Shown here: piece by piece, positions 1-42,524 of the stretch
Position numbering within the stretch: position 1 is the first letter of the stretch
How the letters are laid out: every line of letters starts with the position of its first letter
Virus genome (UHGV): UHGV-0037043
Reading direction: 5' to 3' (one strand)
DNA: 42,524 bases
Source of the DNA: a virus
The notes under the pieces: model-generated
Seen by the model: only the letters and a program-made list of their open reading frames with translations
What the model was told of the DNA's origin: nothing
Databases searched by the model: none
Made by a program: the position numbers and the translations under genes

Positions 1-77
1 AACCAGAAGTTAAAGAACCAGAAGTTAAAGAACCAGAAGTTAAAGAACCAGAAGTTAAAGAACCAGAAGTTAAAGAA
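1..77 (+). repeat. 15-bp tandem repeat (EPEVK-coding), 5 copies at the window start.
   Basis: aaccagaagttaaag x5, in frame with the capsid ORF. Confidence 0.9.
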
Positions 78-1055
78 GAAAAACGCTCATTAGAGCCAAA
101 AGGAGAAGAAAAAAATATGGAAAAAGTAGTATTAGACGGAAAAGAAATCACTCAACCAGAAACAGAAGTTCGTGGATTTTTAAATTATGTTCGTTCACAT
201 AACTCTAAAATGGATTTACGAGCATTACCAGAAGGTGTTAAATCAACTGATGTGGGTGCTATCATCCCTGAGAATATTGTTACAAAAACAAAAATGTTAC
301 CTGAAACAGTAGTAGACTTACGTAACTTAGTTCAAACAGTGAAAGTAAGTACTCCAACTGGTAAATATCCTATCTTAAAATCAACAGAAGCTGTAATGCA
401 TACTGTAGCAGAACTTGAAGCAAATCCAGACTTAGACAAGCCACAATTTGAAAACGTATTGTATGATGTAGATACTTATCGTGGACAAATTCCAGTATCT
501 CGTGAATCGTTAGATGATTCTGATGAAGACTTGGGAGCATTAATTGCACGCCATATCCAACGTATCACGTTGAATACTGCTAATGCTAAGATTGTTGAAA
601 ACTTGAAAACTGCTGGAGCAGCAACTGTTAAAAATCTTGATGAAATTAAAACAATCATCAACACTCAATTTGACCCAGCTTATAATCTACAATTTGTAGT
701 TTCTCAATCATTCTACAATGAAGTAGACTTAATGAAAGACAATGAAGGACGCTATATGTTACAACCTTCAATCACAGCCCAATCAGGCAAATCTTTACTT
801 GGTTTAAACGTGACTGTACTTTCTGACAAGTTACTAGCTGGAGAGGCTGACAACAAAAAAGTAGCATTCTTGGGAGACCCTGCAGGATTCACATCATTCT
901 TTGACCGTAACGAAATGGCAGTTCGTTGGCAAGAACATCAACATTATGGAGAAATTCTAGCAGCAGCTATGCGTTTTGACGTTAAAACAGTAGACGCAGC
1001 AGCTGGTAAATTCTTAACTCTTGATACATCTGTACCAGCAGTTCCAGAAGGATAA
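1..1055 (+). CDS. Major capsid protein, HK97 fold. Positions 1..116 are the in-frame continuation of the delta-domain ORF; an alternative internal start is ATG 117 with an AAAGGAG RBS.
   Basis: 312-aa product with the HK97-like MCP motif pattern. No stop codon in frame 3 from position 3 to 116. Gene order protease-capsid-connector. Confidence 0.8.
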   Translation, partial: PEVKEPEVKEPEVKEPEVKEPEVKEEKRSLEPKGEEKNMEKVVLDGKEITQPETEVRGFLNYVRSHNSKMDLRALPEGVKSTDVGAIIPENIVTKTKMLPETVVDLRNLVQTVKVSTPTGKYPILKSTEAVMHTVAELEANPDLDKPQFENVLYDVDTYRGQIPVSRESLDDSDEDLGALIARHIQRITLNTANAKIVENLKTAGAATVKNLDEIKTIINTQFDPAYNLQFVVSQSFYNEVDLMKDNEGRYMLQPSITAQSGKSLLGLNVTVLSDKLLAGEADNKKVAFLGDPAGFTSFFDRNEMAVRWQEHQHYGEILAAAMRFDVKTVDAAAGKFLTLDTSVPAVPEG

Positions 1056-1068
1056 TATAAACATTCTT

Positions 1069-1108
1069 AAGAGAGGTGGGGCTCATGTCTCATCTCTCTT
1101 TTATTATA
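1069..1108 (+). terminator. Putative intrinsic terminator after the capsid gene.
   Basis: aagagag...ctctctt 7-bp stem with a long loop, followed by TTTTATTAT. Confidence 0.4.
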
Positions 1109-1118
1109 GTAGAAGGAA

Positions 1119-1400
1119 GTGATAATGTCAATGATTACAGTAGAAGAACTTAAAAATAATTTGCGCATTGACTACGAGGAAGATGACGCCTACCTAGAAA
1201 TGTTACTTGGTGCCGCTCAATTATATATTTTAGGTAGTATTGAAGCCCTAGCGTTACCAGACACACCCCAAACAAACACATTGATATTCATGCTTGTGTC
1301 ATTATGGTATGAGAATAGAGTTCCAGCCACAAATGCAATGCAACAACAAGTACCATTTACAATTACAGCTATGATTCATCAACTGAGAGGTGTTGTATAA
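1119..1400 (+). CDS. Head-tail connector (gp6-like adaptor) protein.
   Basis: 93 aa; the ITVEELKNNLRIDYEEDDAYLEMLL pattern is typical of the gp6-like connector family. Sits after the capsid gene. Confidence 0.75.
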   Translation: MIMSMITVEELKNNLRIDYEEDDAYLEMLLGAAQLYILGSIEALALPDTPQTNTLIFMLVSLWYENRVPATNAMQQQVPFTITAMIHQLRGVV

Positions 1401-1735
1401 TGGCAAACATTACAGTACAAAGATTAGATAGACGTATTCAAATTTTAAAACAAGAGGCTACAAAGAACGAATTTTTTGAGGTAATCTATGGTTGGGTTCC
1501 AATCAAAACAATATGGTGTTCAGTCAAACAACAGTATTTTAAAGATTATCAGCAAACATTTGGCACAACACTTGAAAACACTACTAATTTTATTATTAGA
1601 TATGATTCAGGTAAATATGTAAATGTTGGTAACAGAATCATGTTTAATAATCGCATGTACAGAATTATTAATATCTTAGAAGGGTCATTTGATAGAGATT
1701 TCACCACACTGGTTTGCCAAGAAGTGGAGGAATAA
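1400..1735 (+). CDS. Head closure / head-tail joining protein.
   Basis: 111 aa with RLDRRIQI...IRYDSG...RMYRIINI motifs typical of SPP1 gp16-like head closure proteins. ATGA overlap with the upstream gene. Confidence 0.7.
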   Translation: MANITVQRLDRRIQILKQEATKNEFFEVIYGWVPIKTIWCSVKQQYFKDYQQTFGTTLENTTNFIIRYDSGKYVNVGNRIMFNNRMYRIINILEGSFDRDFTTLVCQEVEE

Positions 1736-1737
1736 TA

Positions 1738-2115
1738 ATGACAAAAAAGAATTATGTAGATTTTAGCCAAGCATATAAAGCGATTGGTAAGACTAAAAAA
1801 CAATTTGAAAAAGCAGAAATTGAAGCACTTACTAAAGCTGGAGAGTTTGCTGCCAAAGAATTGAAAAAGAATACACCTGTTGATTATGATACAAAAACTC
1901 ATATGAAAGACCACATTGTGTATAGTAAACCTACTAAAAGCAAACCAGTTTCAGAAGTTGGTTTTGACAAAGAAGTAGCATGGAGAGCGCATTTTGTGGA
2001 GTATGGAACCATCAAACAACAACCCCAACCTTTCATGAAGCAGACAATGAAAGATATTGAAAACCAAGTAGCTACAATTATTCAGAATGAGATGAGAAGG
2101 AGGTTAACACAATGA
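1738..2115 (+). CDS. HK97 gp10-like neck/tail-completion protein. Start at ATG 1738 after a GGAGGAATAATA RBS.
   Basis: Size, position and gp10-family-like sequence. The track's start at 1714 lacks an RBS. Confidence 0.55.
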   Translation: MTKKNYVDFSQAYKAIGKTKKQFEKAEIEALTKAGEFAAKELKKNTPVDYDTKTHMKDHIVYSKPTKSKPVSEVGFDKEVAWRAHFVEYGTIKQQPQPFMKQTMKDIENQVATIIQNEMRRRLTQ

Positions 2116-2477
2116 AACTACCTATTTTGTTGGTTGCAGAAACATTGCAGAGTGCGTTACCAGAGATTACATGGTTTGTTAACCAAGTAGAGGAAGAACA
2201 ACAGACTAATCCTAAATATCCACTAGGACGCATTGTCCAAATCAATGGAGAGTACGGTTCATATGCTTCACAGAAACCTAACTATCTTAATACATCAGTT
2301 CAAGTAGATGTTTGGGTTAGAGATGTAGAAGAGGCTAGCAAATATTATTTCAAATTAGATGAAATAATGAGAGCTGATAACGTTCAATGTGACTACACAG
2401 AAGAAACACAAGACTTAGACTTGAAGCGTGGGCGTAGGATTATTAAACGCTATACTATATCACAAAGGGTTATCTAA
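2112..2477 (+). CDS. Tail terminator-like neck protein.
   Basis: 121 aa, ATGA-coupled to the gp10-like gene, immediately upstream of the major tail protein. Called by synteny only. Confidence 0.4.
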   Translation: MKLPILLVAETLQSALPEITWFVNQVEEEQQTNPKYPLGRIVQINGEYGSYASQKPNYLNTSVQVDVWVRDVEEASKYYFKLDEIMRADNVQCDYTEETQDLDLKRGRRIIKRYTISQRVI

Positions 2478-2489
2478 GTCAACACAAAA

Positions 2490-2509
2490 GGCATAGTATA
2501 TGCTATAAT
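2490..2509 (+). promoter_or_regulatory. Extended -10 promoter ATATGCTATAAT.
   Basis: TGcTATAAT at 2501-2509, upstream of the major tail gene. Member of a recurring 12-mer promoter class. Confidence 0.5.
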
Positions 2510-2549
2510 TAACCTAGTAAGACAATAAAAATAAAAAGGAGTTTTAAAT

Positions 2550-3113
2550 ATGGCATTAATAGGATTTGAAGAAGCAATTATCAGTGTGAAAAACGCTGAG
2601 GGTGAAATTGAACAGTTAACAATTAATAAAACAGGTGGTGGTACTATTGAGTCCAGTATCACAGGTATTTCTCCAGAGCAAACAACGGTATATGCTTCTA
2701 ATGTACCCATTTGGGTTAGTGCTAAAGGTATTGGTGAAGTTCAAGCAACACTTAACGTATTTGACCTTTACAAAGATGGTGTTTATGAAAAGATTTTAGG
2801 TATTACTCGTGATAGTGATGGTATTGCAACAGTTGGAGAAGATACAGAAGCACCTTACGTGTCAGTGGTATTTGTCTCAAGTAACCCAGAAGGTAAAGAC
2901 GTATACCTAGGTCTAACGAAAGGACGTTTCAGTCATCCAGAAATGAACCTTGCAACAGCTGAATCAGGCGGCACAGAGCCTGGAACTGAGTCTATTGAAG
3001 GTTCATTTGTAACAGATTCACGTGGTATTGCCTTCATGCACGCAGTAGCATCAGAAACAGTGACGTTGGAAAAATTTGTTGATAAAGTAAACAACGTAGT
3101 ATCAGAAGCATAA
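2550..3113 (+). CDS. Major tail protein.
   Basis: 187 aa in the canonical position. Resembles phi13/TP901-1-type major tail proteins. Confidence 0.7.
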   Translation: MALIGFEEAIISVKNAEGEIEQLTINKTGGGTIESSITGISPEQTTVYASNVPIWVSAKGIGEVQATLNVFDLYKDGVYEKILGITRDSDGIATVGEDTEAPYVSVVFVSSNPEGKDVYLGLTKGRFSHPEMNLATAESGGTEPGTESIEGSFVTDSRGIAFMHAVASETVTLEKFVDKVNNVVSEA

Positions 3114-3118
3114 CTAAT

Positions 3119-3152
3119 AAAACCTAACCTTAACTGGTTAGGTTTTTAATTT
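3119..3152 (+). terminator. Intrinsic terminator.
   Basis: aacctaacc-ttaact-ggttaggtt: perfect 9-bp stem, then TTTTAATTT. Confidence 0.75.
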
Positions 3153-3163
3153 ACACAAATAAG

Positions 3164-3180
3164 GGAACATATGCTATAAT
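3164..3180 (+). promoter_or_regulatory. Extended -10 promoter ACATATGCTATAAT.
   Basis: TGcTATAAT at 3172-3180. Confidence 0.5.
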
Positions 3181-3218
3181 GTATTAGTAGACAAAATTAA
3201 AATATTGGAGGACTAAAA

Positions 3219-3548
3219 ATGATTACATTAAAATTAGAAATTGACGGAAAACAAAAGGAATATAAACAAAAATCTCTTAAAGTTCGTGCAATGCGTGAAC
3301 TAATGAAGTTTCAAGTGAAAATGGATAAAGTACAAGCTGGAGAGATTGAAATGACTCCATTAGAACAAATTGACCAGATGATTCTATTGATTGAACAAAT
3401 TTTTGATAATCCTGAAGTAAACTTTGATAACATTATTGATGGCATTGAAGCTAATCAATTGGAAGATGTTCTTAAAAGTGTATTTGAGGCTATTGGCGGC
3501 GGTGATGCAGATACCCCAAAAAAGGCGAAAAAGACCTCTCAGAAATAA
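3219..3548 (+). CDS. Tail assembly chaperone (gpG-like).
   Basis: 109 aa, acidic, between major tail and tape measure. Followed by an overlapping -1 frame ORF. Confidence 0.7.
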   Translation: MITLKLEIDGKQKEYKQKSLKVRAMRELMKFQVKMDKVQAGEIEMTPLEQIDQMILLIEQIFDNPEVNFDNIIDGIEANQLEDVLKSVFEAIGGGDADTPKKAKKTSQK

Positions 3549-3778
3549 GTTGGGAGGAACATTTAGAAACTATAGATAAATTATACACTGACTTACTATC
3601 ATCTGAGACTGGAAACTGGTCTCTATCAGAAATAAATAATGCTGATTATGATTTATTAATGGAGTTGTTTACTGAGAGTAGTAAACCTAAGAAAGAGAAA
3701 CGCCAGAATGCTATGGATTTCTTCAGTACATTTATGAGTCCTGCTGAAATAGCAAAAGCCAAAGGAGAGGTACTTTAG
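3507..3778 (+). CDS. gpT-like -1 frame extension, expressed as a G-T fusion (3219..3778) by programmed -1 frameshifting.
   Basis: The -1 frame is open from 3506 to the TAG at 3776-3778 and has no start codon of its own. Canonical slippery heptamers in the gpG frame: C CCA AAA (3515-3521) and A AAA AAG (3518-3524). Confidence 0.65.
3515..3524 (+). promoter_or_regulatory. -1 ribosomal frameshift slippery site (CCCAAAAAAG).
   Basis: X XXY YYZ pattern in phase with the gpG codons, ~8 codons before the gpG stop. Confidence 0.6.
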
Positions 3779-3802
3779 GTAAACCTAGAGTACCTCTTTT
3801 TA
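3766..3802 (+). terminator. Intrinsic terminator overlapping the G-T stop.
   Basis: agaggtact ... agtacctct 9-bp stem with an inner aggt/acct pairing, then TTTT. Confidence 0.6.
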
Positions 3803-3811
3803 TGTTATAAT
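3803..3811 (+). promoter_or_regulatory. Extended -10 promoter TGTTATAAT before the tape measure gene.
   Basis: Direct reading. Confidence 0.4.
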
Positions 3812-3844
3812 GAATATAGAAATTGTAAAGGGAGTGAGTAATAC

Positions 3845-6800
3845 ATGGCGAATGATAAACCAATCGGAAGTATGAAGTTTGGGATTGGGTTCGATGGTAT
3901 AGATGAGTCATTGAACACTTTAGATAAATTAAACAAAGCAATTAAACAAAATGAATCAAGCATGAAAGCAACCATTTCAACATTTGACAAAGCTGGTGCA
4001 AGTACAGAACAATTAGCACTTAAAGAAAAAGAGCTGACAACGCAAGCTGACTTACAATCTAAAAAAATTCAATTATTAGAGAAACGGCGACTGGAATACA
4101 TTGAAACATATGGTAAAGAATCTAAACAAGTAGCTAACGTGACAACTCAAATCAATACAGCTAGTGCTAAATACAATAAGTTAAGTAAAGAAATTGACAA
4201 CACTAAGCAGGCGTATATCATTGCTTCAACTGGTGTAGATAAATATACTAAGGCTATGGCTGACAATGAACGTGCCATGAATGATGAGATTAAAGCATTT
4301 AAAGAGGCTGGAGACTCTGCTGGGGCGTATGAAGCCAAGCAACGTGGTTTAGCAAAGCAGGCATCTTTAAATGAAAAAGCGATTAGTGCTCAGAAACAGG
4401 CTTTAACTTTATTAACTGCTGAATTTGGTCAAAACTCAACTAAGGTTCAGCAAGCAGAAGCTAAACTAAACGAGTTCCAACGTCAAGCAAAAAACACAGA
4501 CACTAAACTAAGTGGACTTAAAAAAGGCATTGGAGATATCTCTGATGAAGCTGGAGAACTAGAAGGAGGTTTAGACAAAGGAACCGCAGCCCTAAGTGGA
4601 TTAGTGGCAGGTGTGGCAGCAAGTGTATCAACCAAAGCCCTTGAGATTATTAGCGAAGGGGTTGGGAGGATTACAGAGGCATTTAATGATGCGTTAGACG
4701 CTCAGAATAAGTTTAAAGGTGCGTTGGGTGCTACAGGGGCTGAAGCTAAGCAGTACTCATCATTTGCAAACGACCTAGTAACATCAGGTATTGCTGAAAG
4801 TATGGACGAAGCAACAGATGCAATGGTTAAGTTCAAACATGCATTGCCAGATGGAGCAGACCAAGACCCAGGTCAACTAAAATGGATGGCACAAAATGCG
4901 CTAACACTATCTAAAACATTTGATATGGATGTTAATGAAGTTGTACGTGGTGCTACACGTATGATGCAAAACTATGGAATTACTGGAGATGAAGCCTTTG
5001 ATTTACTTGCTCAAGGGGCACAACGAGGACTAGACCAATCAGGCGAATTAGCTGATAATATGGCTGAGTACTCACAAGTGTTTGGACAAATGGGGTTCAG
5101 TGCAAGCCAAACATTCTCAATACTTGAAGCTGGGTTAGACGGTGGAGCATATAATTTAGATAAGGTAAATGACCTTGCTAAAGAGATGGGAATTTCTTTA
5201 ACGGACGGACGTTTTGAAGAAAACATTAGTATGTTCAGTGCAGAGACTCAAAAGCTTTTTGGAGAATGGAAAAACGGTGGAGCTACTCAAGGTCAAGTAG
5301 TCCAAGGAATGTTACAAGACTTTTCTAAGATGGATGTAGGCTATGACTCTCTAAACAAAGCAGGTACGGTATGGAGTGCCTTAGGTGAAGACAACTCACT
5401 TAAAGTTATCCAAGCGATGGCATCTGCTGGAGACACATTCAAAAATGTTGAGGGTAGCATGGACGATTTAAATGCAACTGCTGGCAACACAACGGCTTGG
5501 GAAGCATTTAAAAATGGAGTAACTGGAGCATTTACAGACCTTGGATTGTATTTATCTGAGTTTAACAATGGCGCTTTAGTTAGTCAGATAACTGGTTTTT
5601 TTGAGTACACACTACCTAGATGGGGCGAAAAGATTGCTGGATGGTTTGGTAAGTTTAGTGAATCGTCAGAAAAGGCAAAACCTTTCCTTGAAAGTATTAG
5701 TAATGTGTTTGAAAGATATGGTAACATATTAAAAGTTATTGGAGAAGTGTTCTTATATAACTTCCAAAAAGGATTTGAAACACTATATAATTTCTTTGTT
5801 GACAAGGTTGCCCCACAATTACTACCATTGTTTGAGAAATTTAGTGGAGCTTTAGATAGAATTGGTAAAATGTTTGAGGATGCAAGTGCAGACGGTCAAG
5901 GTTTTAAAACTGCAATTGACATCATGTGGAAAGGTATTGAAATTGCATTAGGCGCCATGTTATCAGCATTTAAAATCACATTCACTGCTATAACAATAGC
6001 TCTTGAGGTATCAGTTGCTTTAATTACAGGTGTTTGGAACACATTCACTAAATTACTAAAAGGCGATTGGGCTGGAGCATGGGAATCAATCAAGCAAACA
6101 GTTGGTAGGATTTTAAACGCCATTTGGGAAGGTATTAAAGATACTACATTAGGTAAGATAATGAGTTCATTAGGAACATTCTTCAAAGATGCCTTCAATG
6201 GTTTTGTACAATGGGGGTCAGACGTTAAGGAAGATGTGAGTGGATTCATGGGTACAATTGTTGACTGGTTCACTAACCTCCCAAACAGAATTGCTGAAGC
6301 CTTTAAAGGTGGGGGTAATGCAATTAAAGACGCATTCAAAGGTGTGTTCAATGCAGCACTAGAAGCCATTGGTAAACCAGTTAATGGAATCATCAAAGGT
6401 GCATCATGGGTACTTGAAAAATTAGGTGGAGAGCCACTTAAAGAATGGGAAGTACCTCAATACGCTAACGGTACACCAGATGGTGGTCATCCAATTAACG
6501 GTCCTATGATGGTCAACGATGGACGTGGAGCAGAAACAGTTATCACGCCAGATGGTAGAGCGTTTATTCCTAAAGGACGTAACGTAGTATTAAATGCACC
6601 AAAAGGAACGCATGTCTTAACAGCAGAAGAAACAGCACAGCTTCAAGGTTCTAAAGCACCTAAGTATCGTTACAAAAAAGGTACTAACTTCTTTGGTAAC
6701 TTATGGAGTAATGTTAAAGGCTTTGCTGGTAATGTAGGTAACAAACTCAAAAATGTAGTAGGAGATGTTTGGGATTTTGTATCTAATCCAGAAAAACTAG

Positions 6801-8029
6801 CTAAAAAAGTATTAGGTGGCTTAGATATTTTAAAAGACTTAACTAAATATCCATTAGACGTTGGTAAAGGTATTCTAAGTAAAGCTACTAGTGCATTAAC
6901 AAGTAAGATTTCAGAAATGTTCTCAGCAGGTTCAGGTGACTTAGATTTAGGTACAGGAACAGCAGGTGTTTATAAGTATTTAGCAGATGTCGCTAAATCA
7001 GTACTAAGCAAGTTCCCTGGTTTCCAAGTAACCTCAGGTTACAGACCTGGAGACCCTCATTCACACGGTAAACGTAACGCAATTGATATTGCTCTACCTG
7101 GAGTAACTGGTGGCTCACCTAGATACACTGAGGCTGCTAACTATGCTTTTGAGAAGTTTGCTGGTAAGGTTGGATATGTTATCACTAATGGTAAAGTACG
7201 TGACCGTTCAGGACAATCAGGAACAGGTATTCATAATGATTGGACACCTTGGTCTGCGGGAGACCACTACGACCATGTACACATTAACGGTATCAAAGAC
7301 CCTCAGAATAAACAACTCTCAGGCGAAAACATTGGCGGTAGTGGTGTAGATAGATGGCGAGGAGTAGCAGCGCAAGCCCTCAGAATGACGGGTCAATATA
7401 GCGCTAGTAACTTAGCAGCATTGCTTAACCAAATGAGAACAGAATCAAACGGTAATCCTAACGCAATCAACAACTGGGACATTAATGCGTTGAACGGCAC
7501 ACCGTCTAAAGGACTACTACAGGTTATTGACCCAACATTTAGACAATACGCAATGCCTGGTCACAACAGTAACATCTATGACCCATTATCTAATATCTTA
7601 GCTTCAATCAGATATGCACTATCAAGATATGGCTCACTAACCAATGCTTATCGTGGAGTTGGTTACGAAAACGGTGGAATCATCACGAAAGAGCACATTG
7701 CACGAGTTGGAGAAGGTAACAAGGAAGAAGTAGTTATTCCATTAACTGGAACTGGTCTTAAACGCTCTAGAGCAATGCAATTACTTGCCTATGCTAGTGA
7801 GAAATTAGGAGCTAGCACTGCATCAATTAGTAGTACAAGTGGTAACACTTCAAACGTTTCAGATATGACACAGATGTTAGAACTAATGCAACAACAGAAC
7901 CAACTGTTGATGGCTATTCTTGCGAAAGATACAAATGTGGTACTAGATGGTGAGAAACTAAATAGTAAACTACAAAAGATTCAATCAACTAAGCAGTTAA
8001 ATGCTAATCGCAATTTAGGCTTAGTGTAG
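3845..8029 (+). CDS. Tape measure protein with C-terminal peptidoglycan-hydrolase domains (M15/M23-like metallopeptidase motif and lytic transglycosylase motif).
   Basis: 1394 aa, coiled-coil and Ala/Gly-rich N-terminal half. Motifs YRPGDPHSHGKRNAIDIA (zinc peptidase-like) and QMRTESNGNPNAIN...GLLQVIDPTF (SLT-like). Confidence 0.85.
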   Translation: MANDKPIGSMKFGIGFDGIDESLNTLDKLNKAIKQNESSMKATISTFDKAGASTEQLALKEKELTTQADLQSKKIQLLEKRRLEYIETYGKESKQVANVTTQINTASAKYNKLSKEIDNTKQAYIIASTGVDKYTKAMADNERAMNDEIKAFKEAGDSAGAYEAKQRGLAKQASLNEKAISAQKQALTLLTAEFGQNSTKVQQAEAKLNEFQRQAKNTDTKLSGLKKGIGDISDEAGELEGGLDKGTAALSGLVAGVAASVSTKALEIISEGVGRITEAFNDALDAQNKFKGALGATGAEAKQYSSFANDLVTSGIAESMDEATDAMVKFKHALPDGADQDPGQLKWMAQNALTLSKTFDMDVNEVVRGATRMMQNYGITGDEAFDLLAQGAQRGLDQSGELADNMAEYSQVFGQMGFSASQTFSILEAGLDGGAYNLDKVNDLAKEMGISLTDGRFEENISMFSAETQKLFGEWKNGGATQGQVVQGMLQDFSKMDVGYDSLNKAGTVWSALGEDNSLKVIQAMASAGDTFKNVEGSMDDLNATAGNTTAWEAFKNGVTGAFTDLGLYLSEFNNGALVSQITGFFEYTLPRWGEKIAGWFGKFSESSEKAKPFLESISNVFERYGNILKVIGEVFLYNFQKGFETLYNFFVDKVAPQLLPLFEKFSGALDRIGKMFEDASADGQGFKTAIDIMWKGIEIALGAMLSAFKITFTAITIALEVSVALITGVWNTFTKLLKGDWAGAWESIKQTVGRILNAIWEGIKDTTLGKIMSSLGTFFKDAFNGFVQWGSDVKEDVSGFMGTIVDWFTNLPNRIAEAFKGGGNAIKDAFKGVFNAALEAIGKPVNGIIKGASWVLEKLGGEPLKEWEVPQYANGTPDGGHPINGPMMVNDGRGAETVITPDGRAFIPKGRNVVLNAPKGTHVLTAEETAQLQGSKAPKYRYKKGTNFFGNLWSNVKGFAGNVGNKLKNVVGDVWDFVSNPEKLAKKVLGGLDILKDLTKYPLDVGKGILSKATSALTSKISEMFSAGSGDLDLGTGTAGVYKYLADVAKSVLSKFPGFQVTSGYRPGDPHSHGKRNAIDIALPGVTGGSPRYTEAANYAFEKFAGKVGYVITNGKVRDRSGQSGTGIHNDWTPWSAGDHYDHVHINGIKDPQNKQLSGENIGGSGVDRWRGVAAQALRMTGQYSASNLAALLNQMRTESNGNPNAINNWDINALNGTPSKGLLQVIDPTFRQYAMPGHNSNIYDPLSNILASIRYALSRYGSLTNAYRGVGYENGGIITKEHIARVGEGNKEEVVIPLTGTGLKRSRAMQLLAYASEKLGASTASISSTSGNTSNVSDMTQMLELMQQQNQLLMAILAKDTNVVLDGEKLNSKLQKIQSTKQLNANRNLGLV

Positions 8030-8031
8030 CG

Positions 8032-8060
8032 AATTAGGAGCTTGTATAAGCTCCTAATTT
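8032..8060 (+). terminator. Hairpin terminator after the tape measure gene, merging into the TGTTACAAT promoter at 8061-8069.
   Basis: aattaggagctt-gtat-aagctcctaatt: perfect 12-bp stem. The T-run is weak. Confidence 0.5.
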
Positions 8061-8094
8061 GTGTTACAATATATTCAAAGGAGGAGGATTTAAA

Positions 8095-8610
8095 ATGGAA
8101 GAAATTTGGAAAGACATTGAAGGATATGAGGGTTTGTATCAAGTTAACAACTTGGGGAGAGTTAAGAGAGTTACAACAGGTAGAGTTTTAAAAGGTATGA
8201 AAGATAAATGTGGGTATCTAACAGTTGATTTATATAAAAATGGCAGTAAATCTAAAAAGAAAATCCATCGTCTAGTAGCTCAAGCATTCATCTCAAACCC
8301 TGAAAGCAAACCACAAGTAAATCATATTGATGAGAATAAGACAAACAACATGGTCTCAAATCTAGAATGGTCTACTGCAAAAGAGAACACTAATTATGGA
8401 ACACGTAATGAAAGATTGAGTAAAACGAAAAGTATTGCAATAATTGCAACTAATCTAAAGACTGGTGACTCTACAGAATTTTATGGAACTAATGAATGCG
8501 CTAGACAACTAGGTTTAACACAACAAAGCATTACAAAAGTATTAAAAGGTAAACTGAATCAAACTGGTGGATTCACATTCAAATATCTAAATAAAGGAGA
8601 TAATAAATAA
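8095..8610 (+). CDS. HNH_3/AP2-type homing endonuclease.
   Basis: [21 protein letters not shown]...IHRLVAQAF...[18 protein letters not shown] motifs. Start moved to ATG 8095 after an AAAGGAGGAGGA RBS. Confidence 0.75.
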
Positions 8611-10676
8611 TGAGCCAAAATTACGATTTTTTAAGAACATTTACTTTTAATGGAAAAGAAACAAATCATCTGTTTCAAATTGCAAAGTTGAACATTCCTT
8701 TTTTATCAAAAGAAAACGAGTTTTTTCAAGTGGGAAATACAGACGGCAAACATTTTCGCAGTACACGTCTGGGAGATTACTCAATATCCATTGATGGTTT
8801 CGTTATAAAAGATAATACAGGTATGAGTGTTTCAGATGCACTAGATGAGTTAAAAGCCCTATTAAACTCAGATGAACCTAAGCAGTTGATTTTTGACATT
8901 TTTCCAGATAGATATTTCAATGCAATCTTTAGCGGTGTACAAGAATATGATGCGACTAATTTGGACTATACACCACTCACATTAGTGTTTGATGTACCTG
9001 ACGCCTTGGCACATCAAATTAACCCATCTGGTTTCTCCAATGCAATCAGTGACACATTGAATTTAGTGTTAGACAGTGAGTTTAACACTACAATGAAATA
9101 CATGGCTCCTTGGGTAATTAAGTTGGATGAACAATATAGTGGGTCAAATATCGTAAGAGCTGATTTCTCAAACGGAACACCACTTGACGAACCTGTGAGA
9201 AACGACCACTGGTTATATAAGACATGGACATTAAGTAGAAAACCTGCAGGGTTAAAGGTAGGAGATAAAGTAGCTATATCAGCTCACATTAGACTTAACT
9301 CAGTGAGTGATAATAACGTATACGCTGGGTCAGTAGTATTAGAAGAGTTTACAGATGGTAAGAAAAATAATACTAACCACTTCATAAGATTACCAAACGC
9401 AACAACGACTGACTTTGTACAATACTCAGGTGTGTTTGAGATTACCAACCCTAAAACAAATGGTATTGCGTTATCAGTTGGAGTATATGGAGAAGGCACT
9501 AGCCTTGATTTGAGTAAGCCATTAATGGCATTATCTGACACTGTACCAACGTACGTTGCTAGTAGTGAAAGTTATGGAGATGTAATCAATGTAATCAACA
9601 ATGGAACCTATAAAGCCTACCCCCAATTTGAGTTCACAATGAATGGAGAAAATGGACTTGTCGCAGTATTAAACGAAAATGGAAATGTATTACAGTTTGG
9701 GAATCCAGAAGATGTTGACGGAACTGTAGCTACACGTTTAGACATGGGACTTAAAGAAAGTTTTTGGGGTAAGACAATGCCGTCTGAGTTAATAGTCAAC
9801 ACTGGTTTTGATTCAGTAGTACCTAACTTTAACAACAATCCAGCGACACCTAATCTGGTAGATGGTAGCTTTGATATGGAAACATATGTAGATGCGATTA
9901 GACCAGTGTTTCCACAAATTAGTCAAGAAGTATGGCATGGTCCTACCATGATATTACCAATTACAGCACCTACAAACAATGATAGAAGTGGTAGCTTTGG
10001 AGCTCATACACGTTTTTATTTTAGAAATATCAACAAAGGAGAGCGTGGACGTTTAGAGTTTGCAGTAAATGATGAGACTGGCGCAAATGCAATGACCTTT
10101 ATTGTACGTGATAGTTCTATTGCAAACACTGAGATTGTTTTAGAAATGTGGTATAAGAAAAAGAAATTGAACCAGGTTAGTCTTGATAGAAAAGTATTTA
10201 AGAAAGATTTCTTTGAGGTTAACATGGAACGCTTTGGAAACACATTAACTTGGCGTTTTGTTCAAATCAATAGTTTAAACAAATATGAAAATGTAGTAGT
10301 AGATAAACAATATAAGTTTACTTGGGAATTAGAAGAGGATGATACTACAAAGTTCACAACAACTGGAGTATGGTTCATGCGTTACGGAAACACACCTCAC
10401 AACCCAATGTACGTAACAGACATGCAGGCTAAATGGTATAATACACCATTCTTTAACAACGTGAAAAACATTTTTCAAGATGGAGATAATGTGACAATAG
10501 ATGTTCAAGAACGTTCAATCTACATCAATGGAACAATTAATAATGAACTCAACGTGGTTGGTAATGAATGGGAACAGTTTAGAATGGGTTTAGGAAGTAC
10601 AGTCATCCAACCAGTGGTCTCTAGCTGGGCTGAACCTGCTAATGTAAATGTATCACTAAGACAATCATATCTATAA
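8610..10676 (+). CDS. Distal tail protein (Dit) with a long C-terminal extension (evolved Dit, probable carbohydrate-binding modules).
   Basis: The N-terminal ~140 aa match the Dit/Sipho_tail pattern. 688 aa total. Immediately after the tape measure/HNH genes. Confidence 0.65.
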   Translation: MSQNYDFLRTFTFNGKETNHLFQIAKLNIPFLSKENEFFQVGNTDGKHFRSTRLGDYSISIDGFVIKDNTGMSVSDALDELKALLNSDEPKQLIFDIFPDRYFNAIFSGVQEYDATNLDYTPLTLVFDVPDALAHQINPSGFSNAISDTLNLVLDSEFNTTMKYMAPWVIKLDEQYSGSNIVRADFSNGTPLDEPVRNDHWLYKTWTLSRKPAGLKVGDKVAISAHIRLNSVSDNNVYAGSVVLEEFTDGKKNNTNHFIRLPNATTTDFVQYSGVFEITNPKTNGIALSVGVYGEGTSLDLSKPLMALSDTVPTYVASSESYGDVINVINNGTYKAYPQFEFTMNGENGLVAVLNENGNVLQFGNPEDVDGTVATRLDMGLKESFWGKTMPSELIVNTGFDSVVPNFNNNPATPNLVDGSFDMETYVDAIRPVFPQISQEVWHGPTMILPITAPTNNDRSGSFGAHTRFYFRNINKGERGRLEFAVNDETGANAMTFIVRDSSIANTEIVLEMWYKKKKLNQVSLDRKVFKKDFFEVNMERFGNTLTWRFVQINSLNKYENVVVDKQYKFTWELEEDDTTKFTTTGVWFMRYGNTPHNPMYVTDMQAKWYNTPFFNNVKNIFQDGDNVTIDVQERSIYINGTINNELNVVGNEWEQFRMGLGSTVIQPVVSSWAEPANVNVSLRQSYL

Positions 10677-10680
10677 GATA

Positions 10681-10707
10681 AAAGGGGTGTTAAACCCCTT
10701 TTTTTGT
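10681..10707 (+). terminator. Intrinsic terminator after Dit.
   Basis: aaagggg-tgttaaa-cccctt stem, then TTTTTTT. Confidence 0.7.
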
Positions 10708-10715
10708 GATATAAT
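10707..10715 (+). promoter_or_regulatory. Extended -10 promoter TGTGATATAAT.
   Basis: Direct reading, upstream of Tal. Confidence 0.4.
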
Positions 10716-10739
10716 ATAATAAGAAAGGAGAGGTGGTAC

Positions 10740-12143
10740 ATGAATTTTTATATAACTGATAGAACGTTTTCCTTACAAACAGTAGTGTCTACAGATGGAG
10801 CTACTGAGTTTCAAGTAATAACAACGTCTGACGAAGTAGAGTTAAGTACAGGCTCACGTAGAATGACTATGAGTCTAGCCTTTGATTACACAAACACTGG
10901 ATTAATTAAAGAAAAAACGCCTGTAGGTAACTATGTACTTTATAAAGATTTGAATAATAAATTTATTTGGATGACAATTCTAAAAGTAACACATAACCCA
11001 TTAACTGGCGTTCGTACATTAGAGTGTGAAGATGCTGGACTAGACCTTTTAAATGAAACAGTTGAAGCTAGTAAAAACAATGGTAATCACAACATAGCGT
11101 GGTACATTAATAAGTTCACTAATGATTCAGGCTTTGAAATTGGTAAAAATGAGATACCAAACTTAACTAGGACATTAGAATGGGATGGAGAGAGTACAGC
11201 ACTAGAACGTGTACTAAGTGTTGCTACACAGTTTGACAATGCAGAAATTGAGTTCTCATTTGAATTTACTGGAAACCAGTTGGTCAAACGTAAGATAGAT
11301 ATTTATAAAAAACGTGGTAAGGACACTAATTTCAAACTATATGTTAATAAGGACATTAATTCTATTGAAACAGAAGAAGACATTTATCAACTAGTTAATG
11401 CGATTAAACCATATGGTGGTACTCCTGAGGGTAAAGACCAACCTATCAATCTAATTGGTTACGACTACACTGACCCTGATGGAAGGTTTGTTGTGGACAA
11501 GACACATGGTTACGTCAAAGATACTCAAAACGTAAAACAATGGAGTAGAACAGGAACTGCTTCAAATTATTTTTTACAATATAAGACATGGACAACTACA
11601 AATCAAAAAGAATTACTTGACACAACAATTAGACACTTAAAACAATATTCTCAACCAATTACAAACTATAAGGTGGATATTGCTAACATTCCTTTTGACT
11701 TAACAGTAGGTGACTACATTTCTATTATTGATGAGAATGAGCAGTTGTTTTTAAAAAGTAGAGTACAGAAATTAACGTATGATTATACTCAAACATCTGT
11801 ACAAGCTGAACTATCTGATTTTAAAAGATTAGAAAGTGGTATTTCTCAACAATTAGCTGACTTAGCAGACAAACTAAACAATACAATCAACAGTAGTATT
11901 CCCTACGTAGTTACTATAGACCAGTCAGCACCTTTCTTTGTTAATGGAGAGGGTACTATCACATTAACCGCTAATGTAACAAAAGGAGAGTTAAACGTGA
12001 CTAGTTTATTTACAACATATGAATGGACAAGGTTAAAACTAGATGGTACACTAGATACAGATTGGAGCGCCAATGGTAGAACTATCACTATCACTGCTGG
12101 AACAGAACTACGTTACACATATATTGTAAATGCAAAAGAATAG
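10740..12143 (+). CDS. Tail-associated (Tal) baseplate protein, short form.
   Basis: 467 aa, positioned after Dit; N-terminal region resembles Tal/gp27-like domains. Confidence 0.55.
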   Translation: MNFYITDRTFSLQTVVSTDGATEFQVITTSDEVELSTGSRRMTMSLAFDYTNTGLIKEKTPVGNYVLYKDLNNKFIWMTILKVTHNPLTGVRTLECEDAGLDLLNETVEASKNNGNHNIAWYINKFTNDSGFEIGKNEIPNLTRTLEWDGESTALERVLSVATQFDNAEIEFSFEFTGNQLVKRKIDIYKKRGKDTNFKLYVNKDINSIETEEDIYQLVNAIKPYGGTPEGKDQPINLIGYDYTDPDGRFVVDKTHGYVKDTQNVKQWSRTGTASNYFLQYKTWTTTNQKELLDTTIRHLKQYSQPITNYKVDIANIPFDLTVGDYISIIDENEQLFLKSRVQKLTYDYTQTSVQAELSDFKRLESGISQQLADLADKLNNTINSSIPYVVTIDQSAPFFVNGEGTITLTANVTKGELNVTSLFTTYEWTRLKLDGTLDTDWSANGRTITITAGTELRYTYIVNAKE

Positions 12144-12155
12144 GAGATTGATAAA

Positions 12156-13103
12156 ATGGAAGTACAAGGAAAAACAGTAATTAATAATATGCAAATTGAA
12201 ACAAGCTCAGGTACAGTTTATTGGCAAGAAGAAGAACCAACCAATCCAAAAGATGGTGACACTTGGTTTAAAGTAATTAATGGTAAAGCAACAAATGCCT
12301 ACAATCGTGAAAATGGTGAATGGGTGGATGTTGAGTTTGCAAGCCAAGTTATCGCTGAGGAGCTAGTTGGTAAAATCATCACTGGTGCTGAAATTAACGG
12401 TGCTACTGTAAATGGTACCACAATCAATGGTGGTGAAGTTAATGGGGGTAGGTTCTTAAACCAGTATACTTTCTCTCAAACAAGTGGACGTATTGATGGC
12501 TTCATTGATATTAAAGATGGTGTATTAGCTGCAAGAAATGAATATATTGATGAACCTAGTGAGGTGGTTAGGCAGAATGTTGGTGTAGTTGTTCAAAATG
12601 GTGGCTTGTTTACAGATAATACTGCATATGACCCTGACGGAACACAAACATCATTTACAGGTGCCTCAATGGAAGGTGGTATATTAACACTGTCTAAGAT
12701 TGATGGCACAGGTACATTTAATGGTATGCTGGATGCTAAACTACTAGAATCAATTGGAACTATGAAGTCTAAAACAGTCAATATTCCAAACAATTCTAAC
12801 TTTGAAAACGCAAGTATTGTGTACTACAGATGGGGTCAATTTGTCATTGCTCGTTTTTACGTTGACCTATTAAAATCAGAGGGTTATGTAGGGTTAGCAG
12901 CACATAAAACAGGTTATAGACCAATCTCATTAGCTATGGCATCAGGTGTTCTACCATCAACCGCAGGTCCTAGCCGTTACTGTGTTATCTACTCTAACGA
13001 CGCTGGTTGGCGATTAATACCTTCTAAATATCCAATAGAAACATTAGGTACTATCCAAGGTTCTATCATGTACCTCACTAATGATGCTTGGCAAGATGCT
13101 TAA
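12156..13103 (+). CDS. Putative receptor-binding / tail fibre protein.
   Basis: 315 aa, last tail gene before the lysis cassette, with ...TGAEINGATVNGTTINGGEVNGG repeats. Called by synteny. Confidence 0.4.
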   Translation: MEVQGKTVINNMQIETSSGTVYWQEEEPTNPKDGDTWFKVINGKATNAYNRENGEWVDVEFASQVIAEELVGKIITGAEINGATVNGTTINGGEVNGGRFLNQYTFSQTSGRIDGFIDIKDGVLAARNEYIDEPSEVVRQNVGVVVQNGGLFTDNTAYDPDGTQTSFTGASMEGGILTLSKIDGTGTFNGMLDAKLLESIGTMKSKTVNIPNNSNFENASIVYYRWGQFVIARFYVDLLKSEGYVGLAAHKTGYRPISLAMASGVLPSTAGPSRYCVIYSNDAGWRLIPSKYPIETLGTIQGSIMYLTNDAWQDA

Positions 13104-13107
13104 CAAT

Positions 13108-13136
13108 TAAGTCCTCTTATGAGGGCTTTTTATTTG
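13108..13136 (+). terminator. Intrinsic terminator after the RBP gene.
   Basis: aagtcctc-ttat-gagggctt stem with one G-U pair, then TTTTTATTT. Confidence 0.6.
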
Positions 13137-13200
13137 TATTTAAATAGGTAATCACCTTACTTTAAAAATTTAAAGTGCTTAGAATGCTCGTGAGAGACAC
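13108..13200. repeat. Copy 1 of a ~93-bp direct repeat (terminator plus ~70 bp); copy 2 is at 14898..14992.
   Basis: About 80% identity by eye to 14898..14992. The two copies flank the lysis cassette. Confidence 0.7.
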
Positions 13201-13279
13201 ACTATTTCTCTCATATAGGTGTTATACTAGGTATATACCAGGGATGCGAGGTGGTAAATAATCTAAGAGGTGTTTTGAT

Positions 13280-13558
13280 ATGAATTTGAATGACAAAGAG
13301 TTTGTTTCATTAAAGGAACAGTTAGCACGTATTGAGGTAAAATTAGATGATATACCTGAAATAAAAGCTGACTTAAAAGAGTATGGTAGTCGCTTAGACC
13401 GTCAATCTGAAAAATCAGATAAGGCGTACAGCATGGCTATTCGTAACAGAGAGGAATTAGCTGACCTTAAAAACAGCTACACATGGTTAACACGTACCAC
13501 AGTTGGTGCTGTGATTGCAGCCCTAGTAAGTATTGGGTTATCATTATTTTTAGGATAG
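13280..13558 (+). CDS. XhlA-like protein (coiled coil plus C-terminal TM anchor), lysis-associated.
   Basis: 92 aa; an N-terminal coiled coil followed by TTVGAVIAALVSIGLSLFLG resembles the XhlA family. Directly upstream of holin and endolysin. Confidence 0.5.
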   Translation: MNLNDKEFVSLKEQLARIEVKLDDIPEIKADLKEYGSRLDRQSEKSDKAYSMAIRNREELADLKNSYTWLTRTTVGAVIAALVSIGLSLFLG

Positions 13559-13570
13559 GAGAGCGATAGT

Positions 13571-13852
13571 ATGAAAAATATTAACTGGAAAGTTCGTTTT
13601 AACAAAGACAACGTTACATTTATCATTCGTTTCGTAGCAGCATTAATCATCCCTGTGTTGGCATACTTAGGGTTAGAAGTAACAGATTTAACTAGTTGGA
13701 AACTCATTGGTGATGTATTGTTACAATTTATCAGTAATCCATTCTTACTTGGTTTAACAGTAATTAACGCATTGAATATGATTCCTGACCCAACAACTAA
13801 AGGTATCACAGATAGTGAGAAAGCACTTAACTACACAGAACCAAAGAAATAG
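13571..13852 (+). CDS. Holin (two TM segments).
   Basis: 93 aa with 2 hydrophobic helices and a charged C-terminus, immediately upstream of the endolysin. Confidence 0.55.
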   Translation: MKNINWKVRFNKDNVTFIIRFVAALIIPVLAYLGLEVTDLTSWKLIGDVLLQFISNPFLLGLTVINALNMIPDPTTKGITDSEKALNYTEPKK

Positions 13853-13867
13853 AAAGGAAGTTTTATA

Positions 13868-14896
13868 ATGGTAGAAATTATTAACAAGACAGTCACACGT
13901 GGAGTTGCAGGACGTAGAGGTGGAGCAGTCAAAGGTATTGTATTCCACAATACTTGGGGTAACTCAACAGCTAAACAGGAGGCAAATCGTTTGGCTGGTA
14001 TGAGTGGTAGTCAACTTGCAGCTGGCTTTGCACATTACTACATTGATAAAGACACGATTTGGCGTACAGAAGACACTTTCAATGGGGCTTGGCATACGGC
14101 TAACTCTGATGGTAACATGAACTATATTGGATATGAAGTATGTGGTAACGACCAAACACCACTTAAAAACTTCTTACAAGCAGAAGAAAATACGTTCTGG
14201 CAAATTGCACAAGATTTAAAATACTATGGTTTACCAGTTAACCGTAACACAATTCGGTTACACCCTGAGTTCTCAGCAACCCAATGTCCTAAACGTTCAT
14301 TGATTATTCACACTGGCTTCAACTCAACACAGGCTCAGCCAGCTAATGTAATTAACGCTATGAAGGATTATATCATTAAGAATGTTAATAAGTACTACAA
14401 CAACCCAGGTTTGAAGCCTGATGGTAAAGCACCTTCTACAGGTGGAAAGACACCTCCAAGTGGTGGGAACGTAACACCATCTAACCCTTCGCAACACGAC
14501 AAAGTAGTAGCAGCTTCACCAGCTATCACAGTGGATGGATACACAGCTAAAGAAGATTTCTTCAATACTATTGCTGGAAATAAACTACGTGCCGCAGGTT
14601 GGATGTTACCTACAAAAGGTGGCAAAGCATTCAACTACGGCTATGTGTTCATCATGGATTACAACACTGGTAAAGAGTTAGCACGCCAAATGAGTAAAGG
14701 TATTGCTAGACCTGACGTAACCAAAGCATATAATGTTAAGGGTGGTAATGCGTATGGTTTAGATTGTACGTTTGACCTTAAACACTTCAAAGGTAAAAAG
14801 GTTTATGTAATGTTCCGTAGAACCAATGATAAAGCTGGTAATACTAAGGGTGGTCATAAAGACATTAGTTTCAAAAACATCTACATGACTCTATAA
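13868..14896 (+). CDS. Endolysin: N-acetylmuramoyl-L-alanine amidase (amidase_2/PGRP-like) with a C-terminal cell-wall-binding domain.
   Basis: GIVFHNTWGN...YHYYID...CP motif pattern, a Pro/Gly/Ser linker (GGKTPPSGGNVTPSNPS), then a ~130-aa C-terminal domain. Confidence 0.8.
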   Translation: MVEIINKTVTRGVAGRRGGAVKGIVFHNTWGNSTAKQEANRLAGMSGSQLAAGFAHYYIDKDTIWRTEDTFNGAWHTANSDGNMNYIGYEVCGNDQTPLKNFLQAEENTFWQIAQDLKYYGLPVNRNTIRLHPEFSATQCPKRSLIIHTGFNSTQAQPANVINAMKDYIIKNVNKYYNNPGLKPDGKAPSTGGKTPPSGGNVTPSNPSQHDKVVAASPAITVDGYTAKEDFFNTIAGNKLRAAGWMLPTKGGKAFNYGYVFIMDYNTGKELARQMSKGIARPDVTKAYNVKGGNAYGLDCTFDLKHFKGKKVYVMFRRTNDKAGNTKGGHKDISFKNIYMTL

Positions 14897-14928
14897 AAAG
14901 AACCCTCATATGAGGGTTCTTTATTTGT
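14897..14928. terminator. Bidirectional intrinsic terminator at the convergence of late (+) and early (-) transcription.
   Basis: agaaccctc-ata-tgagggttct: perfect 9-bp stem flanked by an A-run upstream and a T-run downstream. Confidence 0.75.
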
Positions 14929-14992
14929 ATTCAAATGGGTAATTACCTTACTATGCAAATTTAAAGTCCTTAGAATCTCTCTCAGAGACACA
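14898..14992. repeat. Copy 2 of the ~93-bp direct repeat. It overlaps the 3' end of the GH13 gene and encodes its last ~17 aa.
   Basis: Aligned by eye with 13108..13200. Confidence 0.7.
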
Positions 14993-16219
14993 TAAATCTT
15001 TATAATACTGTGTTAATGCTGGATTATTATTCCAAGTTATGATTTGTCTTGCATTGTCTCTTGAAATTTTATTAGCTGTCATTTTAGCATCTTCATAAGT
15101 CATACCTAAATTGACAAAATCATTTGTCCTGCTAATGGTCTCAGGCTCTCTACTATTAACTACAGTATTTACCATTCCAGTTTCTTGTCCGTTGTAAATC
15201 AATTTATGACCATTATGTGAGAAAACCAAGTCTGCTAATTCATAGTGACTCATGTTCATCATGTCATAAGCGCATGCAATGTCATGTGATTGGATGTAGC
15301 TCACATTTGAGTCACCCAATACCTCAGACCATTCTGTCATTTTAGCAATCGCTTCTGGTACAGCTAAATCATTCCCAACACCTCTTACTTTAAAGGGTGT
15401 TAGATGTTCAAATGAGATGAGGCAATCAAAGTAACCTTTATCAATCCATTGTCTAGCCCCTACTGCGTTAATACCATTAGCTTCACCCATCAGGAAAGCG
15501 CATGGCTTAATATTGTAAATCTGATTACTTAATTGTTCTAGGTAACCCTCAAGTTTTGGTGCGCATTTATAAGGTGCTCCTTTGTCTCCTGGAGTCTTTT
15601 CAGTATCCCATGAACCTTTAGCCATATGTGTTACTGCATCAATTCTGTAGCCATCAATGTTCATTTCATTAAGCCAAAACTCGTTAATGTCTTGCCAGTA
15701 ATCCCATACGTCTGGATTGTCAAAGTTCCAATCAATTTGACCTTCTGTGAAAGCGTGGAAAACATACTTATTAATGGATGATTCATATTTCCAAGCACTG
15801 CCTCCAAAAATAGCCTCCCAATTGTTCTGTGGTTCATCATAGAAATGGAACATATCTTGACTACGTTTATCGCCCTGTAATGCTTTTTGATAGACTTCAT
15901 TTTCAATAGAACAATGGTTTATTACCAAGTCCATTAAAATCTTAATATCATTCTTATGTGCTTCTTCAATTAAGTCTTTCATATCATTTAAAGTACCAAA
16001 CTTAGGGTCAATTGATTTATAGTCTGAAACATCGTAACCATTGTCGTATCCAGATGATGGGTAACATGGACTTAACCAGAGTGCTTCGTATCCCATTTCT
16101 TTGAAGTACGGTATGTTGCTGATAATTTGTTGTAAGCCACTCCATTGTGTGGGGTAAATTTGATAGATAATCACGGTCATTTCCTCCCTATTTAAATTCG
16201 TCCCATTTATTTGGTGCAA
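14951..16219 (-). CDS. GH13 alpha-glucosidase-like glycoside hydrolase (oligo-1,6-glucosidase-like), C-terminally truncated; moron.
   Basis: GH13 regions are all present: I DLVINH, II GYRIDAV, III MGEANG, IV QSHD, plus YQIYP and WLSPCY..NGYDVSDY. At 422 aa it is ~130 aa shorter than typical family members and lacks domain C. Confidence 0.7.
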   Translation of the reverse strand: MHQINGTNLNREEMTVIIYQIYPTQWSGLQQIISNIPYFKEMGYEALWLSPCYPSSGYDNGYDVSDYKSIDPKFGTLNDMKDLIEEAHKNDIKILMDLVINHCSIENEVYQKALQGDKRSQDMFHFYDEPQNNWEAIFGGSAWKYESSINKYVFHAFTEGQIDWNFDNPDVWDYWQDINEFWLNEMNIDGYRIDAVTHMAKGSWDTEKTPGDKGAPYKCAPKLEGYLEQLSNQIYNIKPCAFLMGEANGINAVGARQWIDKGYFDCLISFEHLTPFKVRGVGNDLAVPEAIAKMTEWSEVLGDSNVSYIQSHDIACAYDMMNMSHYELADLVFSHNGHKLIYNGQETGMVNTVVNSREPETISRTNDFVNLGMTYEDAKMTANKISRDNARQIITWNNNPALTQYYKDLCVSERDSKDFKFA

Positions 16220-16409
16220 ACCCCATACTCACAACCTCATCATCTTTAAACACTACTGGAAGCGTTCTTAGATTCATAGTAAGTAACTCATTTAATCCTT
16301 CTAAGTTGTCATCTACATTAACCTCAGTGAAGGTATGTCCTTTGCCTTTAAACCAGTTCTTGGTTATTTTACACTGAACACAATTATTTTTAGTATAAAT
16401 TTTAATCAT
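16188..16409 (-). CDS. nrdH: NrdH-like glutaredoxin.
   Basis: 73 aa with MIKIYTKNNCVQCK (CVQC redox motif) and thioredoxin-fold spacing. Confidence 0.75.
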   Translation of the reverse strand: MIKIYTKNNCVQCKITKNWFKGKGHTFTEVNVDDNLEGLNELLTMNLRTLPVVFKDDEVVSMGFAPNKWDEFK

Positions 16410-16439
16410 TTTATGTTCCTCCTCTTAACTTATGAATTA

Positions 16440-16468
16440 AGTATAACACCCCAATTAAGGGGTGTCAA
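16440..16468 (-). promoter_or_regulatory. Early promoter cassette P1: TTGACA-17-TATACT with a hairpin-containing spacer ccccttaattggggtgt.
   Basis: On the minus strand: TTGACAccccttaattggggtgtTATACTtaattcataagttaagaggagg. Spacer identical to P6 and P8. Confidence 0.7.
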
Positions 16469-16472
16469 GTGT

Positions 16473-16940
16473 TTAGTCAATATAATTTTTAACCTTAAGA
16501 TTCATTGACGCTTTAAATGGTCTAGGTTCTTTAAATCCTCTTCTACCTTTATTTATACCAATAGCATATGCGTGTTTAGCATTATCTGAGTGGGAAATAT
16601 ACTCAAGATTATTAACATGATTATTTAATTTATTACCGTCTATATGATTGATATCATAACCTTTATTATTACCAATGAACGATATCATTACCAATTTGTG
16701 AACAGTAATCTGCGTTTGAAAATCTCTACCTCGTCCATCATATAATGAATAAAAGTAATATCCTGAATTTTGTAGACGAGGTTTTAGTATTCTACCATAC
16801 CTATTCATTAATCTACCATAATTAGATATCTTGTAGAATGGAAAGTCTTTTACAACTCTCCACTCCTCATCAATCAATGTAGTTTCTGACACTAGGCGTC
16901 TTGTATCCAAGTGTTTTACGTTTTGCATGTGCTTGTTCAA
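16473..16940 (-). CDS. HNH_3/AP2-type homing endonuclease overlapping the 3' end of the DNA polymerase gene.
   Basis: EEWRVVKDFPFYKISNYGRL...VHKLVMISF...DINHIDGNKLNNHVNNLEY motifs. Start uncertain: ATG 16940/16928 (70-nt overlap) or TTG 16877. Confidence 0.65.
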   Translation of the reverse strand: MNKHMQNVKHLDTRRLVSETTLIDEEWRVVKDFPFYKISNYGRLMNRYGRILKPRLQNSGYYFYSLYDGRGRDFQTQITVHKLVMISFIGNNKGYDINHIDGNKLNNHVNNLEYISHSDNAKHAYAIGINKGRRGFKEPRPFKASMNLKVKNYID

Positions 16941-19293
16941 TCCTTTCTTTCCAGTTAGTACCGAACCACTGTACTAGTAAATCTTCCACTTGATTTATAT
17001 AGTACTGTTTGTCTAACTTATCCAGTGTAATAGTACCTTCTCCAATTGCCTCATTATCAATCATATAATACTCTGGAGCATTAGGAACACCTTTAGTGTA
17101 CGAATCATTACCAACAATTGTTGTACCTTCTTCATCCATAATTGAGCCACGTTTTACTTTAAAAATTTCAACTGCATCTGTAGGGTCTTTAATTGCGAAT
17201 ACACGATTGACTTTTTGAGCTTTGTGCTCATTACCATCAACATCACGCACTACAGTATCATCAAACGTCCAGCCAGTTTTAGCAATGATTTGGAACTGGC
17301 GTAACTCATTACATTCATTAATGAACTCTTTATAATCTTTACCACCAACAACGTAATTAATAAATGCGTTTGATACTACTGCTTTTGACACTTTCAACCC
17401 ATTAGTTAGTCCAATAGCTCCTTTGAACTTCACTTTACCGTCTGAGGTAACTGCCAAGTAATTATTGACGTTGGCTTGGTATATTTCTCTAAATGGGTCA
17501 TTGTCCAATGTGTACCCTGTTCGTTTCTCCCAATCTTTTGCCAACTCATCAATCTTTTTAGCATCTTCATCACTAAATGGAATATAATAATGTGCATCTG
17601 TATTTGATTGAATAATTGTTGCATGAGGTTCAATCTTTTCTAGTAAGTCAAACATTGCCATTTGTCCAGTGATACAAACCAGTAATCGCATGCGTGGGTC
17701 ATATAATTTATTAAACGCAGCCCCCATTGCTCCATACGTTGTGTTAAGTGGTAGTTTGAATCCATTAATTAGTAACTTAGTTGGAATTTCAACACCCCTG
17801 ACCTCAATGGTTTCTTTATCTGAATACTTAGCTTTCATACGTTCATCAAGTAGCATTTGGAAAACATGTTTTTTATCTTCTGGAATATTACGTGATTCAT
17901 AGTTGAATAAGGTCATTGTGTTAGGGTAAAGAGAGCCAACGTCACGTGCATTAAAGTCACCTACATAGATGAATGACTCTTTAGCTCCATGGATACCACC
18001 TACTCCTAAAACCTCTGTTACGTCTCTACGATTGACTTCAAGAGCAATACTAGCATTTCCTTTTTCGTTTTGCTCAAACTCTCCACTCATAAATGCTTTT
18101 TTAATTTCATCTGATTCAATCTCAAAACCTTCTGGTAATTCATACTTATCTAACTCATCACCACGTTCTTCTTGTTTAACAGCTCCCAACAATTCAGCGG
18201 TTAAGTTTGCGTTGGTCATTGAAAGTGCTGTCTTATCTAAACCAAAGTATAGTGCAATTGTAGCTTTAGCCACTAGCATTCCTATGTTTTGCTCAAAACG
18301 CAGCTCAGTTGCCAGTACGTCATTTTTACAGTAAAGTTCATTTAGTGTTTGCTCATCAACAAGCGCATTTCCCATGACTAAATTATAAACAATGTCTACA
18401 TTTATTCCAGTAACACGTGCTAATTCGTCTGTTAGTGTAAGCTCATCCATTTCTTCAGACAATTTGTATTCGTCCATCACTTCTCTCCAGTTAATCAAAG
18501 GTCTATCTAAATCAAAGTCAACTTCTGTTTCTTTAATGTTGATACCCAAGAAGGCACTATGTTCTTTCAAGCTAAAACCTCTATTATCTTGGTATAAATC
18601 CATCCCAAATAAAGGGGTTTTCTTTGTATCAAACATCTTATAAACTAACCCTCTATCGTCTGACTCAATGATTGCTTTAGATACGTGATAAGGGTTCTTA
18701 CCTTGCATGTGAGCACGCATCACGTTTGAGTCATATGAGTGTGAGTTATAACCAATGAATAATGAATCTCTATTCGCTAGATAGAACTTACGTAACCCAT
18801 CTAAATCATTATGAATGACTGTCCACTCTTTTGTAAAGTAATCTCTGAAAACATACAAGTTATCTTTTTTAAATACCTCAATATCGTAGATATAGATTGT
18901 TTGTTTTGTCAACGCCTTGCTTGGTTTCTCAGGTAATACGTCAATTACTGCCCCTTTTTGATTAATGGTTACATTGGGAAAACCATTGTTGTATTTTAGA
19001 GTAATCATCAATTGTTGACCAACTTCAATATTTTCCCAAGTTTTCCAATCTTGTTTACGAAACTTCATGATATAAAAAGTAGCGTCACGTCCATCATTTG
19101 TGCTACGTACTTTAATTTCTTTCATCTCTTTACCTTTAGCGCTTAAACGTTCCTCAGCTTTAATCACTACAACCTGATGAATCCCTTCAATCATTGGGTC
19201 AAAACTCTTTCCGTTGCCTGCTAGATTGGAAAATATTTCTAATAGTTTAGCTGCTAGTTTTTCAGCACCTTTAAATTCTGCAATGTTTTTCAT
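16870..19293 (-). CDS. Family B DNA polymerase with 3'-5' exonuclease domain.
   Basis: Exo I YIYDIEV, Exo II GYNSHSYD, Exo III YCKNDVLATEL; Pol motif A DVGSLYPNTM, motif B KLPLNTTYGAMG, motif C-like QSNTDAHYY. Confidence 0.85.
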   Translation of the reverse strand: MKNIAEFKGAEKLAAKLLEIFSNLAGNGKSFDPMIEGIHQVVVIKAEERLSAKGKEMKEIKVRSTNDGRDATFYIMKFRKQDWKTWENIEVGQQLMITLKYNNGFPNVTINQKGAVIDVLPEKPSKALTKQTIYIYDIEVFKKDNLYVFRDYFTKEWTVIHNDLDGLRKFYLANRDSLFIGYNSHSYDSNVMRAHMQGKNPYHVSKAIIESDDRGLVYKMFDTKKTPLFGMDLYQDNRGFSLKEHSAFLGINIKETEVDFDLDRPLINWREVMDEYKLSEEMDELTLTDELARVTGINVDIVYNLVMGNALVDEQTLNELYCKNDVLATELRFEQNIGMLVAKATIALYFGLDKTALSMTNANLTAELLGAVKQEERGDELDKYELPEGFEIESDEIKKAFMSGEFEQNEKGNASIALEVNRRDVTEVLGVGGIHGAKESFIYVGDFNARDVGSLYPNTMTLFNYESRNIPEDKKHVFQMLLDERMKAKYSDKETIEVRGVEIPTKLLINGFKLPLNTTYGAMGAAFNKLYDPRMRLLVCITGQMAMFDLLEKIEPHATIIQSNTDAHYYIPFSDEDAKKIDELAKDWEKRTGYTLDNDPFREIYQANVNNYLAVTSDGKVKFKGAIGLTNGLKVSKAVVSNAFINYVVGGKDYKEFINECNELRQFQIIAKTGWTFDDTVVRDVDGNEHKAQKVNRVFAIKDPTDAVEIFKVKRGSIMDEEGTTIVGNDSYTKGVPNAPEYYMIDNEAIGEGTITLDKLDKQYYINQVEDLLVQWFGTNWKERIEQAHAKRKTLGYKTPSVRNYID

Positions 19294-19394
19294 TCCTTAC
19301 TTCCTCTCTCGTTTGAATATAATATAGTATATCACATCAATTGCTAATACACAAGTACATAATAGAAACTCTATAAAACTTTCTATTGTGTATC

Positions 19395-19601
19395 TCATTG
19401 GAAGCACCTAAAGTTGCGTGGATGACATTGCGTTTGCATATATAAAACATCATCTAATTTATAAACAGCAATCGTTTTCTTCTTGTTAGCAATCATCATT
19501 TGTGTTGAATCAATCTTTACGTACACCTCATTGAAATGCCTGTTGATAATCACACCATCTTCGTCTTTTACTGTTAAAATTAAGTTGTCTACCAACATCA
19601 T
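19395..19601 (-). CDS. Hypothetical protein.
   Basis: 68-aa ORF co-directional with its neighbours. Confidence 0.35.
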   Translation of the reverse strand: MMLVDNLILTVKDEDGVIINRHFNEVYVKIDSTQMMIANKKKTIAVYKLDDVLYMQTQCHPRNFRCFQ

Positions 19602-19602
19602 T

Positions 19603-19863
19603 TTATTTTCCTCCTTTAATATAAAGTGTTAGTCCATCATACGCTACACCATTTTCATCAATCACATTAGGTGACATGCCAATAATTTCTGAATTTAAAA
19701 CACCTACTTTATCATCTAACCATTCATCATACATGAATAAAATAGTACTTACTCGTTCACACAATACTGTATCAAGTGTTTCATTATCTATAACTTCAAT
19801 ATAGTATTTATCATCATGTGATGGTACATTGTCTAATAATGTAATAATATCTCCAAGTTTCAT
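19603..19863 (-). CDS. Hypothetical protein.
   Basis: 86-aa ORF, tightly packed (2-nt spacing to the next gene). Confidence 0.4.
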   Translation of the reverse strand: MKLGDIITLLDNVPSHDDKYYIEVIDNETLDTVLCERVSTILFMYDEWLDDKVGVLNSEIIGMSPNVIDENGVAYDGLTLYIKGGK

Positions 19864-19879
19864 TTTATTTCTCCTCCTA

Positions 19880-20206
19880 TTATTTAAAGTTCTGTTTGTT
19901 CATCAAAGCACCAATACCATTAAAGAATGCTACGATTGATGGAATACCAGTCCAACAAAAAGCTAGTTTAATCAGTCCTTTACCAAACTTACCTTCATAA
20001 AAGTTGTGTGCTCCTAATCCTCCTAAGAAGAATGCTAGTAAAACATAAACAATCAGACTTGGTTTTTTAGAATCCTCTTTCATACCTTTAAGTTGTGTTA
20101 ATTGTTCCTTCAAGATTTCATTTTGTAATTGTTCGTTTGTCATTTCAATCTCCTCCTCTTTATTCATATTAGCTAAAGTGTTTAATACTGGATTTTGTTT
20201 TTTCAT
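19880..20206 (-). CDS. TM2-domain membrane protein.
   Basis: LLAFFLGGLGAHNFYEGKFGKGLIKLAF...GIPSIVAFF matches the TM2 domain pattern; sits behind promoter P2. Confidence 0.55.
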   Translation of the reverse strand: MKKQNPVLNTLANMNKEEEIEMTNEQLQNEILKEQLTQLKGMKEDSKKPSLIVYVLLAFFLGGLGAHNFYEGKFGKGLIKLAFCWTGIPSIVAFFNGIGALMNKQNFK

Positions 20207-20239
20207 TTTTATTACTTCCTCTCTTTATCTTATGAATTA

Positions 20240-20268
20240 AGTTTACCATGCAGTAATTATCTTGTCAA
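20240..20268 (-). promoter_or_regulatory. Early promoter P2: TTGACA-17-TAAACT.
   Basis: Minus strand TTGACAagataattactgcatggTAAACT, followed by the conserved leader taattcataagataaagag. Confidence 0.55.
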
Positions 20269-20461
20269 GTGTTTTAACTGCTAAGTTTAAATCTTTTTCT
20301 AGGAATGCTTCTGTTGAACCACTGTATAACTTAACCATGTAGTCCCATCCGTCTACTGGATTGTACAGCTTATACAGTACTACACCTTTCTCACCTTTGC
20401 GACCTATTCCTTCAAGATTATCTCTCTTTAATTCAATCATGTTACCTACCTGGATTTGCAT
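20243..20461 (-). CDS. Hypothetical protein.
   Basis: 72 aa. Confidence 0.4.
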   Translation of the reverse strand: MQIQVGNMIELKRDNLEGIGRKGEKGVVLYKLYNPVDGWDYMVKLYSGSTEAFLEKDLNLAVKTLDKIITAW

Positions 20462-20472
20462 CTTAAGTCCTC

Positions 20473-20709
20473 CTATTTATTGATGCGTTTCTTTTTATTG
20501 TTTTTAAATTTAACATCCTTAATACCTACATAAATGAGTGTACCACATGACATCAGGGCGAAGCCAATTGTAGCAACTCTAATAAGATATACTAAGACCA
20601 TGTGGGGTAGGTAACTTAAACTAAATACCAATAATAGTGAAGGCACTAGTTTATATAAAACAACTCTGTTCATTTTAATTGTGTTCATAATTCCTTTAAT
20701 ATAATTCAT
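20473..20709 (-). CDS. Small membrane protein (2 TM).
   Basis: 78 aa, hydrophobic, basic C-terminus. Confidence 0.4.
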   Translation of the reverse strand: MNYIKGIMNTIKMNRVVLYKLVPSLLLVFSLSYLPHMVLVYLIRVATIGFALMSCGTLIYVGIKDVKFKNNKKKRINK

Positions 20710-20738
20710 TTTAATTCCTCCTCTTAATTTATGAACTA

Positions 20739-20767
20739 ATTATAACATGGTAAAACAAAAGAGTCAA
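20739..20767 (-). promoter_or_regulatory. Early promoter P3: TTGACT-17-TATAAT (with TGt extended -10).
   Basis: Minus strand TTGACTcttttgttttaccatgtTATAAT, followed by the conserved leader ttagttcataaattaagagg. Confidence 0.55.
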
Positions 20768-20797
20768 CCCATAAGGTCAACTCTTTTTACATTTATT

Positions 20798-21490
20798 TTA
20801 GAATGGTAATTCCTCGTCTGTCACTACTTCTTTTTGGTCGTCTGGGTCAAGTGGTTGTGCTTCCAACCATCCGTAAGGTGATTTAGGGTCTAACATGTTT
20901 TTGTTCACAGTGCAGTCCACAACCATCCCAATAGCCATATCAGCAGTATCCCATGTAACATTTACATCTTCAAACAATTCATTGAAGCGTGCTTTTGCTT
21001 TCGCAAGTTTAGCTTGATTAGGAATAAATTTATTCAACTTCTCAATGTATACACCTGAGTTGAAGTTAAACGAGTAATAATTTCCGTCATGCTCTACAAC
21101 GACCGCACGTCCTTTGGCACTGTCTTTGATTTCAACAATTGGTACTTGTTTCAAGCGCTTCAGTGACACTAGTGGTTTCTCAATCTTTTTAAATGAAGTA
21201 CCTTCTTCAAAGTATGCTTTACCAGTTTCTTCATCTACATACATTTCTAGTTCTTTATCCTCAAGGTTTTCAAATGAGCCACCTAACATTTCTAAGGCTT
21301 TAGCTAGTCGTTCTTTACCTTTTGTATCTTCATCTGTGAAGTCATTCCATGTTTTGGACTCTTTATCATATGTTTGTTTAAATACTGCAGCTTCATAGAT
21401 AGCGCTATAATCTTCACTTGCTACCTGTAATTTCACACTAATCTCATCTTGTTCTGCACTCACTACGATAACTTTTTTCAATTCTGACAT
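20798..21490 (-). CDS. Putative single-stranded DNA-binding/annealing protein (T7 gp2.5-like?) with an acidic C-terminal tail.
   Basis: 230 aa ending ...DPDDQKEVVTDEELPF. An acidic tail ending in Phe is characteristic of SSB-type proteins; 230 aa is close to gp2.5's 232. No OB-fold motifs verified. Confidence 0.3.
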   Translation of the reverse strand: MSELKKVIVVSAEQDEISVKLQVASEDYSAIYEAAVFKQTYDKESKTWNDFTDEDTKGKERLAKALEMLGGSFENLEDKELEMYVDEETGKAYFEEGTSFKKIEKPLVSLKRLKQVPIVEIKDSAKGRAVVVEHDGNYYSFNFNSGVYIEKLNKFIPNQAKLAKAKARFNELFEDVNVTWDTADMAIGMVVDCTVNKNMLDPKSPYGWLEAQPLDPDDQKEVVTDEELPF

Positions 21491-21537
21491 TTTAATTCCT
21501 CCAATTAATTTGTTTTATTTTCTCTCTTACAAAATCT

Positions 21538-21548
21538 ATTATAGCATA
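21538..21548 (-). promoter_or_regulatory. Minus-strand copy of the TATGCTATAAT promoter 12-mer, upstream of the SSB-like gene.
   Basis: Plus-strand attatagcata is the reverse complement of tatgctataat. Confidence 0.45.
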
Positions 21549-21555
21549 TATTCCC

Positions 21556-21768
21556 TTACTTGTGCAAGTATTTTTGCAATCCATCCAATCCGTCATTAAT
21601 TAATGATTCAGGTGTGTGGTATCCATCTTGTAACTGTAGTCCAATATAAACCATATTGCTGTATAGGTATCTGTCCAATGTTTCAGCACCTAGTACCTCT
21701 TCTAGTACTTCCTCCATGTGTCCTAAATATCCATTTAGAGCATCTAGTCTCTCTCCAACTTCATTCAT
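21556..21768 (-). CDS. Hypothetical protein.
   Basis: 70 aa. Confidence 0.35.
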   Translation of the reverse strand: MNEVGERLDALNGYLGHMEEVLEEVLGAETLDRYLYSNMVYIGLQLQDGYHTPESLINDGLDGLQKYLHK

Positions 21769-22574
21769 TTTACCACCTCATACTCAATTTTAAGTTTCTT
21801 CAAGTCTTCTTTCTTAACTTTAATTGTGACGTATTCAACTGGCTTAGGAGCTTCCTGTTTTTGCTCGTTTCCAGTGATGATAACAATGTCTGGCACTTTC
21901 GTTTCTTTGACTCTAGCCTGCTCTTTCTCAAGACGTTCTTTCTCAGCAATCATACTTGCATAGTCTAAAATAGCTTCTTGCATATTAAAGCCGTTTTTAG
22001 AGTAGGCAATCAAAATGGCAGAACGGTCATCCTTATCAGGGTATTGTGTTTTTAACAAGTCATAATCCTGTTTAAATGTGTCAAAGTAAGAAACCACTGA
22101 CTCTCTAATCTTTTTAGCACTAGTTGCTTTATTGGTTATGAGAGTTGGGTTTTTTGCTAAAAACTTATCAAAAGTAAGCCATTGTGGAGCGTTATAAGAC
22201 TTCTGATATTTCTTAAATAAGTCTTTGATTTGTAACTTACGTTCTTCTTGTTCTCGTAATGTAATCTGTTTAATTTGAGCATTGATATGCTCCTCTCCTT
22301 CACCCAAGACTTCTTTCAATAGTTTAATCTTTTCATTCAATTCATCATAAGGTGTCATAATTTGACGTTTAACTGCTAGACGTTCTGAATCAAGTTTTTT
22401 GATTTCCTTACGTACCTCAGCAAGAAGTTTCTTATATTCAACTGCATTTTCTTCTGTAACCTCTTGCTCCTTCATACGCTCACTCAACTTTCTAACGTCA
22501 TCTAACGTTTTCTCATACCCAAGAAATTGAATCTCTTGGGTACCGTTCGTTTGAATAGATAGTTCAAATACCAT
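21765..22574 (-). CDS. Lys/Glu-rich coiled-coil protein of the replication/recombination module. Start set at internal ATG 22574 after a GGAGGA RBS.
   Basis: ~269 aa, strongly charged heptad-like sequence, adjacent to the SSB-like gene. Confidence 0.4.
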   Translation of the reverse strand: MVFELSIQTNGTQEIQFLGYEKTLDDVRKLSERMKEQEVTEENAVEYKKLLAEVRKEIKKLDSERLAVKRQIMTPYDELNEKIKLLKEVLGEGEEHINAQIKQITLREQEERKLQIKDLFKKYQKSYNAPQWLTFDKFLAKNPTLITNKATSAKKIRESVVSYFDTFKQDYDLLKTQYPDKDDRSAILIAYSKNGFNMQEAILDYASMIAEKERLEKEQARVKETKVPDIVIITGNEQKQEAPKPVEYVTIKVKKEDLKKLKIEYEVVK

Positions 22575-22754
22575 TAAGCTCATCCTCCATTTTAAGGCGC
22601 TTATATTCAACTTCAAATAGTTCTGCAAAGCTGTATCCTATCTTCATAAGATACACCTTACTTTCCAAATAGTCAAGTAGGTTGTTTTCTGTATAGCCAT
22701 ATTCTAATTTAAGTAGTGTCTTATAGTTCATTATTTTCTTCCTCCTTGAGGTAA

Positions 22755-23411
22755 TTAATTTTTATTTCCATTCTCCCACTCCTCAATCATCCAAGAAATG
22801 TAAGTAATACATTTCTTTAAGTCTTCAACTTTATTTTTCTGCTCATGTCTTGATAAATATTTTTGAGAATTTCCTAAAAGAAATCCGTAAAATTGTTCTT
22901 TCGTCATGTTAGCACGCATCAAATCAATAGGTTCAATACCTTGGTTTTTGTAGTGTGGTTGGTTGTCAATTAAGTCAGTTGTTCTGTTCTCCTGTTCTTT
23001 CTCCATTGGTGGTTCCTCCATTGGTGGTTCGTATTTGAGGATGAATTTAGTTTCAAGGGTGTTGATGTAATATTCAGTGTATTTTTGTCCATCATCATCT
23101 GTTATATATAAATCACCGTTACTGAGTGTTTGAACCCTATACTCTTTTCCTTCTGTCCACCATGGTACATGTGATTTTGTACAAATATAAATTTGACCTT
23201 CTTCTAATTTTAACATTTTGTTTGCCTCCTTAATTAATTTTATCTTATATTTAAATATTGAACCCTCACCGTCATGTTGTCTATCATCCTTCACAAACAC
23301 AAACCTATGTGTAGTATCTATAACAACCCATCGTGTACCAATATCATATGTCTCACCATACCATCTATCTTCCTCAGTTACTTCTACAATATCACCTTTT
23401 TTAAATTGCAT
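22755..23411 (-). CDS. Three-module protein: N-terminal small beta-rich domain, central ICT-PWWT module, C-terminal DUF3310-like domain.
   Basis: MQFKKGDIVEV... (paralogous to 23416..23640); EGQIYICTKSHVPWWTEGKEYRV (paralogous to 29598, 31266, 33770); C-terminal QPHYKNQGIEPIDLMRANMTKEQFYGFLLGNSQKYLSRHEQKNKVEDLKKCITYISWMIEEWE resembles DUF3310. Confidence 0.45.
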   Translation of the reverse strand: MQFKKGDIVEVTEEDRWYGETYDIGTRWVVIDTTHRFVFVKDDRQHDGEGSIFKYKIKLIKEANKMLKLEEGQIYICTKSHVPWWTEGKEYRVQTLSNGDLYITDDDGQKYTEYYINTLETKFILKYEPPMEEPPMEKEQENRTTDLIDNQPHYKNQGIEPIDLMRANMTKEQFYGFLLGNSQKYLSRHEQKNKVEDLKKCITYISWMIEEWENGNKN

Positions 23412-23415
23412 GTTC

Positions 23416-23640
23416 TTAGTCCTCCTCTAGTAAAGCTAATTCTTCATCAGTTAAACGGTCAATAAATTCAATGTCTTCTTCTCTTACATCTTCAAAACGT
23501 CCTGCGAACTCTCCTGACTCAACTAATACCATAATATTATCATACTTGTCAATGTGTTGTACCGTTCCTTCATCGCCAGTTGAGGCAAACATACCGTAGT
23601 TGTTTCTAAATTTAACCAGGTCTCCATATTGAAATTTCAT
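23416..23640 (-). CDS. Small acidic protein, paralogous to the N-terminal domain of 22755..23411.
   Basis: MKFQYGDLVKF...G...V compared with MQFKKGDIVEV... Confidence 0.4.
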   Translation of the reverse strand: MKFQYGDLVKFRNNYGMFASTGDEGTVQHIDKYDNIMVLVESGEFAGRFEDVREEDIEFIDRLTDEELALLEED

Positions 23641-23670
23641 TTTAATTCCTCCTCTTTATCTTATGAACTA

Positions 23671-23699
23671 AGTATATCACCTAGTTAAGTAGTTGTCAA
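23671..23699 (-). promoter_or_regulatory. Early promoter P4: TTGACA-17-TATACT.
   Basis: Minus strand TTGACAactacttaactaggtgaTATACTtagttcataagataaagaggagg. Confidence 0.65.
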
Positions 23700-24432
23700 C
23701 ATCTTTTTGAGTTATTTTTCCTTTTGATTTTTTAATCAGTCCTTCAAATGTTCTGTATGTTGCTGACTGGTGTAGCTCTACATCAGTATAACCTTTGTTT
23801 GCAAACTTGTCAACAAAAAGCTGCCTCTGTTCAGTGTCTAAATGTCTGTAGCTTCCGTTACTGAAAACATCATATCCAGTGTGACTCTTAGTTACTTCAT
23901 AGAACTCAATAACTTTTGGGTCATAGTTTGATTCTAATAGTAGGATATCAAGTTTTAAGTTGTTTGTCAATAAATAATTTTCGTAATCTATTAATTGACT
24001 TAAATCAGTTGCATAAATCAAATTCTGCTTAGGACTTTCTAAGATGAAACCATGGGTGTCTGTGAACTCTTCGCCAATCCCATGGTAATTTTGAATGGTG
24101 GTGAACTTAACATCTCCAATTTTGAACTGAAAGTCATCTTCAAAAATAATATCTACGCCCATAAGTTTACGTTTAATTAGTTCTGAGTTAACTGTACTAT
24201 TAGATAGAAACTTAATGTGTGGGAAGTTCTCTCTAATTTTTTTATATGTGGTATATACCAAATGGTCTCCATGTTTATGACTAATAAAGATAAATTGTTT
24301 ATCATATAAATGTGGTTCAATATACTTATATGGTTTACCAATGTCAATCAAAAAACCAAGGTTTTCATAATAGATTGAAGCTGAGTTACCTTTACTACCT
24401 GTGTAATGAACATCAAACTGAAATTCTGACAT
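23677..24432 (-). CDS. Metallo-beta-lactamase-fold hydrolase.
   Basis: ISHKHGDH (HxHxDH) motif with downstream conserved His/Asp. Confidence 0.55.
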   Translation of the reverse strand: MSEFQFDVHYTGSKGNSASIYYENLGFLIDIGKPYKYIEPHLYDKQFIFISHKHGDHLVYTTYKKIRENFPHIKFLSNSTVNSELIKRKLMGVDIIFEDDFQFKIGDVKFTTIQNYHGIGEEFTDTHGFILESPKQNLIYATDLSQLIDYENYLLTNNLKLDILLLESNYDPKVIEFYEVTKSHTGYDVFSNGSYRHLDTEQRQLFVDKFANKGYTDVELHQSATYRTFEGLIKKSKGKITQKDVDNYLTR

Positions 24433-24446
24433 GTGTTTACCTCCAA

Positions 24447-24920
24447 TTATACTAATTTATTTCTATCTGCGTAGTTCGCTCCTTCTAACTCCCAAAGTTC
24501 TCTACCAAGTTTGTTAGCTGTAAGGTAGTCCTTTTTATCGCAAGCATTATTAATCTTAATAATTAGTTCATGCCTTTTTGGCTCAACACTTTTGCGTGCA
24601 GGACGTGATACACGTTCTTGTGACTCCTTTGGATTAATAGCATACCCTAGGTTAGTCCAGTGGTTGTTTTGCACATTACCATCTTTATAATAAACATAAC
24701 TGCAATTGTGTGGGTTGTATACAAACATCTCAGCAACCAGTGGGGCTATATAAAACTTACGTGATTTTCTATGAGAGCCATGTAGTACTACAAATTGTTT
24801 ACCTGATTTGTGGTCAATCTCTTCTGTTACGTATTTACCTGAGTCAATGTCCATAATATGTCCTTCATTTGTAATAGAATACTGGTCATATGGTGGGGAT
24901 AGTTGTTCAAATTTAAGCAT
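24447..24920 (-). CDS. Degenerate HNH_3/NUMOD4-like protein (possibly inactivated homing endonuclease).
   Basis: YSITNEGHIMDIDSGKYV and APLVAEMFVYNP...YVYYKDGNVQNNHWTNLGY align to the HNH_3 pattern, but the first His of H-N-H is replaced by Tyr (YKDGN vs NHIDxN). Confidence 0.45.
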   Translation of the reverse strand: MLKFEQLSPPYDQYSITNEGHIMDIDSGKYVTEEIDHKSGKQFVVLHGSHRKSRKFYIAPLVAEMFVYNPHNCSYVYYKDGNVQNNHWTNLGYAINPKESQERVSRPARKSVEPKRHELIIKINNACDKKDYLTANKLGRELWELEGANYADRNKLV

Positions 24921-24955
24921 TTTAATTTTCCTCCTAGTGGTTTCTTAATATACTA

Positions 24956-24984
24956 ACTATACCATGTTCACGTTTCAATGTCAA
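24956..24984 (-). promoter_or_regulatory. Early promoter P5: TTGACA-17-TATAGT.
   Basis: Minus strand TTGACAttgaaacgtgaacatggTATAGTtagtatattaagaaaccactaggagg. Confidence 0.55.
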
Positions 24985-25002
24985 CACTTTTGTTTAATTT
25001 TA

Positions 25003-25011
25003 TGCTATAAT
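25003..25011 (+). promoter_or_regulatory. Orphan plus-strand extended -10 promoter (TTTTATGCTATAAT) inside the leftward early region.
   Basis: Same 12-mer class as the late promoters; no + strand ORF downstream; a terminator lies 40 nt away. Confidence 0.35.
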
Positions 25012-25047
25012 ATATTTATGGAAGTACTCCTCCACTTCCTCCTCTCG

Positions 25048-25078
25048 AAAGACTAGTCAATTGGCTAGTCTTTTTTAA
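25048..25078 (+). terminator. Intrinsic terminator (plus strand) overlapping the stop of minus gene 25065..25283.
   Basis: aaagactag-tcaattgg-ctagtcttt stem, then TTTTTT. Confidence 0.6.
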
Positions 25079-25283
25079 TTTCTCTTAGGGCTGCCATATA
25101 CTCTAACACACTTCTAGCATTTCTAAAGCGTTCATCATACTGACTATTCCAAATGTCTTTAGGGTCAATAACACACACTTCCCAAATTCCATTGTCAATA
25201 TCACGCCACACACAAACCTCTAATCCGTTTGGTAATTTTCCTTCAAATACAATTTTAAATTCGTTTTCATAATCATTATACAT
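25065..25283 (-). CDS. Hypothetical protein.
   Basis: 72 aa, coupled (TAATAATG) to the upstream small membrane ORF. Confidence 0.45.
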   Translation of the reverse strand: MYNDYENEFKIVFEGKLPNGLEVCVWRDIDNGIWEVCVIDPKDIWNSQYDERFRNARSVLEYMAALREIKKD

Positions 25284-25451
25284 TATTAGTCCTCCTTAAT
25301 TAGCCACTTGATTATTATATTTATACTAGCTCCAAATAATATGGATACTAGAATATTTCCAGCAGTTGTTAGAAAACCTTCATTTGAAGCATATATTATT
25401 GTTGCGCCAATAAATAATATATAGAATAATGTGAACAAACTTTTAATAAAT
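25275..25451 (-). CDS. Small 2-TM membrane protein (58 aa); below the ORF-track size cutoff.
   Basis: ATG 25451 after GGAGGACAAATG. Product MMRLFIKSLFTLFYILFIGATIIYA...ILVSILFGASINIIIKWLIKED. Confidence 0.35.
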
Positions 25452-25458
25452 AGCCTCA

Positions 25459-26322
25459 TCATTTGTCCTCCATTCTTCTTATTTCACGTTTACGCACGCT
25501 CTCATACGTCTGTAACACTTCATCTTCTGACAATGGTGGATTGCAACCAATCTGGTTTACGTACATACTCCACACACGAACCTCATCATGGTTTAGACCA
25601 GTTGCAAATAACTTACCAATTTGAGTGGTTAGCCAGATATTTCTTCCACCTTCACCACTACCTGCAATTATATCACCCAATAGGTTCGCAGTCCACTTGC
25701 GTTCACGTTTTTTGTTTTTCTTTTGAATTGTTTTATCTGTGAACATCGCTATCCATTTGTCAGGTAGTTCTGCAATTTCTACGTCACGTACTACTTCATA
25801 TGCCACAAATTCACCAGTTGGTTCATCGTATGTGTAAACCTTGATTCCAAGCTTTTCATTAATAACTGTTTCTTTCACATTGATACATTCTTTGGTAGGT
25901 TCTACATAGGTATTATGCAGGTGTCTATATGTTGGTAATTTACTAGGTGGTGCTACTACGTAACGCCCATGAGTCTGAAAGTCAACACCTTCAAGTTGTG
26001 AATGGTTTTGAATAAATTGTGTCTCATTGTATTTCTCATCTAGTTTGAAATAGTAGTGATATCCACCGCTTGGAGTTTTAACTACTTTAGTTTTTGGTAA
26101 CTCAATATCATACATATCTAAGAAGTCTTTTAAGTTACCTAGTCCATCTACTCCATGGTGTGTGTCAATATCTATTACTGCAATACCACTGGCTGAGCCA
26201 GTTAGTGTACCAACGTTACCTCCCTCTTTAATCCATTTTTGAATCAAATCTTCTGATTCACCATCAAACGCACCAGCTACTAGTGGCGCTTTACCATTTT
26301 TCTTTAGTCTTAATTGTTTCAT
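25459..26322 (-). CDS. Bifunctional primase-polymerase (Prim-Pol/AEP N-terminal domain).
   Basis: AEP motifs IAVIDIDTHHG and SGGYHYYF. Confidence 0.7.
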   Translation of the reverse strand: MKQLRLKKNGKAPLVAGAFDGESEDLIQKWIKEGGNVGTLTGSASGIAVIDIDTHHGVDGLGNLKDFLDMYDIELPKTKVVKTPSGGYHYYFKLDEKYNETQFIQNHSQLEGVDFQTHGRYVVAPPSKLPTYRHLHNTYVEPTKECINVKETVINEKLGIKVYTYDEPTGEFVAYEVVRDVEIAELPDKWIAMFTDKTIQKKNKKRERKWTANLLGDIIAGSGEGGRNIWLTTQIGKLFATGLNHDEVRVWSMYVNQIGCNPPLSEDEVLQTYESVRKREIRRMEDK

Positions 26323-26351
26323 TTATTGTTCCTCCTCTTATTTATGTACTA

Positions 26352-26380
26352 AGTATAACACCCCAATTAAGGGGTGTCAA
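26352..26380 (-). promoter_or_regulatory. Early promoter P6: TTGACA-ccccttaattggggtgt-TATACT, identical to P1 and P8.
   Basis: Direct reading. Confidence 0.7.
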
Positions 26381-26387
26381 CTGTTTT

Positions 26388-26522
26388 CTACAACTTATTT
26401 ATATATTTTAGATACGTGTTTACCCACAATCCTACACGTGGCTTTTCTGTGAATTTTCTATATTTAACATCTACCAAGGTACGTGTTGGCTTCTTGAAGT
26501 ACCCTTTATGTCTCTTTTTCAT
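26388..26522 (-). CDS. Small basic protein (44 aa), paralogue of 26536..26688.
   Basis: MKKRHKGYFKKPTRTL...VGLWVNTYL. Part of a ~50-bp direct DNA repeat that includes RBS and start. Confidence 0.35.
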   Translation of the reverse strand: MKKRHKGYFKKPTRTLVDVKYRKFTEKPRVGLWVNTYLKYINKL

Positions 26523-26535
26523 TTGCACCCTCCTC

Positions 26536-26688
26536 TTATTTTATTCTACGTAGATATAACTTAACCCATAGACCTAACCTAAACTTCTTGTCCGTTGAAT
26601 ATTCACGCTTCATTTTAATGTATTCACGTACGCTAGGTTCTAATGTGTTTGTTGGCTTCTTAAAGTATCCTTTATGTCTCTTTTTCAT
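26536..26688 (-). CDS. Small basic protein (50 aa), ATGA-coupled to the helicase stop.
   Basis: MKKRHKGYFKKPTNTL...LGLWVKLYL. Confidence 0.4.
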   Translation of the reverse strand: MKKRHKGYFKKPTNTLEPSVREYIKMKREYSTDKKFRLGLWVKLYLRRIK

Positions 26689-28016
26689 TTTACACTCTCC
26701 TCAATCATCTCATTCGTGAAGTCTTTACCATTTGTAATTGTCTCAAAGATTTTTTTCTCAATTTGTGTATCTGGTACAATATGATAATACAGTGGTGTTT
26801 TATCTTGACCATGTCTATCTGTTCTACCCTTTGCCTGTAAATACTCTGTAGAGCTTAAAGGCATTGAATTAAACACTGTTACATTGCTAATCACAAAATC
26901 GTTAATACCTGTTGAGGCTGACTTGTATTGTGCCAATACTACCCCATTTTCATTGTTTTTGAAGTTGTCTAACTCCTTTAAATTACCATTATAAACACCA
27001 TATGGTCGCTTCAATTTATCTAATACCATACGTAACATTAGATATTCTGCTTTGTAGTTATAGAAAATTACCACACGTTCATTATTATGTGCTTCTAATA
27101 TGGCTTCCAAACGTTCAAATGGTTCTTTAGAGACTGGTTTAAGCACCCCTTCTAGGAAACCATGACTGACTTGTCTGAGCCTGTTGAATAAGTTACTTGA
27201 GTTGTCTAATTTTACTATATTATCATAGTCATCTTTGTAGATTCTATTTTTCTTCAATTTATTATAATAAGCAGGCTTCTTAGTCTTGTAAACATAATCT
27301 TGTGGAAGATACCCTTTGTCACGTTTGTAGTTCACACTTGCTTCATCTATCATTTGTTGAAGTAGCCGTTCATTCTTATACCCAATCACATCCATAAATC
27401 TCATTGCACCCATTTGTCTCATTTGTTTGATAACAAATAGTTGTTCAAACTCTTTCTTAGGCTTTCTAAACACGTTTGCGATATACAGTTGTGAATACCA
27501 ATTCTCAAGCTTACCATTGCTCACAGGTGTTGCTGTGCATAAATACGTGTGCTTTGCTTTCTTACTTAACTGCATGACAAATTTTGTAACTTTTGATTTA
27601 CTTACTCCCACCTTATGTGATTCATCAATGATAATAAACGTTTCTTTGTCTACCCATTTTAGTAGTTCAGTCAAGCGCCAACTACTCTCAAAACTGATTG
27701 CTACATTGTTTGATTCTGCTAATAGTTCTTTATTCTTTTTAGTGCCTTTATTTAGAGGTGTAATTCCTAAACCAAATACTTCTCCATCTTCCACAAAGTC
27801 TAATACTTTGGGAGCTAGACAAATGATTAATAATTTAGAGCACTTTGACTCAATATATGACCCAATAGCCATATATGACTTACCAACCCCTACATCGCTC
27901 AAATTCAATGGCTTTTCCTTAAAGTTTTTGATAGCCTCTTTCTGATAATCAAATAAGTTAATTCCCATATTCCACCTCATATCCATGCGTTGTTTTACTA
28001 TATCCATGCAATGCAC
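26685..28016 (-). CDS. SNF2/DEAD-box superfamily 2 DNA helicase.
   Basis: Walker A-like DVGVGKS, DExH IIDESH, motif VI QAKGRTDRHGQ. Confidence 0.75.
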   Translation of the reverse strand: MHCMDIVKQRMDMRWNMGINLFDYQKEAIKNFKEKPLNLSDVGVGKSYMAIGSYIESKCSKLLIICLAPKVLDFVEDGEVFGLGITPLNKGTKKNKELLAESNNVAISFESSWRLTELLKWVDKETFIIIDESHKVGVSKSKVTKFVMQLSKKAKHTYLCTATPVSNGKLENWYSQLYIANVFRKPKKEFEQLFVIKQMRQMGAMRFMDVIGYKNERLLQQMIDEASVNYKRDKGYLPQDYVYKTKKPAYYNKLKKNRIYKDDYDNIVKLDNSSNLFNRLRQVSHGFLEGVLKPVSKEPFERLEAILEAHNNERVVIFYNYKAEYLMLRMVLDKLKRPYGVYNGNLKELDNFKNNENGVVLAQYKSASTGINDFVISNVTVFNSMPLSSTEYLQAKGRTDRHGQDKTPLYYHIVPDTQIEKKIFETITNGKDFTNEMIEESVK

Positions 28017-28443
28017 TATTCACGTTTCTAACATCTGTTTTTAAAAATCTAGCAGCCTCCGCCTGTGATTCAAAATATAAATCAGTATAATCTTTACTAA
28101 TCAAATATACTGGCACCTCACCACTAGTCTGATTAATTCTTTGTTCTTTATATGTTGCCCATCTTAAATTTTCAACCCTATTATCTAGTCTATCACGATT
28201 AATATGGTCTACTGTTGGTTTGTTTTCTGGGTTTGGTATGAACGCTTGTGCTACTAGACGATGAACTTTACATTTAGTAACTTTTGATTGTTTACTTAGT
28301 GATACATAATAATACTTATCTGTTCCAACGTATGGTGTAAGTAGTCTGTTATTTCTCATGACGTTTCCAGTACTACTTACCTGATAAAGTCCTTCATATC
28401 CTCCAACATCTTTCCAAATTTCTTTCATTATGCTACCTCCCAT
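27958..28443 (-). CDS. HNH_3/AP2-type homing endonuclease overlapping the helicase start.
   Basis: [20 protein letters not shown]...[13 protein letters not shown]...VDHINRDRLDNRVENLRW motifs. Confidence 0.7.
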   Translation of the reverse strand: MGGSIMKEIWKDVGGYEGLYQVSSTGNVMRNNRLLTPYVGTDKYYYVSLSKQSKVTKCKVHRLVAQAFIPNPENKPTVDHINRDRLDNRVENLRWATYKEQRINQTSGEVPVYLISKDYTDLYFESQAEAARFLKTDVRNVNSALHGYSKTTHGYEVEYGN

Positions 28444-28537
28444 TTATACCAAACCTGGAACATGTTTTCAACAACTTTGTCTGCAGCGTATACTTCTACA
28501 AACTGATAATCCAAGATTTTTGCTTTCATAATCCAAC

Positions 28538-28704
28538 TCATACTTCAACAACCTCCTTAATCTGTTCTAATTCTAAAATATTGTGTGCGTAGTTCACTGC
28601 ATCAAACAAACATGTTGCAGGTATTTTTATTTGACATTCCACTGTCTCATAATACTGTCCATTAGGTTTTTTCTTTTCATACGTAATCCCATACTCTTTA
28701 ATCA
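28538..28704 (-). CDS. Small protein (55 aa) coupled to the VRR-NUC stop. Start chosen at the internal ATG overlapping TAT-GAT-TAA.
   Basis: The longer track ORF 28538..28813 overlaps VRR-NUC by 115 nt in another frame. Confidence 0.3.
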
Positions 28705-29063
28705 TAATAAATTTCTCCAATCTCAATTTCTGGCAACTCTGGTTGTTTATATTGTCTTTCAACTCCATTTTCAATACAATATAATAAAACCATGAGTTCA
28801 TGAATATTGTCACGCAGAATCAATCCAAACCCACCTGCTTCACGTACTTTTTGTAAGTAACTGATTTGTAATGGGTCTGGTTGGTAGTTACCTACCTTCA
28901 ATTCTAAAGCAATGAAGAATCCTTTGTAGCAAACCAGTAAATCTGATACACCAACCTTAGAAAACATACTACCTGTTTGGTTATTAACGATTGCTCCTTT
29001 ACTCTCTAAATACTGTGTTACTTCTCTTGAAAATTGCGATTCTTTCATCATTCTCCCTCCCAA
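28698..29063 (-). CDS. VRR-NUC domain nuclease (PD-(D/E)xK).
   Basis: GVSDLLVCYKGFFIALELK core and ~120 aa size; common partner of phage SNF2 helicases. Confidence 0.6.
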   Translation of the reverse strand: MGGRMMKESQFSREVTQYLESKGAIVNNQTGSMFSKVGVSDLLVCYKGFFIALELKVGNYQPDPLQISYLQKVREAGGFGLILRDNIHELMVLLYCIENGVERQYKQPELPEIEIGEIYYD

Positions 29064-29263
29064 TTCATAATATTAGTTGTGATAGCATCTTCTAAATAGC
29101 GCTTTACACGTTGTGCCTCTTCCAGAGTTAGTTGCACAATAGAACAGTCGTTATCATTGTCTATTAATCTAAGATAAATATTATTATCATTGTCATACGT
29201 TGTAACACGAACTTGCTCATCATTTTCCGTTACTAGGTCGTTTCTGTAATTACTTTTCTCCAT
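29048..29263 (-). CDS. Hypothetical acidic protein.
   Basis: 71 aa. Confidence 0.4.
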   Translation of the reverse strand: MEKSNYRNDLVTENDEQVRVTTYDNDNNIYLRLIDNDNDCSIVQLTLEEAQRVKRYLEDAITTNIMNWEGE

Positions 29264-29386
29264 CTTAAAATCCTCCTTCTTCTAACCAGTTTAGGAACTT
29301 AGCTGCTCCAATTAGTGTTGCTCCAATAAATAATAGTGCTACTACTGCGAATGTCATTTTGTTTCCTCCTCTTAACTTATGAACTA

Positions 29387-29415
29387 AGTATAACATGTTC
29401 AGAGACCAGTGTCAA
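29387..29415 (-). promoter_or_regulatory. Early promoter P7: TTGACA-ctggtctctgaacatgt-TATACT. The spacer carries a GGTCTCTGAAC motif.
   Basis: Direct reading. Confidence 0.65.
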
Positions 29416-29582
29416 CTAATTTGTTACGATTAAACTAATCTTTTTTATTGTTGTTAGTGTAGTTGTAACTCCTGTTTACTTAGCGCACTTCCTCAACAAA
29501 TGCACCACATGTTGCTACTGCTGCTGCAAATGTTATGAACAGTTTTTCCATTTATTTTTCCTCCTCGTTATCTTATGTACTA

Positions 29583-29611
29583 AGTATAACACCCCAATTA
29601 AGGGGTGTCAA
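29583..29611 (-). promoter_or_regulatory. Early promoter P8: TTGACA-ccccttaattggggtgt-TATACT.
   Basis: Direct reading. It lies only ~170 bp upstream of P7, with a 23-aa hydrophobic mini-ORF between. Confidence 0.65.
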
Positions 29612-29975
29612 CTAGTTTTATAGTTTTTACCTTCCGTTGTTTATATTTTAATTTAATAAACGCATCTAACTTACGTTGAGCCTCAGTCGCATTTTTAATT
29701 AAATCACAGTAGATGAGTAACTCTTCATTTGTCAGTTCGTTTAGGTCAATTTCAGGAACTTTTTGTTCCTCTTCAGGAACTTTTTGTTCCTCCTTGAGTT
29801 TGAACTGCGTATTATTGCGATTCACATTTGTTTGTGTGTACCATTCACCATCATCATCAAATATACATAAACCATAATCATCACATCGTTTAACTTTATA
29901 CTCTTCACCTACAGTCCACCATGGTTCGTTTGACTCTGTACAAATATAAGTTTGTCCTGCTTTAAATGTTAACAT
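29598..29975 (-). CDS. ICT-PWWT family small protein with an internal 21-bp tandem duplication (EEQKVPE x2).
   Basis: MLTFKAGQTYICTESNEPWWTVGEEYKV. DNA repeat ttcaggaactttttgttcctc x2 at ~29758-29800. Confidence 0.55.
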   Translation of the reverse strand: MLTFKAGQTYICTESNEPWWTVGEEYKVKRCDDYGLCIFDDDGEWYTQTNVNRNNTQFKLKEEQKVPEEEQKVPEIDLNELTNEELLIYCDLIKNATEAQRKLDAFIKLKYKQRKVKTIKLVDTP

Positions 29976-30206
29976 TTATTTTACCTCCTCAATTACCCAA
30001 CTATTTAAGTTATCATATAAGAATGATGCGTCACGCATACCAACATATCCATAGACCCATAAGTAGTCTATAAGGTCTTCTTTAGAATAGCCTCTAAGGT
30101 TAGAATCAACATCATGCACAATATGTACACATTCTGTATTTACATAAAGTTCAATTTTATATTTTTTTTTTTTTTCATTTAGGTTCCTCCTATTGTAATG
30201 TGATTT

Positions 30207-30428
30207 TTAATTCCATTCATTTCTGGTTTCAACTAACATTGCAATTAGTGACGCATTTAATGATATCACGAGCGCTAATATTACAATTATTAGTGGCAAT
30301 GTTGTTAGTAATGAGTATTGTAGTATGTCAATAATTATTACAACAGCACCTACATCAAAACATACTAGAAAGAATATTAAACATGTAGCAAGTGTCTTTA
30401 ATATTTTATCTTCTTTGTTCACTTCCAT
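30207..30428 (-). CDS. Small membrane protein (2 TM).
   Basis: 73 aa, hydrophobic. Confidence 0.4.
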   Translation of the reverse strand: MEVNKEDKILKTLATCLIFFLVCFDVGAVVIIIDILQYSLLTTLPLIIVILALVISLNASLIAMLVETRNEWN

Positions 30429-30452
30429 TCCTCCTCTTATCTCTATGAATTA

Positions 30453-30481
30453 ATAATACCATGATAAAAAAAGAAAGTCAA
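30453..30481 (-). promoter_or_regulatory. Early promoter P9: TTGACT-17-TATTAT, with a second TTGACA 13 bp upstream.
   Basis: Minus strand TTGACAttatctgTTGACTttctttttttatcatggTATTATtaattcatagagataagaggagg. Confidence 0.5.
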
Positions 30482-30510
30482 CAGATAATGTCAACTTTCT
30501 TTCAAAAATA

Positions 30511-30894
30511 TTAAACTTTTTCTGATGTTGTGATTGAGACAATGTTGTTCACATTTAGCATCACTTGATATTTGTATGTTCCCATACCAATTAAGTCTTT
30601 TTCGTGTTCAATATACATGAATTGTTCTCCTGCACTTAAAGTATAGGAAAACTCGTTAATTAAATCGTCCTCAGTTTCTACTACGAATGGTTCTGTTGAA
30701 TTGGTTGTGTAAATTAAATATTTTTTCATTTCAGCCGCAAACTGAGGAACAACTACCTCCTGCTGTTCGTCTACTTGTTCAATCAATTGGATAGCTTTAC
30801 TAATTTTCACATATCTATCTTTTTCACCAGTATAAAATTCAGTACACCATGCACCATGTTCTTTTAACTTTTCTTTAATTTCCTCTTTATTCAT
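30511..30894 (-). CDS. Hypothetical protein.
   Basis: 127 aa. Confidence 0.45.
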   Translation of the reverse strand: MNKEEIKEKLKEHGAWCTEFYTGEKDRYVKISKAIQLIEQVDEQQEVVVPQFAAEMKKYLIYTTNSTEPFVVETEDDLINEFSYTLSAGEQFMYIEHEKDLIGMGTYKYQVMLNVNNIVSITTSEKV

Positions 30895-30895
30895 C

Positions 30896-31264
30896 TTATT
30901 CTTCCTCCTTTACCACTGGCACAGCAATCTTCCATAAGTTCTCGTCTGATGATTTTATTTCTTTTTCTGTTAAAAAGTAACGATACCCAAATACATCATC
31001 TACAGTTGTCAAAGTTGTACTGATTTCCTCGTTACCATCTCCCTCATCAACGACTAGATAGTACTTGCGGTCAAGATTAATTGTAACTGTGTACAACTGT
31101 TCTTTCCCATATTCTAACTCACTATTAATCGTCAATAAATTAGAAGCTAACTCTTGCATTTCATGAGACATGTTGTCATATCCATATCGTATAACCCATG
31201 CGTTAACACAATCTAGTAAATCAAGTACATTTCTTTTATTTAATGTTAATTTTTTTGTTTTCAT
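30896..31264 (-). CDS. Hypothetical protein.
   Basis: 122 aa. Confidence 0.45.
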   Translation of the reverse strand: MKTKKLTLNKRNVLDLLDCVNAWVIRYGYDNMSHEMQELASNLLTINSELEYGKEQLYTVTINLDRKYYLVVDEGDGNEEISTTLTTVDDVFGYRYFLTEKEIKSSDENLWKIAVPVVKEEE

Positions 31265-31265
31265 C

Positions 31266-31454
31266 TCATTCTTCCTCCTTTAATTTGAATTCAGCTGTTA
31301 GCTCATAGTCATATCCATACCATGCAAAATTTTCATCATCTACAATGCAAGGACGTTTTCCAGTTCTAAGTTGAGCCTTATATTCTTTACCTTCTGTCCA
31401 CCATGGTTCGTTTGACTCTGTACAAATATACGTGGCTCCTAATTCAATTTTCAT
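31266..31454 (-). CDS. ICT-PWWT family small protein. Start set at ATG 31454 after a GGAGGAAG RBS.
   Basis: MKIELGATYICTESNEPWWTEGKEYKA. Confidence 0.5.
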   Translation of the reverse strand: MKIELGATYICTESNEPWWTEGKEYKAQLRTGKRPCIVDDENFAWYGYDYELTAEFKLKEEE

Positions 31455-31455
31455 A

Positions 31456-33048
31456 TTATTCTTCCTCCACGTCATTGAAAATATTTACATATTCTGTTCC
31501 TGCTAATGCGTTCATTAAATATGGTTTGATTGCCTCATTGTCTCCATTACGTGCAATTTTTAGACCAGTTAGCACTCGTGCTTTGCTTGTTCGTTTTTCT
31601 TCAAAACCTTGTTTCAACAGTAATTCTTTCATTGTACGCCAGTTCATTGACTTGTTGATATTATTCTCTTTAGTGTACACATTAAAGATATTCTTCAATA
31701 ATGTGACGTTCACAGTGCCTTCTGCATCTTCCACAATCACAGGTACTTCACTCAAGAACTCTTTAGAAGGGTCATTTGACTCAACATAAGCTTTTTTGAA
31801 TGTGACCATTTCTGGTGTTTCTGTGAATGGATTTTCACCATTTGTACCAGCATCTAAAATCTTTTTGAATTGTTGAATACAGAACCATGCAAACTTACCT
31901 AGTTGTTCTTTAGACTCACGTTCTTCACGTTGTTTGTTGAACTCGTTAATACGTTCACGTGCTTCTGGTGTGTCTAGGTTTGTGTTGAAGTTCAAAATCA
32001 AAATACGTCTATACCACCCATTTGTGCGGTCGTTAAATGCAGGTAGTTCGTTCATTGAAAACATTAATTTTGCATAGTTGGTAAAACTAAAGGCATCTTT
32101 ACCTTTTTTCTCAGCGTGAATGGCATCTAATCCACCTGAAAGTTTTTTCAGTGTTTCAGTACCTTTTACAAAGTTTGCACTTGAGTCTGCCTCAAAGTTC
32201 AGCAACTTATGGTGTAATGAAGCTTTGTCAAAACGATTGTTTTTATCTGCCAAGCTGTCTAGACCAACAGCACTACTGTTTTCAAAACCAATTAATTTAC
32301 TCATAATGAAGCCACCCACGTAAGACTTACCATTTGACCCATTACCTAGTAAATAAAGTATTGATTGATATTTGTACTCTCTATAATACATGTAACCAAT
32401 GTACTCATATAGTGTTTGTGCTTGGTCTTTTAGTAGATAGTCAATCCATTGTTTAGCTAGTAATTCGTCTGTCTCATCTGTTTTAATCAATGGATATGGT
32501 AATTGCAATGTGTGATAGTCTTCTAACTTTGTCTCACGAATTTCATTTGTTCTAAAGTCATACGTCCCATTCTCAAACGCAATAATGTTTGGATTAGGAT
32601 TATCACCCAATGGAGCATTTTCTCCACGTGTCATAGAACGGTTAGCCAACTCAGGTGCTAATTTCTTCATCTCTCTACGAATTTCATTCCCAAACTCTGG
32701 ATTTCTGAATTGTGGTGTGAATTTTGGTGATAAGACGTTCTCAAAGTACCAATCTGAATACTTGTAACTACCTAGATTTACCTCAGACCAGATGCGTGTG
32801 TCTGCATTGTATACGTATGGTGCATTTAGGTTAGGGTGAGCGTACACATAAGCTAGTTGATTAAACTTTTCAATAAATAATTCCTGTTGAATTTCAAATT
32901 TAGCTTGTGTACCGTCTTTACCACCATAATACATTCTTCCTAAGTCTGAATTGAAGTCCACAAACTCCTCACTTGGAAAGTGTTTATTTGATACTGGTAG
33001 TAATTCCTCAACTGGTGCTGAATAGTCAATTTTTGTTAGTTCATTCAT
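31456..33048 (-). CDS. D5/P4-type primase-helicase (D5_N plus P-loop NTPase).
   Basis: Walker A GNGSNGKS, downstream Walker B-like hydrophobic-Asp region, and the C-terminal EEKRTSKARVLTGLK tail typical of this family. Confidence 0.65.
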   Translation of the reverse strand: MNELTKIDYSAPVEELLPVSNKHFPSEEFVDFNSDLGRMYYGGKDGTQAKFEIQQELFIEKFNQLAYVYAHPNLNAPYVYNADTRIWSEVNLGSYKYSDWYFENVLSPKFTPQFRNPEFGNEIRREMKKLAPELANRSMTRGENAPLGDNPNPNIIAFENGTYDFRTNEIRETKLEDYHTLQLPYPLIKTDETDELLAKQWIDYLLKDQAQTLYEYIGYMYYREYKYQSILYLLGNGSNGKSYVGGFIMSKLIGFENSSAVGLDSLADKNNRFDKASLHHKLLNFEADSSANFVKGTETLKKLSGGLDAIHAEKKGKDAFSFTNYAKLMFSMNELPAFNDRTNGWYRRILILNFNTNLDTPEARERINEFNKQREERESKEQLGKFAWFCIQQFKKILDAGTNGENPFTETPEMVTFKKAYVESNDPSKEFLSEVPVIVEDAEGTVNVTLLKNIFNVYTKENNINKSMNWRTMKELLLKQGFEEKRTSKARVLTGLKIARNGDNEAIKPYLMNALAGTEYVNIFNDVEEE

Positions 33049-33121
33049 TATTTTTTATTCCTCCCTCATCTGATATGTAGATAGTATAGCACAAATGAAA
33101 AGTTTGTGCTATACTTTTTGA

Positions 33122-33322
33122 CTAAAAATATTGTTTAATTGATTCTACTGAGTCTTTCACGCTTAATTGGGTGCCGTCTGATAGTATAACAATAGTGTAT
33201 TCCCAAGCCTTGTTGTAATAGAATGTTGCAATGTGATTAATGTTTACATACAGTTCTGTTTCGTCAACTCTTGTTAACGTAACTAATTCATTTAAGTTCA
33301 TTCTATTCATAATACACCTCAA
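33122..33322 (-). CDS. Hypothetical small protein (true start probably the MNRMN... ATG at 33310).
   Basis: 66 aa; overlaps the upstream small ORF's stop. Confidence 0.35.
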   Translation of the reverse strand: MRCIMNRMNLNELVTLTRVDETELYVNINHIATFYYNKAWEYTIVILSDGTQLSVKDSVESIKQYF

Positions 33323-33482
33323 ATTCTAACACTTGGTCTTTTTGAATATATGTTTTAATTTCATTAGTATCATCATCTAAAATTAAATAGCCTTCTTCAA
33401 AGTAATATTTATCAATATAATTATATTCAGTTACCTCTATACCTTCTCCACCATTATAATTTGTTACTACTACTTTAAGCAT
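33303..33482 (-). CDS. Small acidic protein (59 aa).
   Basis: ATG 33482 after GGAGGAATAAAAA. Product MLKVVVTNYNGGEGIEVTEYNYIDKYYFEEGYLILDDDTNEIKTYIQKDQVLEFEVYYE. Confidence 0.35.
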   Translation of the reverse strand: MLKVVVTNYNGGEGIEVTEYNYIDKYYFEEGYLILDDDTNEIKTYIQKDQVLEFEVYYE

Positions 33483-33526
33483 TTTTTATTCCTCCATTCT
33501 TATTTGTGTGATTGATTCTACTGTCT

Positions 33527-33709
33527 TTAAAATAATGTAGTCCATCCTAAAGCGAATACTGTACCAAACATAACTACACTAATAAATATTAGTATTACAG
33601 CATCTTCACCAATCATATTTTTTAGCAGTGCTATACCCATAAATAATATAATCATAACTACAAATATTAATATAGTTAGTAGTAAGCATTTTATAATTTT
33701 GACTATCAC
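33527..33709 (-). CDS. Small membrane protein (2 TM).
   Basis: 60 aa, hydrophobic. Confidence 0.4.
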   Translation of the reverse strand: MIVKIIKCLLLTILIFVVMIILFMGIALLKNMIGEDAVILIFISVVMFGTVFALGWTTLF

Positions 33710-33737
33710 TTTTATTCCTCCTTTTATCTATGAGTTA

Positions 33738-33766
33738 AGTATAGCATGTTCAGAGACCGTCGTCAA
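33738..33766 (-). promoter_or_regulatory. Early promoter P10: TTGACG-acggtctctgaacatgc-TATACT. The spacer carries GGTCTCTGAAC.
   Basis: Direct reading. Confidence 0.6.
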
Positions 33767-33769
33767 GGT

Positions 33770-34090
33770 TTATTTTGCGAAGTAACCCATTAGGTATGCT
33801 AAGCGTTGAGAATCGTTATCAAATTTCTGATGTACTTTAGCGATTTGTTTGTTAACCTCTTCTTTGGTGTACATGATTTCAACATCATGTTTGATTGGTT
33901 CTGACTCTTTTAATGTGAAATAAGTTGCTAAACCACGTAGTAACCACTCATTCCAGTAAGTACCATTATTATCTTGTAGTGCTAATTTCCCACTTGAATC
34001 AACAACTACTGGATACTCTCTTCCTACACTCCACCATAAATAATCAGCTTTTGTACAAATATAAGTTTGTCCTTCTTTTAGTTTTAACAT
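33770..34090 (-). CDS. ICT-PWWT family small protein.
   Basis: MLKLKEGQTYICTKADYLWWSVGREYPV. Confidence 0.5.
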   Translation of the reverse strand: MLKLKEGQTYICTKADYLWWSVGREYPVVVDSSGKLALQDNNGTYWNEWLLRGLATYFTLKESEPIKHDVEIMYTKEEVNKQIAKVHQKFDNDSQRLAYLMGYFAK

Positions 34091-34092
34091 TT

Positions 34093-34383
34093 TTACTCCT
34101 CCTTAATTTGAATGCCTGTTATGAAGAAACCATCTGTGAATCGTTTCTTTTCTACATTGTAACATTGCATTATGTTGTTGTCAATAGTTTTTATTCCTCC
34201 TCTATTGGCGATTGCGATTTCTTGAATTACTTTTTTATACTCTGATAATTTTACTTTGTCTTTTTTGTTTCCTGTGATTATTACTCTATTATATAGTAGC
34301 TTTTGTTCAATGTCAAGTGTTTTTAACCACTCTTCGTATTGGTGCATGATTTCATATGGTTCTCCTGTAAATGTGACTTGCAT
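34093..34383 (-). CDS. Hypothetical protein, paralogue of 34387..34704 (N-terminal MxVxFTGxP...EEWL).
   Basis: MQVTFTGEPYEIMHQYEEWL compared with MKVIFTGTPQQIKKEMEQWL. Confidence 0.45.
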   Translation of the reverse strand: MQVTFTGEPYEIMHQYEEWLKTLDIEQKLLYNRVIITGNKKDKVKLSEYKKVIQEIAIANRGGIKTIDNNIMQCYNVEKKRFTDGFFITGIQIKEE

Positions 34384-34386
34384 ACT

Positions 34387-34704
34387 TTAGTCCTCCTTAA
34401 TTAGTTTTAGATTGGTTAAAATACGAAATTTGTTTGTCCGTTTTTCCTTTACACCACAGCTTTGTAGTTCCTGTTTAAATACTTTCCACTCATGACCGTC
34501 TAGTTGACACGTTTGCTTAACAAAACGTATTGGTAATACATCCTTCTCGTTTTGTGTTAACGTAATGTGATGTTGACTTAGTTTTGTTGATACGTTGTTG
34601 AGTGACTCCTGTTTATTTAATTCAGTTTTTAATTGATTATCAGTCAACCATTGTTCCATCTCTTTTTTAATTTGTTGTGGTGTGCCAGTAAATATTACTT
34701 TCAT
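34387..34704 (-). CDS. Hypothetical protein. Its C-terminal EKRTNKFRILTNLK resembles the C-terminus of the D5-like primase-helicase.
   Basis: 105 aa; first gene behind the origin-proximal promoter P11. Confidence 0.45.
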   Translation of the reverse strand: MKVIFTGTPQQIKKEMEQWLTDNQLKTELNKQESLNNVSTKLSQHHITLTQNEKDVLPIRFVKQTCQLDGHEWKVFKQELQSCGVKEKRTNKFRILTNLKLIKED

Positions 34705-34734
34705 TTTTAATTCCTCCTCTTTATTTATGAGTTA

Positions 34735-34763
34735 AGTATAGCATTGGTGGAAACAATTGTCAA
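34735..34763 (-). promoter_or_regulatory. Early promoter P11 (first leftward promoter): TTGACA-17-TATACT.
   Basis: Minus strand TTGACAattgtttccaccaatgcTATACTtaactcataaataaagaggagg. Confidence 0.65.
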
Positions 34764-34765
34764 CT

Positions 34766-35280
34766 ATTTTGTTGAGATTTTATCAGAATGACGAATTGAA
34801 CCATGTATGACAGAAAATCAATGACATTTGATGATCGCTCTAACCCTTGATACACTTGAGTTTCTAGAGACCAATGACATTTGGGATTTTTAAGGAATGC
34901 TGTAATATCAACGTTTAGAGACCATGTGCTGTTAAAAATGTCAAACGACCTATATATGATTTATATTACTACATTATGATGTAATAACTATTTATATATA
35001 CTTATATATAGAATGTCAGAATGTCAATAACGTAGTAAAAGCCTTGGGAGAGTAAGGAGACAGCGATTTTCAATTCGTCATTCGTTTGACATTCACTAAG
35101 CCAAACTAGTTACTGTTATTGATATTAAAGCATTTGGCTAATGACAAACTCTGTCATTCTTAAAAACACAACTTTTTGAATCTGTTATTTAATTAATAAA
35201 GCCAACTGGTTTACCCAATACTCAACACATAATCCCTCATCTATGATATAATTAGTACATAGGATAAAGGAGGAGATAAT
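34766..35280. other. Divergent intergenic control region / putative origin of replication.
   Basis: 515-bp ORF-free stretch at the strand switch. 15-bp perfect inverted repeat gaatgacgaattgaa (34786-34800) / ttcaattcgtcattc (35069-35083); iterated aatgacatttg and (a/t)gagacca(a)tg motifs; AT-rich core 34960-35030. Confidence 0.5.
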
Positions 35281-35469
35281 ATGAAGGATATCTTAAACTC
35301 AATTATTGAAGCAGTCTTAATAGTGGCTCTATTGATTGGTTATGGATATATTGCAATCTATCTAGGAATGAAACTACCATATCAATTATGGATTAATGGA
35401 GACTGGGGTTTTGCAATTGCGCAGGCAGTCATTGTGTGGACCTGGTTGTTAGGAGGTAAACGTAAATGA
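35281..35469 (+). CDS. Small membrane protein ending ...WTWLLGGKRK.
   Basis: 62 aa; RBS AAGGAGGAG; ATGA overlap with the next ORF. Confidence 0.45.
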   Translation: MKDILNSIIEAVLIVALLIGYGYIAIYLGMKLPYQLWINGDWGFAIAQAVIVWTWLLGGKRK

Positions 35470-35597
35470 AAGAAACACTAATTACTGTGTTGATTATTCT
35501 GCTAACGTTTATGGTCATCATTGGTTACGTAGGAATTACTCCATTATTAGGACTACTCATTGTGTGGAGCTGGTTATTAGGAGGCAAACGTAAATGA
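35466..35597 (+). CDS. Small membrane protein (43 aa), paralogue of 35281..35469 (ends ...WSWLLGGKRK).
   Basis: ATGA-coupled at both ends. Confidence 0.4.
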   Translation: MKETLITVLIILLTFMVIIGYVGITPLLGLLIVWSWLLGGKRK

Positions 35598-35767
35598 AAA
35601 AACTAAGTGATAAACAATTACTACAACTAACAAAGACTGAGTTGTTAGAAGAATATCGTAAGTTAGAGGAAACTAAGACTAACAATGATATCTCACTCAA
35701 TGAAGCTATTACTATTGTAAAGAACAATGGTTATGTGGTCAAACCAAAGACATCATATGACTTTTAA
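35594..35767 (+). CDS. Small hydrophilic protein (57 aa).
   Basis: MKKLSDKQLLQLTKTELLEEYRKLEE... in the coupled chain. Confidence 0.4.
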   Translation: MKKLSDKQLLQLTKTELLEEYRKLEETKTNNDISLNEAITIVKNNGYVVKPKTSYDF

Positions 35768-35779
35768 GGAGGATAAAGT

Positions 35780-35965
35780 ATGGACTTATCTAATGTATCC
35801 AGTGACGAGCTGTTAGAAATAGCAGACAATGTAACACGTCTCAAAAACTTAAAGGATGCTATCAAAGAGTATGAAGTATATTATATGCAAGTCAACGAAG
35901 ACTATGCACGTGTAATAAATGAGATTACAGACCTAGAACGTAAACTAAAGGAGGTGGGATTATAA
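35780..35965 (+). CDS. Small acidic protein.
   Basis: 61 aa; RBS AAGGAGGA. Confidence 0.45.
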   Translation: MDLSNVSSDELLEIADNVTRLKNLKDAIKEYEVYYMQVNEDYARVINEITDLERKLKEVGL

Positions 35966-36147
35966 TGCCATTCATGCCATGTAAACACGCTGATTGCAAC
36001 GAGACAGTACAAGTACCTAACAAGTATTGCTATAAGCATACACCTAAGAAAGCAGCAGTTAAGTTAGATGAGTTAGTAAGTACACAAGTGGAAGAGGTTA
36101 AGAGTCTTAACACTAAGTCTAATAAAACAAAGAAGACTACTAAATAA
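35965..36147 (+). CDS. Zinc-ribbon protein, paralogous to the N-terminus of the cos-linked HNH.
   Basis: MPFMPCKHADCNETVQVPNKYCYKHTP compared with MPQRICAEPTCRARVDIPERYCEQHRG. Confidence 0.4.
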   Translation: MPFMPCKHADCNETVQVPNKYCYKHTPKKAAVKLDELVSTQVEEVKSLNTKSNKTKKTTK

Positions 36148-36180
36148 TAGTAGTCTTTTCTTATAGAAAGGATTGATAGT

Positions 36181-36570
36181 ATGCCACAAAGAATATGTGC
36201 TGAACCAACATGTAGAGCAAGAGTAGATATTCCAGAAAGATATTGTGAACAACACAGAGGTCACTCAGATAAGCAGTACAATAAACATGTGAGGACTAAT
36301 GACTTCAATAAGAAGTACAATGACTTCTATCACAGTAGTCAATGGACTAAGACTCGTAAGGCTAAGCTTATGGAGCAACCACTATGCGAGGTATGCTTGG
36401 CACAAGGACGTATGACCAAGGCTGATATGGTGCATCACATCATTGAGTTAAGAAGTCCAAACGGATGGGAACACAGATTAGATATGAATAATTTAGAATC
36501 AATCTGTTATCCTTGTCACAACAAAGAGACTCACAGATACAGTTGGAAGAATGGTGGTAGAAATTTTTAA
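36181..36570 (+). CDS. HNH endonuclease (terminase-associated, cos-type).
   Basis: Zinc ribbon plus HNH core (...VHHIIELR...N...CYPCHNKETH), immediately upstream of the cos-like region and terS. Confidence 0.75.
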   Translation: MPQRICAEPTCRARVDIPERYCEQHRGHSDKQYNKHVRTNDFNKKYNDFYHSSQWTKTRKAKLMEQPLCEVCLAQGRMTKADMVHHIIELRSPNGWEHRLDMNNLESICYPCHNKETHRYSWKNGGRNF

Positions 36571-36844
36571 GCCAGCCATAAAATATTTTCTGACCAGCGC
36601 TAAAAATATTTTACCCCCCTACCTTTTTTACTCAGCCTAATCGCTGATGACTCTTCTTCACACGAATTTCTAAAAATGAACTTTCAAAAACGCCCTTTTC
36701 CCCTCGTAAACGTGATTTAAACCTGGTTTCTTGTGTTGAAAATCAAGACTTACCACTATATGTAGTATGTTATTTCTCTTATACGATTGTTCCCTTAGTA
36801 AACACGATTGACCCCTGGTTTCTCAACACAGTCTTTTGGAAGTA
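36571..36844. other. Putative cos / terminase-recognition region.
   Basis: Non-coding; direct repeats ccagcCATaaaatatttt / ccagcGCTaaaaatatttt (36573-36612); C-rich tacccccctacc (36611-36623); repeats gtaaacRYGATTnAnCCCTGGTTTCT (36706-36743 and 36798-36834). Lies between the HNH and terS, as in cos phages. Confidence 0.4.
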
Positions 36845-36853
36845 TGATATAAT
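36845..36853 (+). promoter_or_regulatory. Extended -10 promoter TGATATAAT upstream of 36911/HNH/terS.
   Basis: Direct reading. Confidence 0.4.
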
Positions 36854-36910
36854 AAACACTATAGGGGAGATGCGCTTAAGTGTCAACAATAAAGTAAGGG
36901 AGGTAGAAAA

Positions 36911-37096
36911 ATGCCAGCACCAAAACCAGTCTTAGTTAAAGATTTGTCAACTGGGCAAACGAGAAAATTCAAGTCACAATTTGCCGCAGACGAATTTTAT
37001 GGAAAGAAACGTGGATATTTTAAAGACGTTAAAACGAAACTTGGCGGTCGCAATCGTTCTTTTGAAATTACAGAAGCACCTAAGGAGGAAAAATAA
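36911..37096 (+). CDS. Small basic protein.
   Basis: 61 aa; RBS AAGGGAGG. Confidence 0.45.
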   Translation: MPAPKPVLVKDLSTGQTRKFKSQFAADEFYGKKRGYFKDVKTKLGGRNRSFEITEAPKEEK

Positions 37097-37426
37097 ATGG
37101 CAGAACAGTGGAAGACAATTCCAGGGTATCCTAATTATAAAGTTTCAACAAACGGTCGTGTATTAGCTACAGACGGTATAAAACAAACACAAATTAAACC
37201 GTATGAGAAAGACCATGGGTACTTATGTGTAGACTTATATAAGAATGGTCAACGCACAGGTAAGAGAGTTCATGTGTTAGTGGCTGAAGCGTTTCTTGGT
37301 GGTAAAAAAGACGGATTTACTGTAGACCATAAAGACCGCAATAGACATAATAATAAGGTGTCAAATCTCGTTTGGTCAAGTGTATCAGACCAGAACAAAA
37401 ACAGAACATCATGGGCTAAGGAGTGA
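37097..37426 (+). CDS. HNH_3/AP2-type homing endonuclease.
   Basis: WKTIPGYPNYKVSTNGRV...VHVLVAEAF...VDHKDRNRHNNKVSNLVW motifs. Confidence 0.7.
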   Translation: MAEQWKTIPGYPNYKVSTNGRVLATDGIKQTQIKPYEKDHGYLCVDLYKNGQRTGKRVHVLVAEAFLGGKKDGFTVDHKDRNRHNNKVSNLVWSSVSDQNKNRTSWAKE

Positions 37427-37430
37427 TAAA

Positions 37431-37895
37431 ATGGCAAGACCAAGGAAATTACTAAACGCACAGAGCGGAAACTTAACAGTTGAACAACGTGAAGAGCGTG
37501 AGAAAGAGGAGGAAGTTTTATATAACTACGATAAATTAGATTTTAGTTTTTATCCGCCAGGATTACTACCACAAGCGTTCAACGAGTGGGATAGAATTGG
37601 CGCATACGTTGGAGACCTCCCCATCTCAGAACTAGACGTTAACACTGTAATTAGATATTGCAACTATAATTATCTATATGGTGAAGCAACTGAACGAGTA
37701 GCACAAGAAGGTGCGGTGGATATGGAAACAGGTAAAGCAAATCCTTGGGTTGCTGCAATGAACTCATATTCTAAAGAACTAAAATCTGCAACAAATGATT
37801 TAGGGTTAACAATCAACTCAAGGTTAAAAATTGTTTTACCATCAGAAAAAGAAAAAGAAGTAATTGACCCATTGGCAAAAATGTTTGAGGGATAA
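37431..37895 (+). CDS. terS: Terminase small subunit (P27 family). Start at ATG 37431 after an AAGGAG RBS.
   Basis: MARPRKLLNAQSGNLTVEQ...; ~155 aa; upstream of terL. Confidence 0.7.
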   Translation: MARPRKLLNAQSGNLTVEQREEREKEEEVLYNYDKLDFSFYPPGLLPQAFNEWDRIGAYVGDLPISELDVNTVIRYCNYNYLYGEATERVAQEGAVDMETGKANPWVAAMNSYSKELKSATNDLGLTINSRLKIVLPSEKEKEVIDPLAKMFEG

Positions 37896-37917
37896 GCTAC
37901 ACAAACTAAGAATTTTG

Positions 37918-37926
37918 TGTTATAAT
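37918..37926 (+). promoter_or_regulatory. Extended -10 promoter TGTGTTATAAT, 20 nt after the terS stop.
   Basis: Direct reading. Confidence 0.45.
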
Positions 37927-37933
37927 ATATTCA

Positions 37934-38531
37934 AGCGAGTATGGGGGCGCCTCTTAACAATGCGTACCACCCCATGCCAATAAACTTAATATTGGAATTG
38001 GGGCGTATTTCTTCGGATTGCGCTTGTCCTACAGCATGCTTGTTGTAGGATATACATAGTGGGTGGCATCTAAGACACCTCTTGTGACACCGCAAGCAAG
38101 AGTATGCCAAAACGTGTGGGTACACTCGCACTGTGACGGAGTTGGAAACCTTAACCGTCAGCGGTAAAGTTTCAGGGTAATAGTCATTACTTTAAAACCT
38201 GTAAAGGTAGTTGCGACCCAGTGACTGAGAGCACGCATGCAGCTCTGCAAAGCAACAACATTGGCTATCTAGTCATAGCCCTGATACCTGATCTGTCCCC
38301 ATTGGACACAGTAAGGGAGATTCTGTATTACAGTGGAACGCCACCACTTTAAAAAAGGTTCCGTGTACGGCACACGTAAACGACCGTTCGCTATGGTATC
38401 TAGCGTATGCGTGATAGTATGACCCTCTTTGACGACAAGCACGACAAATGCAGTTAGCCACATAACAGAGGGCGTGGAAACCTGCAGATACTAACCTCCC
38501 ACTAGTCTAGCTAACTAGTGGGTCTTTTTTT
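37934..38531 (+). ncRNA. Candidate large structured non-coding RNA (~600 nt), class unassigned (ROOL/GOLLD-like?).
   Basis: GC ~48-50% against ~33% in the flanks. No RBS-preceded ORF on either strand. Has its own promoter and a perfect-stem terminator. Multiple local helices. Confidence 0.45.
38498..38531 (+). terminator. Intrinsic terminator closing the GC-rich unit.
   Basis: cccactagt-ctagctaa-actagtggg: perfect 9-bp stem, then TCTTTTTTT. Confidence 0.8.
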
Positions 38532-38532
38532 A

Positions 38533-38541
38533 TGCTATAAT
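38533..38541 (+). promoter_or_regulatory. Extended -10 promoter TTTTTTATGCTATAAT for terL.
   Basis: Direct reading, followed by AAAAGGAGGA RBS and the ATG at 38574. Confidence 0.5.
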
Positions 38542-38573
38542 ATACTTGACTAGCAGAAAAGGAGGATACATAT

Positions 38574-40349
38574 ATGTTTGACCCAGTACAAGATTATGTA
38601 GATTTAATTGAAAAAGGATATGTAGAAGGTAGGAAATACATTGTTGAAGATGGCAAATATAAGACAATTAAAGTTGATGTTCGTGTAGGAACAAAAATTA
38701 AAAAGGCTATTGAACGCCACCAACGAGAAGTTGAATTATCTAAAACACCAGAGTATCCATATATTTATAGACCAGAAGAATCACTTCCAGTCATTAGATT
38801 TATGGAAATGCTACCTGACCCAAAAAGTCGTAAACCAATGAAGTTAGCTACCTTCCAAAAATTCATCATTGGGTTACTATATGGTTGGCGTAAAAAGAGA
38901 GATAATACTAGACGTTTTAGAAAGGCATATATCTCACTAGCACGTAAGAACGGTAAATCACTACTGGTTTCAGGAATCGCACTATATGAGTTTCTATTTG
39001 GTAAAAACCCAGCAGCCAGCCGTCAAGTTGTTGCTGCAGCAAATACTAAGGAGCAAGCAGGTATTGTTTTTAGAATGCTCAAATCTCAGCTAACAGCACT
39101 ACGTAGCGTTTCAAAAGAAGTTAAGAAAAGAACCACTGTTCGCAGATATGATATTGAAGCTAGTGATGAGTCAACAGTTAAACCACTATCAAGTGACGCT
39201 GACACACTAGACGGACTAGACGTGTTATGTGGCATTTTAGATGAATATGGCGAAGCGAAAGACACTGCTATTATTGAAGTATTAGAATCATCACAAGCCC
39301 AACAATTAGAAGGTTTAATTTTAATGATATCTACAGCTACCAAAAACCTAAATGGACCAATGTACACAATAGATTATCAATTTGTTGATAAGCTACTCAA
39401 CGAAGAAGTCAAAGGAGATGCGTATCTTGCATTATGTTGGGAGATGGATAGTCTATCAGAAGTAGATGATGAAGCTAACTGGATAAAAGCAAACCCTTTA
39501 CTGGAAATACCAGAAGCGTATGAGTCAATGATGGAACATAAACGCAACTCACTTGATGAATATAAAGGTAAAATGGACTTATCAGGATGGTTAACAAAAG
39601 AAGAAAATTTCTGGGTTCAATCATCTAAAGATAGTTTTGTAACCAAGGAAGAGTGGGATGCAATTAAAGCACCAAAGAAATACGATATTAAAGGACGTAA
39701 AGTATACATTGGCTTAGACATCGCTAGAACATCAGACATGACTGCCGTCTCATGGATTATCCCTATTGAAGAAGAGCACAAACTACTACTGGACACGCAT
39801 GGTTTCGTATCATCAGTTGGTGGTATAGACCATAAACAAGCTATTGACAAAATACCATATAGACAATATGAGTCAATGAACCTCATTCATATTTCTCAAC
39901 GTGAGGACGGCTTAATTGATACAGAAGAAATGTGTGATTGGATAAGAGACTTTATAGATTACAACGAGTTACAGTTAATTGGTATTTATTATGACCCATT
40001 CATGATGGATAAAGCGTTAATTAATTTAAGTAAAACGTATCCTAAAAAACTAATTGAAGTACCTCAGAAAATTAACTATTTATCATCACCAACAAGAGCG
40101 TTACGTGAGCTCATTCGCAGAGATGAAGTTATTCACACAAATAACCCTTTGTTAAATCGTGCAGCCTACAACGCAATGATTAAAGAGTATAATGACAGTG
40201 TGGCAATAGATAAAGGTATGAATAGGAACAAAATTGACCCTATTGATGCTGTGATAAATGCCATGAGTGATGCTCAATATCATGATTTTGACGCACCAAC
40301 ATTGCAAGATTTACTTGATAGTGGAGAATTTGGCTTTGGGTATGCTTAA
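38574..40349 (+). CDS. terL: Terminase large subunit.
   Basis: 591 aa; Walker A-like LARKNGKS; Terminase_1-like layout with a C-terminal nuclease region. Confidence 0.85.
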   Translation: MFDPVQDYVDLIEKGYVEGRKYIVEDGKYKTIKVDVRVGTKIKKAIERHQREVELSKTPEYPYIYRPEESLPVIRFMEMLPDPKSRKPMKLATFQKFIIGLLYGWRKKRDNTRRFRKAYISLARKNGKSLLVSGIALYEFLFGKNPAASRQVVAAANTKEQAGIVFRMLKSQLTALRSVSKEVKKRTTVRRYDIEASDESTVKPLSSDADTLDGLDVLCGILDEYGEAKDTAIIEVLESSQAQQLEGLILMISTATKNLNGPMYTIDYQFVDKLLNEEVKGDAYLALCWEMDSLSEVDDEANWIKANPLLEIPEAYESMMEHKRNSLDEYKGKMDLSGWLTKEENFWVQSSKDSFVTKEEWDAIKAPKKYDIKGRKVYIGLDIARTSDMTAVSWIIPIEEEHKLLLDTHGFVSSVGGIDHKQAIDKIPYRQYESMNLIHISQREDGLIDTEEMCDWIRDFIDYNELQLIGIYYDPFMMDKALINLSKTYPKKLIEVPQKINYLSSPTRALRELIRRDEVIHTNNPLLNRAAYNAMIKEYNDSVAIDKGMNRNKIDPIDAVINAMSDAQYHDFDAPTLQDLLDSGEFGFGYA

Positions 40350-40419
40350 TAAGCATACCCTTTTTGCTAATATTTGTGTTAAAATAGAGATAGAAATATC
40401 GCAAAAGGAGCGTGAAAAC

Positions 40420-40593
40420 ATGAAATTTGTTGCGGTTATTGTAGCTGTTTTATATATAATTAGCATGGTATTTATTGCTTTAGCTGCTTTTTTAGTATCA
40501 AACACACTTGGTTTACTCACATGTGGCTTAGGATTCATGATTCCATCAATCGTGCTATACTATGAAGCCACAAAATCAGAGGAAAGGGGGTAA
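40420..40593 (+). CDS. Small 2-TM membrane protein between terL and the portal gene.
   Basis: MKFVAVIVAVLYIISMVFIALAAFLVSN... after RBS AAAAGGAGCG. The longer track ORF 40267.. overlaps the terL 3' end. Confidence 0.4.
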   Translation: MKFVAVIVAVLYIISMVFIALAAFLVSNTLGLLTCGLGFMIPSIVLYYEATKSEERG

Positions 40594-40599
40594 TAATTA

Positions 40600-41799
40600 A
40601 TGGGATTATTTATAAACAATGGTACACCAGTTACAGAACAACAGTTCATAGACTATATTAATACGGGTACAGTATATAGTACCAATTTCACAGGGCTAAA
40701 AGCTTTGGCAAACTCAGATATTTACACAGGTGTGAATATTATAGCTGGTGATATTGCACAAAGTCCATTCAAACCAATTAACAACAGTACTGTAGATGAA
40801 TCGCTGTTGACATTATTAAACAAAGAACCGAAAACTAATCAATCACACTACACTATGATGTATGCAGTAGTGTCAAACTTAATTTTAACTGGTAATGCCT
40901 ACATTTTAATTCATAGAAACGATGATAAGTCAGTTAAAGAGTTAGAATTTGTGGAAACACAACAAGTTAACGTCATTAGAGACCTTATTACAGGTGAGTA
41001 TAGGTATGAAGTTAATATGCCGTATGGTAATATCATGTATAAATGCACTCCAAACGATATATTACATTTCAAATTAACAACCACTGATGGGTGGCTAGGT
41101 CGCTCTCCATTACTAGCATTAAATGAAGAGATAGCACTACAAACTAATGGTTTGAAAGTACTTAACAACTTCTTTTCAAAAGGTGTATTCTCAGGTGGTA
41201 TTCTTAAACTATTGAACGGTACTGTAAACAACCAAACAAAAGCAAAAATTAGAGAAGACTTTGAAAAAGTAAACGGTGCTGGAGGAACGATTGTTCTTGA
41301 TGACACCCAAGACTTTACGGAAAACAAAATAAACACAGAAGTATTGAAACTAATCCAAGCAAATAAATTTAGTACACAACAAATTGCTAAAGTTTTAGGT
41401 ATTCCAGTAAATAGATTTGGACAAGAACTAGTGAACTCATCTGATACAGGTCAGAATGATATTTACATTGCTAGCACAATAGCTATGTATGAATCATCTA
41501 TCTGTGATGAGATAAACCTAAAATTAGGAGTAGAGTTAGAGTTAGACTTATCTAAATTACGTCAAGACACTAAAGAAGATAGACTGCGTAGAATTGCAGA
41601 AGGTAAAGTTAAGTCTGAGTTTGCACAAGCATTGACAGTTAACGATGCACGCACCTACCTTGGCTTCCAAGAGATTGATGGCGGACAACAGTTATTAGGT
41701 CAAATGAAAAATAATACAACAAATACAAATGAACAGGATGTGAAAGTGAATGACGAAGAACATGGAGATACGAGCACTACAGACACTGGAGAAGAGTGA
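40600..41799 (+). CDS. Portal protein (HK97 family).
   Basis: 399 aa in the position and with the pattern of an HK97-type portal; acidic C-terminal tail. Confidence 0.8.
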   Translation: MGLFINNGTPVTEQQFIDYINTGTVYSTNFTGLKALANSDIYTGVNIIAGDIAQSPFKPINNSTVDESLLTLLNKEPKTNQSHYTMMYAVVSNLILTGNAYILIHRNDDKSVKELEFVETQQVNVIRDLITGEYRYEVNMPYGNIMYKCTPNDILHFKLTTTDGWLGRSPLLALNEEIALQTNGLKVLNNFFSKGVFSGGILKLLNGTVNNQTKAKIREDFEKVNGAGGTIVLDDTQDFTENKINTEVLKLIQANKFSTQQIAKVLGIPVNRFGQELVNSSDTGQNDIYIASTIAMYESSICDEINLKLGVELELDLSKLRQDTKEDRLRRIAEGKVKSEFAQALTVNDARTYLGFQEIDGGQQLLGQMKNNTTNTNEQDVKVNDEEHGDTSTTDTGEE

Positions 41800-41806
41800 G
41801 GATAAT

Positions 41807-42301
41807 GTGGTAGAGGGGTACGCCTTAAAGTTTAACAAAGAATCACGTGACTTAGGTGGATTTGTTGAAACTATTGCACCAGATGCACTAGATGGTGTAG
41901 ATTTGACAGATGTACGTTGTTTCTTAAACCATGACTCTACCAAACTATTAGGGCGCACCTCAAGTGGTACTTTGGAGTTAAATGTGGATGATATTGGACT
42001 ACATTTCAGATGCACACTACCTAACACAAGTACTGGGCGTGATGCTATGGAGTTAGTAAAACGTGGAGATTTAAACCAATGCTCCTTTGGTTTCACAGTA
42101 GCAAACCACAAATGGACAAAAGATGATGGAATTATGAAACGCTCAATTAATAAAATTAAATCTTTACTAGAGATTTCATTAGTATCAATTCCAGCATATG
42201 ATGATACAGATGTTCGTGTTGCTACACGTTCATTAGAAGAAGTAGTCAACGAATTAGAAAAAGAGCAATTAGAGATTGAATTGGAGTTGTTGGGCTTGTG
42301 A
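41807..42301 (+). CDS. Prohead protease (HK97/U35 family). GTG start assumed; the alternative ATG 41750 overlaps the portal.
   Basis: VVEGYALKFN...RDLGGFVETIAP...FLNHD...LGRTSSG matches the HK97 prohead protease signature. Confidence 0.75.
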   Translation: MVEGYALKFNKESRDLGGFVETIAPDALDGVDLTDVRCFLNHDSTKLLGRTSSGTLELNVDDIGLHFRCTLPNTSTGRDAMELVKRGDLNQCSFGFTVANHKWTKDDGIMKRSINKIKSLLEISLVSIPAYDDTDVRVATRSLEEVVNELEKEQLEIELELLGL

Positions 42302-42328
42302 TTTACAGCCCACAACCTCAATTATGTG

Positions 42329-42337
42329 TGATATAAT
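42329..42337 (+). promoter_or_regulatory. Extended -10 promoter TGTGATATAAT upstream of the delta-domain/capsid gene.
   Basis: Direct reading. Confidence 0.4.
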
Positions 42338-42370
42338 TAAAACAGAAAGCTAGTGAAGGAGTGAGATTAC

Positions 42371-42524
42371 TTGAATCGTGAAGAACAGATTAAAAAAGCA
42401 CAAGACTTATTATCAGATGGTAAATTTGAAGAGGCTCGCAGTTTAGTTGAAGCTATTAAGAAACATGATGCTGAACAAGAACCAGAAGTTAAAGAACCAG
42501 AAGTTAAAGAACCAGAAGTTAAAG
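42371..42524 (+). CDS. 5' segment of the capsid gene: N-terminal delta/scaffolding-like domain (TTG start after AAGGAG RBS). It continues in frame across the circular junction into 1..1055.
   Basis: Open frame LNREEQIKKAQDLLSDGKFEEARSLVEAIKKHDAEQ(EPEVK)n has no stop before the window end. Codon phase (42524,1,2)=GAA joins exactly to the frame of the ATG at 117. It lies directly downstream of the prohead protease, as HK97-type delta domains do. Confidence 0.55.
   Translation, partial: MNREEQIKKAQDLLSDGKFEEARSLVEAIKKHDAEQEPEVKEPEVKEPEVK
42479..42524 (+). repeat. 15-bp tandem repeat GAACCAGAAGTTAAA (encodes EPEVK), 3 copies at the window end; contiguous with the copies at 1..77.
   Basis: Direct reading. 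The repeat spans the assembly junction, so true copy number is uncertain. Confidence 0.9.

Follow-up and report, generated by a model that had tools for sequence, protein, structure and literature searches.

A modular, covarying RNA locus between the terminase genes of Enterococcus phages opens with an apparent orphan abiF-type hairpin

What is encoded in the long gap between the two terminase genes of the virus genome UHGV-0037043? We analyzed the whole stretch of 42,524 nt (hereafter, the window), in which terS (small terminase, 154 aa; 37431–37895, + strand, ATG at 37431) and terL (large terminase, 591 aa; 38574–40349, + strand) are separated by 678 nt (37896–38573). The identity of terS is supported by the homologous 465-nt coding sequences of relatives, which are annotated as terminase small subunit. 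A first-pass annotation had described the gap as GC-rich and non-coding, and both descriptions proved right. Its GC content is 44.7%, compared with 35.2% for the whole window, and reaches 47–48% in 200-nt windows of the gap core. The longest open reading frame (ORF) on either strand is 66 aa, and none is conserved among the relatives, which differ from one another by 1–2-nt indels and by module replacement. A 29-aa ORF starting with GTG (38333–38422), with a weak AAGGGAG 12 nt upstream, was rejected; it is missing wherever the variable insert described below is missing. A search for tRNA and tmRNA found none. Tandem repeats were likewise not found in 37896–38573, the sole call (AGAAAA × 2.7, 37844–37859) falling within terS, and direct repeats in the gap are limited to its two promoters and a single 21-nt pair. 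Contrary to the earlier claim, a further long non-coding block lies nearby, a stretch of 340 nt (36571–36910) with the cos site and a promoter. Because terS and terL are both full length, here and in the relatives, the gap cannot be read as an intron, as the first-pass annotation had also argued.

The gap has the layout of a transcription unit of its own on the + strand. A promoter-like site (37898–37926) directly follows the terS stop codon and is kept in all relatives read. It consists of a −35-like TACACA (37898–37903), a 17-nt spacer and TATAAT with an upstream TG, the extended −10 element being TGTTATAAT (37918–37926); it matches at 10 of 12 positions, and seven further sites of the window are built alike. 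Transcription is predicted to start at about 37933. At the other end lies an intrinsic terminator (38498–38531), a GC-rich 9-bp stem with a 7-nt loop (38498–38522) followed by a T run to 38531. The terminator stem covaries in 27 sequences, in which the outer pairs alternate among CCCAC/GUGGG, CUCCC/GGGAG and CUCAC/GUGAG, and the inner 19 nt are invariant. The downstream edge of the unit is marked by the promoter-like site of terL, TGCTATAAT (38533–38541), and its ribosome-binding site AAGGAGG (38559–38565), which are conserved in relatives. The comparison thus upheld the promoter, the terminator and the separate terL promoter that had been proposed earlier, the two promoters as sequence-based predictions. 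The transcript of ~600 nt and both its ends are predicted from these signals. A literature search found neither a transcriptome of this phage group nor a description of an RNA from the terS–terL gap.

Comparison with ~40 related Enterococcus phage loci revealed that the + strand RNA is a mosaic of independently assorting modules. Among close relatives, modules are present, absent, duplicated or replaced, 1–2-nt indels occur between loci, and the length of the RNA ranges from 399 to 785 nt. Two of the modules, which we call M2 and E, are found without the 5′ hairpin in many relatives, and E is duplicated in KEN21. The Efquatrovirus relatives carry a different RNA body: only the promoter, the 5′ hairpin and the terminator-promoter layout are shared with them, and a model of domain E (R1) found no match in their gaps. 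Three modules, namely the 5′ hairpin, M2 and E, showed compensatory changes well above slid-partner controls. The earlier proposal of a structured non-coding RNA is therefore borne out by the alignment of relatives, for the + strand. Folding energy of the whole region was not unusual (z = −1.6 for the + strand and −1.2 for the − strand), and stability z values of the whole RNA and of single modules (+0.4 to −1.7) were uninformative, so the case for structure is built on covariation and not on thermodynamics. The minimum free energy (MFE) fold recovered the 5′ hairpin and missed the covariation-supported fold of E. Two long-range pairings from a repeat finder, one between the hp4 loop and the E loop and the other between the 5′ edge of M2 and a terminator arm, are not kept in relatives and were discarded.

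Downstream of the 5′ hairpin, the MFE fold predicts two hairpins (37977–37995 and 38002–38025; region 37977–38025) that are common only to the closest relatives, L001, L003 and L005. The following hairpin, UCCUACA-loop-UGUAGGA (38027–38050, inverted repeat I1), had already been picked out as a helix; it is kept with small changes in DELF1, KEN21, KEN18, GEC9, L026 and L033. Domain M2 (38060–38165) was defined from an alignment of 15 sequences (A3). Its helices are P1a (38065–38069/38104–38108), P1b (38079–38084/38097–38102) with the invariant loop UGACACCGCAAG, the variable hairpin P2 (38114–38125), and P3 (38134–38139/38155–38160) with the invariant loop AGUUGGAAACCUUAA. In this alignment, 94.5% of cells were paired and seven pairs changed compensatorily, compared with 0–3 in the slid-partner control. 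The covarying TGACGG/CCGTCA pairing of P3 takes the place of an aaacctt/aaagttt helix that had been proposed there. M2 may also form a pseudoknot between ACCGC (38089–38093) and GCGGU (38161–38165), both arms of which are invariant. The variable insert (38166–38352) is common only to vB_EhiS_268 and, in part, to DELF1 and SSBHU. Hairpins are predicted in it, without comparative support, at 38263–38280, 38294–38308 and 38332–38348; the ggctat/atagcc hairpin reported earlier does exist, at 38263–38280 and not at 38269–38286.

Domain E (38353–38497), defined from an alignment of 27 sequences (A2), comprises H1 (38362–38376), H2 (38389–38393/38401–38405), Pa (38409–38413/38440–38444), S2 (38450–38461/38474–38485) and a loop-loop kissing interaction of CCCUCU (38423–38428) with AGAGGG (38467–38472). 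Here 94% of cells were paired, and 13 pairs changed compensatorily, compared with 0–2 for slid partners. The H2 loop GUAUC (38396–38400) possibly pairs with GAUAC (38487–38491); this pairing is 100% pairable, with one-sided changes only. The nucleotides joining the helices, GUGAUAGUAUGA, UUGACGAC and CAGAUAC, are invariant. G·U cells outnumbered A·C cells by 33 to 8, and this excess favors an RNA of the + strand. Domain E was found in all relatives of the clade, and its overall distribution is very narrow: one phage clade and five metagenome contigs, with 0 contigs in a pattern search of bacterial genomes. A BLAST search of plasmids gave no match to M2 and only chance matches to E. M2 and E are new, phage-specific RNA folds, well supported by comparison, with candidate tertiary contacts.

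The first module of the RNA is a hairpin at 37941–37975 (+9 to +43 relative to the predicted start). It has the outer stem AUGGGG/CCCCAU, the inner stem CGC/GCG, the 11-nt loop CUCUUAACAAU and the 3′ internal loop UACCA. Judged by sequence and fold, it is an abiF-type motif: the motif has an outer stem of ~6 bp with an asymmetric 3′ internal loop, as found here, and 37948–37964 reads CGC-CUCUUAACAAU-GCG, in agreement with the inner stem and the 11-nt loop consensus CUCUYAACRAU. Among six phage versions of the hairpin, 92.6% of cells were paired and seven of nine pairs changed compensatorily, including all six outer-stem pairs and an inner-stem pair that turns from G-C to A-U in Vaquero and Ef212. 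In an Rfam search of 37800–38650 at E ≤ 10, the only meaningful match was a sub-threshold one to the abiF family (RF03085), and matches to SNORA81, ncS025, PVX_3, mir and DnaX were set aside as chance. The window hairpin scored 19.9 bits as a partial match (E = 1), below the gathering cut-off of 37 bits; the best phage copy, the phiSHEF4 homologue, reached 31.1 bits across the entire length of the model, still below the cut-off. In the position where an abiF leader would precede an Abi_2 gene, the downstream gene is terL. No Abi_2 gene was detected in the phage, either by Pfam in 10 large ORFs or by a custom Abi_2 hidden Markov model (HMM) in every stop-to-stop ORF of 80 aa or more, and the motif would thus be an orphan. 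This assignment gives the locus a concrete and testable function, which the first-pass annotation had overlooked.

The 17-nt core of the hairpin, CGCCUCUUAACAAUGCG, recurs unchanged in at least 120 bacterial genomic copies, whose outer stems covary and whose 3′ loop reads NACCA. Four genomic copies with the identical core scored 38–46.5 bits on RF03085, above the gathering score. In many bacteria such hairpins immediately precede genes for Abi_2 (AbiF) toxins, abortive-infection proteins of the HEPN family: according to the custom HMM, an Abi_2 ORF lies at most 800 nt downstream in 60 of 108 bacterial core copies, and all five downstream ORFs tested were Pfam Abi_2 (E 1e-52 to 1e-57). BLAST of the loop also found matches just 5′ of genes for ‘Abi family protein’ on plasmids of Bacteroides, Legionella and Metabacillus. 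Enterococcus is the commonest genus among plasmids with Abi_2 homologues (48 of 419 records), and its plasmid Abi_2 leaders carry hairpins of the same design as the phage hairpin; in those examined, the loop is longer and divergent from the phage core. A scan of IMG/VR gave 110 usable viral copies of the core, of which only 4 were followed by an Abi_2 ORF. Orphan hairpins with the identical core are common in other viral contigs lacking the toxin gene, and one orphan abiF sRNA has been reported in the lytic cyanophage S-CREM1 (PMC9964418).

The abiF-motif RNA RCd22 of C. difficile is a trans-acting antitoxin that binds and neutralizes AbiF; it requires two motifs and the intervening region, and its first motif spans +9 to +41 from the start site (PMC12373285). 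The phage hairpin resembles it in the 6-bp outer stem, 3′ internal loop, 3-bp inner stem and 11-nt loop, in its placement ~9 nt past a sigma-A-type start site (predicted here), and in a unit that ends in an intrinsic terminator. It differs in that the phage has no Abi_2 gene anywhere, in having one motif instead of two followed by ~520 nt of other structured RNA, and in scoring below the Rfam cut-off. Antitoxin mimicry by phages has precedents in the pseudo-ToxI of PhiTE (PMC3475682) and in orphan DarG-like antitoxins (PMC11825919). As in PhiTE, the phage RNA resembles the RNA antitoxin of a host Abi toxin in the absence of the toxin itself, and by analogy the expected action would be the same, namely toxin sequestration; the target here would be an AbiF/Abi_2 HEPN protein instead of ToxN, and a single hairpin stands in place of tandem 36-nt repeats. 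In S-CREM1 the orphan motif, likewise unlinked to a toxin gene, stands alone as a 37-nt match that exceeds the Rfam threshold, whereas here it forms the 5′ module of a long RNA composed of several parts. The literature search turned up no paper that reads abiF RNAs as anti-defence elements.

We therefore offer as the best explanation, at a probability of about 45%, that the gap RNA serves anti-defence, is transcribed independently and neutralizes AbiF-like toxins of the host through its orphan antitoxin hairpin. The gap would be a gene complete in itself, its product a folded non-coding RNA of ~600 nt built from modules, running on the + strand from a host-type promoter to the terminator at 38498–38531. 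Produced by the phage during infection, the RNA would fill the RNA-binding site of host AbiF-like toxins with its hairpin, so that they would stay inactive once the antitoxin RNA of the host decays. With the toxin held inactive, the cell would avoid suicide and the phage would complete its cycle. M2 and E may serve as stabilizing or scaffolding bodies or as binding sites for other partners. The decoy reading is favored by the nearly identical placement of the hairpin and the first RCd22 motif relative to their start sites, and the occurrence of the hairpin in just a subset of both phage clades fits the expectation for an accessory counter-defence part. Against it, M2 and E, most of the conserved RNA, are left functionally unexplained, M2 and E being without plasmid counterparts and E without counterparts in bacterial genomes. 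The single motif, where RCd22 needs two, and the RF03085 scores below 37 bits also count against it, and among the Enterococcus plasmid leaders examined there was no cognate host target with the exact core. Finally, placement in the late operon would deliver the RNA late, unless its promoter is constitutive.

Among known RNA classes, the first-pass annotation had pointed to the large ornate RNAs ROOL and GOLLD. Such an RNA, which adopts one large fold and assembles by itself into a multimeric particle, would agree with the size of several hundred nt, the GC enrichment in an AT-rich genome, the association with phages of low-GC Firmicutes and the separate transcription unit, and the covarying loop-loop pairing of E could in principle be intermolecular. 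The resemblance did not withstand comparison. Neither the window nor any of 10 related loci contained a match to an Rfam family at its gathering threshold, and on this ground ROOL, GOLLD and introns were set aside; the covariance models of ROOL, which we take to be among the 4227 Rfam families, and of GOLLD, presumably included as well, gave no match in these loci, nor at E ≤ 10 in 37800–38650. The phage RNA is moreover a mosaic of variable length in one Enterococcus phage group and not one conserved ornate fold, and the folding energy of the whole molecule is ordinary, which leaves this explanation improbable. Rfam likewise gave no match to group I or II introns, and no host gene is interrupted; in Lactobacillus phage LJ, terS and terL lie 42 nt apart with no residue missing. 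A ToxI-like type III antitoxin RNA does not fit either, as there is no tandem array of 34–50-nt repeats and no toxin gene downstream. There is a small chance that E is a new self-cleaving ribozyme or small-molecule aptamer, processing a terS-RNA-terL transcript or sensing a metabolite. Its compact pseudoknotted core, covarying helices, invariant joining nucleotides, two candidate tertiary contacts and position directly 5′ of the terminator would suit such a role; against this, no known ribozyme or riboswitch family matched, E is confined to one phage clade and five metagenome contigs, and no gene is under its obvious control, since terL has its own promoter. The position within the packaging module, between terS and terL, may instead suggest a DNA packaging signal (cos/pac or a terS binding site) or a packaging RNA similar to the pRNA of phi29. 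The database record of vB_Efm_LG62 is linearized inside the gap, and the loop-loop pairing of E recalls pRNA ring formation. Yet Rfam gave no match to pRNA, and the phage has terS, terL, HNH genes and a cos site, whereas pRNA belongs to phages that lack terS and package protein-primed DNA; terminase-plus-HNH cos phages are not known to depend on a packaging RNA. The excess of G·U over A·C cells also speaks for RNA and not duplex DNA, and a cos/pac site in the gap was rejected because the experimentally mapped terminus of IME-EFm1 (PMC4445525) aligns to ~36657 of the window, 1.25 kb upstream. We regard a packaging role as very improbable.

Could the RNA instead be a cis-acting 5′ leader of terL and the downstream genes of the late operon, with folds that decide whether RNA polymerase stops at 38498–38531, in the manner of a riboswitch, antitermination, put or EAR-like element? 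The unit always lies immediately 5′ of terL, E adjoins the terminator in every relative, bacterial abiF RNAs are also leaders ending in terminators, and RCd22 itself acts in cis as well, by premature termination (PMC12373285). In addition, 38057–38066 could pair with the terminator's 5′ arm at 9 of 10 positions, like an antiterminator. This pairing is missing, however, where M2 of relatives starts with UAGGUGG, and the conserved pseudoknotted fold of E has no conserved alternative pairing with the terminator beside it. The conserved extended −10 promoter and ribosome-binding site of terL lie past the terminator, DELF1 and EF36P1 carry an extra gene between terminator and terL, and the upstream modules are swapped freely. 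A leader function is thus unlikely, in our view. It is also hard to credit that the gap is a functionless mosaic of recombination and homing-endonuclease scars in a hot spot by the cos site, where hairpins are tolerated. HNH genes are variably present on either side of the gap, with one inside it in DELF1, and modules are shuffled or, like E in KEN21, duplicated. Such scars would not explain why ~94% of pairs are kept by compensatory changes in 15–27 divergent sequences, why loops are invariant and promoter and terminator conserved, or why the abiF core agrees with functional bacterial copies at 100% of its positions. An extension of the anti-AbiF decoy, which we consider rather unlikely, is that each module is bait for a different RNA-binding immune effector of the host: AbiF/Abi_2 toxins in the case of the abiF hairpin, other effectors in that of M2, E and the Efquatrovirus bodies.

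The Abi_2/HEPN family is thought to be ancestral to Cas13. Mimicry of an RNA antitoxin by a phage has one classic example, the laboratory-selected pseudo-ToxI of PhiTE, and the RNA antitoxin of AbiF was characterized only in 2025 (PMC12373285). If our preferred reading is true, a natural orphan abiF hairpin heading a phage transcript would represent RNA counter-defence against a widespread toxin family. If the multiple-bait reading is true, phages would swap RNA cassettes as they swap anti-defence genes, and orphan viral abiF hairpins would be the simplest members of a widespread, unrecognized class of RNA counter-defence. The phages concerned are under development for therapy against E. faecium and E. 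faecalis, in which plasmid-borne Abi genes are common. The locus adds two new and well-supported RNA folds, M2 and E, and it draws attention to an identical hairpin that viral contigs commonly carry in the absence of the toxin gene.

The window is essentially the entire genome of a virulent Enterococcus siphophage with late genes running along the + strand and early ones along the - strand; the closest database relative, vB_EhiS_268, is 94% identical across the terS-terL gap. This gap, between terS (37431-37895) and terL (38574-40349), is 678 nt long, with a GC content of 44.7% (47-48% in its core) versus 35.2% for the window, and its ORFs reach at most 66 aa, none of them conserved. A promoter-like site (37898-37926; TACACA-17-TATAAT with an upstream TG) immediately follows the terS stop in all relatives read, and a terminator (38498-38531; 9-bp stem and T run) is followed in all relatives by the terL promoter TGCTATAAT and its RBS. 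The first-pass annotation of a non-coding, GC-enriched gap with its own promoter and terminator was thus confirmed, and two of the helices that it named needed small corrections. The promoter-like site of the gap belongs to a set of about eight in this genome that share one design, (T)CAACAC or TACACA, 17 nt, and then TGnTATAAT (2501, 3172, 25003, 35244, 36845, 37918, and 42329 on the + strand; 21546 on the - strand). The terL site (38533) and two others have no -35 box and are placed after a terminator T run instead. Within the terminator hairpin, the inner 19 nt (38503-38521; ACTAGTCTAGCTAACTAGT) contain four CTAG and are changed in only two of 27 sequences, by one base each, whereas the outer pairs covary. 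Because this inner sequence occupies the expected -35 region of the terL promoter, it may double as a protein operator.

Comparison with 13 annotated relatives and about 25 IMG/VR or metagenome contigs revealed that the gap, unannotated in all of them and 399-785 nt long, is a mosaic of modules behind a universal promoter. The stretch 37935-38060 is common to a few relatives only, about half carry the RNA domain M2 (38060-38165; about 105 nt), 38166-38352 is limited to the closest relatives, and every relative of this clade has the 3' RNA domain E (38353-38497) with the terminator (together 38353-38531). DELF1 and EF36P1 carry an additional gene inserted 3' of the terminator. Phages of the sister genus Efquatrovirus (phiSHEF4, ZAT1, Vaquero, and others) have in common with this clade the gap promoter, the first hairpin, and a terminator with a promoter behind it, but fill a gap of similar size with a different body. 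The gap is absent from a Lactobacillus phage whose terL is related. E matched no bacterial genome and five metagenome contigs, and plasmids gave no credible match to M2 or E; judged by these matches, both domains are confined to this phage group. In phage KEN21, E is tandemly duplicated (1810-2169 of the locus), the terminator of the first copy lacking a T run and being fused to hairpin H1 (38362-38376 in the window) of the second. A 77.5-kb IMG/VR contig (L031, 24-850) harbors the 5' half of E, an M2 fragment, and then E. The record of vB_Efm_LG62 (OP018674.1) begins at the equivalent of window position ~38401, inside hairpin H2 of E; this linearisation point is probably an assembly artefact, not a physical end.

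The fold of E was tested on 27 distinct sequences and comprises the terminator, the hairpins H2 (38389-38405) and Pa (38409-38444), the long hairpin S2 (38450-38485), and six base pairs that join the Pa loop to the S2 loop (CCCUCU/AGAGGG). In this fold 94% of cells were paired and 13 pairs had changed on both sides, versus 24-48% and 0-2 pairs when partners were slid by 1-3 columns. The H2 loop could also pair with the 3' tail in every sequence, with one-sided changes only. For M2 (helices P1a, P1b, P2, and P3; 15 sequences), 94.5% of cells were paired, with seven compensatory pairs versus 0-3 with partners slid, and in P3 three adjacent pairs were swapped together. G.U cells outnumbered A.C cells (33 to 8 in E, 12 to 2 in M2), which fits + strand RNA, not duplex DNA or the opposite strand. 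Because the aligned sequences come from a few lineages, significance is inflated in the shuffle controls; the folds are better supported by the slid-partner controls and by several positions at which multiple pair types occur. M2 and E are the parts of the gap with the clearest purifying selection. We conclude that the gap is very probably a transcribed, structured, and modular ncRNA gene. Two long-range complementarities, an antiterminator-like one between the M2 5' edge (38057-38066) and the terminator 5' arm (38495-38504; 9 of 10 positions) and one of 10 bp with one G.U between the loop of hairpin 38027-38050 (38037-38046) and the Pa loop (38432-38441), are not conserved, for example, in the relatives L033 and L006.

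The only Rfam match in the gap worth closer inspection was abiF (RF03085; gathering score 37), which covered the first hairpin (37941-37975) with 19.9 bits over part of the model; the homologous phiSHEF4 hairpin scored 31.1 bits over the full model length. At least 120 contigs of bacterial genomes, spread over many phyla, contain exact copies of the 17-nt hairpin core (CGCCTCTTAACAATGCG, 37948-37964). Nearly all of these copies form the same hairpin, in which the outer stem (6-7 bp) covaries and the 3' loop reads NACCA. An ORF of Abi_2, the Pfam family of AbiF abortive-infection toxins, lies within 800 nt downstream in 60 of 108 usable bacterial copies (custom HMM); all five downstream ORFs tested by Pfam were Abi_2 (E 1e-52 to 1e-57), and four Abi_2-associated genomic hairpins scored 38-46.5 bits on RF03085. 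BLAST with the loop sequence found matches just upstream of 'Abi family protein' genes in Bacteroides, Legionella, and Metabacillus plasmids. Among six phage versions, seven of nine pairs showed compensatory change. Judged from its sequence, the window hairpin has the structure that defines the abiF motif; it falls below the Rfam cut-off and, above all, lacks the gene context, as no Abi_2 gene is present in the phage. With the end of the -10 element at 37926, the predicted start is ~37933 and the hairpin lies at +9 to +43. [quoted passage not shown]

The identical core was also found as canonical hairpins in at least 120 IMG/VR contigs, with an Abi_2 ORF downstream in only 4 of 110 usable viral copies, so that orphan abiF hairpins may be common in phages. 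Genes downstream of the viral copies include major capsid, scaffold, CHAP lysin, and sulfotransferase genes. On Enterococcus plasmids, Abi_2 genes are abundant (48 of the 419 plasmid records with Abi_2 homologues). Two leaders of such genes, on E. faecium plasmid NZ_CP064428 (L297, 424-480) and E. faecalis plasmid pT90-6 (L298, 490-548), carry abiF-like hairpins that have an enlarged loop and a U run behind them and that the Rfam abiF model misses. A stretch about 470 nt upstream of the E. faecalis Abi gene matches the drum RNA motif in part and below threshold (L298, 1-88; 35.2 bits versus a gathering score of 43).

The main alternative is a cis-acting leader or attenuator of terL. Its constant position and the terminator fit such a role, but terL has a separate promoter and genes are inserted 3' of the terminator; we consider it unlikely. 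The first-pass annotation had suggested a likeness to ROOL and GOLLD, which did not hold up: Rfam 15 gave no family at gathering score in the window or ten related loci and only three weak matches at E<=10 in the gap, leaving ROOL, GOLLD, introns (also proposed for checking), pRNA, riboswitches, and known ribozymes unmatched. A self-assembling RNA of the ROOL/GOLLD kind is therefore very improbable, and we give equally little weight to a new ribozyme or aptamer in E. No tRNA or tmRNA gene was found, the gap has no tandem repeats, and folding energy is ordinary for the whole region and its parts alike. A functionless recombination scar, which the mosaic layout might bring to mind, is scarcely plausible beside the covarying folds. 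The same low weight falls on a packaging signal or pRNA analogue. The terminal sequence of the relative IME-EFm1, mapped by experiment (PMC4445525), aligns to window ~36657, which places the probable cos site (36640-36680; CGCTGATGA/CTCTTCTTCACACGAATTTC matches the mapped sequence) about 1.25 kb upstream of the gap and not within it, in a 340-nt ORF-poor block flanked by two HNH endonuclease genes (36181-36570 and 37097-37426). Elsewhere in the genome, the neighbor of the amidase endolysin gene encodes a 422-aa alpha-amylase-family protein (14954-16219, - strand; PF00128, E 9e-73), which is unusual in a siphophage this small.

We tentatively favor, with a probability of roughly 0.45 and by analogy, a role of the gap RNA as an anti-AbiF decoy. 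This reading draws on precedents for antitoxin mimicry (PMC3475682, PMC11825919), on the patchy, accessory-like distribution of the hairpin in both phage clades, and on the abundance of Abi_2 on Enterococcus plasmids, with leader hairpins built to the same plan. Points against it are that the loops diverge in the two Enterococcus leaders, that RCd22 uses two motifs where the phage has one, and that the reading accounts for only ~35 nt of a 600-nt RNA. The abiF motif and the antitoxin-mimicry idea are already known; neither Rfam nor the searchable literature describes the composite RNA, its new domains M2 and E, its placement in the terminase module, or its orphan context. The simplest reading of an orphan antitoxin RNA in a virulent phage is counter-defence: the phage would supply the antitoxin hairpin during infection, and AbiF-like toxins of the host would be kept bound and inactive throughout.

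Follow-up and report, generated by a model that had tools for sequence, protein, structure and literature searches.

The DNA analysed in this work, hereafter the window, is a stretch of 42,524 nucleotides from virus genome UHGV-0037043. Its last 154 nt are taken up by an open reading frame that starts with TTG at position 42371 and, as read from the sequence, runs free of stops to the final base, 42524. The locus raises the question whether this frame is the beginning of the major capsid gene found at the opposite end of the window and, if so, what the residues ahead of the capsid domain, among them a perfectly repeated EPEVK motif, contribute to the protein. We arrive at an explanation that we hold to be very probable as a whole: a single capsid gene has been split by the ends of the window, its product carries a fused scaffold with a slippage-prone spacer, the scaffold would be removed by a protease, and the unit number of the repeat is unreliable as it stands.

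Reading frame and continuity across the ends of the window

According to the initial annotation, the frame opened by TTG 42371 comes back in at base 1 and is then in register with ATG 117. Sequence reads and a translation of the abutted sequence bore out every element of this claim. A new codon begins with base 42524; reading on from base 1, the frame passes ATG 117 (codon M91) and reaches a TAA at positions 1053-1055, and a gene of 402 codons encoding 402 amino acids results, provided that the two window ends abut. The features of the locus are compiled in Table 1, in which, as throughout the text, a slash marks a cleaved or potentially cleaved peptide bond.

Table 1. Positions of the capsid gene, its parts and its upstream neighbours in the window.
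Feature	Position	Strand	Basis or remark
Large terminase (TerL) gene	38574-40349		
Portal protein gene	40600..41799	+	PF04860 E 2e-51
HK97-type prohead protease gene	41750..42301	+	PF04586 E 2e-52; TIGR01543 116.5 bits; public calls on identical contigs start at 41762
Ribosome-binding site AAGGAG	42356..42361	+	9 nt upstream of TTG 42371; kept with the TTG in 12 related phage records
Major capsid gene, 5' part (codons 1-51 and first base of codon 52)	42371..42524	+	Joined to the 3' part without a break in relatives and ENA scaffold_913
N-terminal helical hairpin of the scaffolding (delta) region, codons 1-36	42371..42478	+	AlphaFold2 helices; pN/pS
EPEVK array, units 1-3 and first base of unit 4	42479..42524	+	Periodic tract starts at 42477
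EPEVK array, remainder of unit 4 to unit 8	1..74	+	Periodic tract to 77; model pLDDT below 50
Major capsid gene, 3' part (remainder of codon 52 to codon 402 and TAA)	1..1055	+	PF05065, TIGR01554; fold of HK97 type in AlphaFold2 and Foldseek
Conserved block EEKRSLEPKGEEKNMEKVVLDGKE, residues 77-100, holding candidate cleavage site R80/S81 (nt 84-89)	75..146	+	Block present in all relatives including Efquatrovirus (55% identity); site inferred
SD-like AAAAGGAG (98-105) and in-frame ATG 117-119 (M91)	98..119	+	11 nt from GGAG to ATG 117; candidate start
Candidate maturation cleavage site R125/A126	219..224	+	Positional equivalent of HK97 K103/S104 by extrapolated hhalign offset
HK97-fold core, residues 137-391	255..1019	+	PF05065 E 2.5e-28; model; Foldseek
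Terminator-like hairpin 3' of the capsid gene	1069..1100	+	Phage 9184 has a terminator annotated at the same place

When phage records were searched with tblastn, the full-length protein was retrieved from Enterococcus phages, with protein identities of 96% for vB_EhiS_268 (CAD0299662.1), 95% for DELF1 and Bp29, 83-87% for IME-EFm1, IME-EFm5, Aramis, dArtagnan and the KEN and EF36P phages, and about 55% for Efquatrovirus. An uninterrupted reading frame of 393-415 aa annotated as capsid protein is present in all 12 of the 12 records inspected, in which the TTG is kept and the ribosome-binding site is the same or very similar. The genome of vB_EhiS_268, about 90% identical to the window at the nucleotide level over about 70% of its length, is collinear with it across the junction: positions 35203-42524 of the window correspond to 144-7316 of the record and positions 1-25000 to 7302-31482. 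The gene stems from a lytic Enterococcus siphophage related to vB_EhiS_268, DELF1 and Bp29, which all resemble the window in the TTG with its ribosome-binding site, in the portal-protease-capsid order and in the position of the EPEVK array.

Continuity is also seen in scaffold_913 of ENA assembly ERZ28618280 (42,535 bp), which agrees with the window in every base (100.000%) over 3171 nt on the left and 3767 nt on the right of the repeat and which is contiguous and in frame across the junction, with 4 EPEVK units. One end of this scaffold lies at window position 29581 and the other, by offset arithmetic, at about 29651; the terminal overlap of about 71 nt, and with it the k-mer size of this assembly, is computed from the offsets only. 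The window and scaffold_913 each span the other's break, just as expected for a circular or concatemeric map. A candidate cos-end sequence of IME-EFm5, TCATCACCG, has no exact counterpart in the window; as a paper confirming this sequence was not found either, it was dropped. Exact scans of the IMG/VR viral_contigs with the left flank plus repeat and with three repeat units gave no match.

An HK97-family capsid protein with a built-in scaffold

The gene product is a major capsid protein of the HK97 family that carries its scaffolding function in its own N-terminus. The match to PF05065 (Phage_capsid) covers the core with 99.7 bits (cut-off 24.2), that to TIGR01554 ('major_cap_HK97') extends over residues 22-391 with 184.4 bits (cut-off 27.5), and PHROG_10 ('major head protein') spans residues 4-400. 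An AlphaFold2 model, computed from a 98-sequence alignment for the 382-aa four-unit allele P0003 and not for the 402-aa joined protein, has a mean pLDDT of 81.5, with values above 90 in the core and above 80 from about residue 141 onwards. When submitted to Foldseek, the model retrieved the GTA capsid 6tb9 (E 1e-17), HK97 1ohg (E 3e-15) and other capsids with E values of about 1e-15 to 1e-17.

The genes for TerL, portal and protease precede the capsid gene in an order that is shared by the relatives, and in the Pfam- and TIGR-annotated gene order the 69-nt gap between protease and capsid gene does not hold a separate scaffold gene. The layout is of the HK97 type because portal and prohead protease lie directly upstream without such a scaffold gene. 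Every feature of family membership that can be tested in silico was found, that is, scores above the family thresholds, the fold, a partly helical extension, here of about 125 residues ahead of the position equivalent to HK97 S104, and the gene order. The earlier proposal of an HK97-style delta-domain fusion of about 402 aa across a circular junction is upheld by the contiguous reading frame in relatives, by the TIGR01554 and PF05065 matches and by the portal-protease order. The capsid gene is an ordinary one of a known family.

Structure prediction for the N-terminal domain, a check that the initial annotation had suggested, gave a confident helical hairpin in residues 1-36 only, formed by helices 3-15 and 19-36 with pLDDT above 90. 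Values of pLDDT fall below 50 in the spacer and, for the most part, on to about residue 120 of the 382-aa protein, equivalent to about 140 in the numbering of the window; a weak helix is predicted at window residues 106-117. Compared with four relatives, codons 2-33 have pN/pS values of 0.06-0.16 at pS 0.5-0.6; the values used are those of the N-terminus plus those for L008 and L010, while those for the core versus IME-EFm1 and for the middle segment and core versus phage 9184 (ungapped) were discarded, their register being shifted by indels. The reading frame is kept in 130 of 130 close relatives, in which the distance from AIKKHD to EKRSLE varies from 14 to 65 aa. Because of the low pN/pS and the frame that is kept in all 130 relatives, the N-terminal region is, as judged from the sequences, translated and its hairpin under purifying selection.

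Across the relatives the spacer that follows the hairpin consists of 38% E, 22% K, 8% P and 8% D and has a median length of 47 aa, most spacers comprising 42-53 aa. The group of IME-EFm1, IME-EFm5, Aramis and dArtagnan as well as Efquatrovirus have the hairpin, the position of the spacer and the EKRSLE...NMEKV block in common with the window. Unlike that of the window, however, the spacers of these groups are mostly non-repetitive, as are most spacers in the relatives; some contain other short repeats, e.g. PEDKKE three times in KEN21, and Efquatrovirus has EPKEE motifs. The strongly conserved block 3' of the spacer reads EKRSLE-x2-GEE-x-NMEKVVLDGKE. Composition and approximate length of the spacer, rather than its sequence, appear to be conserved, and the EPEVK array is a slippage-prone microsatellite form of a spacer that is similar in length and composition but repeat-free in relatives.

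In HK97 the scaffold domain comprises 103 residues and is cut at K103/S104; residues 2-66 form coiled coils in trimeric towers and are followed by a flexible spacer (66-76) and a helix-turn-strand element (76-103) under the capsomer (PMC10275583). At about 17% sequence identity, HK97 gp5 and the window protein share the fold and family, an upstream HK97-type protease, the lack of a separate scaffold gene and an extension beginning with helices, and the window protein has a basic residue at the position equivalent to K103/S104. Whereas HK97 combines a coiled coil of about 65 residues with a spacer of about 10 residues, the window protein has 36 residues in a hairpin and about 45 in an acidic disordered spacer. 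In terms of the model, the likeness to the HK97 delta-domain architecture is a partial one, since confident helix prediction in the N-terminal region is confined to residues 1-36 and residues 37-140 are of low confidence.

We propose that the hairpin of residues 1-36 serves as the oligomerising tip of the scaffold and that residues 37-76 constitute a disordered, strongly acidic E/P/K spacer, here present as EPEVK units. With its roughly 45 residues, this spacer could act as a long flexible tether that stands in for much of the reach of HK97's coiled coil. The conserved block of residues 77-125 would lie close to the shell, under the capsomer, with the HK97 fold following next. The K169-N356 isopeptide crosslink is a feature of HK97 itself and not of the whole family; in the weak hhalign alignment (79% probability) these two residues stand opposite Asn and Ile of the window protein, and HK97-type chainmail crosslinking is therefore not predicted.

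A second point of reference is phage phi12, in which a delta domain of 128 residues is removed at R128/L129, with a basic residue in P1 (PMC8569155). Its capsid protein gp33 has the same length as the window protein (402 aa), a fused delta domain (residues 1-128) and no separate scaffold gene, and both proteins feature a basic P1 residue and then A-L-P-x-G near the cleavage site, which is a candidate in the case of the window. Differences lie in the prolate head of phi12 and in its protease, described as herpesvirus-like (PMC8569155) and recorded as 'scaffolding protease' with a 'clp protease' note. BLASTP of the phi12 capsid protein against the window protein revealed no detectable similarity (E above 1). 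Mapping of the phi12 cleavage site by alignment was dropped for this lack of similarity; the local R/..ALP.G likeness remains.

Proposed removal of the N-terminus and the candidate start at ATG 117

By analogy to HK97 and phi12 we infer that the window protein is cleaved, the adjacent prohead protease removing the N-terminal region after procapsid assembly, at one of two candidate sites. An hhalign comparison of the family alignment with HK97 gp5 (the sequence used being 100% identical to PDB 3qpr_A) relates window residues to HK97 residues by an offset of +24 in the core, at 79% probability and with the core alone aligning. When extrapolated, this offset places HK97 S104 at about window residues 126-128. 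Positional homology to HK97 would thus favour R125/A126, whose context, ...KMDLR/ALPEG, locally resembles ...EAQR/LLHALPTG of phi12 and whose calculated product comprises 277 aa and 30.36 kDa. The other candidate, R80/S81, is located further upstream in the context EEKR/SLE, comparable to FNK/SLG of HK97, and would yield a product of 322 aa with a calculated mass of 35.57 kDa.

For virions of the Efquatrovirus phage SHEF2, an MS-confirmed capsid band has been reported at 36 kDa (PMC6803325), the one experimental datum on a related phage that we found. The masses that we calculated for the homologues from Ef5.3 and TexasRanger are 44.7-47.2 kDa at full length, 34.4-34.5 kDa for the KR/S form, 33.4-33.5 kDa for the form starting at the M and 30.0 kDa for the R/ALP form. 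Set against the 44.7-47.2 kDa of the full-length homologues, the 36 kDa of SHEF2 indirectly suggest that the N-terminus is missing from virions. The band fits the KR/S form or a start equivalent to M91 better and leans to the more upstream site, although slow migration on gels is common among acidic proteins. The literature on this clade yielded neither N-terminal nor intact-mass data for the capsid protein. As a speculation, a protease preferring a basic residue in P1 could cut the spacer into small peptides, there being one Lys in each unit.

A shortened virion protein could also be synthesised as such. Ribosomes that additionally start at ATG 117 (M91) would give rise to a capsid protein of 312 aa and 34.5 kDa without hairpin and spacer, so that the genes would be nested, in the manner of lambda C/Nu3, and both forms would co-assemble. 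An SD-like GGAG is indeed situated 8-11 nt upstream of an in-frame ATG, and both are present in all relatives including Efquatrovirus (55% identity); codon identity at conserved residues amounts to 0.84 in residues 77-100 and 0.67 in the core, and the 36-kDa virion band of SHEF2 is compatible with the M-start form. The AAAGGAG that the initial annotation had assigned to ATG 117 as a ribosome-binding site does exist within positions 98-105, but the motif coincides with the codons of a conserved Gly-Glu-Glu peptide. All relatives have GGA GAA GAA nnn AAT ATG, with GGA GAC/GAA GAA AAC ATG in Efquatrovirus, which encodes G-E/D-E-(x)-N-M, and the upstream motif may well be conserved because the encoded peptide is. 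E and K codons account for most of the excess in codon identity: 26 of 28 of them are identical, as compared to 55 of 66 in the core, in a comparison of sequences that are not independent. GGAG precedes 11 of the 235 internal in-frame ATGs of the genome at a distance of 5-13 nt, and the 11-nt spacing found in this phage is longer than usual.

Neither does the position of M91 speak for a start of the mature protein, as the mature fold does not begin there and M91 precedes the equivalent of the HK97 cleavage site (about residue 126) by some 35 residues. This, together with the overlap of the SD-like motif with Gly-Glu-Glu codons, argues against the stand-alone capsid protein from ATG 117 in the form originally put forward. 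Two public proteins of the same 90% cluster, P0122 (311 aa) and P0126 (312 aa), begin exactly at the Met equivalent to M91; they are probably gene calls on repeat-broken contigs (the contigs themselves were not inspected), and ORF calling on the window gives the same M91-start call. Protease and fused scaffold suffice for a shortened virion protein, and from the sequences a separate product from ATG 117 seems unnecessary to explain the data. We consider such a second start unlikely and prefer proteolytic removal of a fused scaffold.

The EPEVK array, its unit number and its significance

The array is built from the perfect 15-bp unit GAACCAGAAGTTAAA, which encodes EPEVK and occurs in 3 copies at the end and 5 copies at the start of the window. 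Tandem Repeats Finder reported period 15 and 100% match for both parts, with 5.1 copies and a score of 154 at positions 1-77 and with 3.2 copies and a score of 96 at positions 42477-42524. When the ends are abutted, eight perfect GAACCAGAAGTTAAA units lie within a perfectly periodic tract of 125 nt, a periodicity far beyond chance, and the eight repeats counted in the initial annotation (3 + 5) were recovered by sequence reading and Tandem Repeats Finder alike. At the same time, the window ends as it begins, its first 15, 30 and 45 nt recurring unchanged as its last 15, 30 and 45 nt. As its ends may therefore be an untrimmed overlap, the window alone is compatible with 5, 6, 7 or 8 units.

The caution voiced earlier that the copy number may be an assembly artefact proved well founded: identical flanks enclose four units in one assembly and eight in the other, and other contigs are broken inside the repeat. 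The MEGAHIT contig k141_216736 of ERZ27287550 (42,530 bp), 99.98% identical to the window, starts at window position 20, ends 25 nt past the window end and was thus likewise opened inside the repeat; possible end overlaps of 6, 21, 36 or 51 nt would leave it with 8, 7, 6 or 5 units. The start of a Logan contig from a relative with 96% identity falls inside the repeat, too. The chance that an arbitrary linearisation point of a 42.5-kb genome falls into a tract of 125 nt is about 0.3%, from which it follows that the break was caused by the repeat. Short-read assemblers would break or collapse the sequence there, so that the window came to be opened within the repeat, and for the same reason the count of eight units is unreliable.

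Comparison of the repeat number between relatives, also proposed at the outset, revealed differences from 2 to 11 units in near-identical proteins. Among proteins at least 90% identical, P0123 has 2 units, P0003 on scaffold_913, with flanks identical to the window, has 4, DELF1 and Bp29 have 6 (5 EPEVK and a final DPEVK), vB_EhiS_268 has 7, P0001 on a MEGAHIT k141 contig has 9 imperfect units and P0124 has 11 (7 EPEVK and 4 EPEIK); the window has 8 as abutted. By our arithmetic, a de Bruijn graph shortens a perfectly periodic tract of 15n + 5 nt to the lowest value of this series that is not below k, so that 4 units (65 nt) would be left at k = 55, 7 units (110 nt) at k = 99 and 8 units (125 nt) at k = 119. 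Depending on the k that was used, several public unit counts, including 4, 7 and 8, may therefore be assembler minima. Two considerations suggest a true unit number near or above eight, namely that the spacers of the family cluster at 42-53 aa, eight units corresponding to 44 aa and nine to 49 aa, and that those arrays which contain unit variants and are unambiguously assembled have 9 and 11 units. The arrays of two and four units correspond to spacers of 14 and 24 aa, the two shortest seen.

Were the alleles of 2-11 units real and the spacer naturally variable in length, then this length, or a product starting at M91, might tune the reach or stoichiometry of the scaffold and hence the fidelity of assembly or the size of the capsid; we assign little likelihood to this reading, even less than to the second start as such. 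Still further down the scale, and in our view very improbable, is an elastic element of the titin-PEVK type with a mechanical role and a copy number adaptively tuned as in a contingency locus. Composition rich in P, E, V and K, predicted disorder and the variation of unit number among proteins at least 90% identical would fit such an element. However, the region has no Pfam match at E values up to 0.01, capsid families alone being matched, the unit of five residues is unlike the PPAK repeats of titin, which comprise roughly 28 residues, and much of the copy-number variation could be due to assembly collapse. The relatives, moreover, have non-repetitive E/K/P-rich sequence of similar length at this place, which argues for a generic spacer. 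The label 'PEVK-like' given to the segment earlier consequently describes a likeness in composition only.

As far as the sequences tell, it is effectively refuted already that the junction is unreal, with the 5' frame encoding a separate small scaffold protein, the capsid starting at ATG 117 and a stop or frameshift hidden in the repeat: the window cannot itself show continuity, its ends overlapping by up to 45 nt, but scaffold_913, with flanks 100% identical to the window, runs in frame across the repeat, other repeat-crossing assemblies with 2 to 11 units are likewise contiguous and in frame, and the frame is kept at each possible end overlap (0, 15, 30 or 45 nt). A stop or another repeat phase at the junction, which had been named beforehand as the observation that would speak against the fusion, does not occur in the repeat-crossing public assemblies, all of which are in frame.

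A single capsid gene with a fused scaffold and an uncertain number of spacer units has practical consequences. GenBank records of relatives already contain the EPEVK array, which has gone unremarked in them, and the literature searched does not mention it. As a perfect 15-bp microsatellite inside a capsid gene it is a place at which short-read assemblers break or collapse the genome; on contigs broken in this way, gene callers can report a truncated capsid protein from an internal Met, and repeat counts in public records should not be taken at face value. For the HK97-type fused scaffolds the finding makes a modest point: the spacer that links the helical tip to the shell-proximal part appears to be under constraint for its length and charge but not for its sequence, and can be rebuilt by slippage. 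Engineered repeat numbers could be used to probe how the reach of the scaffold relates to assembly.

Origin of the window ends and other short duplications

A MEGAHIT contig of 42,530 bp, k141_216736 in ENA assembly ERZ27287550, is 99.98% identical to the window over the 6.4 kb compared, with a single mismatch. Its start is offset by 19 nt, its end lies 25 nt beyond that of the window and it is 6 nt longer in total. Judged from the two sequences, the window looks like this same assembly, or a sibling of it, whose ends were joined over the shortest possible overlap (6 nt) before the circle was cut again 25 nt further upstream. Besides the array encoding EPEVK, the window contains two further perfect tandem duplications (see table). 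The ends of ENA scaffold_913, a public assembly contiguous across the EPEVK array, map to about 29581-29651, that is near the longer of these duplications but not on it.

Features of the window outside the capsid gene
Feature	Position	Strand	Description
Sigma-70 consensus site	1103-1131	minus	Perfect 12/12 match: TTGACA, 17 nt, TATAAT
Tandem duplication	23001-23030		Perfect, 15 bp x2
Tandem duplication	29751-29792		Perfect, 21 bp x2
Open reading frame	14951-16219	minus	422 aa

An antisense promoter-like site and the minus-strand genes

The sigma-70 consensus site adjoins a hairpin (1069-1100) within the short gap 3' of the capsid gene and is oriented antisense, toward the 3' end of that gene. 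The chance expectation for one perfect site of such kind per window is roughly 0.1. An identical site is present in the Enterococcus phages vB_EhiS_268, DELF1, dArtagnan, Aramis, EF36P1 and IME-EFm5 as well as in metagenomic relatives; it is absent from IME-EFm1, KEN21, SSBHU, LG62, KEN18, 9184 and the Efquatrovirus loci.

All replication and early genes are located on the minus strand (14951-34704), with the structural genes on the opposite strand. In relatives, which have been described as lytic, genes of the minus-strand region are annotated as encoding family-B DNA polymerase, primase, helicase and GIY-YIG endonuclease, and public gene calls for the same region include an HNH/NUMOD4 endonuclease.

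Codon conservation and long capsid homologues

Around the internal ATG (117, M91), in capsid residues 77-100 (window 75-146), codon identity at conserved residues amounts to 0.84 as compared with 0.67 in the HK97-fold core; the corresponding values are 0.79 and 0.60 when distant relatives only are considered. This elevation is due in part to Glu/Lys codon bias, and the codon comparison gives a weak hint that nucleotide-level constraint beyond this bias may act near the internal ATG.

In many homologues of 500-760 aa (P0158, P0164, P0187, P0198 and others) the capsid domain is C-terminal. These proteins are probably fusions of a prohead protease with the capsid protein (cf. NF045541). If so, protease-capsid fusions would represent another way of coupling assembly functions to the capsid protein.
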